Shown here one piece after another: positions 1 to 64,000 of a stretch of DNA of 64,000 nucleotides (position 1 is its first letter; each line of letters starts with the position of its first letter). The stretch covers positions 180,048,001-180,112,000 of the forward strand of contig CM075978.1 in assembly GCA_038087875.1 (NCBI GenBank), written 5' to 3'. The notes beneath the pieces are model-generated. The model ran no database searches and had not been told where the DNA came from. It saw only the letters and a list, made by a program, of their open reading frames with translations. Origin of the DNA: Malacoraja senta. Taxonomy: Eukaryota. A program made the translations under genes and the position numbers.

Positions 1-685
1 TGGGGGAGGGGGTTGGAGGGGGGTGGGGGAAACTTTATAACTTTTTAATCTCTTCCTTGAACGGAGACGCGACCTTTTCCTTGACGTGTCTCCGTTTCGC
101 TGGGGCCTAACATTGTGGAGCTGGCGGCCTCCAACCTGAATCAACTTGAGGGCTCAAGTCGTAGAGCCTGCGGACTCATTTACCATCACGGAGCTGGCTC
201 GGAGGCTGTGGTGGCTCGGCGGCTGCGACCTGACTGCGGAGCTTCGGAGGCTTCAGCCGTAGGCCCTGTAGATGGTAAAATCGGGAGCTTGCAAATGCCT
301 GGTGGGAGACCGATTTTCGGGAGCTCCCGCAACGGTAACTTCACCCGCCCCGAATCGCGGGGTTTGAATTGGCCTGTTGTAGGGCCTTACATCGCTTGGT
401 GCGGCTTAATCGGCCGCGGGACTTACCAACGCCCGCCGGGGGCTTTAACATCAAGAGCCTCGATTACCTCAACACGGAAGAAGAACAAAGAACAGGGAAG
501 TGATAAGACTTTTGCCTTCCAACACAGTGAAGAGGTGTTTGGAGATTCCTGTGATGGATGGGTGTGTGAGTGTTAATGCTGTGTTATGTTTATTCTACTG
601 TTATGACTGCAGGGAACGAAATTTCGTTCAGACCTCTGTTTGTTTGAATGACAATAAAGGCAATTTGTTTTGTATTTGTATTGCA
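1..685 (+). mobile_element. GC-rich non-coding retroposon (family A), 5' part outside window
   Basis: Homologous to 10245-11135, 25888-26700 and 27423-28255. Ends in aatgacaataaa plus a short tgtatt tail. Confidence 0.75.
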
Positions 686-1039
686 GGGCTCTCACTTAAC
701 TTTTTTTCTCTGTTGTCAGCCGAGCAACCTTGGCAGCTTTTAAGGTTGCCAAATGACAGCTTAGGTGGTCATTTAAGACAGCTTGCATGACGCGTGCGAT
801 AATGTGCTCGGACGAAGTGCTTAGTTACCAGCCGGAATTATGCTCAATGAAGCATTCACATATTATTTCTGCTTCAAATAAAGTCACAAATTAAACATAT
901 TCACCAATCAAGGCATGATATATACCGCAATGACATGCAGCAAAATTATAATACAGTATCTCAACTCTTTTTACACGTTGCAATGAATGCAATTTCTATT
1001 ATTTCTTTCCACTTCCAAACAAAAATGTGGTTGGATTAT

Positions 1040-1500
1040 TCAGCGTATGATCAACCTCGGTGAGACCGAGCGCAGGCTTGGCGATCGCTTCGCCAAACAC
1101 CCCCGTTCGGTTCGCAATAACCAACCTGATATCCCGGTGGCTCAGCACTTCAACTCCCCCTCCCATTCCGAATCCAACCTTTCTGTCCTGGGCCTCTTCC
1201 ATGGCCAGAGTGAGGCCCACCGTAAATTGGAGGAGCAGCACCTCTTATTACGCTTGGGCAGTTTACACCCCAGCGGTATGAACATTGACTTCTCCAATTT
1301 CAGGTAGTCCCTGCTTTCTCATCCCCTTCCCAGCTCTCCCTCAGCCCACTGTCTCCGCCTCTTCCTTTCTTCTTCCCGTACCCCCCACCCTCACATCAGT
1401 CTGAAGAAGGGTCTCGACCAGAAATGTCGCCTATTTCCTTCGCTCCATAGATGCTGCCTCACTCGCTGAGTTTCTCCAGCATTTTTGTCAACCGATTCAC
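1040..1500 (+). mobile_element. Penelope-like element 3' fragment (GIY-YIG endonuclease C-terminus plus pseudo-LTR)
   Basis: Encodes GETERRLGDRFAKH...VAQHFNSPSH...KLEEQHLLLRLGSLHPSGMNIDFSNF, followed by the ctgaagaagggtctcgacc...gatgctgcc...ctccagcattttgt terminal repeat. Confidence 0.85.
1399..1430 (+). ncRNA. Minimal hammerhead ribozyme motif (slightly degenerate)
   Basis: gtCTGAAGAagggtctcgaccaGAAAtGTCgc. Confidence 0.5.
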
Positions 1501-1689
1501 ACAAGTTCTATTATCCCACTTTCCTCACCCACTCCCTACACATTAGGGGCAATTTTACAGAGACAAGTTAACCTACAAAGCCAAACCTACAGATAAATGG
1601 AAAATTGAACTAATTAAAACATCACTAAGTAGATTAACAAATAAAACACCAGCACTGAGACAGCTCCTCATACCAGCCCTTTGATCATG

Positions 1690-2340
1690 ACTGCCATGGA
1701 CACTCACATGAACCCATATGCTATGCATACTCTTTTATTAGTTATGTCAAGTTGTCCTTGCACACAGGCACCATCCCCCAGCTCTTTCTCCACTACATTG
1801 ATAATTGCCTTGGAGCTGCCTCCTACATCCTTGCAGAACTTATTGATTTCATTCATTTTACCACTAACTTCTGCCCTGCCCTCACATTCACAGACTATCT
1901 CTGACACCTCTCTCCTCTTTCTTGATCTCTATCACAGGGGATAGACCATCGACTGACTTCTGCTATAAACCTCCTAACTCCTAGTGCTATCGGAACTGCA
2001 CCTTCTCCTACCCTGCTTCTTGAAAAACACCATACCCTACACCCAATTACTGTCTCCACCGCATCTGCTCCTGAGATGAGACTTTCCACTCTGGAATATC
2101 TAAGGTGTCCTATATCTTTAGTAAATGTGGTTTCCCTCCTGCTGTCATAGATGAATCCATCACCCACATATCCTCTGTATCCCATTGTTCAGTTCTCACT
2201 CCCCCTTTCTCCAGTCCCCCAAGGATAGAGTTCTGTGTAGGAAGGAACTGCAAATGCTGGTTTACACCAAAATAGACACATGGACAAAATGCTGGCGTAA
2301 CTCATTGGTTCATGCAGCATCTCTGGAGAAAAGGAATGGG
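1690..2340 (+). mobile_element. Degenerate Penelope RT C-terminal fragment plus inverted pLTR remnant
   Basis: Decayed FLDL...YKP..S..YL...SSHP...IPYSQ..RICS-type sequence, followed by an opposite-orientation pLTR copy. Confidence 0.6.
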
Positions 2341-2639
2341 TGACTTTTCGGGTCAAGATTTCTTGTATGAAAAGTTAGAAAAATGGTAACTACTTCCATT
2401 TCTGGAAGGAATCATTTTAAATTTGTGTAACATGATATTGGCCATCCATTATGCGCAACATTTAATAAACTTTATCTTGCTGCTGCTGCAAGGTATCTGG
2501 CATTTCTGGCCATATTGTGTGCTGCGTCACATAGTCACTGGCCTCCAATCTGTAAAACAGTCTGGAAGATTGTTGGTCGGGGGAATCTGTTTCCACGCTG
2601 TATCTCCAAACTAAAGTAAACTAAAGTAAGAGTGGGCCA

Positions 2640-4110
2640 TATCACAAGCAATAATGAGTCACTCCCTGATGAAGTCAATACATTCTATGCTCCCTTTGAA
2701 TAGGTCCATGGAGGAATGTCACCCGGCCCACCAGCATGATGTGTGCCTATATCAATGGTTACTGTAACAGATGGGAGATCAGCCTTCCTAAGCATGAATT
2801 CACAAAAAGCAACAGGCCCAGATGGAGTCCCTGGCTACATCCTCAGGAGCTGTGTGGGTCAGCTGGTGGAGGAATTCACAGACATACTTAACCTTTCACT
2901 ACTCTATTCTGAGATCTTTACTTGTTTCACGAAGACCACTATCATCTAGGTGCCAATGAATATTAAGGTAGCATGCCTTAATGACTACCATCCAGTGGCT
3001 CTGTCATCCACTGTCATGAAGTGCTTTGAGAGGCTGATGATGGCGCCCATGAACTCTGGCCAGCTTTGATCCACTGCAGTTTGCTTTCAATTACAACGTG
3101 CATAGCTGACAACATCTTTCTGGCTCTAAACTCACTTGTGGAACATTGGACTCCTAGGTTAGACTCCTATTTTTCTAGTTCAGCTATGCTTTCGACACCA
3201 TAATCACACCACAACTCATTTCCAAACTCCTGGACCTGGGAATCAGCACTTGCATCTGCCACTGGATCCTTGATTTTCTGACCACAAGATCACAATCAGT
3301 GAGGATAGATGACAACATCTCCACAATAATTTTCAACACCAATGTTCTGCAAGGATGTATTCTCAGTCCCCTACTATACTTCACATACATTCAGGACTGT
3401 GTGACCAAATGCAACTCTGACATCACTGTGGTGGGCCAGATCATGAACAAATACGAGGCAGAGCACAGGATGGGTGATAGAGAACTTAGTTTCATGGTGC
3501 CATGAAAATAACCTCTCTCTCATTGTCAGCAAATTGAAGGAGCAAGTTATCCACTTCAGGAAGTGTGGTGGAGTACATGCTCCAATCAGCATTAATGGTG
3601 CCGAAGTGGAATGGGTTGAGAGTTTCCCCTGGGTTAATATTACTTGTGATCTGTCGTGGACCAACTACATTGATGCCACAGGCAAAAAGCCCGCCCAATG
3701 CCCCTCCTTCCCGAAGAAGCGGAGGATATTTGGCTTGTCTGCAACAACAGTTGCAAACTTTTACTGATGCACCATAGAAGGCATACCTTCAGGTTACATC
3801 ACAGCATGATTTGAACAGCTTTGCCCAAGACAGCAAGAAATTGCAAAAAGTTGTAGATGTAGCCCAGACGTTCCACTACTGACTCCATATATGCCTCACA
3901 CTGCCTCGGAAAAGCAGTCAGTTTAATTAAATACGTCCCAACCCGGCCATTACTTCTTCTCCCTGTTCCTATTCAGCAGAAGATACAGAAGCTTGAAAGT
4001 GAAGCTTTTGAACGGTCCTTCTATACACTAGTGAACTGCCCAATTCATCTCTACCGCATTGGACTTTGCGTATGGAACCGATGCGCTGCACTACTGAGAC
4101 CTACATTCTA
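2640..4110 (+). mobile_element. Degenerate Rex1/Babar LINE RT fragment
   Basis: Frameshifted fragments KATGPDGVPGYILRSC, LNLSLLYSEI...KTTII, QGCILSPLLY and WCHENNLSL, typical of Rex1/Babar ORF2. Confidence 0.75.
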
Positions 4111-4238
4111 CCCTCTGTATGGTGGCGTAAGGTCCAGAGGCTGAATGATCTATTTAAGTTTTAGTTCAAATGTTCTTGTTTGCCAGTCATTCAATTTCGC
4201 TTGGATTCTGCCCCTCTGTTAATCGCACATCGCCGCCG

Positions 4239-5428
4239 GAGTGGATAGGGGAGAACCAGTGGATGTGTTGTATCTGGACTTTCAGAAGGCTTTTGACAAG
4301 GTCCCACATTAGAGATTAGTATACAAACTTAAAGCACACGGTATTGGGGGTTCAGTAATGATGTGGATAGAGAACTGGCTGGCAAACAGGAAGCAAAGCG
4401 TAGGAGTAAACGGGTCCTTTTCACAATGGCAGGCAGTGACTAGTGGGGTACCGCAAGGCTCAGTGCTGGGACCCCAGCTATTTACAATTTATATTAATAA
4501 ACTGGATGAGGAAATTGAAGGCAACATCTCCAAGTTTGAGGATGACACTAAGCTGGGGGGCAGTGTTAGCTGTGAGGAGGATGCTAGGAGACTGCAAGGT
4601 GACTTGGATAGGCTGGGTGAGTGGGCAAATGTTTGGCAGATGCAGTATAATGTGGATAAATGTGAGGTTATCCACTTTGGTGGCAAAAACAGGAAAGTAG
4701 ACTATTATCTAAATGGTGGCCGATTAGGAAAAGGGGAGATGCAGCGAGACCTGGGTGTCATGGTACACCAGTCATTGAAAGTAGGCATGCAGGTGCAGCA
4801 GGCAGTGAAGAAAGCAAATGGTATGTTAGCTTTCATAGCAAAAGGATTTGTGTATAGGAGCAGGGAGATTCTACTGCAGTTGTACAGGGTCTTGGTGAGA
4901 CCACACCTGGAGTATTGCGTACAGTTTTGGTCTCCAAATCTGAGGAAGGACATTATAGCCATAGAGGAGTGCAGAGAAGGTTCACCAGACTTTCCTGGGA
5001 TGTCAGTTCTTTCATATGAAGAAAGACTGGATAGACTTGGCTCATACTCGCTAGAATTTAGGAGATTGAGAGGGGATCTAGATGCAGGAAGATTGTTACC
5101 GATGTTGGGGAAGTTCAGGACAAGGGGTCACAGCTTAAGGATAAGGGGGAAATCCTTTAAGACCTAGATGAGAAAAAACGTTTTCATACAGAGAGTGGTG
5201 AATCTCTGGAACTCTCTGCCACAGAGGGTAGTTGAGGCCAGTTCATTGGCTATATTTAAGAGGGAGTTAGATGTGGCCCTTGTGGCTAAAGGGATCAGGG
5301 GGTATGGAGAGAAGGCAGGTACGGGATACTGAGTTGGATGATCAGCCATGATCATATTGAATGGCGGTGCAGGCTCGAAGGGCCGAATGGCCTACTCCTG
5401 CACCTATTTTCTATGTATCTATGTATCT
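4239..5428 (+). mobile_element. 5'-truncated CR1 LINE
   Basis: RT motifs GVPQGSVLGPQLF, ISKFEDDTKL and RPHLEYCVQFWSP. Conserved CR1 3'UTR ending cctattttctatgtatctatgtatct. Confidence 0.92.
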
Positions 5429-6284
5429 ACTGTTGCTGTTTCATTGGTATATGCCTTGTATATTTTTCCTCGACCTCCACGAAATTGTGGCCTGGAAGGA
5501 GGTGATGGGAAATTTTGTTCATCCTCTCTCAGAATGTACAAAATGCTCACAAATTAGTTCACATTTCTGCGATTTTAAACGCGTTTGGGTCAACCGACAA
5601 TCCCTGAAGACCAGCAACAAACATGGTTTTCACGTTTAATTCCCGCGTTCACAGGAGTTTGTAGCTAACCCTGACGGCTTGAACTAAACTTCAGGCTTTA
5701 CTGTAGTTATTGCCTTTTCGGTCATGCAATGATTAATGTTATCACTAAAATTACCAATCCACCTATCGCATCATCCGGAGCACTGCGTGTAGATAATACA
5801 TTAAAACTGTCTGCAAGTTTAGAAGGAACATTTGTTATGGCAAAGTCCGCTAAAGATATTCCACTGAACATTATACATTTTCTGTGATATGCAGTGCTGA
5901 TACGTTGCGAATGCCCAAATAATGTTTTCCAATTATGTGAAGAATCAAAGAAAGTGAGAAAGTTGCTTCAAGTTTTCAAAATAGAAATTAGTAGAAACTA
6001 GACTAAATGGGACCCATTGGATCCCATGTTCACAAGGTCCCCCAATGCAATATTCCACCTCTCCACCAATTCCAATATTGGTGGCCAGTCGGAGGGGGGG
6101 GGGGCTTTCTAGAGCGCCAGTATGGGTGTTGTGGGCTGAAGGGACTGGTTTCCAGAGGACTGGTATGGACATTGTGGGCCAAATGGTTTCTTGGGGTGGC
6201 AGCTCAGTCACTCAAGCCTGATGTGCTGGCAGCTCACTCACAGCTGGTGGGCTGGCAGATGACTCATGGCTATTCCTTGAAATT

Positions 6285-7088
6285 CCATTTCAAGCAGGGT
6301 GCAATGCCACCAAATTCAAATGCAGTTTCCTACCATTTCAAGCAGGGTGCAAGGCCACCAAATTGAGCTGCAGTTTCCTACCACTTCAAGCAGGGTGCAA
6401 GGCCACCGAATTCAAGTGCAGTTTCCTACCACTTCAAGCAGGGGGCAAGGCCACCGAATTCAAGTGCAGTTTCAGACCACTTCAAGCAGGGTGCAAGGCC
6501 ACCGAATTCAAGTGCAGTTTCACACCACTTCATGCAGGGTGCAAGGCCAACGAATTCAAGTGCAGTTTCCTACCACTTCAAGCAGGGTGCAAGGCCACCG
6601 AATTCAAGTGCAGTTTTCTACCACTTCAAGCCGGGGACAAGGCCACCGAATTCAAGTGCAGTTTCAGACCACTTCAAGCAGGGTGCAAGGCCACCGAATT
6701 CAAGTGCAGTTTCACACCACTTCAAGCAGGGTGCAAGGCCACCAAACTCAAGTGCAGTTTCATACCACTTCAAGCAGGGTGCAACGCCACCAAATTCAAG
6801 TGCAGTTTCCTACCACTTCAAGCAGGGTGCAAGGCCACCAAACTCAAGTGCAGTTTCCTACCACTTCAAACAGAGTGCAAGGCCACCAAATTCAAGTGCA
6901 GTTTCGTACCACTTCAAGCAGGGTGCAATGCCACCAAACTCAAGTGCAGTTTCATGCCACTTCAAGCAGGGTGCAAGGCCACCAAATTCAAGTGCAGTTC
7001 CATACCACTTCAAGCAGGGTGCAAGGCCACCAAATTCACGTGCAGTTTCATACCATTTCAAGCAGGGTGCAAGGCCACCAAATTCAAA
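6285..7088. repeat. 48-bp minisatellite, about 17 copies
   Basis: Unit ttcaagcagggtgcaaggccaccRaattcaagtgcagtttcctaccac. The array resumes at 8504-8583 after the CR1 insertion. Confidence 0.95.
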
Positions 7089-8503
7089 CGGGGAATGACA
7101 GACCAGTTAGTCTAACATCGGTAGTGGGGAAACTGCTAGAGTCAGTTATTAAAGATGGGATAGCAGCACATTTGGAAAGTGGTGTAATCATTGGACAAAG
7201 TCAGCATGGATTTACGAAAGGTAAATCATATCTGACGAATCTTATAGAATTTTTCGAGGTTGTAACTAGTAGAGTGGATAAGGGAGACCCAGTGGATGTG
7301 TTATATCTGGACTTTCCGAAGGCTTTCGACAACGTCCCACATAAGAGATTAGTATACAAACTTAAAGCACATGGTATTGGCGATTCAGTATTGATGTGGA
7401 TAGAGAACTGGCTGGCAAATAGGAAGCAAAGAGTAGGAGTAAACGGGTCCTTTTCAGAATGGCAGGCAGTGACTAGTGGGATACCGCAAGGCTCAGTGCT
7501 GGGACCCCAGCTATTTACAATATATATTAATGATATGGACGAGGGAATTGAATGCAACATCTCCAAGTTTGCCGATGACACGAAGCTGGGGGGTAGTGTT
7601 AGCTGTGAGGAGGATGCTAGGTGGCTGCAAGGTGACTTGGATAGGCTGGGTGAGTGGGCAAATGCATGGCAGATGCAGTATAATGTGGATAAATGTGAGG
7701 TTATCCACTTCGGTGGCAAAAACAGGAAAGTAGACTATTATCTGAATGGTGGCCGATTAGGAAAAAGGGAGATGCAACGAGACCTGGGTGTCATGGTACA
7801 GCAGTCATTGAAAGTAGGCATGCAGGTGCAGCAGGCAGTGAAGAAAGCGAATGGTATGTTAGCATTCATAGCAAAAGGATTTGAGTATAGGAGCAGGGAG
7901 GTTCTACTGCAGTTGTACACGGTCTTGGTGAGACCACACCTGGAGTATTGCATTCAGTTTTGGTCCCCAAATCTGAGGAAAGACATTCTTGCCATAGAGG
8001 GAGTACAGAGAAGGTTCACCAGACTGATTCCTGGGATGTCAGGACTTTCATATGAAGAAACACTGGATAGACTCGGCTTGTACTCGCTAGAATTTAGAAG
8101 ATTGAGGGGGGATCTCATAGAAACTTACAAAATTCTTAAAGGGTTGGACAGGCTAGATGCAGGAAAATTGTTCCCGATGTTGGGGAAGTCCAGGACAAGG
8201 GGTCACAGTTTAAGGATAAGGGGGGAATCTTTTAGGACCAAGATGAGAAAAACATATTTCACACAGAGAGTGGTGAATCTCTGGAATTCTCTGCCACAGA
8301 AGGTAGTTGAGGCCAGTCCATTGGCTATATTTAAGAGGGAGTTAGATGTGGCCCTTGTGGCTAAAGGGATCAGGGGGTATGGAGAGAAGGCAGGTACCGG
8401 ATACTGAGTTGAATGATCCGCCATGATCATATTGACTGGCGGTGCAGGCTCGAAGGGATGAATGGCTTACTCCTGCACCTATTTTATATGCTTCTCTGTT
8501 TCT
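7089..8503 (+). mobile_element. 5'-truncated CR1 LINE with an uninterrupted RT C-terminal reading frame
   Basis: Open from RPVSLTSVVGKLLE through FADD to the natural stop at 8407, then the 3'UTR. Inserted within a minisatellite unit (aattcaaa|CR1|aaatgcag). Confidence 0.95.
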
Positions 8504-8589
8504 AAATGCAGTTTCATACCATTTCATGCAGGGTGCAAGGCCACCACATTCAAATGCAGTTTCATACCATTTCAAGCAGGGTGAAACCA

Positions 8590-8680
8590 CCATAAAACCA
8601 CCATAAAACCACACAAAACACCACATAAACACCACATAAACACCACATAAACACCACATAAACACCACATAAACACCACA
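8590..8680. repeat. 11-bp tandem repeat (aaacaccacat)n
   Basis: Directly visible array inside the Helitron. Confidence 0.85.
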
Positions 8681-9031
8681 CTCACTGTTCAGTAGACATT
8701 CAGTGTGTTCAGTTGATTCACAGCTCTGACAGAGTCGTGACCTCTCCCTCCCCCATCTTGCAGAGACCGAGCCACATCCACACTTCCGGGTTTTATAGTC
8801 CCTCCCCCTCCCACCAGAAGGGGCGTGGCCTTCATGGCGTAATTGACAGGAGAGAGATTCTCAACATTTTTTAAACACTAATAACACATTTATTTTTCAT
8901 TGATGGGAAGAAGCCTCTGCACCTGATGAGCGGAGGGGGACTGAGTAAGATGGCCAAAAATCACAGCCGTAAGTGGTAGCGTTTTATCTAAAATCAATAT
9001 ACAGTGCAAACAGGATGTTGTCAAGTTTAGA

Positions 9032-9400
9032 CTTTTTGCTGTGCTTCAGTTCAAAACCAACCACCACCAACCATTTGTTGTGCTTCAGTTCAAACCCAAC
9101 CACCACCAACCATTTGCTGTGCTTCAGTTCAAACCCAACCACCACCAACCATTTGCTGTGCTTCAGTTCAAACCCAACCACCACCAACCATTTGCTGTAT
9201 TTCAGTTCAAACCAACCACCACCAACCACCATTTGCTGTGCTTTATTTCAAACCAACCACCACCAACCACCATTTGCTGTGCTTTATTTCAAACCAACCA
9301 CCACCAACCACCATTTGCTGTGTTTTATTTCAAACCAACCACCACCAACCACCATTTGCTTTGCTTTATTTCAAAACAACCACATTTTCATTTTCAAACC
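9032..9400. repeat. 39-41-bp minisatellite
   Basis: Unit catttgctgtgcttcagttcaaacccaaccaccaccaac. It explains the repetitive ORFs at 8973-9445. Confidence 0.9.
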
Positions 9401-10054
9401 ACATTAAGGGCACTCAAGGTCAGTAAAACCACACTCACAGTTTAGTAGACATGTGTTCAGTGTAATTCACAGCTCAGACTGAGAGATGTGACCCTCTCGC
9501 TCCCCCATCTTGCAGAGACTGAGGCACTCAACACTTCCGGGTTTTATAGTCCCTCCAGAAGGGGCGTGGCCTTCAGGAGAGAGAATCTCAACATTTTTTA
9601 AACACTAATAACTCTTTTATTTTTCATCAATGGGAAAAATCCTCTTGCCCTGCACAGCGGAGGGGGACTCTGAGTAAGATGGCCAAAAATCACAGCCGTA
9701 AGTGGCAGCGTTTTTTCTAAAATCAATATACAGAACAACAGGAAGTGGTCAAGATCAGACTTTTAGTAATATAGATATTCATTAACACGGGTGGTATCTG
9801 CTGTTAGAGAAACAGTGCAGCAGCTCGAAGACTACTTTGCTAATTTGGTTCCGCTTGAAAGTGAGAGGATGCTGCTGATGTTTTGTTCTTCAGAACGTCT
9901 GGAGGGAATGTATGTAGAAGGAAATGAATGATTACAGGGGAGAGAGAAAAATCTTGAGGCTTGAGGTACAAAATACTGTAGATATTAGGAAGGTAGACAA
10001 AAGTGCTGGAGAAACTCAGCGGGTGAGGCAGCATCTATGGAGCGAAGGAAATAG

Positions 10055-10084
10055 GCAACATTTCGGGCCGAAACCCTTCTTCAG
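10055..10084 (-). ncRNA. Minimal hammerhead ribozyme motif
   Basis: Minus strand reads CTGAAGAagggt-ttcg-gcccGAAAtGTTgc, with a UUCG-capped stem II. Confidence 0.5.
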
Positions 10085-10244
10085 TTTCTCCAGCACTTTT
10101 GTCTACCTTCGATTTTCCAGCATTTGCAGTTCCTTCTTGAATGTAGATATTAGGAAGTCGGAAATAACATAATAACATCATAACTTAGTAACATAGTGTT
10201 AAGTTAAATAACATCATAACATAGTAACATAGTGTTAAGGCAAT

Positions 10245-11135
10245 AACCTGCTCGGTGGGCGGCGCGACTTTCGTCTGCAGCGGCCTCTGCAGTCCGTCTG
10301 TCTTTTTATTATTTTTTGTCTCGTTTTTATGTAGTTTTTTTTTTTTTTTTTTTGTCGGGGTATGTGTGTGTGGGGGGTGGGGTGGGGTTGGGGGGGGGGA
10401 ACTTTGAAATCTTTCCGCTGCACGGGAGACCCGACCTTTTCTTTGTCGGGTCTCCGTTGTCGTTGGGGCTGGGCAACGTGGAGCGGCCTCCAGCAGGAAC
10501 GACCTGGGGCTCCCGTGGAGCTGCGGACTACTCACCGTCGCGGGGCTGGCCGAGTCCGGAGCGGGTGGAGCTGTGGTGGAGACAAGCGCTGCTGCTACCC
10601 GACCGCCGGAGATTCGGAGGCTACAACCGCGGGTCTGGCAGACGGCAACACCGTAAGCCCGTGGGTCCCCTGGTGGGAGACCGCTTTTCGGGGCTTCCGC
10701 AGCGGCGACTTCTCCCGCCCGAGTTGCGGGGTTGAAGCGCACCTGGAGCGGGGCTTTATCCCCCCGCGCGGCTTGGAATGGCCACCGGACTTTGAGGGCG
10801 CGCGCCGGGGCTCTAACACCAAGACCCGGTGCGCGACCTTGCATCACCCGGCGTGGCTTTAATGGCTGCGGGACAATCACCATCGCCCGCCGGGGGCTTT
10901 GACTTTGACTCTGACATCGGGGGGGGGGGGGGTGCAGTGGAGAGATACGTTTTTTTGCCTTCCATCACAGCGCTGTGATGGATGTATGTGTAAATTGTGT
11001 TGTGTCTCGGGTCTTCTTCATGTTGTATTGTATGGCTGCAGAAACGACATTTCGTTTGGACCTCAAGGGGTCCAAATGACAAATTTGTCCAAAAGACAAA
11101 TAAATTGAATTGAAAAAAGACAAATAAATTGAATT
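10245..11135 (+). mobile_element. GC-rich non-coding retroposon (family A), near full length
   Basis: Starts ggcggcgc...ctgcagtccgtctgtc and ends tccaaatgacaaat...aaattgaattg. Homologous to the other family A copies. Confidence 0.75.
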
Positions 11136-11369
11136 GAAACCTCTTCCTCAATGTCTGCAAGATGAAGGTGCCAGTTATTAACATCACAAAACATCAGGAA
11201 ACAAGGTGGTGTATACATCCCAGTCAGCTTCATGGTGGCAAAGTGGAAATGCTTGAGAGTTTATCATCAACAATTTGCTTTAGACCAACCGAATTGAAGA
11301 TGCGGTGAGGAGAGTACACTAATGCCTCGACTTGATAAAAAGACTCAGAAGGTTCCCAGGGTGGCATGT

Positions 11370-13260
11370 CTCCAATGAAATGGAACTGTAGATGTTGGAA
11401 TCTTGAGCAAAAAACACAGATTGCTGAATTAACTCAGCAGGTCAGGCAACATCACCAGAGAACATGCATAGGCAATGTTTCAGACTACCTATGAATCCTT
11501 CATCAGACTGATTGTAGTCAGCGGGTGAAAGCTGTAGGAGAGGTGGGGGGGGGGGGGGGGGGACGACAAAGCTGGTCAAATGATAGTTTGATATTGGAGT
11601 AAGGGTTGATAAGCAGATGAGTGGACAAAGGCCAGAGATGAAAAGGAGACTAAAAGCTGAGATAAATAGAGAACATGTATGAATTGTGAGCCATGAGGAA
11701 GGTATGTAAGTGGAAACAAATGGGGAGAAGGAGAAATGCGGGGGGGGATAGTGGGAGAAATGCAGCCACAGGGATGAGTGGCAGATAAAGAGGAGGGGAG
11801 GAGTTGTTGATTAGTTAAAAGGATAGAGTTTGCCTGGTTCTTACCTTTCACCCCATCAGCTTCCACATCCAACATATCATTCTCCAACACTTCCACTACC
11901 TTCAACATGATCCCACCAGCAGTCACGTCTTCCCTTCCCCATTCCTTTCCACTTTCTGCAGAGACCATTCCCTCTGCAACTCCTTTGTTTACTCATCCCT
12001 TCCCATCTAAACCACACCTTTCCTAGGTACTTTTCCCCACAACCACAGGAAATGTAACACCTGTCCGTACACCTCCTCCGTAACATCCATCCACGGACCC
12101 CAGCAGCTCTTCCATGTGAGACCGAAGTTCACATGCACCTCCTCTAAACTCATCTACATCATTCTGGGCTCTCGATGTCGCCTCCATTAAAGCCCTGTCC
12201 CACGGTATGAGTTCATTCCAAGAGCTCTCTCGAGTTTGCCCTGATTCGAACTTGGAGATTTACGGTAATGGCCACTCGTCGGTACTCGGGGCTCTCGTGG
12301 ACATTTTTCAACATGTTGAAATCCCATGCTTACCTGCTGTTAGCGAGTCTACCCGAGTACCTGCCATTAGCGGTACGAGCCGCTAAGAGATGTCCCCGAT
12401 TTCCAACGTACCTGCTACGTTCATTCTCCGTGCTTACCACGAGTTTTTTTTTTTTTTAACTCAGGAGAGCTCTTGGAATGAACTCGTACTGTGGGACTGG
12501 GCTTGTACCTACCGTTAGCGAGTCTTCCCGAGTACCTGCCATTAGCATTACAAGCCGCTAAGAGACGTCCCCGAGCTCCGACGTACCCGCTACGTTAATT
12601 CTCCGTGCTTACCACGAGTTTGATTTTTTTAAAACTCGGGAGAGCTTCTGGAATGAACTCGTACCGTGGGACAGGGCTAGATTACATTGGCAACACCAAG
12701 TGTAGCCATAGCGGTCTACAGCCATTTAATCAAACACTTGCTCTCATTCTAATAACCCCCTTTCCCATTCCTGTACTGCTCCATTGCCAGAGTGAGACCA
12801 CACGCAAACTGGAGGAACAGCACATCAACAGCACTTGGGTTACAACAACCTAATGGTATGAATATTGAATTCTTCAATTTTAGTTAACTAACCAGCTTCC
12901 ATCTTTTTTTCTTCACCCTCTCTCTCTGTGCCTACCCATTTCTCATCACTATCCTGCTCCTCTTTCCCCTTTCCTCCACCCCCTTTCACCTACATCTCTT
13001 CTCCTTGATTCACAATTCACAACTTTTCCCTCCTTATTTCTCAGTCTTTTAGTGGCCTATGCATCTCTGTCCAGCCATCTGCTAACCAACCCTCAGATGA
13101 ATCCATCTATTACTTGTCCCACCCACAACTCTCATCCAGCTTTCACTCACCTACTATAATAAATCAGAAGAAGGGTTCTAATCTGAAATGTTGCCTATCC
13201 ATGTTCTCCAGAAATGCTTCCTGACTTTCTGAGTTACTCCAGCACTTTGTGTTTTCTTGC
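11370..13260 (+). mobile_element. Penelope-like element with inverted 5' pLTR, interrupted by a MITE
   Basis: 11370-11820 is a reverse-orientation pLTR. 11820-12190 and 12680-13260 are forward GIY-YIG region and pLTR remnants (KLEEQH-like at about 12810). Confidence 0.7.
12191..12678. mobile_element. MITE / non-autonomous DNA transposon with 38-bp TIRs (Harbinger-like termini)
   Basis: agccctgtcccacggtatgagttcattccaagagctct (12191-12228) is inverted at 12641-12678. No clean TSD is seen, so the superfamily is tentative. Confidence 0.75.
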
Positions 13261-13269
13261 TCAGGTCCC

Positions 13270-13850
13270 CAATGATTCTTAGCAATTTCTATAGATGTAC
13301 TGCAGAAACCATGCTATCCGGATGCATCACAGCTTGGTTTCGCAACAGGTCTGCCCAAAAGTACAAAAAAATTGCATAGATTTGTGCAAGGAGCTAATTT
13401 CATCACACAAGCAGTCCGTCACTCCCTCACGGACTCCACCTATACCATCGTGCCTCAGGAAAGAAGCCCAAGCACTTGGCATCAACAACATTATTGAGGA
13501 CCATTTTAAAACCGGTTATTCCCTCTTCACCCTTCTATTAGCCAGAAGATAAAAAAGCTTAAAAGTATGTGCAGGAGATTTGGGAACGTTTGTTTCTTGG
13601 TGCACTCAGACCACTGAACCATTCTCCCATAAGCCAGAGTGTTATCCCTATCTCCCAACCTACCCCATTGAGCTCTTTTTTGTTTTTCTGCACTTTCTCT
13701 GTAACTGTAATGTTATAAAACTGTAACACAATATTCTGCATTATGTATTTTGTTTTTTCCTACACAAACTATTGTAGTTGTGCGTGGGTCGATTGCACAT
13801 GCATAGTATGATTTAACTAGATAGAATGTTATTTTGCTGTATGTTGCTAC
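13270..13850 (+). mobile_element. Degenerate Rex1/Babar 3' fragment
   Basis: Homologous to the 3750-4100 region (gcatcacagc...ggttt...aaaaattgca...cctcaggaaag), interrupted by unrelated sequence. Confidence 0.5.
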
Positions 13851-14058
13851 ACCTGATACCGAAAATCAAACCAATGAGAATATAATCCAAAACCACACCT
13901 AGAGAATTTCAAGAAAAATCAGTTCTTTTGGAAAAGCACAACAATTACGAGAATAATAGAATTTCTAAAATTGAAAATGAAACAAAAATTGAAGTAATGT
14001 CAGAAGAGTAAGACTGATTGGGATTGAGTCAGCATAAAATCATAAGACAAAAGAATAG

Positions 14059-16661
14059 AATAGTAAGATTAAATGAGAACTTACCAGTTTGAAGTTTGAT
14101 CTTTATTTTATGAGGAGTTGCGTTGAGGGATTACGTGAAGAAGAGCCCGTCCAGCCGCACACGCGTCAATCTTCAAAGCAGCGGAGTGAAATCACAGACA
14201 ACAATTACTGAAGTATGATAGTAAGATACATAAAGACTAGAACTACCAGCTCGATCTTTTATGAGGGTGGGAGCGGAGGGCACGTAATCCCTCAACGTAA
14301 CTCCTCATAAAATAAAGATCAAACTTCAAACTGGTAAGTTCTCGTTTAATCTTACTATTTTACTTCGGAGTCACGTGAGTGACTACGTGAAGATTTCAAA
14401 GCTCTGTGATTTCACGCCGTAGATTCAAATCCAGGCGCTCACTGCATTGATTGACTCTAAATAAGTAAAACAATCAACAATGCACAACCACAACATGGAT
14501 GCAACCAGTTAATGGTTAATTTATCACCATAATAGTAACCCCTTTATCACAAGAGGAATATTTAATACTAAATCCAAAAATAACACCACCAAATAACCAC
14601 AGGTATTATAATCACCTTATGGTAATACTTGTGAATTCTTTCACTTATGCCTGCAGCCACGAGGATATGTTCTATTAGAACATCCATTTCCTTGGCCGTC
14701 AAACTTGATGGTGCCCTGGTGAAATAAGATTTAAATTTGTCAGTATCCATACCTGCATCAAGCAACACATGCTTCAGCCATTTTAAAATAGTCTAAACCG
14801 ACATTTTCTTATGCAGCTATTTATGGCTAATAAAAATACTGATACTGAACCTCTTTAAGGTTCTGATAGCTTCAATCTAACATTGTAAATGTGATACCAC
14901 ACATAGACATGGATCTGTAGGATATGCTGAAACCCCAACTTACATCCTTTGATTCCACATCTACTCTGTTTAAGCAATTCATAGACATAGAACACAATAG
15001 TAACTGTGGCTCTTTCCATCATGTCTATTCGTACTTTCTGCAATAGTTGCACTCTCTGTGCTTGAACCAGTCCCCTGAGCTTGACTTCCTTAATTAGTTA
15101 TTCAAGCCAAGGACAGCACTATAATAGGAGTCCATTAACAAAAAACAATATAACATATCTCTTACATTCCAGATTCTTGTATACTTGTGTCTAAGAGGTT
15201 TAGAATTAAAAATCCTTTCATAAATCTGCAGACCAAAGGGTGTAACCCTACAACATTTTATTCTGATTCCTCCATAGATATGTAGTAACGGCACTCCTTG
15301 CAGTATTCATAGCATTATAGCTTAACTGCTAATAAAATAAAGAGTTTACAGAACTCTAACACTACTGATATGTCTATAGTGTGATATGTAATATTCTGCT
15401 TAAGCAAAACATATCCCATTTCCTTATGTAAGAAATGTACTACTTCTGGGTAATATCCCTCCAGATTGCAATAATATCCACAGTACAATCTGATAGTCCT
15501 CTTCCGATAAATGTCACTCCTTAAAATCTGTAAATCAACAAACCAATACGATTATGTAAAGGATATGAATCATCAGTTATAGGGTGCACAAACAGATTAA
15601 TTCTGTTTGGAAATCATAAGAGGCTTTGTGATCATTTTTTAACACCTGAGGGTACCATGGTTTTGTAGATCCAATCTGTTACCACCAATACTCCCTAAAC
15701 GGAATCCTGTCTGCTCTTCTGTATATACTGTTAAATGAGACAAAATGGACAAATTGTACACAAACATTCTACCCCAATGCAGCGAGAAACATCCACCGCT
15801 ACTGCCCCAGTATCAGGCTCTATAACATATATTTAGGTAATTGGTGGTTAAATCTGGATACAAACAAGTCATCAATCGTGCAACAATATTATTAAATTTC
15901 TCACGATCCAACATACATTCTGAATTATCATTGATTTACATGACCTTGAGTCTTCAACTATATTAAATCTACCTCATAGGTAGATTACCAATCAAATATT
16001 TCTGGTAAACACCAGATCCAGATCACATTAGCCAGTCTATTACAAGATACTGACTTAAACCACTCGAATGATTGACATACGTTCTATTCCGTAGTGTCAA
16101 TCTAAATCTAAACATGCAAACTTTGCTTATAAGAGCAATAAGCTTTAGGTCATAAATGTTCCTAAAACTTTCATTAATGATCCCTTGTTATTAGATCAAA
16201 AGGTACTTTCTCCATATTCCATGTACCTCCACAGCTGAAAATACTTGTAAGTATGACCTCAACTTAGAGCACTACCATTAGTGTGTAGCATAATGGAAGG
16301 TGTTCAGCCAGAATCTCTCTGGAGGCATTTGAGACACTCCTGATTCATTAATATTCCAGTAATAACTGCAACTGGCAAATACATGGCCTGGCAAACTTAC
16401 CCTAAATTGTATTATCCATTCCTCTATACATGCTTACTGTAAACTCTGATAATCCAGCAGTCTAAATTCTACAGCTGAAAATAAGCAAATGTTTGTAAAG
16501 TAGGCTTGTTTCCTGCCTAATTGAGGGTTGGTGCTCTGTAATGAGCTTATTACAACTTCCAATTAAATGCCTAATTGAGGATTAGTGCTCTATAATGGCC
16601 TTTATACAATGGTTGATGCTCTGTAATGAGCTTTATACAACTTCCACTTAAATGCAGCCTT
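14059..16661 (-). mobile_element. Outer DIRS1 element, 3' half (decayed RH/MT/YR plus ICR and right ITR)
   Basis: 76-bp inverted arms at 14062-14137 and 14281-14356, and an ICR junction cttact-ATT-ttacttcgg. The internal sequence is colinear with but diverged from 17000-19330. Confidence 0.88.
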
Positions 16662-17168
16662 AATAGTAAGATTAAACGAGAACTTACCAAGTTTGAAGTT
16701 TGATCTTTATTTTATGAGGAGTAACGTTGAGGGATTACGTGAAGAAGCCCCGTCCAGCCGCACACGCGTCAATCTTTCAAAGCAGCGGAGTGACAATCAC
16801 AGACGATAATTACTGAAGTATGATGGTAAGATGCATAAAGACTTAGAACTACCAGCTTGATCCTTTTATGAGGGTGGGAGCGGAGGGCACGTAATCCCTC
16901 AATGTTACTCCTCATAAAATAAAGATCAAACTTCAAACTTGGTAAGTTCTCGTTTAATCTTACTATTTTACTTCGGAGTCACGTGAGTGACTACGTGAAG
17001 ATTTCAAAGCTCTGTGATTTCACACCGTGTATTCAAATCCAGGTGTTCACTGCATCGATTGACTCTATTTGAGTAAGCACAATCAACAATGCATAACCAC
17101 AACATTTGAATGTAATCAGTTAATGGTTTTATTTATTTTAATAAAAGTAACAAAATTAGGCCCATTTA

Positions 17169-18159
17169 TTATAATGGGGGATTTAATACTGTATCCAGCA
17201 CGGCATCACCAAACCCTCTGAGATCTTTAATCTCCTTATGGTAATACTTGTGAAACATCTGTTCACTTGCCCATCCTGCGGCCGCGAGAATAAGGTCTAT
17301 TGTCTGAATCCCTGGCCGCTGATGTTGATGCCGCCCTGGTGGAATGAGATTTAAATTTATCAGTATCAATACCTGAATATCTCAACACCTGTTTCAACCA
17401 TCGTGAAATTGTTTGTGTTGACACTTTCTTATGAGGCTTTTTATGACTAATAAAAAATGCCAATTCGGTGCCTCTTAAAACTTTTGTTGTTTCTATGTAA
17501 CATTTCACATATGTTACTACACACAGTCGTGGATCTGTAGGATATGCTAAAAATTCCAACTTGCATCCTGTGAACCTAGGTCTACTTTGCTTTAGTAAAT
17601 CATAGACATAGAATGTCACAGCATTTGGCCCTACTTTCATTCTATCAATTCTGAGTTTCTGTAATGTTTGAACTCTCTGAGCTGAAACTAATGCCATGAG
17701 CATAACCAATTTCATGGTGATTTTGGATAATGACAGAGTTTCAACTGGATTCCAATTCCTTAGCAACATCAGTATATCTTTTACATTCCAAATTTCTGTA
17801 TACCTAGGTCTGGGAGGATTAGAGTTGAAAATTCCTTTCATAAACCTACAGACCCAAGGATGTGCTCCTATTGGAGTTTGTTCTGATTCACTGCTTAAAT
17901 ATGCAGAGAGTGCACTTCGTGCAGTATTAATTGCACTATAATTTAATTTTAATTCATAGTATAGAGTAGAAAGGAACTCTATTACATCTGAAATTTCTGC
18001 TGTGTTATATGCAATATGTTTCCCTGAACAAAACTCCTCCCATTTCTTTATATAGGAGATGTACTGCTTCTGGGTACTATTCCTCCAGGCTGATGTTATA
18101 ACATCCACCGTACGGTCTGATAATCCTTTTCCAAGATATGGCGTTCTTAGAATCTGCAA
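17169..18159 (-). pseudogene. DIRS1 tyrosine recombinase (frameshifted)
   Basis: 298-aa ORF with SAQRVQTL and HSTRAASTSAA. The catalytic AAGW...FHKYY segment lies in another frame (17169-17369). Confidence 0.9.
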
Positions 18160-18250
18160 ATCAACAAACCAATATGATCATGTAAAGGATGTGGTTCATC
18201 AGTCACAGGGTGTACAAGCAGTTTAATCTGCTTTGGAATAACCATAAGGG

Positions 18251-18340
18251 TTTATTTTTATTTATTTATTTATCTATTTATCTATTTATTTATTTATTTA
18301 TTTATCTATTTATTTGTTTATTTATTTATTTATTTATTTG
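18251..18340. repeat. (TTTA)n microsatellite inside the inner DIRS1
   Basis: Directly visible; it interrupts the MT-like region. Confidence 0.95.
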
Positions 18341-19990
18341 ATTTTTTAAATTTATTTTTTAACACCAGTGGGTACCATAGCTGTTTTGGCCAATCTGGTA
18401 CTACCAAAATCCCTGAGGCTGAATCTTGTTTAATTTTCTGTATGCATCTGTGGATTAAACAAAATGGCGGAAACGCATACAGAAACATACCACCCCAATG
18501 TAGCGAGAAAGCATCCACCGCTACTGCTCCAGGATCAGGTTCCCATGACACATACTTAGGCAAATTGGTGGTTCAATCTTGATGCAAACAGATCAATTTC
18601 TGGCATTACAAATTGTGTGATAATTTGTGTGAATATTTTCCGATTTAACATCCATTCTGTATTATCATTAAATTTACGTGATCTTTTGTCTGTAATTGTA
18701 TTAAATTTACCTGGTAAATATATTGCTGACAGCCAAATTTTCCTGGCAATACACCAGGTCCAAATTTCATTCGCTAATTTATCACATGATTCTGATTTTA
18801 TACCACCCATGTGATTTATGTATGCTACAGCTGTAGTATTGTCAACCTGTACCTGAACATGCACATTTCCCATATCAGTGCAATAAGCTCTAAGGCCGTA
18901 AAATGCGCCTAATAGCTCTAGGTAATTGATTCCCAGATTTTCCAGCAAAGGTACTTCATTCACATTCCACCTACCTCCACAGCTGGAAATCATGTTAGTA
19001 GCGCCGCAACCCAGCGCACTTACATCAGTCTGTAGAGTGATGGAAGGTGTTTCTACCAGAACTTTTCTGGAAGCATTAGAAACATTGTTAATCCACCATT
19101 CTATTTCTGTAATGGATTAAATTGTTCATTTCATGGGCCTGTCAAAATGCCCTCTATTCATTTTTAACGCTTGTACCTTAGCTCTCTGTAAACATTGATA
19201 ATGCAATGGTCCAAACGTGATCGCTGGAAACCCTGCAATTAATTTGCCTAGCAAGCTTGCCACTTCTCTAATTGAAGGTGTGTCCTCGTTAATGAGTTTT
19301 ATGCAACCTTCAATTAACTGCAGCTTTTATCTTTTGGCAAAGTGATTACCATGTGTTCGGAGTTAATTGTGAACCCTAGGTAATCAATCTTTTTGCTTGG
19401 TAACAATTTAGATTTTTGTAGGTGAATAATGAAACCTAATTTCTCAAAAATGTATTTGACTCTGGATACTGACAATTTTGCAGCAGCCAAAGTGTCCCCT
19501 ACAATGAGGATATCCTCTAAATAAGCCATTAATACATGGCCCTCAGCTCTTAACAGAACTAAAATTGGTTTGAGCAATTCAGTGAATAATCTTGGTGCTG
19601 AAATCAGACCATTGGGCAATGCTTTAAATTGCCATAACTGACTCATCCATCTAAATTTCAAATATCTTTGATCATTACCATGCATTGCCACGGAATAATA
19701 TGCATCTTGCAGATCTATGCTTGCCATGTAGCAATTTTCTGTGATTAGCTGAATTGCATTAGTAAATGTTTCCATTTTGAAATGTTGGTATTGTACATAA
19801 AGGTTAAGATTTGTCAGATCCAATATGATTCTACATCCACCATCCTTTTTTGTTCTTGGAAAAATATTTGATACAAACTGATGGTGTTGTTCTACTGACT
19901 TCTCTATTACCCCCTTTTTGGTTAAAGTTTATAATTCTCCTTTGATCAACTTATTCTCTTCTTTTGAGAACATTCGTGACCAGCATGAAT
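18330..19990 (-). pseudogene. DIRS1 RT / RNase H / methyltransferase-like ORF (broken)
   Basis: RT: IDLQDAYY, LPNGL..APRLFT, AYLEDIL. RNase H: TDVSALGCG-like, NYLELLGA, DNTTAVAYIN. MT-like: IDLFAS, DAF..YAFPP. Split by stops and frameshifts. Confidence 0.88.
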
Positions 19991-20360
19991 TTCCTTGCCT
20001 TGGAGGATCCAAATGTGGATAGAAACTCAATTTTGAATCCTACAATGCTATTTAGAATAAATGAATCATTTCCTTTAGGAAGAATCGTAACCTTCCCCCT
20101 ACTTGTGAATGTGAAACATTTATTGTATCCTTACCAGACCAGGACACCCTACCTTGGGGTTTGCCACCGGCAATTGTCCGCTTCTGGTAGGCACATTGTA
20201 ACCTCCACGTATCCCCGGTGCAGCACGCCAACATGTATACGAGAATGATTGGCTTGTTCCTTCTCCAGCACCAGTATTCCGCCTGTAGGGATACTGCCTT
20301 CGCACCGCTCTGCTCATCATCGGTGGTTTCATCATCATGCCACTCAAGGTTCTTGACTCT

Positions 20361-21662
20361 TCATTCAAGCCCTTTTAGCTTCTTTGCTAGATTTTCTCCA
20401 AACAGCAGCTTAGGCATTTGTATGTTGGTTGGTTTGCAGAGCCCTGCATACTTAGGATGAATATTTGGTTTTATTGCATTTTTATGAATATAATTTATTT
20501 CAAAATGTGCACCACACATCAGTGCCAGAGCATCTTGTTGTGAATCTGATACATAATCATCATCCAAACCTCTGGCAAATGCCGTGATGCCTGACCCCAG
20601 CAATTTCAATACACGTTGCAATTTCAATTCTTGTGAGCGTAAACCAATGCTCAAATAACCCCAAATCAAGTTATTTACTGCTGGAACTGTCAGCAATTCA
20701 CAATTTGCTGGGGCCTCGTACTGTTTCATAGTCTCATCCATAGTTACTTCCTGGAGCTGATGGGAGAGTAGATAGTTTATAGTCATTGCTATTTCCTCCC
20801 TCAAAGGTTCCCCCTTTATTCTAGGAACAGCAAACTTTTGTGCTAGTCCAGGGACTTTCAGCTCTGATAATTGGCTCTCATCCTCATAGAATTCATCTTC
20901 TGAATGTAGATGTTCCTATTCAGGTTTGGTAAATTCTGGCTCCCCTGTTTCAGGTAAGTCTATGCCAGATTCCCCCTGCGTGGGCTCTCTTATAGGCCCA
21001 TGGATAGGCAGCCCTGTTTCAGGTGCTGCTGGCGCTGGCTCAACTCTAGGCCAACGCTTCATAATTTTCCCTTTAGGAACTTTCGGTGATGGCACATAAG
21101 TACGTTTGTACTGTCTTTTTTGAGACATTTCTGGTACTGGCTCTTCAGTAGGCCAGCACATATACTGCCTTTTTTCAGGCATTTCTGGCACTGGCTCTCC
21201 TGTAGGCCAACCACTGTAATACCTTTGCACAGTCATTTCTGATGGCTCTCCTGTAGGCCACCCTTGTGCCTGTCCCAACCAAGGCACACCCTGTGCTGTA
21301 TCCTCCATTGGCCAACACCGACCTGATTCCTCCTGTGGGGGTTCTTTGTAAATCCCCATCAGGAGCTCTAAACTGGCGACCCTTGCAGCCATAACATTTT
21401 CTGCTGCAGGAGGGTATTCCTCCGGGTCTGACTCTTCCGAGTCTACAGGTCGGGCCGACTTTTGTCCAGCCTTGCGCCCCGCCGCCGGCGGTTTAATGGC
21501 ACATTCGACCGTAACGGGAGTTGATGGCTTCGATGCCACTGCCTCCTCTTCCTGACGCCTGCTACCCTTAGCATCGGGGGTTTTACCCGCGGTGCGTCCC
21601 TGGCCTCTCCTTCCCCTACGCTCTTCTCCATTCTGAGTTTGTGTGGACCTCTGCCAACACAT
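20361..21662 (-). pseudogene. DIRS1 gag-like ORF1 (two fragments) with internal short repeats
   Basis: ORFs 20916-21662 and 20361-20804 (PANCELLTVPAVNNLIW...LQRVLKLL) occupy the gag position upstream of RT. Confidence 0.75.
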
Positions 21663-21869
21663 CTGAGCGAGAAGAAAAGCGCCCTGTAAGTAAAAACGAA
21701 ACCACTTACCTTGTCCGATTTTTACTTTAAATTTGCTTTACTCACCGCTGGAGGAGCTCCTGCTCCTCCACACACGGTCATGAACGCTATGCGATCTGAT
21801 CGATAATGACGCTTGTGCGGCTGGACGGGGCTTCTTCACGTAGTCACTCACGTGACTCCGAAGTAAAAT

Positions 21870-24286
21870 CCATAATCGGATCACAATCATGTGTTCTCAT
21901 TTAATAATGGAACCCAAATAATCAATAACTGTGTTGGAGACTGTTTAGATTTATCTCGATGGTTAATAAATCTCCAAAGTGAGCTTGATTCTAACACTCA
22001 TGGTTCTGTTGTAGTCTGAATGTTTCCTACAATCAGAATATGGCAATGGACCATTACCAAATGGCCCTGAGTTCTTAGTAAAGCTAATATTAGATCCAAC
22101 ACCTGTCAAATAGTCTCAGGACTGAGACTAAACATTAATACAATGCTTTAAATTGCCATAATTGGCTTATCCAGTTAAAATTAAAATATCTATTATTACC
22201 ATACACAGTCACATAGTAAAATGCATATTTTTGAAATTGGCTGCATAACATTACCAAATGTTACCAACTGTTTATACTGTACAAAAAAGAGTTACAATTT
22301 GTCAGATCTAGAATAATTCTGCACCCACCATCCTTATTTGCTCTCATAACATACTTGGCATTAATTGATGGTAATGGTGAACTGACTTCTTAATCATCTC
22401 TTTTTCACAATATTTCATGTTTTGTCTGAATCTACATATTCTCTTATTTTGAGAAATATTTGTCTGGTTTCAAAGACCTTAGTAAGAGAAACCAAATATG
22501 GGTAGAACTACATTCTAAACCCCACAATACTGTACAGTATAATATCAAATTGCCATCTTTTAGCAAGAATTGTAATCTTCCCCAACTTGTAAGTGTAAAA
22601 CATTTAATATGTTTCTTACAGAACCAGACCTCCTCCTAAGGGTTTGCCTATGGCAATTGTTATCCCCTGATCTTAGTGGAATATTATAACTTCCACATAT
22701 CTCAGGAGGAGTGCGCCTATAACGCACATATGGGAAAGACAAAATTAATACTTTACTATCCCCAGTCACCACATATTGGGAGGGAAAACTGCCTTAATTT
22801 GATCTCAATCACACAGGATCATACATTTTTTGGCTAGATCTTTCTAAAAACAGATTAATAGACAATTTAAATATTAGATGGTGTACAGAGCCCCCAAACT
22901 TAGGGTATATATTAGGTTTTATAGCACTTTTATAAATACAGTTATTTGAAAGTGCGCACTACACATGAGTGCTAATTCAACCTTGTTGTGATATAAACAC
23001 ATGCTCTCCATCCAACTTTTGGTCAAAAAAGCCTTAACGCCTGACCAGTAATTTCAATACCCTCTCCCCCGCTGAGACTTGCTTATCATGCTCAATACTG
23101 CGGGTTTTATATTTGTAGACAGCTCATACCTGGTTAGAACCTGGAGCTGCTGGGAGAGTAAGTATTTGATTGACATAGTTTATTTATCTCCCAATGGGTC
23201 CCTCATCTTTTGGAACCACAACTTTGATATATTGTGCCAACTCTGGTCCTATGGCTCTGTATTGGGCTCTAGTCCTCATATGATCAGTTTACTTGAATCT
23301 TTGTATGAAATAATCCTCCTCATGGAGGGGCGAATTTACATCCTGCTTCAGGTATCTCTAGCGCTGGCTCTCCCATAGGCCTACGCACAGCAACCCTTCC
23401 AGTTGCTCTCCATGCGGGCTCTCCTGTAGGCCCATCATAGGCAGCCCTCTTTCAGGTGCTGCTGGCGCTGGCTCACCTGTAGGCCAACGCTAACTTCCAG
23501 ATATAGTTGGCGCTGGCTCTCCTGTAGACCAAGCATTTGCTCACACTGGCTCACCTGTAGGCCAGCGCTGAACCGGACTTTCCCAAATACTTCCTACGCT
23601 GGCTCTCCCTTAGGCCAACATTGAGCCGGACCTTCTAAAGCACTCCATGCGCTGGCTCTCCTCTAGGCCAACGCTAAACCTGGACCTCCACCAGGCACTC
23701 CCTGCACTGGCCCTGTAGGGACAATGCTAAACCGGACCTTCCCCAGGTACTTCATACACTGGCTCTTCTCTAGGCCAACACTAAGCCCGGACCTTCCACA
23801 GGCACTTCATACGCTGGCTCTCCTTTAGGCCAACGCTAAACCTGGACATTCCCCAGGCATTCCCTGCACTGCCTTGCAACTAGGTTTTAAATATAACAGA
23901 CTAGTTACCTGAATCGGGGATCCTTCGGTCTGACTTCTCTAACGGCCACCTCTATTTCTATGCGCTCTAATGGCGCTAAACAGTAACCGTTTAAAAAAAA
24001 AAAATTTTAAAGGGCGTCCGCTACTCACAGACCTGAGTACTCTGCGGTACACCTCTACAAAATGTCTTCATTATGACTTGTGTTTTCTCCACTACAAGTC
24101 TTTTCAAGAAATCAACCTGAAAAACGTAAGTAAAAACTTACCTTCAGGTTTTTTACTTACCGGTTTGGAAGAGCTCTGCTCACTCCAAACACATCGGCAC
24201 TCACGCTATGCGTCTGACGATATGACGCGTGTGTGGCTGGACGGGCTCTTCTTCACGTAGTCACTCACGTGACTCCGAAGTAAAAT
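21870..24286 (-). mobile_element. Outer DIRS1 element, 5' half (left ITR, decayed gag and RT)
   Basis: Left terminus ...gactccgaagtaaAAT at 24286. Colinear with inner-element 19340-21860. Imperfect tandem repeats of about 60 bp at 23400-23880. Confidence 0.88.
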
Positions 24287-25887
24287 TAGGCCATTCAGCC
24301 CATTGAGTCTACTCCTCCATTCAATCGTGGCTGAATTGGGAACATTGGAGGCAGTTTTACCCACTGACTGGAGCATAATGTAAACTTTTATGTGCATACA
24401 TCATAAGCGCACTTAATCATTTCAAATAGCTTGAACTTTACAATAAATTCTATCAATTTTTGTGTCTTATATAATGAAAGAAACAGGTGCATTGTTCATT
24501 ATCACACCCCACCTACATCAAAGGTACATAAACCTGTTGTCAGAGGCATATTTGAATACCATGGGCATTTTATATTGCTTCTTAAAAGTCTTTTTGTCTT
24601 TTAAATAATAAAAAAAATAGTTCAACCAGCATAACACATAATTATATTTATTATCATTGCAATGAGTTCTTGCACTGCTGCAGTCATTTTGGTGAATGTA
24701 CTTCAGCAGAGTTGTTGAGTATGGAGTTTCAGGTTTTAATCCCAGAAATGATGAATGATGAATAATAAAGTAAAGGATGGACACCCACACATACTGTGAC
24801 TCCAGTATTTTGTGTCTATCTTTGCAATAAAGGACACCTCTGGTTTCCGTTGCATGTGAATTTTACACGTGATAAATCTATACATTGCCACTTCTAACAT
24901 CTTCAAGTTCCCTTCACTGTGTTGGCATATTTTCCAATCATGCTTTCCCAGTAAATAAGCTCTTGGGTTAAACATATTACCAACTACTCATCTTTCTTCT
25001 AATTTTCTGAATTTCCTCTATCCGCACTGTGTGTTTACACTTATCAGATGATTAATAATATGGCTCACCAGCACCTCCTTAAGGGCAATTAAGGAAAAGC
25101 AATAAATACACTGCTCAGCTCAGATGTGGATTGAGTGTATTATGGTGACAGTAATACTATTAAATGTAAAGGTTAATTGCTTGGATTTTCATCTGTGGAA
25201 TACCCACATCCTGAAACAAGAATAAATAGTTTATAAAAGGCTGTTTTAAAACCAATAAATCTAAATCTATACAATCATGAAACTATGATTAATGCATATG
25301 CAAAGCAGCATATATTTCTTTTAAAAACTTGTGTACCTTAGATGTCAATAGATGTCCTATTGATGTTTTCAAAATAAGTTACCCACATCAAACTTACATC
25401 TCATCCTGCGCCATGATTATTTCTATCACCTTGCATTTAAAAATACATAAGGAATCATAATTAGTACTCCTAACGTTCTTTGTTCAAGTTTCTTCACACT
25501 ACTGTTATTTTTTTCTCTTTCTCTAAGCTTTCCATTTATAAAAGCTTATTAAAAATGCAATACTTCAAGTTCAAGTTCAAGTTCAAGTTCACATTTATTT
25601 GTCACATGCACCAATTAAGTTACAGTGAAATGAGTTACCATGCAGCCATACTATCAAAAAGAGCACAATACACAACAGAGTTTAACATAAACATCCACCA
25701 CAGTGGAATCAACATTCTTCACTGTGATGGAAGGCAATAACGTTCAGTCAATCTTCCTCCTTTGTTCATCGTAGTCGCCGCTACGGACGGCCCGATGTAC
25801 AATTGAATGATTTCAATTCAGTTTCGAATGGCATTAATAAGTTTTTATAGTTTTTAGCCTTTACAGCAGAGAGATTGAGGTTAAGAT

Positions 25888-26700
25888 TGAATAGAATAGA
25901 ATAGAATAGAATGCCATTTATTGTCATTTAAACAAGGTTCAAACTAAATTTCGTTCCTGCAGTCACAACAGGAAAAAGAAACCCAAACTCACAATTAACA
26001 CAATTCCACACAAACATCCACCACAGTGAATCTCCAAACACCTCCTCACTGTGATGGAAGGCAAAAGTCTTCTCTCTTCCCTCTTCTCTGTTCTTTATTC
26101 TTCAAGCAATCAAACTGCTGCATCGAGCTGATCGAGGCTCTTGATGTTGGAGCCCCCGGCGGGCGATGGTAAGTCCCGCGGCCGTTTAAGCTGCGCCGGG
26201 CGATGTGAGGCCCTGCTCCGGGCTGGTTTAAAATCGATTTAAACCCCTCGATTCGGGCGGGAGAAGTTGCCGTTGCGGGAGCTCTGAAAAGAGGTCTCCC
26301 ACCAGGGACCTGCGAGCTCCCGAGGCTACCGTCCACAGGGGCTGCAGCCGAAGCCTCCGAAGACGGGTCGCAGCCGTGCGCCACCACAGTGCTCCACGCT
26401 CCGAAGTCAGCCAGCTCCGTGATGGTGAGTCCACAGGCTCTGCAACTGAAGCCCCCAGGTCGATTCCGGTTGGAGGCCCGCCAGCTCCACGATGTTAGGC
26501 CCCAACGACAACGGAGACACGACAGGGAAAAGGTCGCGTCCCCGTTCAGGAAAGAGATTAAAAAGTTTCCCCCACCCCCCCCCACATATACACAACTAAA
26601 AATAAAATATAACTAAAAACAAAAACATTCACCTAACTGGACAAAAATAAAGAAAAGACAGACGGACTGCAGTCGAGCCGCTGCCACAAGGCGCCGCCAC
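25888..26700 (-). mobile_element. GC-rich non-coding retroposon (family A)
   Basis: Reverse-complement homologue of 10245-11135, with an (aatag)n tail on the plus strand next to tttattgtcatt. Confidence 0.75.
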
Positions 26701-26705
26701 ACCGA

Positions 26706-27284
26706 AGGTCCCTGGTGAGACCACACCTGGAGTATTGTGTGCAGTTTTGGTCTCAAAAGCTGAGGAAGGACATTCTTGGTATTGAGGGCGTGCAGCGTAG
26801 GTTCATCAGGCTAATTCCTGGGATGGTGGGACTGTCATATGTTAAAATAATGGAGCGACTGGGCTTGTATACACTGGAATTTAGAAGGATGAGAGCGGAT
26901 CTTATTGAAACGTATAAGATTTTAAGAGATTGGACACGCTAGAGGCAGGAAACATGTTCCCAATGTTGGGGGAGTCCCGAACCAGGGTTCACAGTTTAAG
27001 AATAAGGGATGGGCCATTTTGAATGGAGTTGAGGAAAAAAAAATTCACGCAGTGTTGTGAATCTGTGGAATTCTCTGCCTCCGAAGGCAGTGGAGGCTGA
27101 TTCTCCAGATGCTTTCAAGAGAGAATTGGATACTCTTAAAGATAGCAGTCAAGGGATATGTGGAGAAGGCAGGAATGGGTTACTGATTGCGGATGATCAG
27201 CCATGATCACAGTGAATGGCGGTGCTGGCTCGAAGGGCCGAAGGGCTGAATGGCCTACTCCTGCACCTATTTTCTATTGTCTAT
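26706..27284 (+). mobile_element. CR1 LINE 3' fragment
   Basis: RPHLEYCVQFWS...VQRRFIRLIPGM plus the CR1 3'UTR. Confidence 0.9.
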
Positions 27285-27422
27285 TGGCATGAAGGAAACA
27301 TTTTTTAAAATCCAGGTGATAGAAAACTAGGAAGGCCAGTGAAGAGTAAGGAGAAAAATGAAATAAATCATCTGTTAGATGCTGAGACCAGTGGCAGGCA
27401 AAAATCAAAGCAGGATAAAAAG

Positions 27423-28255
27423 CAATACAATACAATACAATACAATACCATTTATTGTCATTTGAACCTCAAATGAAGTTCAAACGAAATTTGGTTTCTG
27501 CAGTCATACAAACAAGTAAAAAGAACCAAGACACAACACAATTTACACAAACATCCATCACAGCGAATCTCCTCCTCGCTGTGATGGAAGGCAACGTCTT
27601 ATCTCTCCCCTGCACTCCCCATTCTCCTCCCGATGTCAGAGTCAGAGCCCCCGGCGGGCAATGGAAATTAAGTCCCGCGGCCATTAAAGCCGCGCCGGGC
27701 GATGCAAGGCCGCCCTCCGGGTCTGGATGTTGGAGCCCCCGGTAGCGCTAGCAAGTCCCGCGGCCATTAAAGCCGCGCCGGGCGATGTAAGACCCCGCTC
27801 CAGGTCATCTTCAACCCCGCAACTCGGGCGGGAGAAGTTGCCGTTGCGGGAGCCCCGAAAAGCGGTCTCCCCCCAGGGACCCGCGAGCTCCCGATGTTAC
27901 CGTCCACCAGACCTGCGGCTGGAGCCTCCGAATCTCCGGGGTCGGTCGCAGCCGCGCGTCACCGCAGCTCTCCACGCTCCGAACTCGGCCAGCTCCACGA
28001 TGGTGAGTAGTCCGCAGGCTCCGCGACTGGAGCCCCAGGTCGTTCCGGTTGGAGGCCGCTCCACGGTGCTAGGCCCCAACGACAACGGAGACCCGACAGA
28101 AAGGTCGGGTCCTCCATACAGGGAAGAGATTTTTTTAAGTTTCCCCCTCCCCCCCCCCCCACATATACACAGTTAAAAACAATATAAAGAAACACAAACA
28201 ACTACATTTAACTAGACAAAAATAAAAAATAAAAGACAGACGGACTGCAGTCGAG
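27423..28255 (-). mobile_element. GC-rich non-coding retroposon (family A)
   Basis: (caata)n tail on the plus strand, then tttattgtcatt. The body is homologous to the other copies and has an internal duplication near 27665-27800. Confidence 0.75.
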
Positions 28256-29293
28256 CAAGCAGTCGAGCACTGCAGTCGAGAAAAGCAAGCAATATAGTAT
28301 GGAAGGGAGAACAAGGAAAGAAAATTAAATGTGAAGAATAGACTACTAACTGGAAAGGGTTGTGAATCAATCAGAAAGTAAATGGGTATAATCATGTCAC
28401 CATAAAAACTTCACTGCAGGAGTTTCTTTGTGCTGTGTCCTGGGTACAACCATCTTCAGCTATTTCATTAATTACCTTCCTTCCATTAGAAGTGTAGGAG
28501 GGAGGATGTTTAACGATGGAAGACACAATTCATTGATTTTATTAAATTCACAACTAATTTCCAGCCAGCTATCACATGTAATGGAACTGTATACAACACA
28601 CCAAATGCAGCCTGACCAATGTCTGTACAGCTGCCAACTCTTATCGATGAAGTCAAACACACACAATCCCTTTTTCACCTACCCATCTGTGTTGCCATTT
28701 ACAGGGAACTACGAACTTGTATCCCAAGGTCCCTCTGTACACCAACATTCCTGAAGTCTCAGCCATTTACTGTATATATACTGTTTGATTTTCATGTCCC
28801 AAAATGCATTATCTCACACTTGCCTGGATTAAGTTCCACCTGCCACCACTCTACCCAACTCTCCAACTGATCGTTGTCCCTCTGTATAATTTTACAATCT
28901 TCTTTGCTATCCACTCTTTTGTCAATGTCATGTGCAGTCCAATGTACACTTACTCATCAGTCCACTTACGTTGGATCCCAAGTGCCCTTCTCTACCAGCC
29001 TACAATGCTGAACTTTGTCAAATCTAAAGTCCATTTCAACCATGTTATGATGCAGTATCCTGAGGAGAAGCCTCTTGGGATGAACATCATGGGTTTGTTG
29101 AGAACATAAGATAAATGGAGATGTTTTTTTCTGAGTAATAAGCTCCATATGCCAGTACTATGTTCATTATATTGTAACCTGTTATGTGCATTGTGAAACA
29201 CAATTGGCATTCAGGCTGATGTCTTTCTCTATGGCAACATCTTTATACTTAAAATTATCATTCCAGTGTAATTTTGATTTTGTTTAATTACAC

Positions 29294-29325
29294 GTCTGAA
29301 GAAGGGTCTCAACCCGAAACGTCAC
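29294..29325 (+). ncRNA. Minimal hammerhead ribozyme motif in Penelope pLTR repeat
   Basis: gt-CTGAAGA-a-gggt(ctca)accc-GAAA-cGTC-ac: a CUGANGA...GAAA core with stem II hairpin, palindromic ACGU and a GUC cleavage triplet. Confidence 0.65.
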
Positions 29326-31980
29326 CCATTCCTTCTCTCCAGAGATGCTACCTGTCCCATTGAGTAACTCCAGCATTTTGTGTCTATCTTCGATTTAAAA
29401 CAGCATCTGTAGTTCCTTCCAACACAAGCTGGTAATAATGTTCTATCATGGAGTGTTGTTAAGATCTCAGATGCACCAACTGATGGATTATCTGACAAAA
29501 TCAGTTTAAAAGAGAATTTACAAAAGGCCATTGTAAATTAATTTGCGGTGGATTAATTTGCCAAATTATTGGTAATAAAACGGGGCTCTAGCTAAATTTT
29601 ATAGCATTTTCAAGCATCACTCATGCACCCAAGATCAAGTGACCTCTATGTGGCACTATTTGATGGTTTCACTAAATGAAGGCAATTGCACGTATAGGTA
29701 TTTCATTGACTCTATCAATTTTAAACACTAACTTTTATAAAAAGGATGCACTTTAACAAGTGGTGATCCATTGGAAAATTATACAATGATGAACCATGGT
29801 ATTTTGAAGTATTCAAGCATTATGCAGCTTATAAATACACTAATCCATTACATTGGCAATGATTAACAGGAAGCCTGCCCATTAAATTTGCACACGATCA
29901 TCTTTCATTCCATTCTCACCCCTGTACCTATTAAAAACATTGAACTAAATGGAAATTAAGTGTAAAAGAAAGACACAAAATGACAGAGTATCTAAATGGG
30001 GTCAGGCATATCCCTAAAGAACATGCATAGGTGATGTTTTGGGTCGGGACCCTTCTTCAGACCTGCTGTGTTACTCCAGCATTTTGTGTCTTTCTTTGGC
30101 ATTAAATAGCATCTGCAGTTCCTTGTTTTTACAATATGAAATTAAGTGTGGCTGAAATCAGATTTTGTGTATTATTTACATGAAAAAAACTGAGTTAGAT
30201 AAATGGGTCAGCCATATTCTCAACTAGGGGCAGAGAAATTTGCTTCATTTTCATACTTAAACCAATGACGGAGCAGCTTTGTTGACCATCTGACAGTCTG
30301 GTTGCAAAGCAGTTCTATTACACCAAAAATCAAGAGGAAGATTTTGAAGTACTGTTTATTCATAGGCTTGTGTCATTTGACTTACAGGATCACAGATTTT
30401 GGAGATGTAAGTTATGCAAGTAATTTAATTATACCCAAGCATTCTCAATCTGTCTGCCTAAATGTCCATAAAACTCGTTGCCTCTTCAAGTTAAAAATCT
30501 TGAGGTAGGTTTCCTGCTTCTGTACTTGCATAATAGAAATCTTAAAATATGACCAGATTTTCAGTTATAACAGGAAATATTGTTGTGGTGGTTTACCCTT
30601 AACATTTTGATATTTTTAACCTCTTTCCTGAGACCAGACTCTTTCTGTAAAAGCACATTTATAATCTAAATAAATGGATGGATTTTGGGAGAGGGGGGGT
30701 GCTTAGTTGGGGGGGGGGGGGGCATTGGGGGTGCAGAGGTTGGTTTGCATAATTGGCTGGGATGCATCCACAACTCTCTGCAATTTCTTGAGGTCTTAGC
30801 CAATGCATTTGCTAAACCAAGCTCTGAGACATCCAGATAGGATGCCTTCTATCGTGCAGACACTGAGCTGAAACTTCAGTTTTTATATGAGATTATGTGA
30901 TTTAAGTTTAGTAATTGGTCATACTGCCTTATCCACCTTTTCTGTTTGGTGGGGGTTGGGCTGGGGGGAGGTGTGGATATCCTACGCAGTGTATCGATAG
31001 CCCATCAATTATGTATATTGTAATAAAGGAAGATAAATCAACTGTACATAGTGATACAAAATAAAGCAGACAAACATTTTATTGATTTGCTTTCTTCACT
31101 ACCTTCGTGAAAACAAACCCAAGAAATCCCTGAAGAAATGTACCTGACACATACCATGTGACTCCACTGTAAGCTGTTGGTGAAGTTATATAAATCTTTC
31201 CAATAAGATTTGCAAGGAATTTGAATACAACATCATCTGCTGAAGGAACACATGTGCAATATCTAAATTGTTCTCTGTGAGAAATTACAGATTTCTGAAT
31301 CCTTCAAATTTCAATGTAGAATAAGGAGGAGAAATATGAGGGAGAGACTCTTGAGGATTGAAGGCAGAATTTAACTAATTGATATCTGGGATTGTTGTGC
31401 TGGGCCTTCTTTGTAGCATTATTCTCACTTCAGTTGGGCCTCTATGCAATCTCATATGACAGAGGTTCAGTTACATATGCAAGCTTTATGCAGGGTTTGG
31501 TGGTACTGGATGATTATGGTTTATTTTATTCCTACTTTTATTGGACAACATCTGATGGACAATAAATACTCCTATTTTGTAACTGAACAAAGAATTATCA
31601 AAAGCTCCAAAATGTTTGATGTGCTCATTTCAAATGCCTCAACTTTTTTTTGCATGTATTGGTTTTACACACAATGGCATTTTAGAAAGCTCATTGAACA
31701 GGAAGGTTGTAACCCACAGTGACCATCTGCTCAAAGCTAAGAAGGCACCAACCATTTCCTTCCTTACCTGGAACCAGTGCTATGAAGCATTGCAATATAT
31801 GTGGAACATATTAGAAACCACATCAATTGGATACTGCTCTGTGGATTTTTGATAAAAATCAGTTTATTCAAACACATTGGGCAAAACGTCTTAACATTTA
31901 ACCCTTACATCACAAAGGAATACTGATTAAAGTGATTCACATATTTTAAAGTGAAACAGTATGTTGCATTGACCACTCGT

Positions 31981-32292
31981 GTTTAGTTTAGTTAAGTTTA
32001 ATGATACAGTGCAGAAACAGGCCCTTCGGCCCAATGAGTCCACGCCAACCAGTGATCCACCCTCACTAACACTAGGGACGTTTTATAATTATCCCAAGCC
32101 AATTAATCCACAAATCTGCACGTCTTTGGAGTGTTGGAGTGTGGGGGAGAAACCAGAGCACCCGGAGAAAACACACACAGGTCAGGAGGAGAATGTGCAA
32201 ACTCCATACAGACAGCACCTCTTAGTCAGGATCAAAACCTGGGTCTCTGGCGCTGTGAGGCAGCAGCTCTACCGCTGTGCCCCCATGCCACC
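31981..32292 (-). mobile_element. tRNA-derived V-SINE (HE1-like)
   Basis: tRNA-like head, central V-domain (gtttgcacattctcc...ttttctccgggtgctctggtttctccccc) and a CR1-like tail ending (aaact)n. Confidence 0.8.
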
Positions 32293-34180
32293 TGTGGCGA
32301 GATGAAGAAGCACAGAAATGAAATGGCCTTGGGCTGATCAGCCTCAATCATATTGAATCGTGGTACAATCTTGAGTGATCAAATGCTGCTCCTATTTTTA
32401 ATATTCCTATGTACCTGCTGAAATGCAGACATTACACAATTTACAGGACTCTTTGCAGGCAGTACTGGATTGAATGAATTCAATATTATCACTAAGTTGT
32501 TGAAAATGACATCCACTTTTGATTTGGGGGAATATACTAATCAGCAGATCAAATCAACTTTAACTGCACACACTTTTGTTTACAAAGGAAGAACGTATAT
32601 ACTGACTTATTAACAGTAAAATGAAAGCATATCTCACAAGACAATCGTTTAACAGAAAAGCTTTATTTGTTACCTCCATGGGGACACAACCAAGATAGCT
32701 CTGAAATTATGTAAACAGACATAACTGTATAATTACACCCATAGTTGCACTTTCAAAGTCTGTGAAAATTAATAGCTAATATATTGACAGTAGCTATTTA
32801 AACAAAGCATATATAATATGCATGAAAATAAAATAAATATACAGCAAGTAGAAATTGCTTGGTTGCAAATGTATTCAAGAGAAATCAGAATTGCTGCTGA
32901 CTGAAAAAGTAAACTGAAAAGGTTGAGTCGCTTGTCTCTCTGCTCACTTGCAATAATTAGTGTGGAATGCTGTAACTGAGGTATACGCAGCAATGCGCAA
33001 GATGACTTAGGAAATCATAACATTGAAATGTTCTCTGCAAAAGAAAATTGTGGAGTAAACATTGAAGGCAATTGTGGAAATCACATTGTGGTAAATGCAT
33101 GGCAGATGATTGTCTGTCAGATAGTTATTTTAATGCCCAAACTATTTTATCTATTTTACCTATACCATGGAAATTCTCAGATTCAAGCATCAATCAGATG
33201 AGTGTTGAAGCACTGTTAGGTTATTAATCTGTAATATTAACTGAGCTTTTCTCTCTCCACAGATACTGAATGATCTACTAGCCTTGTCCACCATTCCCCT
33301 TTTGGCCTCAGTTTTCTGCAACACACATAGGAAACTTTTAGTTACTTAAATGTCCTTGTTTTCATTCCCTCTCCTTCTTTCTCTCACTTCTATTATGAAT
33401 CTAACAATCAGGCAGCTTTGCAACAGGCATATACCTATTGCAACCCTGGCCTCTTCCTACCTTAGGTATTCTCTTGGTTAATCAATTTTTATTCAAGTCA
33501 AACCTAATTAATTTTCTCACTTTACCAGTTCTGATAAAGTATCTTCAACCTGAAACATTAACTCTGTTGTACTTTCTACATATGGGGTCAGTCTGCTGAA
33601 TGTTTATAGCATTTTCCGTGAATGTTGATCACATTACTATCCTCCATAACTTGACCGTTTTACGCTCATATATAATTATATTTTGTTCTAACATAATCGT
33701 GTGAGCAATTGCGTAATGTTGATTTACAACGATTTTCAAAATACAATTCTGATGGGATAGAAATTGAAAACTGAATTTGGGCTTGAATGGGACATTGGAA
33801 GACTGTAGTTTATAGAAGAGGAAAGAAGAATTGCATAAATAAGGCATGAACCATAGAATGCACTGATCTAAATAACATGAAACATGGGAAATTTGCACTT
33901 ATCAAGTTTCCACAAATAAGTTGATGATGGCCAGATGATCTGCTCATGTCAAGAGATAAATATTGTCCAGGATATTAGGGATAATGAACTTGCTTTTTAA
34001 CATTCTGTCAGAGACTAATTTTAATCCAACTGCAGGACTTTAATTTAATATCACATCCAAAAATGAAGATAATCAGCATTAAAATGTCAATCTAGATTCA
34101 TGTGATCAAGTTCTTGGAATAGAATTTGAATGCAGCATCATACTACTTTGAAATCAGCAGAATCATGACAAAATATTAGA

Positions 34181-34560
34181 GGCAGTATAGTAGTACAGCA
34201 AATAATTTAGCTGTCACAAAGCTCCAGTGACCTAGATTCAATTCTGCCCTTTGGTGCTATCTTGGAAGTTGCATGATTTCCCTGATGGTTTTCCCAAGAT
34301 ATTCTGGCTTCTTCCCATATAAATGACAAATGCTGCTAGATTAATAGGCTCCTGCAAATTTCTCCTACCGTAAATGGGTGGCAGAAATGGGAAGAGTTGA
34401 TGAACATGTGAGAGGATGCCAGTTATAGAGTAAATATGGTGGAAGAAGTGCACTGATGGTAATGTTATAAGAACTGGCACAGTTGCAATGGGCTGATGGT
34501 TTCTTATTATGTCATAAATATGAGCATTGTACATCTATATGGGGGTCTGGACAGTTAGAA
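34181..34560 (+). mobile_element. Old degenerate V-SINE
   Basis: Decayed head and V-domain homologous to the HE1-like copies. Confidence 0.5.
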
Positions 34561-34963
34561 ATTATGCACAGCATGCAGTGAGTAGAATGGGGACTGTACA
34601 TTAGACAGAGGATCTGAACTCTGAGCGCACTATAAATGTGCAATTGAATGCAATTCACTGTGGAATGAAATTTCACACTTTATGCAACAATTTTTTTTAC
34701 AAAGCACAGTGTCTGAATAAAATTTAACTTTATATCACATGTGCGAACAAAAGCCTATCCTATATATTGGTATGAAAAGTGACCATACAATTCCTTATAT
34801 TTGTGGAAAGGAGATAACAGAAATGATAATTAAACAATTAATCAGACTATTTACTGTTCGCCATCGTATACAAGGAAAAATTTCCCCTAGTGAAAAGGCC
34901 CTGAAATCCACACAATGTGTATGAATGATGATCAAAGAAACCCAATTAGTTTTGTTTTGAACA

Positions 34964-35265
34964 GTTTAGTTTAGAGATACAGCATGGAAACTGGCCCTTC
35001 AGCCCACCGAATCCACACCAACCAGTGATCTCCACGCACTAGCACTATGCTACACACTCTAAGGACAATTTACATTTAAACCAAGCCAATTAGCCTACAA
35101 AACTATAGGTCTTGGGAGTGTGGGAGGAAAATAGAGCTTCCAGGAGAAAACCCACGCCAATCATGTGGAGAACATACAAACTCCATACAGATAGCAACGT
35201 AATCAGGATCGAACCCGGGTATCTGGCACTGTAAGGCAGCAATTCTACCGCTACGCAACCGTGCC
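34964..35265 (-). mobile_element. tRNA-derived V-SINE (HE1-like)
   Basis: Minus strand ggcacggttgcgtagcggtag...ggttcgatcc (A/B boxes), V-domain, and tail gctgtatctctaaactaaact. Confidence 0.85.
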
Positions 35266-35416
35266 ATCCAATAAGGCTGTTTATTTTGGACAAAAGTTCC
35301 ATGCTGGACTGGAGCTCTCAAAACGAGTTTGCACATTGTATGTCTGGAATTCTTCAAAGGTTTAACAAACAAATGTGAATGGCCTAAAATCCCGTTTCCA
35401 ACCATATTTAGAATAA

Positions 35417-35640
35417 ATGTGTAGAAAGGAATTGCAGATGCTGGTTTAAACCAAAGATAGACACTAAAAGCTGGAGTAACTTAGCAGGACGGGCAGCATC
35501 TCTGAAGAGAAGGAATGGGTGACGTTTCAGGTCGAGACGTCTGCACCTAAGAAGGATCTCGACCCAAAATATCAGCCATTCCTTCTCTCCAGAGATGCTG
35601 CCTGTCCTGCTGAGTTACTCCAGCTTTTTGTCTCTATCTT
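35417..35640. mobile_element. Fold-back Penelope pLTR mini-element with 14-bp TSD
   Basis: Two pLTR halves in opposite orientation, flanked by catatttagaataa at 35403-35416 and 35641-35654. Confidence 0.7.
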
Positions 35641-35817
35641 CATATTTAGAATAAGTCAGTAAACACCATTATAAATTCTGCAATTTTGAAAATGAGAACA
35701 ATGTTCTAGTCAGTGAATAAATATAATAAAATGCAGTTATCTGATGACCTCATAAAATTGGATTTTCTTTGAGTTTCAAGAAGTGCACTATAAAATGCTT
35801 CTCAGATTAAAAAAAGA

Positions 35818-36020
35818 TCAAATATTCATTGGGTCATTTTTCCTTTTACGATGTTTTTTTACTTTTGGCGTGGCATCGGTAACTTCTGCTGTTGTGATTG
35901 GGTTCCACTGTGTCATCTGTATATTCCCTTTAACTGTTTCCTCTTTCATATTTTCAGGATTTGCCATGATAGGGTGAGTGCAACGTATGCAGGTCTTCAT
36001 TTGAACCTTGCCTTTACGTG
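35818..36020 (-). CDS. Exon 5 (putative last coding exon): cytoplasmic tail
   Basis: Strong acceptor ttttctttcag| at 36021 in phase 1, matching the TM-exon donor. Encodes (A)RKGKVQMKTCIRCTHP...KVKKHRKRKNDPMNI*. Small intervening exons in the 10.8-kb intron cannot be excluded. Confidence 0.62.
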
Positions 36021-36559
36021 CTGAAAGAAAAATAACATGAAATATCAGGTGCAAAATCTTCACTGAAAATTAGAAAATGTAGAAACATTCCCAAAGAAAC
36101 TTTACCTTCACAATCTGATGCGCTACTACTACTACTAAGCAATGTTGACCCAGCAAAGCTCAGTCATAGCATCAAGATGATGTTAGGATTACTAAAATTG
36201 TCCTCGTGTCCAAAGCCTAAAGAGTGGGGTGATCGAATAAAATTCCCTGTCTTGTACTTGTTGTTTACAAGGCGGCATGTGTGATAAAACTTAGTTATAG
36301 TGGGATCAGGAACCACCTCCTTAAAAGTCTGGCTAATGTCACAGACTGTCAGCGATCATATACGTCATTGGCAAGGTCAGAATTTCCCCTAGTGAAAAGG
36401 CGCTGAATTGTACGCTATATGACTGATGGGAATGGGAATCTGGAAGAAATGCATGAAATACTATGTGGAAACAAAGAACTTAAATGGTGGTTAATATACA
36501 AAAGGACTCAAATTGCTGGTGTAGCAAGTCAAGCCGCATCCCTGTTTTGTTGGGCTAAG

Positions 36560-36910
36560 TGGGCAGAGGGCTGTTTATTCAGAGGGTGTGATGTTGGAGT
36601 GTCTGAGGGGAGTAGATAAGTTAAGACGGTTGATGTTGTGCCGACAGTTAGAAACAAAAAGCCAGCAGAGGGAGTCCAAGAGGAAGGGGAATGTTGCAAA
36701 CAAGAGAAGGGGTCATCACTGGTCAGTGCGGACACCTTTCCATAGAAAAACGCCCAGAAGTGGAGGCGAAGGTAAAAGAGCTCTACGTCATGGAGAGCCC
36801 CGGAACTCATTGAGGTGAGGGTGGAGGCGTATAAAGGTAAGGCCTTTGTTGAGGACAGACTGTTCTGGATCGGAAAGTGGGACGTCACAAGGGGAGGGTG
36901 AAAACATAAC
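36560..36910 (-). mobile_element. Penelope ORF N-terminal remnant
   Basis: ELFYLRLHFWAFFYGK...SDDPFSCLQHSPSSWTP resembles the pre-RT region of PLEs. Confidence 0.55.
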
Positions 36911-37514
36911 AAGTTTTCACTATGCTAAATTAATCAACTTTAAGTTAGTGCACTTTAACCTTTCAAAAGAACTGAAGTTCTTTGCAACCAACAAAGTATA
37001 AATTGTAGTCCCTGTAACTTTATGGGTACCCATTATACGCATGTTTCTATGAACAACAGTAACATAATAGAAGTTTACTTTATTGTCACAGGGACTGAGG
37101 TACGGTGAAAAGCTTCTGTTGCGTGCTAACCAGTCAGCGGAAAAACAAAACATGATAACAATCAAGCCATTCACAGTGTACAGATGTAAAGATAAGGGAA
37201 TAACATTTAGAGCAAGATAAAGCCAGTAAAGTCTGATCAAAGATAGTACAAGGGTCTCCAATGAGGTAGATAGTCGTTCAGGACTGCTCTCAAGCTGTGC
37301 TCGGATGATTCAAATATATAACCACAGTCAGTGATTTTAATGTGAGATAAACACTGACTGAGGATTCAGAGAGGGAATCTCAGCTCTTCTTAAAATGTTC
37401 GTAAATTTTTGTTTGGATTTTATTGAGAAATAGACGAAATCTCTATTTAAAATTTCAAATGAGATAATAAGCACTCCTTTCCATGGGATATAATTCTTTT
37501 TAATTTAAAAAAAA

Positions 37515-40500
37515 TTTTTTTTTTTTATTAGAAGTATTGTACAGTACAGTGATCTCAAACAAACATAAAATTATACATTTCTTGTACCACTTCTTATTTT
37601 AAACTTTATAAGAAAAAGGATAGAAAGAGTTAGGAAAGATAGTAAGTGAGTGATTGAAAGAGTGGTCCAGGAACACCCATAGGGACCTAAACCACAAGAA
37701 AGAGTTAAACAAAAGAGAAAAACCGCAAGAAGGAAAAAGAAAAAAAAGTAAGATAAGATAAGACAAGATAAAAGGGATGTACCGATTTCATATCTTTACT
37801 CACCCCTCATCAGGTCCTGAAACCATTTATTATCAACATTTTGTTGCACCCTATATTTGTAATAAGTCGATAAATGGAGACCAAATCTTTTGGAAATGGT
37901 CTGGTTTACCTGCTAAGAGGAATCTCATATCTTCTAGGTGTAACAGTTCTGACATATTAGAAATCCACATTTTTGTCGTTGGCGTGGGAGCGTTTTTCCA
38001 AAATGTCAGTATAAGTTTTTTTGCCGTTATTAAGCCATAATTAAGAAAGCTCTTTTGAAATGAAGTCAGCTCCAAACTGGCTTTGATTGTTCCAAAAATG
38101 ATCAGTTCTGCATTCGGTTTCAGTTTTATTTTAAATAATTTTGTGAAAATTTCAAAGATTTCATTCAAAAAATTTTGCATTTTTGTACAAAAAACAAAAG
38201 AATGTGCTATATTTGCTTCTTGGGTTAGACATTTATCACAGATAGAAGAGACATTTGGGTAAAATTTACTTATTTTAGCTTATGAATAGTATAATCTATG
38301 TAAGATTTTAAATTGAATTAGAATGTGTCTTACGTTAATCGAGCATTTATGCACATATAACAAGTGTTTATCCCAACTCTCTTTCGAGATTTTTATAGCT
38401 AGTTCTTGTTCCCAATCTCTTCTAATCCTATCAGATGATGGTATTTCTATATTTAGGATGGTATTATACAGGTATGATATTAAATTAGTTGATTCCGCTT
38501 TTATGTTCTTTGTCTCCTCTAATAGGTCTGGAGACATATTTTGATATTCTTGTGTATATTTTTTCAAATAGTCACGTATTTGAAAATATTTAAAATATTG
38601 ATTACTATTCAAGTTGTATTTAAGTTGTAGTTGGTGAAATGTTAAAAAAACTTCCATTATCATACATATCTCCAAACGTTTTAATTCCTAATCTATCCCA
38701 GTGTGTAAATGATTTATCTATCGTAGAAGGTTTAAACGAAGGATTATTCATTTTTGGTGAAAGAAGCGATAGATTTCTTAATTTTAAAGTTAATTTTATT
38801 TGTTTCCAAATTCTAATTGTACTATGGATAATTGGATTTTTACTATATATTGTATTCTTCAATTTTGATGGTGAGAGAAGGATCGCTCCTATATTAAAAG
38901 GGGACAAATCCTCTCTCTCCATTACTATCCAATCCACCTGCTGGGCCGAGTTGTCCAACAGGTGAATCATATTTTTGACATTTGCGGCCCAGTAATAATA
39001 CAAAAAATTGGGGAGTGATAATCCGCCAAATTCTTTAGGTTTGCACAAATGTCTTCTTTGAATTCTATGGGATTTATAGTCCCATATAAAATTTGTAATA
39101 TCAGCATCCACTTAAAAAAAAAATCGGTATTGACTGGAATAGATATAAAATTTGCGGTAAAAAAATCATTTTTATAGCATTTATTCGGCTTATTAGAGAC
39201 ATCGGGAGAGTTTTCCAAAATTTAATCAGTATGTTTAGTTTATTGAGTAAGGGCATATAGTTTGCATTAAATAAAGATTTATATTTTCTAGTAATTTCAA
39301 TTCCCAAATATTTGAATTTTTCTGAAACGATTTTAAAAGGGAATTTTAACAGGTGTGTTGGGTCTTGAGGTTTTATCGTCATAATTTCACTTTTATTCCA
39401 ATTTATTCTATATCCTGAAAGGATCCAAATTCCTCTATTAGATTTAATATATTTGGTATACTGATTTGTGATTTTGTAATATATAATAGTACATCATCTG
39501 CATATAATGATATTTTATTATTTGAGTATTTTGTATTATAACCATGGATGTTCGGATGTATTTTAATACTTTCCGCTAACGGTTCTATTACAAGAGCAAA
39601 TAGCAGAGGTGATAATGAACATCCCTGTCTATTTCCCCATGATAATTGAAATTTCGGGGACAACATATTATTAGTTAATATTCTGGCAGTAGGCCTGTCA
39701 TATAATAATTTTACCCAAGCGATAAAATTGTCTCCCATTTGAAATTTTTGCAATACTTTAACAAGGTAATCCCATTCCACTTGATCGAATGCTTTTTCTG
39801 CGTCCAATGAAATAATTGATAAGTCTTGTTCTTCGGTTTTATATGAGTGCATTATATTAAACAGACGTCTCAAATTATTGCATGAGTATCTCTTGGGTAT
39901 AAACCCCATTTGATCCGTATTTATTAATTTACTAACATATTTACTTAATCTTCTAGCTAATGTTTTCGCTAATATTTTTTGATCTGTATTTAACAGCGCA
40001 ATAGCTCTATAGGAACCCGGGTCTTCTAAATCTTTATCTTTTTTAGGTATAAGTGTAATCGTTGATTCCGCTAGTGTTTCTGGAAGTGTATGTTCTTTAA
40101 AAGCATATGTATACATTTTATGTAACCGTGGTGTAATTATCTCGTAGAATCTTTTATAAAATTCATTACTAAAACCATCTGGTCCTGGTGTTTTTCCATT
40201 CTTTAATGAATTTATTGTTTCTTCTATTTCCTTAGTTGAGATTTGTGCACCTAATTCCTCTTGTTCAATCAAATTAAGTTTTGGGAGATTACAATTATCC
40301 AAGAACTCTATAACTTTAGTACTATCTGCTAACGCTTTAGATGTATATAAATTTTGATAAAATTGAGCGAATCTTTTATTAATATCCTTAGGTAGTGTTA
40401 ACAATTCCCCTTTATCTGATTTAATCTTTAAAATCGTATGATCTTTTTCCCATTTTTTCAGTTGTCTGGCCAAAAGTTTGTGTGGTTTATCCCCAAATTC

Positions 40501-41800
40501 AAAATTTTCCTGTTTTGTAATTTGAAATAATCTTATAACATTTGCTGATAATATTTTATTTTATTTAAATTTCAATATTGTTATTTTATTATGTTTATCT
40601 ATAGTTGGCTCTTTAGCGTTATCTAAATCCAATTGTCTAATTCGTTCTTCTAACTGCCTTTGTTCATTCTTATTCTTTTTGTTTAGAAAAGCTTGGTATG
40701 AGATTATAGATCCTCTAATAAATGCTTTGAAAGATTCCCATAGTAAGGTTGGTGAGATCTCTGGGATATCATTAGTCTTGAAAAAAAGTTCCATCTGTTG
40801 TTTTAGATATATTTCCCCTTGTGGATCATTTAGGATTTGAGGGTTAAACCTCCAAAACGATTTATTAGTAGGCATTCCTTCTAATAAAAAAACAAAAAGT
40901 TAACAGGGAGTGATCAGAAATTGTGTACTAGTGTGGTATTTTGGGTTCAATGTATAGGAAATTAATTTTGTATCCACTAGAAAATAGTCGATACGTGAAT
41001 ACGTTTTGTGTACCATTGAATAAAACGAGTATTCCCTTCCAACAGGGTTAGCGATCCTCCAGACATCTGTTATATTTGTATTTTTTATGTATGTATTTAA
41101 AATTTCCCTGGTTTGAGATTTTGTGTTACCCCTGTTCTGTTGTGAAGATTTATCCAAGTATGGATCTAAAACACAGTTAAAGTCTCCCCCAATTATCACA
41201 TTTTGATAAATTGAACTCTGAAATTATATTCAGGATTTTATTAAAGAATTGGGGATTATCAAAATTAGGCACATAAATATTTACCAAGGTAATTGGAGTA
41301 GCATGAATCTCTCCGGTAACTATAAGGTATCTCCCTTCCTTATCTATTATGATATTCTTTGATTTAAATGGTATACCTTTGCGAATAATAATTGCTGTGC
41401 CTCTAGATTTGGAAATATATGAAGATTGGTATGTTTGGCCTATCCAATTTGCCTTCAATCTAGTCTGAGCTTGCAGTTTCAAATGAGTTTCTTGTAAAAA
41501 TATTATGTCCGAATTGAGCTTCAATTGTGCAAAAATCGTACCCCTTTTAATTGGTTCATTAGCACCCCTTATATTCCAACTGCAGATGTGATTCCTCCAA
41601 ATTTCTTTTGTTTATCGTCTTGCATTTTAAATTATTTAATACCTTTGAATCATATGGTGCAATGGATATAATTCAAGATCTTGTGCTCAAATATCTTTCC
41701 TGTCACTATGGTACATACGGAGCCATTCATATTCCACATGGTTATACATAACAGGAACACAACTCCAATAATTAAACATGAATGTGAAAGTGAAATACAA
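37515..41800 (-). mobile_element. L1-clade LINE, near-complete frameshifted ORF2 plus 3'UTR
   Basis: APE (SWNIRG, IFLQETH, NIYVPN, GGDFN, YSRIDY), RT (KTPGPDG, SLDAEKAFD, RQGCSLSPLLF, LYADD) and a C-terminal CSICDKC motif. AATAAA plus poly(A) at about 37515-37529. Confidence 0.93.
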
Positions 41801-41814
41801 CTGTAGATCAGGGA

Positions 41815-42912
41815 ATTAGAGCACATGGTATTGGGGGTAGGGTGTTGACATGGATAGAAAATTGATTGGCAGACCGGATCTCATACAAGAAACTCATTTG
41901 AAACTGCAAGCAAAGAGTAGGAGAGAGGGTTCTTTTCAGAACGGCAGGCAGGCAGTGGCGAGTGGAGTGCTTCAAGGCTCCGTGTTGGGGCCGCAACTGT
42001 TTACCATATATATTAATGATTTGGAAGAGGGAAGAGGGAAGTGTGAACTGTGAAGAGGATGTTAGGAGGTTGCAGGGTGACCTGGACAGGTTGAGTGAGT
42101 GGGCAGATGCATGGCAGATGCAGTATAATATAGATACATGTGAGGTTATCCACTTTGGCAGCAAAAACAAGGGGGCAGATTATTATCTCAATGGGGTTAG
42201 GTTAGGTAAGGGGGAGGTACAGCGAGACCTGGGTGTCCTTGTACACCGGTCACTGAAAGTTGGCGTGCAGGTACAGCAGGCAGTGAAGAAAGCTAATGGA
42301 ATGTTGGCCTTCATAACAAGAGGATTTCAGTATAGGAGTAAAGAGGTTCTTCTGCAGTTGTATAGGGCTCTGGTGAGACCACATCTGGAGCATTGTGTAC
42401 AGTTTTGGTCTCCTAATTTGAGGAAGGACATCCTTGTGATTGAGGCAGTGCAGCGTAGGTTCACGAGATTGATCCCTGGGATGGCGGGACTGTCATATGA
42501 GGAAATATTGAAAAGACTAGGCTTGTATTCACTGGAGTTTAGAAGGATGAGGGGGAATCTTATAGAAACATATAAAAGTATAAAAGGACTGAACAAACTA
42601 GATGCAGGAAAAATGTTCCCAATGTTGGGCGAGTCCAGAACCAGGGGCCACAGTCTCAGAATAAAGGGGAGGTCATTTAAGACTGAGGTGAGAAAAAACT
42701 TTTACAGAGATTTGTGAATTTATGGAATTCCCTGCCACAGAGGACAGTGGAGGCCAAATCACTGGATGGATTTAAGAGTTAGATAGAGCTCTAGGTACTA
42801 GTGGAGTCAAGGGATATGGGGAGAAGGCAGGCACGGGTTATTGATAGGGGACGATCAGCCATGATCACCATGAATGGTCAAATGGCCTCCTGCACCTATT
42901 TTCTATGTTTCT
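41815..42912 (+). mobile_element. 5'-truncated CR1 LINE
   Basis: GVLQGSVLGPQLF and RPHLEHCVQFWSP; 3'UTR ending cctattttctatgtttct. Confidence 0.9.
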
Positions 42913-43169
42913 AATGGGGCAGGGGCAGAGAGATGGTAGTAGTATAAATTCAGTTATCGCATGTGGTTAACTAGAGACTGCAGATAACAAAGCCCATAAG
43001 AATTAAAAAAAAAATCAACATTCTTGAATCTAAAACTTTTTTTCCAGCAGATTTAGCACTGTCATTGAGTCATTCAACATGGAGACAAGCCATGCAACTC
43101 AACTCGTCCATGCTGACCAAAGTTCCCATCTACACGTCCATTTTGCCTGTGTTTGCCCCCATATGGGCA

Positions 43170-44070
43170 GATAGAAACATAAAAAATAGGTGCAGGAGTA
43201 GGCCATTTGGCCCTTCGAGCCTGCACCGCTATTCAATATGATCATGGCTGATGGGGCTCATCAGCCTGGAAAGGCAGTCCATCTAGGAGAGGGAAAACTC
43301 TGATTTAAAATCTCCACTTCCTTGTGGCCATATCCAGTCATGGAAAAGGCTCCAGGAGTAAACCTCAAGAAAATCTGGAGTCGGAGCCCCTAAGGCAGTT
43401 CGTCGTTGTCTACAACCTCGCTCTGGCAGCTCCTGCGACAGCGCTGGTGCCAAACTGTAACAGCCCTGCTGTTCCTTTGGATCGATCAGCGACGTGGTGA
43501 GGGGGGACGTGCTGCATGGGCAACAGCCTGTCCTCCGTATGACATCGCCCAGGCTTGCATCTGACCAGGATGCATCACCCATGGTCAGTCATGACCGAGG
43601 GGGGCCTAAGCCCCCACATCCCTCGAACCCTTACCCATCCATTTACCTGTCCAAATATTTGTTAAATATGGTTAATATTCCTGCCTCAACCACTTCCTCT
43701 GGCTGCTTACTCCATATACCCAAACCTTTTGTGTGAGAAGGTTGTCACTGAGGTTCCTATTCAATCTAACGCCTCTCACCTTAAACCTATGCCCTCTAGG
43801 GAAAACCTTGTAAAAAAAAATGTGCATTCACTTTTTCTATTCCCCTTTTGATTTTATACACCTGTGTAAGTACACCCTAAATTGCCTATGCCTCAAGGAA
43901 TAAAGTCCTAGCCTGCTGAACCTTCAGTCTTAGCAACATTGTCATGTATTTTTCTGTAGTTGTTCCAGCAAAATGTCATCTTTCCTATAGCGAAAATACT
44001 GCAAGTGTGGTCTCAGCAAAGTCTTGTAAAACTGCAACGTAATTTCCCAACTTCTATACTCAATGCCCTT
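43170..44070 (-). mobile_element. Degenerate CR1 3' end split by an unrelated insertion of about 340 bp (43255-43590)
   Basis: The CR1 3'UTR in reverse orientation lies on both sides of the insert. The insert's family is not identified with confidence. Confidence 0.6.
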
Positions 44071-46862
44071 ACAGAGAAAGGAGAGCACGCTGAAAGCCGA
44101 TTAACTTATGTTTTTACATTTTATTGTCTGCATATTTTAATGTTTTTCTGATTAAACAAGATTTGTTCCAGATTTTATTAAATGAAAATATGCAAGAGTG
44201 GCACAAAGTTACTGGCAAACAATATGCCACTGATTATTAGGCCTTTCTATTTATTAGAATGGGCAAGAGATGTTGGCCTTTACAGTGACACCCACATCAC
44301 TGGAAATGAACAAAGAAAAAAACTGAATTTATGTCTGAGGTGTTATTTTAAAACAAAGAATGTGTAAAAAAAAATCTTTGGCTGTATGGAGGAAATGAAG
44401 CTTCCTGAAAGCAAATGTAGTGGTGGAGGTATTTCGGACAAGCAAGAGATAATGGAGAATTTCACAGGATGAAAGACAATAGATTCAATAAAAGATAAAA
44501 GGCAAGATATGTTGATTTATAAGGACAATAATGATGAAACAATCAAACAATATCCAAATTAAAGTTTAAAAAGGATAGAGACCAGCATGAGGGTGGAGGT
44601 TTAGGGGAGGAGCCAGGCTTTCAACCAGAAATTTTCATCGAAATATTCACTACCTTTTAAATATATAAAAGGTGCACCCGTGGAATAATGTCTGTCTGGT
44701 GTTCAAATGTGCAAAACCAGTGGGCTGCATTGTTTCTGATATAATCATCAGTATTAACACAGATTGGCAATATATTATTTTAATTTTGCTTAACTATTAA
44801 GGGATTAGCAGCACAGTGAAATTACAAACTGTAAAAAGCTAGCAGGGCCTCCTCAGTCACAAACACTCACAGCAACGATTGTGATAAAGCGATGGTTTAG
44901 TCTTGAGGAAATAACGAACAGCAGAGGAAACACTTGATTGATCACTCGTCGTTTTCTCTGTTTTTAATCCTTGCACATGAGTTCAATGGTAGAAACAATT
45001 ATAAAGTGGAGCCATGTTTAATATGCAAGTAGGCCAGGACACTATAAATGTACTTCTTGTATATTGCTCTAACTGAACAATAAAATGTGATAATTAGTCA
45101 ATTAATGTCAGAGGGTTTCAATTAAATGGTATAAAGATGTTGTGTTTGTTTGGAAGGCTGTACTTTTCTGTACAGGCATGAATTCTCTGCAAGATTCCAC
45201 ATTCTGATGAATAAGATAAACCAGAAATAATTCATAACTTGATCACTTTCATTCATGAAGCCAGAAAAGAACAAGACAATTAATTTGGGAAATATGAAAA
45301 GGATTGCAGCATTGAGGTGCAAATTGTTTTTGGTGCTCAGCAGCTCATCGGCCAACCGGAAATTTTTACATCTCCATTTTAAAACACAAAGCATTTTCTT
45401 TTGCTGCACAAAACAGAAGTTCCGTCACGCACTTAAGAAATAATAATAAATCAAAGCTAACTTTTCTTCAATTTAATACTCCAAACTTGCCGTGAATATG
45501 AAAGTAGCCTTAATTGTATTAAGAAACATGAGCTATGGCCCAAGATTACTCAAAATTTTGATAAGTTTTTATGTCAGAAGATTGGAGGTGGGAAGGAACA
45601 TAATGAACTCGAAAAACTGGAGTAATTTTTACGAATCACTTTCTTTTATTAGCTGATACCTAGCGTCATGTACCCCTGATATTCAATGCTATTACCATCT
45701 TTAAATGCCCCACCATCAACATCCTGAAGGTCACCTTTGAGCATAAATTCAACTGAACCATAGATAAACAATGTGCCTACAAAGCAGGCCAGATGGTGGA
45801 TATCCTGTGGTAACTTGCTTGCACTCCTAACATCCGAGTTCTTTTTAGCACTTACAAAGCACAAGTTAGGAGTGCGATGGAATACTCTTCACTTGTCTGG
45901 CAATTGCAGCTGCCACAATTACCAACAATCCTTCTTGTTGAACAACAATTTGAAGTCGTAAAGACAAAATATTCCGTGGCTGTGGACTCTCCATCCCAAA
46001 CTTGGCTTGTAGCACGTGTGTTGGCTGACTCTTGAAAGTGAGTCCATGGCTGATAGTGAGTGAACCAACACAACCAATAAAATCACATTACCTCACTCTC
46101 GCCAATTCACCTGTGGCAGATACATCTGTTCATGATAGCATTGGTAGAAGTGTACACAGCGTGAACTTTATGGAGACAGATCCTACTATCATTACTTACA
46201 TGCCGGCATTCAACACTAGTTGAATGGGGAATGCAGAAGGACATGCCAAGAGCAGTACTAGGCAAAATCAAAAATGATGATATCTTAGCTTTGTGAAGCT
46301 GCAATGTTGGTCTACAATTGTGTTAAACAACAAATGCAGCATGTAATTAATGGAGCTGAACAGTCCCACACAAATCAATCAGATGAAAGTTCTGCAAATC
46401 CCACAAAATCTAGTTGTAAGTGAAGCTGCATCTCAATAATGACATCCCTAACACATGAATGCTAGACATGGCCAAAGCTTTCAAGCTATGTTCAATCAAA
46501 AATGGCAAACTGATGGCTTTGACTTCCTCCTAAAATCCCCTTCATCACAAAAACCAATCTTCATCATTTTAGTTCTCTCCACATAACAGCAATAAATATC
46601 CGAGAGCAGTAAATACACTGAATACTTTGCTTTAAAATGCACTCTGTCTAAGCTGAAAACTCAATGTCTATTGTGGAAGTGTCCAATTTGCAATACTTAT
46701 TCCTATTACAATGTACAGCTCAGAAAAAAAACATAACAATTTTTTTATCTGAAGTCCGGCTATTACAGAGTTATGAATGATTAATTTACAATAACCTTTT
46801 TGCATGTTATAATTAGTGAATCAATGCAACACTAAAATCATTGAAAAGAGATTGTCCCTTAC

Positions 46863-46967
46863 CTTTGCAGAGTTTATAACTGGCTATTGCTACAATAATC
46901 AGAAGCAGTGGAAACATTACTCCACAAAGAGAAATCCACCAAGGTAAAGTAGTTATTGGACTGACGT
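46863..46967 (-). CDS. Exon 4: stalk and transmembrane segment
   Basis: Acceptor ctttccag| at 46968 and donor AAAG|gtaagg at 46862, phase 1-1. Encodes VSPITTLPWWISLCGVMFPLLLIIVAIASYKLCK, a hydrophobic helix followed by basic residues, with no charged residue in the TM core. Confidence 0.88.
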
Positions 46968-47499
46968 CTGGAAAGCAGATATAAAACAAAAATAAAATCA
47001 CGTACTCTCAAGATAAATGATGATTCAGGAGGTTACGACATTCTGAGGGCTCTGCATAAAACTATATTATAAAGTAAATCTGCTTGTGCAAAAACAGCAC
47101 TAATGTTCAAACCAATATTCAAACCAACAGAAACAAATAGTGTGATTAAGCTCATTTAAAACATAATACCTCATCAACCTAACGTATAAAGAGTTTTGAG
47201 AATCTCTGTCCAATTACTGGTTGGTGGGGTTCAAAACCTTTGAGTTAACTAATGGAGTTATTTTAAACTGTTATAATGTGAAAAATACAGAACAAATTCT
47301 TCACACAAAATTTAAGCAATTAAATATTTGACCAATTAATACATTTTATGAATGTTAGAACACAGAATGGAATAGCACTGAATAGGCCGTTGCCCCATGA
47401 TGTCTGTGCTGAGCTTGATACCAAATTAAACTAAAACCTTCTGCCTGCATATGATCCATATCCCTCCAGTCGAAACTCTGTCTTAGTCTTCTGGTTTAG

Positions 47500-48830
47500 C
47501 TACCATGAGATAATAAGGTGCCATCATTGTTCTGAGATGCAAGGGAATCTGGGTGCATGAACTGCAAACATCTAGTATTCAGGTGCAGCAAGTAATTCAC
47601 AAAGCTGTCAGAACATTTTATTTTATTATATTTTATTGCTGGGGGAATTGAATACAAGAGTGGGAAGACCTAGATTGATTTACATCGGACATTGATGAAC
47701 CACATCTGGAGAATCTAGTCCAGTAATGGCTTCCTTGTTTAAGTAAAGACTAATATGACAGAAGTAGTTCAGAGAACTTTTACTGGACTAATGCGTGCCT
47801 TACAGGAAAAGGTTTTGTGTCTGCTGCGATTCAACAGAGTGAGAAGGGTCCTGATTGACAAATGTAAAATCATGAGAAGTCTTGACAGGGTGGAAATGGA
47901 AAGGATATTTCCTCACAGAATGATTAGTTGTGACTGTTTAAAATAAAGGATCACACATTGAAGGCAGACAAGTGGAATTTTTCATTCTCTCCACTGGCTG
48001 AAAGCTTTGGCAAACTCTTCCTTTAAGGGGAATGGAAACAGAGTTAATATTTTTAAAGCAGAACGAGGCAAATACTAATTCACTAATGGGCTGAAATGTT
48101 TACGGGTTGCAAGCATGGATTTGTTAAGGGCATATCATATTTAAATAATTTGAGATAACAGATAGAGTTAATGAAAGTAATGCAGTTCTATGTGATGAAG
48201 CACAATCCTTAAAAGGAGACAATAAAAAAATTATGGTTTGCAAAGTAAAAGATAACAAGAGCAATGTAATGAATGGATTTCTGACTTAAATTGTTAATAG
48301 TGGTGCTTCTAGGTGTCAGTTTAGGATCATTGTTTTTTTTATAATCTATTTTAATAACCTAGAATTAGGACGTCAAGCCAAAATTTCTAAATTTGCAGAT
48401 GGCATAAAACTTGGTGTATTGTGATTAACAAAGGAGATGGGGATATATTGCAGCCAGATATAAACCAGCTGGTGATAGATGAAGTTTAATGTGGAGAAAT
48501 ATGCATGATGCAATTTGCTGTGAAGAATGAGGAGAGGCAAGGGAGAGAAAAGGATACTTTTCAAAATGGGGTGCAGGAGAAGGGGGATGTGTGCATAAAT
48601 CATTAAACATGATTGGGGAAGTTAAGTAAGTGGATAATAAGGCAAACACAATACTGTGCCTTATCAGTAAAGACAGAGTATGAAAGCAGGAATGTATGCT
48701 GAATCTGTATAAAATTCTTGTTTGACAGCTGGAAATATGATACTAATTTCTAGTGACCACATTATCGGAAGGATGTGAAGATGTTAAACAAAATTGGTTC
48801 CCAGCGCTATAATCATGACAGAAGTTTAGA
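47500..48830 (+). mobile_element. Old degenerate CR1-like fragments
   Basis: Decayed VQRTFT/QGSVLG/KF..D.KL-type segments at about 47500-47960 and 48260-48830. Confidence 0.55.
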
Positions 48831-48844
48831 ATGAATTGGACTGT

Positions 48845-49168
48845 TTTGATTGATTGTTTGATTGACTGAAAGTACAGCATAAAAACTGGCCATTCAGCCC
48901 ACCAAGTCCATGCCAACAGTCGATCACCCATTCACACCAGCTCTGCATTATCCCACTTTCGCATCCACTCTCTATATATTAGGGGCAATTTACAGAAGCC
49001 AATTAACCGAAAAACCTGGACGTATTTAGGATGTGACTGAAAAATGGAGCACCCAGAAGAAACCCATACAATCACAGGGAGAACATTCAAACTACACATG
49101 GACCTGAGGTCAGGTTCAAAACTGAGATTCTGGTGCTGTGAGACAGCAACTTTACAAGCTGTGCCATC
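48845..49168 (-). mobile_element. tRNA-derived V-SINE (HE1-like)
   Basis: Homologous to 34964-35265, with a (tgat)n tail. Confidence 0.75.
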
Positions 49169-50014
49169 CTTTCTTTGGAGAAGAGAAGGCCGAGGGGAGA
49201 TTTGATGGAAATATATAAATCGATGAAGGCTAGAAAATGTATCGAGAGAGTGAAACCAAAGACCAAAGGGCTGTCATAGATAATGGGGAAAGAGAATGCA
49301 CTTCCTATGGATGTAATGGAAGCAGGTTCTGCTATATCATCAAAGAGATGAATTGTATTAACCTATGCTGCAGAAAAAAAATGCAATGCTGGAGAGACTA
49401 GTGATTTGTTCTGGTAAAAAATCAGCACACACATGATGGGCTAAAAGGGCTCCTTGTGTGATGTAATTATTCTATGATTCTGTGGCATATTGATCACATG
49501 TATAGAATGAGTAAGTAACTGAGACTTGAAAATAATCATAAATCCATGGATGCTGGAAATCTGAAGTAAAAATACTAGTAGCACACTGCAGAACAGGCAG
49601 CATCTATGGAAAGAGAAAGAGAAGTAACCTTTCAGGTTGGAGATCATTCTTAACTCTATGTATCTTTCCACAAATGCTGGCTGAGCTGCAGAGTTTTTCC
49701 AATACTTTCTGTTTTTAACTTAAGATATCTCATCAGTTAAATAATTGTGCAAAAACACATCAGCAAAGGATTACACCCAGGGCAATATTGAATAAAATTG
49801 GACCTTAAGAAGTAGTGTAAAGTCATGTCACAGAGCTTAGCAGCTGCAGCTGGTGTGTACTGCTATTAATCTAAAACACTCCATGCAAACCCAGTTTCTG
49901 AAAATTCAGATTTTAACTCATCGCCTGCTAGGTATTATTACAACAAAAAATTCAACCCGACACAGTGTAATCATATACAAATTAAATTCTTTGTCAAAAG
50001 AGGGATGTTTCTAC

Positions 50015-50305
50015 CTGCAAGGTTGACAGTATAAGTGACCGAAGCTGGAGCTTGGAGCGTGGAGTGAGACACTTTACATGTGTAGATAGTTCCTTCCTGC
50101 GGTGGCTGTGGGTCGTGCAAATAGCTGGAGGCTTCAGTTAGACTCTCTGCATTAAGCTGATGGTTTGTTTTTACTCCATTCATAATTGTTTGACCATCTC
50201 TATACCAAGACAAGCTGTAGTCTGCAGGATAGAACCCAGAGGTTTTGCACAGCAGAGAACCATCCGCATCTTGTGATTTCAAAATCTTCATTGGTTCTGG
50301 GGAAG
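50015..50305 (-). CDS. Exon 3: C1-set Ig domain
   Basis: Acceptor ttttctacag| at 50306 and donor GCAG|gtaga at 50014, phase 1-1, 291 nt. Contains LLCKTSGFYPADYSLSW and YTCKVSH, canonical C1-set signatures. Confidence 0.93.
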
Positions 50306-52186
50306 CTGTAGAAAATGTTAAAGATAACATATGTTCTGATTTCAATATTGCAAACAAGATGTGAACCGATATATTTGTCTGGTGTACATCGGAATATGTT
50401 AGTATATTCCCTTTTCTAATATTTCATTCCTCCATTATTAAAAGGGACTATTCGCTGGCATGTCTGATCTATAGAACATTTTGGTATAATAATCTGACAC
50501 CATCTTGTACAAAAATATTATAATGGGGACTTCACGGCAAGAGGGCCTGAAAACACCGGACTGGCTGCAAGGCCACAAATAGGCCTCGACCTTGGGTGGT
50601 CACAGAGGAAGAGGACTAAACATTCTGGTGCCTTTCCCCAGTGGAAAATTTTGATTCTGTTGTGGGGGGTCGTTTGTGTTGAACTCTATAATGTGTTGTG
50701 TCAATTTTTCTTTTTAAATCTTTTTCTATGGATGTACGGAAACTTATTATTTATTTTATGTAAAGCTCTTTGGTTTCAACGCGGGTTGATTTAAAACGTG
50801 CTATATAAATAAAACTTACTTACTTACTTATTGGATAAATATGTTCTGTTCTGCACTGTAAAGATCTATGTGGATATAAAATTAAAAACTGACCCAATCA
50901 TGATGAATCCAAATTAAGTATGAGCTTGCCTACTTATATTTTACGCCTACATTAACGAAAAGGAGACGACCTGGTGCATTTGCTGGAAATGGGAAAGGAA
51001 GAAGCTATCCTGCACACTTAATGATTTTGTTCAACAAAAGTGTAGGTACATACTCAAGTGAATCAGCCTGAACTGAATAAAGTACTGTGCTAGGTTGGCA
51101 CATAATGAGATGCCCTGGCCTAAACCCAAATATAGGTTGTGTAGTCTGAATTCCAATTATGCCTGTCTTGCACTTAAATATAATGTGTTCCTTTTGTGGA
51201 AATTAATCCATTGTTAAAGGAGGCAGCTACCATTCTCTCATCAAATAGCTGAGACATAAAAACAGCTTTTTTCCCCCACGAGTAATAGCTCTACTCAATA
51301 ACCAAAAATCTGTAGCCTCCTTTGGCTGTGGTATTTTATTTAATTCACATGTTTAATCGATAAGGTTTTATTGTTAATGTTGACTGTTTTATGTGTCATT
51401 CTTAATTGTCAGTGTATGTCATGTTGTCACTTGCGCGCGGAGTACCAAGGCAAATTCCTTGCATGTGAACTTACTTCGCCAATAAACTTATTCACTCATT
51501 CATCAAAAAATTCCATTGTCAGGTAATATTCATGTCTCTATTAAAACAAAGCTTGTCAGAGTAAAAGCTTGTATTTGGCAACAGAACAGCAGCATTACAA
51601 TAATAAGCTAGTTTCTACAAAATGTAACAACATTTTTTAAATGAATTTTGATGCTTGTACAGTGCATAAGCTTTATGCAGTTCACCGTCGAAGGCATCTA
51701 CACAAGGCACTTCTTCAAGAAGACAGCATCTATCATCGATGATTTCCACCAAATGGCTCATGCTCTCTTTTCTCTGCTACTGTCAGACAGGAGGTACAGA
51801 ACACTAATGTGTAGGAAAGAACTGCAGATGGTGGTTTAAATTGAAGATAGACACAAAATGCTGGAGTATGTGAGGAACAGGCAGCATCTCTGGAGATAAG
51901 GAATGGGTGATGTTTTGGGACGAGACCCTTCTTGTACAGAACACTAAATTCCCACACCACCAGGTTCAGGAACAGCTATTTTCCTACACCATCAAGTCTT
52001 GAAATGGCCTTCATGATCTTAATCCTTCCTCAGCAGCGAAACGCGACAGTCCACCTCTTGCACAACAATGGACTTGATTTTATATCTGTGTAAGAAAGAA
52101 CTGCAGATGCTGGTAAAATCGAAGGTAGACACAAAATGCTGGAGTAACTCAGCGGGTGAGGCAGCATCTATGCAGAGAAGGAATGT

Positions 52187-52216
52187 GTGACATTTCGGGT
52201 CGAGACCCTTCTTCAG
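52187..52216 (-). ncRNA. Minimal hammerhead ribozyme motif
   Basis: Minus strand reads CTGAAGAagggtctcgacccGAAAtGTCac. Confidence 0.55.
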
Positions 52217-53119
52217 AATCTGTTTGGCACAAATTTATTGTATTACACATTGTTTTTCTTTGCACTGGCTTTCATAATTTGTTTGCTGTCTTAGTCTGCC
52301 TGCCTTTGATGCTGCTGTAAGCAAGCTGTTCATTGTACTTGTAACTTACTGTATTTGGGCATATGTCAATAAACTCTACTCGCCAATATAATTTAGCATC
52401 ATTATCATACAAAGCTGTATTCTACAAAGTGTAACAAAATAAAAGAATGGATTTTGATTGTCTTAATTCAAGGTAAATAATGGTAAGACCAACATGGCCT
52501 ACTTTACTTCTAGTCACATAAATTACCGATAAATTAAGAAACATTTCAGAATATTAAAAATACATAATTTGCATTGTATAATTAAATAATTGATAATGTG
52601 GGAAAATGGCTGCCAGGACCATTCATATGAAATCGGTCTTTACCTATAGGAATGATACATTTTGTTCCAAATATTCACACTGTTGCCACTTGTTCTCACC
52701 CCTTTCCACTAACTCCATGCCTCTGCCCCACCAGACCCCATTCTTAAATAGTAAGATGGTCTGCTTAAATCATGCATTTTAGTGGTGCAATTTTTCTGCT
52801 GCATCTCTGTTAAAAATGCTAATGAGCATCTACAATTAAAGAAAATCAATACAATTATAGATACTTAATCTAAAGCAGAGAACATTAAATATTATTAAAG
52901 GATAGGCAAATGCTTTGACAGAGAATGCAACAGAAATAATGCATGCATTCTCAATACTATGAAACATCTTTAATAAAATAATATCCTCATGTTGCATTGG
53001 GAGGATAGTCTGTCAGTTGACTTCAAAGTCAGTCAATTTGGCTTTTATAAAACAAAAAAGGTAAGAAAATAGGTTGTATGGAAGCCGATGAGTCCCTTGC
53101 AATTATAATAAGGGCTATT

Positions 53120-54471
53120 CAGAATCTAAAATTAAGAAACCTATCTCTCTTAATACCAATAGTCAATAACCCATCGTTTAAACCTTCAATCATAGATAAA
53201 TCATTTATACAATGGGAAAGAATGGGAATCAAAACGCTCGAAGATCTGTATGAATTAGAAAAATTACTATCATTCCAACAACTACAACTGAAATATAATT
53301 TGAAAAATAATCAATATTTTAAATATCTACAAATCTGTGACTATTTGAAAACACACACAAAAGATTATTATAATATGCCTTCCGACTTACTAGATGAAGC
53401 AATGAAGACAAAGGCGGAATCAGTTAATTTAATATCATACTTATATAATATCATCTTAAATATAGAAATACCCACAACAGATGGAATTAGAAGAGATTGG
53501 GAACAAGATCTAGGTATAAAAATTTCAAAAGAGAGTTGGGATAATCATTTATTACAGGTGCATAAATGCTCGATCAACGTACGACATACGCTTATCCAAT
53601 TTAAAACATTACATAGATTATATTATTCAAAAACCAAACTAAATAAAATCTTTCCTAACGTCTCACCAATCTGTGATAAATGTATATGTCAAGAAGCTAC
53701 CATAGCACATTCTTTTGTTTTTTGTACAAAAATCCAAAAATTCTGGTTTGAAATATTTGATATTTTTTCAAAATTAATCAAAATAAAACTGGTACCAAAA
53801 CCAGAATGGATTATTTTTGGAATATCGGAAGGTATTCCTGAATTAAACGTGTATCAGAAGAATTTACTCAATTATGGGCTAATAATGGGAAAAAAGCTTA
53901 TACTTAAATTCTGGAAAAATGCGCCCACACCAACAATAAAAATGTGGACATCAAATATGTTGGAAACATTACATCTGGAAGAGATGAGATTCCTCCTAGT
54001 AGGCAAAGTAGACCAATTTCAAAAGACGTGGTCTACGTTTTTGGACCTATTACAAGCATGAGGTGCAATTGTAATTTAGAAAAACAAATAAATAAATAAA
54101 AGGTATCTGGACCTGGTAATGGGAGGTAAAATAAAAACAGACTTGGTTGGTAGTTCCTTCTCTATGAAGTATGGTATAAGAGTTATAATAGAGCGATTGT
54201 TCCTTCTTTCTTTCTCTTTCTTTTCTAGGGTCTATTTTCTAACTTTACTTCCTTCTCTAACTTCTTTTCTAAGGGGCTTTCTTTTCCCAACACTCTTTTG
54301 CACTTCACAACCTTTGCGCACTTTCTTCACTTTTCTTACTTCTTTCTTTTTCTTTCTTAAAGTTTAAAAAAGTGAAGCGGTACAAAAAATGTATTAATAT
54401 ATACGTGTTGTACATTACTGTAATCTACCGTACTTCTATTAAAAAAATTATTTAAAAAAAAAATAATAATA
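53120..54471 (+). mobile_element. 5'-truncated L1 (ORF2 C-terminus, 3'UTR, A-rich tail) with 15-bp TSD
   Basis: ataataagggctatt at 53105-53119 and 54472-54486. The protein is homologous to the C-terminus of the L1 at 37.8-38.8 kb. Confidence 0.92.
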
Positions 54472-56531
54472 ATAATAAGGGCTATTTAACTTCAGACCAG
54501 TGTCAGTACTTGTAAACAGCACAAATTAACCAGGATTTTCTGGAAACATAAGTTACAGAACATAGATTACATACTTTATATATCCAGAAAGGAGCCTATT
54601 CCCTAAAGGAGCCTAGTCAGACAACGATTAAAATGTAGATGTCCAGAAATTACGTTTTTGTTTTGTCAATCGTTGGTTGGCACATTCACTCGTCCAATTT
54701 TTCCTCTGGAGACACAAGGTTTGAAATAGAGGCAGGGGCAGTTGGTGGACGGGAAGGAAGGGAAATGGGTACCTTTCAACGTTTAACATTTAACTATTAA
54801 AATTTCCAATCGGAATGGGATTAATGTTCCAGAACCGAATAACTAAATGTGTAGATCTGGGACTGATCAAATAAAAATAAAGGTATGGAACTTGAGCGGG
54901 CGAGTAGCCTTCATCATCCTGCCCCTTCGGGGCACCCGCGACCCCTGAAATAACGGCGCAACTCTAGCACATATTAACATATTTTTGTAACATTGTTTAA
55001 GGAGGAATTGGTCCATTTGTAATCGTAGAACTCGCAATTTGGCTTTGAAATTCTTTCGACGGTCCCTAGTTTTTAAAATTTATGTAAAAACATAACGCTG
55101 AATGAGTCTGGGCTTGATTAATAATTTAACTTCGTGGGACACTACCAAACGAAAGATGTCAATGAACTGTGCAAATTTTACAGTCCAAACTGCCCCACTT
55201 CAGACACAATCAGTTAAAGAGAAATGCATCTCTGATGCAACCGGCTGGTGGAGCAGGGACATTTAAAGTTAAAAGATTGTTTATACTATCCGAGCGACTG
55301 ACTGTTCAGTTTTGGAAATAAGCACATTAAATGCAGAGCTCCAGATACATTCACTGAGGTTAGCACCAATTAAGTTTCCCCAATATATTTCTGCCGAATA
55401 TATTTCTGCCGAATTGATAGCACCGTCGGACGGCACATGTAGTGCAATTATCCCATTGCCACCCGACTTTCCAGGAATTATTGTTTTATTCCCCGGGCGG
55501 AAGTCCATTCTGAGGGGAAAATTAACGCGCCTGTGCGTAGATATAATTCTACCCCAGTATGCTTGAGCATGAATCAATACGTTACTCTCCCGTGTGAAGT
55601 ATATTAGTATATTACACAGACCACTAGTAATGTAGCAATATACATCGATAACTCAGATCGCCATTTTCCATCATTTCGGCAGCTCTTCCAATGCATCCTG
55701 GAAATGGAGTTCCCTTCCTGTGGAATGCTGCAACTAATTGGGAGCCGAATTGTTTATTAAGTAGCGGGAATTGTTTATTAAGTAGCTGTTTACAGAAAGC
55801 GTGGCAATTCCCCTTGGATGGAACACCTGAAATTGTTTGTAAAACAAATACAACGGCAATCCAGATTTTTAAAAAGCAGATATGTCTGCTTCTTCGCTGC
55901 CCAGCTGAACTAAAACCCCATACTGGTACTCTTTAGGGGTAAACGATAACTAATAATTAAATTCAAATATTTCGTCTTAATGAACTACATTCAAGGTTGT
56001 GGGAAGTTAGCAATTTCAATGGTTAGAAGTAGACGGATACTGGGGAAATGTTAATGCATTTCACACGATGTGTTGCAGCTATAGAGCACAGCGTATTGCG
56101 ACATATACCTTAAAAGTACAATTTTGTTCAGCAAATGATTTCGAAATAACTGTTCAGCCGATGCCCGCGGTTGCCACACGGAATTATAAAGGGACGCCGA
56201 TGGATGATACAAAATGTGCATTCGGCGCGTTCCTTTACGAATATCCCCCTCCTTCCATTATTATACATGTCATTGTCTCCCGTGGTTCACAATGCCCGGT
56301 ACCAATATTCCCTTGTACCCCCTGTCACTGCTGTAAGGTTTTGCCCGGCAGCGACCATTATTTACGCGTAGTGTATGAACCGTAAATGAACACTTTACGG
56401 AAATATGTTTTAGCTACTTTTTATTCCCTTCATTCCTGTCCAGTCTCCTGTCGCACTGCAGCGGATCAACATTGCCCCGAGCCAGGTTTATAAACAAAAG
56501 TGGCAGCATGTCGCTGAGAACGATCGCTCAC

Positions 56532-56843
56532 CTTTTACTCGAAGGGTTACACCTGTTCCATTTCCAGTGTATTCACCCTCCACTCTGCAGTAATAGATTC
56601 CGGCATCTCCGAATCTCACGTTCCGAATCTCAAGCGAAGCGCTCGCTCTAGATTCCACCTTGAACATTTTCCTGTGATCTTCTCCCTCTTTGAAAAATTC
56701 CCGTTCTCCAATTTTCCACCAATACATCCTAATGTTATTTTTATCTCTAAATAGCCCGAACGAGCATTGCAAACTCGCGATCTGCCCTACCAATGCATCG
56801 ATTTTATCCGGCATTTGATGCACCTCCGTAACCTCGGCGAATG
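56532..56843 (-). CDS. Exon 2: V-set Ig domain with germline-joined J-like segment (NKp30/NCR3-like)
   Basis: Acceptor tttttgcag| at 56844 and donor AAAG|gtgag at 56531, phase 1-1, 312 nt. Contains B-strand LQCSF, C-strand MYWW, and ASLEIRNVRFGDAGIYYCRVE followed by GNGTGVTLRV (G-x-G-T G-strand motif). Confidence 0.93.
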
Positions 56844-57095
56844 CTGCAAAAATAAACGGAAAACAGTGTGTGTATATTTACGAAAGGCTGAGGACAACAA
56901 CAAACCTTCTAGTCTTTCAATTGATTTTAACACATCCATGGAAATAGCGACTTGCTTTAATGTACAAACACCACAGGAACAGACAGATACCTTCCAAAGA
57001 CCAGACACAATGAATTAAAAAGAGCGACAAAACAAATGATAATTAGTTTGCTTAGTGAACTCGCCGCTACATGTGCAAGTGTTTATGAAGAATAC

Positions 57096-57150
57096 CTGTG
57101 CAAATAACGGCTAGAATGAGGAAGGGGTTAAATTCCTTTTTTCCATACAT
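57096..57150 (-). CDS. Exon 1 (signal peptide) of VJ-C1 Ig-superfamily receptor
   Basis: ATG at 57150-57148 gives MYGKKEFNPFLILAVICT followed by a phase-1 donor (ACAG|gtatt). It splices in frame to the V exon to give ...LILAVICTAFA|EV, a plausible signal peptide and cleavage site. Confidence 0.75.
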
Positions 57151-57750
57151 ACTGAGTACCGACTTCGCAATTGAGGAGCCACGAGAGACCGCGGAGTCGA
57201 ACAACAGAAAGTTGCTGAGCCACGCAGCTGCGTTGGTTTGGGGATGGTGGGTGGGAATAACGGTATGTAGAGGGACTTTTTTTTTTGGCGGGGTATATTG
57301 TGCAAACGAAACTAAATGTCAGACTTGCAGCTTTGCGGTTTCAGTACCGTCAAACGTCAGTTGAGATCTGCGAAGAACATGCTCGCTGCTGGAAATGGAA
57401 ATTGAGGCTAATTCAAAGAATTAGAAAACACATTGAAGGAGAGTTTTTATCACAAGATGTGTGTGGCGGGTGTGGGGTTGACAGGATTGTTAGGGGTGAA
57501 GGCAGGGAGCTGTGTGGCTCAGCAACTTTCTGTTGTTCGGTTCCATGATCTGCAGATTCCTGTTCCTGCGCAGAATAAATATTTTTAACTTCACGGGAAG
57601 CCAAATGTACAAGAGGCTCTACATTCACCCTCAGCAGATAACACAGCGTGCAGTGCTTGTGCGTATCCCTTGCGAGATTCTGCAGGCGATGCGATTGCTA
57701 CATTGAGCGGAAATGTTCCCCACAATAGGGATATTTTAGAGGCAACTGAA
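57151..57750 (-). promoter_or_regulatory. Putative 5'UTR/promoter of the VJ-C1 gene within a CpG-rich region
   Basis: Immediately upstream of the leader ATG. Repeat-free, with visibly more CpG than the AT-rich flanks (the CpG enrichment spans about 54.9-57.7 kb). Contains a 32-bp inverted repeat. Confidence 0.5.
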
Positions 57751-58479
57751 ACTCAAACACGTGTATCATTTCCAAATTTAAACCTTGATATGTAGCAAGA
57801 ACAATCCCATATCTATCCTCTGATTTCACTTATTTGCTCCAAGCAAGATTTGATCATCGTCTTGCACTTTCTCCTTGCTGTAATTTCTTTGGGGGAAACA
57901 ACCATTCTAATTGTTAAAGTTTTACATTCAAATTGTCAAAAAGCTGTGTCATGTGACATCTGAAACAACTAGTTACATTCCTGGAATTTTTGGATCGCTT
58001 GTTGTTCCAAAAAGTCTTAGTGACCTGTATAAATATAATCAAAAATCTTTTTAACAAGGAGTTAACTTGTCATTGCAAGGTAAAGAATAATTTAATATTA
58101 ACTAACATACTCAAAGAAATAAATTAAGTCATCAACAGGAGTTAACTTCTTTGTTATCTTTTACACACTGAGAGCATCACAATGCATGCACGTTCTCTTA
58201 TCTTGATTTTTGACGTTCAAAACACATAACAACAATATAAGGTAGGTGTGTGGTATCTCAGGTCCAGAATGCAAAATGTTCACATATTTCACCATTTTAA
58301 CTGGTGTTGCACAATAGCCATTGTGAACTTGGGTCGTTATCGCTTCTAAAATTAATTCGGATTAAAAAAGATATGAAACAAGCAAAGATTAAGAGAGCAA
58401 GTTTGCAGCAAAATCCTGTAAATTACAAAATTTCACAACGGTTCTCATTCCGTGCTCTAAAACTGATCTCCCGCTTGTT

Positions 58480-58830
58480 CAGCACTTAAACTCCCCCTCC
58501 CATGCCCAATCAGATTTTTCTGTCCTGGGCCTTCTCCATTGTCAAAGTGAGGCCCAGCGCATATTGGAGGGACAGCACCTTATATTTCGCTTGGATAGCT
58601 TACATCCCAGCGGTATGAACATTGACTTCTCTAACTTCAAATAGCCCTTGCTTTCTCTCTCTCCATCCCCTCCCCAGTTCTCCCACCAGTTTCCGACTAC
58701 GTTCTATCTATGTCCCGCCCATTCCCCTGACATCAGTCTGAAGGGTCTCGACCCGAAACGTCACCCATTCCTTCTCTCCAGAGATGCTGCCTGTCCCGCT
58801 GAGTTACTCCAGTATTTTGTGTCTACCTTC
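58480..58830 (+). mobile_element. Penelope 3' fragment (GIY-YIG end plus pLTR)
   Basis: Homologous to 1040-1500. The hammerhead core has a 3-nt deletion (ctgaagggtc). Confidence 0.8.
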
Positions 58831-59379
58831 CTGTAAATGACTATTACTTTTTCTACAGACACCATTGGGTTATTTTAAATCTACTGTGTTAACTATAAAC
58901 ATACTTTATTAAAAATTCAACTTTCCCCAACCAGGGGATAAACAGGGTAGAGCTTTATACAGCTTGGCTCAAGCTTTGAATTCACTTGTCCTTAAAAGCT
59001 GTAAAGATTTTTAATGTATATGTGTGTATATGTATCCACTCTTAAGTTTATGATTCCTCTTCTTTGTATGTTTCTTAAATGTAGCAGTACAAGATACTTC
59101 TAAAAAACATGGCTGGCTTCATGGCAACTTATTATTTCTAAAACCTCTTAATTCTTAACAACTGTCAATAAGTCCCTTGCCTTTGGAAAATATATCAGTC
59201 GTCAATTTAAACTTAAATTTTAATTCAAAACTTCTCTCAAGATAGGCATGGAAAACAATGTTGTTTTATATAATGCAGAAATATTAATCCATGAAATGGG
59301 TGACTCTTCCCAGGGTCACTGTTGCAGAAGTTTGATCAGCCTTCCTGAGGGTGAATCCATGGAAAGTAATTGGTCCAGA

Positions 59380-59950
59380 GCCCATGGCCATGTCCTGGGG
59401 AACTGCATGGACCAACTAGCAGGAGTGTTCACAGGCATCTTCAATCTCTCCCTCCTCCATTCTGAGGTACACATCTGCTTAAAAAAGACCATTATCATCC
59501 CACTGCCATAGAAAAGCAAGATCTAATTTCTTAACAACTACCGTCCAGTGGTCTTGACATTCACCATCATGTAGGGTTTTGAGAGGCTGGTTATGGAATG
59601 CATTAAATCTCGTCTACCAAACAACCTTAACCCATTGCAGTTCACCTACCGTCACAACAGGTCCATGGCTGATGCCATCTCCCTGGCCCTTCACTCATCC
59701 CTGGAACACCTGGATTAGAGAAACACCTACAGACTTCTTCTATTCATAGACTAGAACTCTGCTTTCAATATGTTTATCCCATCCAAGCTCTTCACTAAAT
59801 TCATGAAACTTGGAGTCAGCATGCTCTTCAGTCATCCAACATTTTCCCATTAGTCATATATTATTTACAGTGTACCATGTTTACATATTCTGTTGTGCTG
59901 CAGAAAGTAAGAATTTAATTGTTCTATCTGGGACATATGACAATAAAACA
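59380..59950 (+). mobile_element. Rex1/Babar fragment with 3' end
   Basis: DQLAGVFTGIFNLSLL...CLKKTIIIPLP; ends atatgacaataaa. Confidence 0.7.
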
Positions 59951-59959
59951 CTCTTGATC

Positions 59960-60555
59960 CAGAGTGATAGTGTGGAAACAGGCCCTTTTGCCCAACTTGC
60001 CCACACCATCCAACATGTCCCAACTACATTAGACACACCATCCCGCATTTGGTCCATATCCCCCCAAACCTGTCCTCTCCATGTACCTGTCTAACTGTTT
60101 CTTAAATGTTGGGATAGTCCCTGCCTCAACTACTTCCTCTGGCATGTTCCATTCACCCACTACCCTTTGTGTGAAAAAGTTACCCCTCAAATTCCTATTA
60201 AATCTTTTCCCCATCACCTTAAGCCTATGTCCTCTAGTCCTCGATTCACCTACTCTGGGCAAGAGACTCTGTGCATCTCCCCTCTCATTATCTTACACAT
60301 CTCGACAAGATCACCCCTCAGCCTCCTGCAATAGAGTTCCAGCCTACTCAACCTCTCCCTAAAGCTCAGATACTCTAGTCCTAGCAACATCCTTGTAAAT
60401 CTTGTCTACACCATTTCCAGCTTGACAACGTCTTTCCTATAACACAGTGCCCAGAACTGAACACAGTACACTAAATGCGGCCTGACCAATGTCTCATACA
60501 ACTGCAACATGACCTCCCAGCTTCTATACTCAATACTCTGGCTGATGAAAACCAA
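59960..60555 (-). mobile_element. CR1 LINE 3' fragment
   Basis: GESRTRGHRLKV...GNFFTQRVVGEWN plus tail. Confidence 0.85.
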
Positions 60556-61759
60556 TGAGTTTTGATAACCTATGATAAAAGGACAGAATTCAAAGTAAAT
60601 AGTTGGTGTATCAATAATTAGAAAAGCTGGAATGCAGCTCCATCAGATCTGGACTGAAAGACAAATCAAGGAGCAAGTTGCAATAAACCTCTCCCGGTTA
60701 ACAAACCAATTGTTACCAACTTCATAAGGAAATGTGTGGAGTGTTCTCCCATGAAAACCACCTCACTGTTCCCCAACCAGAAGCCTTGGATGAACCAGGA
60801 GGTCTGCTTTCTTCTGAGGACCAGATCTCGGGCATTCTAACACAGAGAGCCATTGGACCCAATGTCCTTCAGTAGAACTTTCTTATCTCAGGAATCAATC
60901 AGTAATTTGATAAATCTTCATTCCACCTCTCGAAAGAGTAGATGGGAAAATAGAACAATATAGAACTAGTGTGAACGGATGAACAATTGTTGGTTGGCAT
61001 GGACTCAGTGCGCCAGAGAGCCTGTTTCCATGCTGGATCTCTAAACTAAAAGGGCTAGATTTTATTTTGCTAATATCTTCATTACAGTTATACCAAACTT
61101 CTTTTCCACTGAAGACTAACATCCCATTTGTCTTTCCCAGTTTTATAATATCAACCGGACTGTTGTCTCAATCTTTGATTGGTACCATTCTCTGCCCAAA
61201 ATCATGGCAGCCACACCAGTTAGTTAATCTACATTCTTCACTGTGCACAGTGAAAGTGTGGAAAGTTTAGAATCACTTTTTTATTTTGTGCACCAAGAGC
61301 GAGCATCAGGCTTCCTTTTATATTTCAACAGTTTTGTCAGACGAAGAGAATGTATCCACATTCCTAAACTACAGACAATGACCTCTTACACATCGTATAA
61401 ATTTTGCTTCCCAATCATCTTTATTGCCTCTGAGTGACCCGATCAAAGTCATATTACTTTGTGCATCATTTCATCATGGAGAGAAAATAGAATAATATTT
61501 GCCTTGGATTCTCACATATCGTTGAGCATCCAGCTTCCAAGTTAATGGGGCAGCAGACTGACAAATTTACCATCTACACTCTCAGCAAGAAAATGGTGCA
61601 CAGCCGTAAACCAGTTAGATAAAATAATATAAACTGGAGGAAATGTAAACAAAAATATATACCTCCAAAAATGTCTACCATCATAAGGATACATCACCAT
61701 CAAATTAACCAGATATTGATAGCAGCATCAACAAATCTGCTGCAAGCATCAATACATGA

Positions 61760-61770
61760 TTTATTTTATT
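61760..61770 (-). terminator. Candidate polyadenylation signals of ogfod1 (two overlapping AATAAA)
   Basis: Plus strand tttattttatt equals two AATAAA on the minus strand, about 410 nt downstream of the stop. Another AATAAA lies at 61420-61425. Confidence 0.45.
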
Positions 61771-62178
61771 AAAAGTATGAAATCTCTCATCCCAGAACAC
61801 TCACTGAACATAGTTAGCCGCAAAGTGTAGTCAATGTTAGACAAGATAAATTAAGGGAAACGTAATTCACATTTGTTCAGACATTTTTAATAGGGAATAA
61901 AAACCACATTTGTTCGAAAAAGATTTAAATCACTTCTATGAGACTTGCAGTACCCTTTCCCAGGTCAAATAAGTCCTTACTCAACTTCTGGAAAAGCCAA
62001 ATATCCAGCCCATCGAAAATGTAGTTGTGATCAGGGACCATTATGTGTCTGATCTTGGAATGGCCTAGCACATATTACCACATAAATCTTCTTTATCAGG
62101 AAGACCATGGTGTTGAGTACTTTTGCGCTTTATCCCATATCAGATGCAATGATTTAGGCAGAGAAGGCAGATGTGCAA

Positions 62179-62340
62179 TCACTCATAATACACAAAGGAA
62201 AAGTCCCAGAAACTACAGCCCTCATTATTCTTGTTAAACTGATTGATGCTCTTCTGGTTAACATGTTTCACAAATTTCAATGTTTCTTTATCTCGGTAGA
62301 TCAATGCCAATGCGTTGTCTTCTGGACAAAGAGTAAGTAA
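62179..62340 (-). CDS. ogfod1: OGFOD1 last coding exon
   Basis: Acceptor tatttcag|. Encodes LLTLCPEDNALALIYRDKETLKFVKHVN...FWDFSFVYYE*, ending in the conserved OGFOD1 terminus. Confidence 0.95.
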   Translation of the reverse strand, partial: LLTLCPEDNALALIYRDKETLKFVKHVNQKSINQFNKNNEGCSFWDFSFVYYE

Positions 62341-63656
62341 CTGAAATACAACATAAATAATTAAAAATGAATTTTGTTATAGAAAAGTAACACCTGATTT
62401 ATTCTCCATCACTCCACGATTCCCAATGTTTTTCTTATGAAAAAGTTGGGGGGTGCATGAACAAACTATAGGATCCAGCTGAGATACTTGCTGGTCAATG
62501 CAGGGAGGCTTCCCATATGATTCAAAGTTAGAGAACATCGCAGCCCCAAAATGGGTCATTCAGCCCCCCCCCCAATTCTTTGTTTGCCATCTGCATCATT
62601 CCTAATGGCCTACATTAGGTGCATATCCTTATTTTGCTTATTTCAACATCTCGCTAAATGGCTCTCAAATATAATTACAATCACCTATGGTCATAAATTT
62701 AAATAATCAGCATTCTGTAAAAAAACCTTTGACTAAAATCCCATTTAAAAATGCCTTAAGGCCATCTTAAATTTATGTCCACATGAGTTTGATACTTCCC
62801 ACCATGGGAAAATAATTATTGCTACCTATGCCCATAAACTTTATATAGCGTTAGCAGGTCAGTTATCAGGCTCTTTTTCTTCAGAGAAAATAAAAATAGC
62901 CTATCTAATCACTAATCTCCAATAACTAAACTACTTTAATCCAGGCAACATTTGCACTCTCTCCAGCATAACCATATCCTTCCTGTAGTGTGGTGACCAG
63001 TACGATCCAAGTAGGGTTTTGTAAAATTGCAACAAAAGCATTCTAACTTTTATATTTTATGGAAGATAGACATAAAATGCTGGAGGTCAGGCAGCATCTC
63101 TGGAGAAAAGGAACAGGTGACGTTTTAGGTTGAAACCCTTCTTCTTTATATCCACTGATTTATAAAGACAAACATGCCTTGTGCACAACGCTTACTATCT
63201 GCATTTACACTCTCTGGAAATTATGGGCTTAAAGCACAAGGTCCCTCTGTTCATCAACATCGCTTAGCACCCAAACATTTATTGTCCTGCATCTATCTGA
63301 ACAAATATACATCATCTTGCACTTGTCAAAATTAAATTCCATCTGTAAACTTACTAATCATACCCAAGTTCCCATCAAAACTATAACATACATAAAAAAT
63401 AACGAGAGTCCCACACTGATCCTCGTGATGTATCAGTATTCTGCCTAATTCGTTGCAGAATGCAATGTCTGTTGGAACTTGCATGCAAAAGGCAACATGA
63501 CTTGGTTACTGGGATTCCTAAATAAGATTTCATGGTTCAATGGTCCTTTATTGTCACAAGTACCAAGGTACAGCACGTAAGCATTTATTAAGCCTATATT
63601 AATTCCAAAGTTTTAAATCTCCTTAAGAAATTAATTTGAATTAATTCAGTTCATAC

Positions 63657-63715
63657 CTCTTCATCTTCCCCTTTTGCAATGTATGAAGTGACACCACCAA
63701 ATTCCTCATCCCAGC
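63657..63715 (-). CDS. ogfod1: OGFOD1 penultimate coding exon
   Basis: Acceptor ttccag| and donor GAG|gtatga. Encodes (G)WDEEFGGVTSYIAKGEDEE, in phase with both neighbouring exons. Confidence 0.95.
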
Positions 63716-63878
63716 CTGGAACAGAGAAATACGCATGTTCATTCTCCTAATCCCATCACATGTTTTCCTATACAATGTTTTGCTCTTCCCCTCAATGGTA
63801 TAACAAAAGCAAAGTTGTGATCCAGCATTACACCAGATGTGTAATACATATCCTGTAAATTAAAATCAGCATATTTAC

Positions 63879-64000
63879 CTTCACAACCGCAGCTTAACAA
63901 GAGGTCTAGGGCAAATTCCGTGTTTTCCACATTGGTATCATGGATAAGTGTGTAGTATCCATTTTTCCAACGTCTTAATTCTCCTCGACAAACAGGAACA
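63879..64000 (-). CDS. ogfod1: OGFOD1 prolyl 3-hydroxylase, internal exon (truncated by window end)
   Basis: Translates VPVCRGELRRWKNGYYTLIHDTNVENTEFALDLLLSCGCE with donor G|gtaaat. Recognised as the OGFOD1 C-terminal domain (human ...[21 protein letters not shown]...EFALDLILYCGCE, from memory). Confidence 0.93.

Follow-up and report, generated by a model that had tools for sequence, protein, structure and literature searches.

The window, that is, the whole stretch of 64,000 nucleotides of Malacoraja senta DNA that was analysed, contains an intact gene predicted to encode a germline-joined VJ-C1 IgSF type I membrane glycoprotein. Judged by its sequence, this gene is the conserved representative, without tail tyrosines, of an extensive V-C1 receptor family of cartilaginous fish, and its orthogroup appears to fit none of the described families. 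It has the minimal layout of an antigen-receptor chain, kept single-copy across cartilaginous-fish lineages and apparently outside the MHC, together with a tail that matches none of the classic immune-receptor templates. Non-rearranging VJ-C1 genes are candidate relatives of the gene that was split by the RAG transposon and gave rise to antibodies and TCRs, and to our knowledge the characterised ones are few (SIRP, UrIg and UrIg2).

Gene model and domain structure

The whole gene runs from 57150 to 35818 on the minus strand (Table 1), with all junctions bounded by AG and GT and in phase 1, and codes for a product of 321 aa with the predicted layout leader-VJ-C1-TM-tail of a type I membrane protein. 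The first-pass annotation had proposed this phase-1 model of five exons and about 321 aa; we reproduced it at the same coordinates and found it matched by the exon plan of the sawfish Pristis pectinata. The RefSeq orthologue of this species has exons of 55/312/291/111/206 nt with the same phases, which rebuild its protein exactly. The spliced-exon model is supported by this agreement in exon plan and phases and by the full-length orthologues of many species. The leader is split in the style of Ig and TCR V genes, its final residues being encoded in exon 2. As had also been annotated, the J-like GNGT is built into the V exon and no RSS accompanies it: the VJ region, ending in DAGIYYCRVEGEYTGNGTGVTLRVK, is contiguous within the exon, and in a heptamer-12/23-nonamer scan of the whole window the only match, a weak one attributable to chance, was at 9653, well away from the gene. 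Within 1.25 kb upstream of the gene no Ig-type octamer was found, and tblastn with four exons detected no paralogous exons inside the window.

Table 1 Features of the V-C1 gene and its flanking marker, with positions counted from the first letter of the window
Feature	Position	Strand	Description
Exon 1, leader	57096..57150	minus	ATG and the larger part of the signal peptide (18 codons + 1 nt)
Exon 2, VJ	56532..56843	minus	Leader end and complete germline-joined VJ; Pfam V-set E 8.7e-11
GIYYCRV, F strand	56581-56601	minus	Inside VJ exon
GNGT, J-like sequon	56554-56565	minus	Only N-glycosylation sequon of the 321-aa protein
Exon 3, C1	50015..50305	minus	Pfam C1-set E 7.4e-12
YTCKVSH, C1 signature	50064-50084	minus	Inside C1 exon
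Exon 4, stalk/TM	46863..46967	minus	Short stalk, uncharged TM helix LPWWISLCGVMFPLLLIIVAIAS and juxtamembrane Cys
Exon 5, tail	35818..36020	minus	66-residue tyrosine-free cytoplasmic tail and TGA stop
CxRC motif as CIRC	35980-35991	minus	Exon 5, invariant
Polybasic KVKKHRKRK	35839-35865	minus	Exon 5, C-terminal end
OGFOD1 last coding exon	62179..62343	minus	Pfam Ofd1_CTDD 1.3e-8; flanking marker, outside the gene

Database queries were made with single exons and with the entries of orthologues. In Pfam the C1 exon scored 45.9 bits with C1-set (7.4e-12) versus 22.9 bits with C2-set_2 (8.8e-5), and its best PDB matches include Ig CH3/CL and UrIg2 C domains. GNGT is invariant across the orthogroup in the alignment of orthologues. 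The AlphaFold model of the Pristis orthologue predicts an ectodomain folded as an Ig-light-chain-like V-C1 unit: V and C1 are mostly above a pLDDT of 90, the TM that follows is helical and the tail disordered, and the best solved structural matches of this model in Foldseek were Ig kappa light chains for both domains (E ~1e-16). Neighbours in the ESM Atlas were generic V-C IgSF clusters (kappa-like, SIRP, CD80, BTN and OX-2).

The dN/dS against Pristis was 0.69 with the ORF intact, and a value near 0.7 would also fit relaxed constraint. Furthermore, the window protein has FGLF versus FPLF in nearly all orthologues, with Gly replacing a near-invariant Pro. Both features could be taken as signs that the gene, predicted in this genome from DNA, is in decay or never expressed, or that ORFs were put together by chance. 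However, the reading frame is open through all five exons, the splice sites are canonical, none of the invariant Cys, Trp and motif residues has been lost, the exon plan matches that of Pristis and conservation reaches a chimaera, and we find decay or chance hardly credible.

Orthologues, location and the wider family

The first-pass annotation had spoken of a little-characterised elasmobranch VJ-C1 receptor and suggested a search for it in other chondrichthyan genomes. The search gave an orthogroup of single-copy genes with 17 or more species, drawn from sharks, rays and a chimaera, and full-length orthologues of 318-327 aa are present in many species. The description as a non-rearranging type I VJ-C1 protein stands, but the gene is less hidden than was implied, since RefSeq already predicts orthologues in many species. 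As it is already present in public gene sets, and as the evidence is of sequence only, we regard it as a useful lead and not as a surprise. The automatic RefSeq names of the orthologues are inconsistent (SIRP-alpha-, B7-H6-, Ig-lambda-, tapasin- and butyrophilin-like), and NCR3LG1-like, CD276 and BTNL10 were also seen. The gene could supply a name and a reference member for a large family to which annotators now give six conflicting kinds of name.

In the V+C1 tree the window protein was sister to the other batoid orthologues (support 96/87). The orthogroup was compatible with an AU test (p 0.31). The Pristis locus is collinear with the window, at about 70% nucleotide level over the whole locus (blastn/tblastx). 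OGFOD1, found 5 kb upstream of the V-C1 gene and on the same strand, adjoins the Pristis orthologue too. Curated NCR3 genes of the white shark adjoin AIF1 on the MHC chromosome 19, of ~116 Mb (PMC10751288). The white shark orthologue of the V-C1 gene was found on a record of 193.5 Mb, versus the ~116 Mb of chromosome 19, and the sawfish one on a record of 54 Mb, the sawfish MHC being on chromosome 34. The orthogroup thus probably lies away from the MHC, judging from these record sizes and not from a chromosome map of M. senta.

The orthogroup belongs to a chondrichthyan family whose members scored no less than 44 bits with V and no less than 36 bits with C1, everything else retrieved reaching 26 bits at most. 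Among the proteins retrieved, all the named V-C1 family members were chondrichthyan. The paralogues bear ITIM/ITSM tails or charged TMs and multiply on the same chromosome, while the orthogroup stays single-copy. On one Callorhinchus scaffold the gene numbers of the orthologue and of a V receptor with an ITIM follow directly on each other. The literature covered gave nothing specific on cartilaginous-fish families of SIRP-like or V-C1 type, which did not include the 2021 shark NCR3 paper.

Comparison with described families

The V domain had been annotated as NKp30-like on the resemblance of its E-F-G strands. Human NKp30 carries a GNGT sequon and a YYCRVE-type F strand, and the G strand of Xenopus NCR3 reads GHGNGT. 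The likeness to both consists in a germline VJ domain whose G strand bears the sequon GNGT and whose F strand is of CRVE type. Actually, Xenopus NCR3 was, with few others from outside the chondrichthyans, among the best 150 out of 1.84 billion proteins, and human NKp30 was the best single-domain PDB match of the window V, with only 27 bits. What did not hold is a specific closeness to NKp30. With the orthologue V profile, hhalign scored 68.9 for NCR3, represented by Xenopus, 69.5 for SIRP V and 66.0 for Ig-kappa V. The V domain is thus about equally near all three, and an NKp30-specific identity was not supported. NKp30 was not among the top 60 PDB matches of the V domain of a shark orthologue, nor among the top 60 of the orthologue V profile, a list swamped by multi-domain proteins. 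Two alignment-based searches for nurse shark NCR3 entries gave RefSeq/UniProt models only, none of them a nurse shark entry with the name NCR3.

The architecture also differs. NKp30 is a single V domain with an Arg in the TM for pairing with CD3zeta/FcRgamma, and it is encoded in the MHC class III region beside AIF1, the neighbour of the curated shark NCR3 genes as well, whereas the V-C1 gene encodes a C1 domain, a TM free of Arg and of any charge and a different tail, and its location is apparently non-MHC. An NKp30/NCR3 member with a retained or acquired C1 domain, the lean of the first-pass annotation and already weakened, would account for the common strands, and we hold it to be very unlikely. 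A confident grouping with a described family had been named beforehand as what would speak against the annotation. Neither domain groups in this way (tree, AU test and hhalign), and that objection therefore falls away.

SIRPs have a V domain followed by two C1-set domains and either a tail with ITIM (alpha) or a Lys in the TM used with DAP12 (beta). They resemble the V-C1 protein as non-rearranging VJ and C1-set type I proteins, and the wider shark and ray family includes, like SIRP alpha and beta, inhibitory ITIM and activating-type charged-TM forms. Many of the RefSeq names are SIRP-alpha-like, and the first non-chondrichthyan match of the orthologue profile, the nearest at full length, was a mammalian SIRP-like protein (E 2e-24). 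Furthermore, the C1 profile scored 61.6 with SIRP d2 versus 52.9 with Ig-kappa C, and two SIRPs nest inside the chondrichthyan family in the V+C1 tree. All this would suit a cartilaginous-fish counterpart of SIRP reduced to one C1 domain. However, the SIRP branch is very long (2.47), and a placement of SIRPs outside the whole family is likewise compatible with an AU test (p 0.31). The window V reached at most 12.6 bits with SIRP V but 22-27 with NKp30 (phmmer), and the V profile is equally near SIRP, NCR3 and Ig-kappa. A single C1 is found in the gene and all its orthologues, with neither ITIM in the tail nor Lys in the TM of the gene. We consider such a counterpart unlikely.

With B7-H6, B7 and butyrophilins, to which several of the RefSeq names go back, the V-C1 protein has in common the V-C-TM layout. 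Instead of a receptor it could be a B7-like ligand or self-marker read by the neighbouring and rapidly expanding V-C1 paralogues, both activating and inhibitory, as B7-H6 is for NKp30. This would agree with the lack of a signalling motif and of a charged TM, with a strictly single-copy and conserved gene among multiplying paralogues on the same chromosome, with the adjacent gene numbers in Callorhinchus and with the names NCR3LG1-like, CD276 and BTNL10. On the other hand, the V domain is of VJ type, with a GNGTG strand forming a J-like GxG bulge, which is not known from B7 V domains, Pfam favours C1-set over the CD80-like C2-set for the C domain by a wide margin, and there is no B30.2 domain. 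The tail keeps its invariants over roughly 400 My, unlike typical B7 tails. We give a ligand of this kind a low probability.

The likeness to Ig light chains and TCR chains covers the V-C1 ectodomain, the split leader, the J-like G strand and the YxCxVxH signature, with a sequence identity of 20-24%. In the rearranging Ig and TCR genes V and J are flanked by RSS and joined by RAG, whereas here they form one exon without RSS and the protein has its own TM and 66-residue tail. The PRARP of Fu et al. 2019, a study that PMC10751288 cites, are reported to be non-rearranging VJ receptors proposed as relics of antigen receptors; reportedly they are V-C2-TM (V-TM in birds) with ITIM, which would set them apart from the V-C1 gene. 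In the elasmobranch UrIg, VJ is followed by three C domains and the product is secreted only, whereas UrIg2 has C domains numbering 9-11, and both show linkage to the MHC or to the Ig/TCR complex (PMC12227049). They are similar to the V-C1 gene in their single-exon VJ, split leader, C1 domains following it and presence in cartilaginous fish, but the V-C1 gene has one C1, OGFOD1 as neighbour and a different tail.

Tail, predicted protein forms and proposed function

The cytoplasmic tail has no tyrosine and therefore no ITIM, ITAM or ITSM. With its charge-free TM, the protein is as the first-pass annotation had described it, lacking TM charge and ITIM and fitting neither the classic activating nor the classic inhibitory template. 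The tail keeps invariant residues across roughly 400 My, and among the retrieved proteins of up to 600 aa the CxRC motif is confined to the orthogroup, where every full-length orthologue retrieved has it. Exon 4, of 105 nt and phase 1 at both ends, can be skipped with the frame preserved, and RefSeq predicts isoforms that skip exactly the TM exon in five other species. Within the V domain, conservation was 0.73-0.78 in the CDR1-like and FG regions versus 0.60-0.62 elsewhere.

We think it rather probable that the following proposal holds as a whole: a single-copy V-C1 orthogroup outside the MHC whose product binds a conserved partner, exists as membrane and soluble forms and acts through the cysteines and polybasic end of its tail. 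The V domain would bind a conserved, probably host-encoded partner, since the CDR1-like and FG/J face is its best-conserved part while the remaining protein evolves fast. The predicted isoforms suggest two forms, one anchored in the membrane and one released as a soluble protein upon skipping of the symmetrical TM exon. As there is no ITIM or ITAM and no charged TM, signalling or anchoring could proceed through the juxtamembrane Cys, the invariant CxRC and the polybasic C-terminus, by palmitoylation, zinc-clasp-type association or lipid binding. The form found in CD4/CD8 is CxC, and the CxxC spacing in the V-C1 tail differs from it. Study of the gene could show by what means a germline V-C1 chain passes on signals when ITAM and ITIM are lacking.

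In a bolder version, to which we attach very little probability, the orthogroup would be a two-domain relic of a pre-RAG antigen-receptor chain that predates the split of sharks and chimaeras. It would have membrane and secreted forms like those of the BCR and antibodies, a zinc-clasp kinase link in the style of CD4/Lck in place of ITAM adaptors, and it would stand close to the ancestor from which the activating and inhibitory V-C1 paralogues, and perhaps SIRPs, arose.

Organization of the V-C1 gene

The V-C1 gene is intact and conserved as one copy; its germline VJ-C1 product is a type I glycoprotein that combines an Ig-light-chain-like ectodomain with a tail both conserved and unique. The motifs quoted in the first-pass annotation lie on the minus strand of the window, where five exons, bounded by AG and GT throughout and joined in phase 1, encode 321 aa. 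The final 3-4 leader residues are encoded by the start of the V exon, a split leader common to this gene and Ig/TCR V genes. Exon 3 scored 45.9 bits against the Pfam C1-set vs 22.9 bits against the CD80-like C2-set and has the C1 hallmark YTCKVSH. The V exon is unbroken through ...GIYYCRVEGEYTGNGTGVTLRVK, and a heptamer-12/23-nonamer scan of the whole window gave a single weak match, which falls within a repeat at 9653, distant from the gene. The TM carries no charge, the cytoplasmic tail (66 residues) is tyrosine-free and GNGT supplies the sole N-glycosylation sequon (NGT). These exon, domain, RSS, TM, tail and sequon results confirm that the gene exists and that its limits were drawn correctly. 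The earlier description of five phase-1 exons giving a ~321-aa leader-V-C1-TM-tail protein was borne out by open stretches, splice sites and Pfam, as were the V exon with its own J-like strand and no RSS, the uncharged TM and the lack of an ITIM; reading the gene as antigen-receptor-like and non-rearranging, with a VJ-C1 layout, is supported.

Features of the V-C1 gene and of the rest of the window
Feature	Position	Strand	Evidence or remark
Exon 1, leader	57150-57096	minus	open stretches and splice sites
Exon 2, VJ	56843-56532	minus	Pfam V-set 8.7e-11
Exon 3, C1	50305-50015	minus	Pfam C1-set 7.4e-12, 45.9 bits
Exon 4, stalk/TM	46967-46863	minus	open stretches and splice sites; 105 nt
Exon 5, tail	36020-35818 (stop 35818-35820)	minus	open stretches and splice sites
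V-C1 promoter	57151-57520	minus	~75-80% identity to sawfish promoter
V-exon donor read-through	56491-56531	minus	stop 14 codons on
Residue 48, CDR1-like loop	about 56756-56758	minus	Gly
OGFOD1 last coding exon (…FWDFSFVYYE stop)	62179-62343	minus	Pfam Ofd1_CTDD 1.3e-8
LINE-type remnant, intron 4	37854-41611	minus	Pfam RVT_1 1.5e-31 (39406-40560)
DIRS-like retroelement	17266-21737	minus	reverse transcriptase 19317-19928
Its tyrosine-recombinase ORF	17266-18177	minus	Phage_integrase, SAM-like domains
Two tandem-repeat blocks	about 6000-9450	plus	long repetitive ORFs

The LINE-type remnant, in the orientation of the gene, retains endonuclease-like and reverse-transcriptase ORF pieces interrupted by stops and frameshifts, and the DIRS-like retroelement has gag-like ORFs upstream. 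The tandem-repeat blocks, with ORFs in several frames (e.g. ...FKCSFLPLQAGCKATE..., ...NHHQPFAVLQFKP...), are probably satellites.

Orthologues in chondrichthyans

With the V exon as query, a search of 1.84 billion representative proteins yielded full-length relatives (318-327 aa). XP_051884092, from the sawfish (Pristis pectinata), shares 60% identity with the window protein over the full length, and its five genomic exons (55/312/291/111/206 nt), with phases as in the window gene, join to give the RefSeq protein exactly. The entire sawfish locus aligns collinearly with the window (~70% nucleotide identity including introns and flanks), and in both the last exon of OGFOD1 is directly upstream on the same strand (at 5 kb in the window). 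The OGFOD1 3' UTR in the window is conserved to about 61067. The window and sawfish promoters have in common CTGAAACCGCAA and the IRF/ISRE-like TTTAGTTTCGTTTG; an Ig octamer and a TATA box were looked for in the window promoter and not found.

Orthologues, gathered by cluster look-ups and two further searches, were present in other chondrichthyan genomes, namely rays (Pristis, Hypanus, Hemitrygon, Mobula, Narcine), sharks (Heptranchias, Carcharodon, Heterodontus, Stegostoma, Hemiscyllium, two Chiloscyllium, Mustelus, two Scyliorhinus, Pristiophorus) and one chimaera (Callorhinchus). In the V+C1 tree the window protein was sister of the remaining batoid orthologues (96/87), a placement in keeping with a skate, and a single orthogroup was not rejected by the AU test (p 0.31). 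Orthologues scored 83-140 bits for V and 40-125 for C1, chondrichthyan paralogues 44-77 and 36-73, and all else retrieved 26 or less and 24 or less, leaving a sharp gap between the chondrichthyan family and other retrieved proteins. At residue 48 the window protein has SFGLF, and nearly all orthologues SFPLF with Pro.

Relationship to NCR3, SIRP and other families

The V domain had been described as NKp30-like, and at the level of motifs this holds. The GNGT sequon is common to the V-C1 gene and Xenopus NCR3, one of the few non-chondrichthyan entries in the best 150 matches, and human NKp30 was the best single-domain, full-length PDB match for the window V (27 bits, E 3e-5). The likeness did not stand as a family assignment. 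NKp30 was not among the top 60 for a shark orthologue V, where nanobodies, VH and amphioxus VJ-C2 scored higher, nor among the top 60 for the orthologue V profile, which hhalign scored equally against Xenopus NCR3 (68.9), SIRP V (69.5) and Ig-kappa V (66.0). White shark (Carcharodon) chr19 has several NCR3 genes in a row next to AIF1/PRRC2A, the last gene listed ending at 115.6 Mb, and the sawfish MHC is chr34 (PMC10751288 supplement). The white shark V-C1 orthologue lies on a record of 193.5 Mb and the sawfish one, adjoining OGFOD1, on a record of 54 Mb, sizes that point to chromosomes other than those of NCR3/MHC. Given the top-60 absences, the equal scores and the location judged by record size, NCR3 orthology was rejected.

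SIRP was the nearest non-chondrichthyan full-length match (E 2e-24), and the C1 profile scored 61.6 against SIRP d2 and 52.9 against Ig-kappa C. In the tree SIRP nests inside the chondrichthyan family, but its branch is very long and a tree that excludes it was not rejected. SIRP also differs in domain number and tail. UrIg/UrIg2 resemble the V-C1 gene in their single-exon VJ, split leader and C1 domains, but their C domains number 3 to 11 and they are linked differently (PMC12227049). ESM Atlas neighbours were generic V-C IgSF clusters. Public annotation already contains predicted models of the gene, and there the automatic names of orthologues are wholly discordant (NCR3 ligand 1-like, SIRP-alpha-like, Ig lambda-1-like, tapasin-related, butyrophilin-like 10, CD276 homolog). 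No description of the gene or family was found in the accessible literature, which did not include the 2021 shark NCR3 paper. Misnamed and uncharacterised, the gene stands apart from SIRP, NCR3, UrIg and B7.

When the sawfish orthologue was modelled with AlphaFold on a family alignment of 36 sequences, V and C1 were mostly above pLDDT 90, residues 229-254 formed the TM helix and the tail was disordered. The model's best Foldseek matches in PDB were Ig kappa light chains of Fabs, aligned over both domains (E about 1e-16, 20-24% identity); the low TM-scores may reflect a different inter-domain angle.

Conserved tail, isoforms and possible mode of action

Every full-length orthologue retrieved begins its TM with PWWIxxC and has juxtamembrane cysteines; in each, the tail carries the invariant C-x-R-C after ~12 residues and, close to the C-terminus, a K-K-H-basic run. 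C-x-R-C was restricted to the orthogroup when all retrieved proteins up to 600 aa were compared. Of the window tail KTCIRCTHP, CxRC is the invariant part and the His varies among orthologues, whereas the CD4/CD8 motif is CxC; a CD4-like reading is a lead only.

Between the window and Pristis dN/dS was 0.69 (V 0.74, C1 0.71, tail 0.54) with dS 0.40, near intron divergence, indicating a fast-evolving yet intact protein. Within V, the CDR1-like and FG/J segments were more conserved (0.73-0.78) than A-B and C''-D (0.60-0.62), the reverse of what a diversifying binding site would show. Through this CDR1/FG face the protein would bind a conserved, probably host-encoded partner.

As there is no ITIM/ITAM or charged TM, the protein would act through its tail cysteine and polybasic elements, perhaps by palmitoylation, zinc-clasp-type partner binding or lipid binding. 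The paralogues, which are V-C1 receptors, either bear ITIM/ITSM tails (LxYAAL, TEYAxI) or pair short tails with charged TMs, and share one chromosome-sized record with the orthologue in each species checked. That the V-C1 protein is instead a ligand read by such ITIM or charged-TM neighbours seems to us less probable, and action through its own tail is preferred.

Both membrane and soluble forms of the protein may exist. For five species (Chiloscyllium, Hemiscyllium, Heterodontus, Heptranchias, Callorhinchus) RefSeq additionally predicts an isoform that lacks precisely the TM exon, and since the window TM exon is phase 1 on either side, skipping it would likewise yield a soluble product. Shark orthologues (P0004, P0157-P0160, our handles for retrieved proteins) have a Cys one residue from the C-terminus (…KCP, …ICA, …MCA), absent in rays and chimaera, that in the TM-skipped isoform would resemble a secretory tailpiece cysteine. 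Read-through of the V-exon donor, with its early stop, would give a V-only product, and the sawfish RefSeq set has one of this kind, the 138-aa 'NCR3-like isoform X2' (P0002). In Mobula, V-only NKp30-shaped ITIM-tailed proteins (P0114/P0186, P0187/P0188) are annotated as isoforms of V-C1 genes, the C1 apparently absent, so one gene of the family may yield both shapes. Paralogue P0046 (347 aa) shares the PWWIYVC TM start and the CKFC juxtamembrane motif with the orthogroup but has a tyrosine-bearing tail, which hints at exon shuffling between family members.
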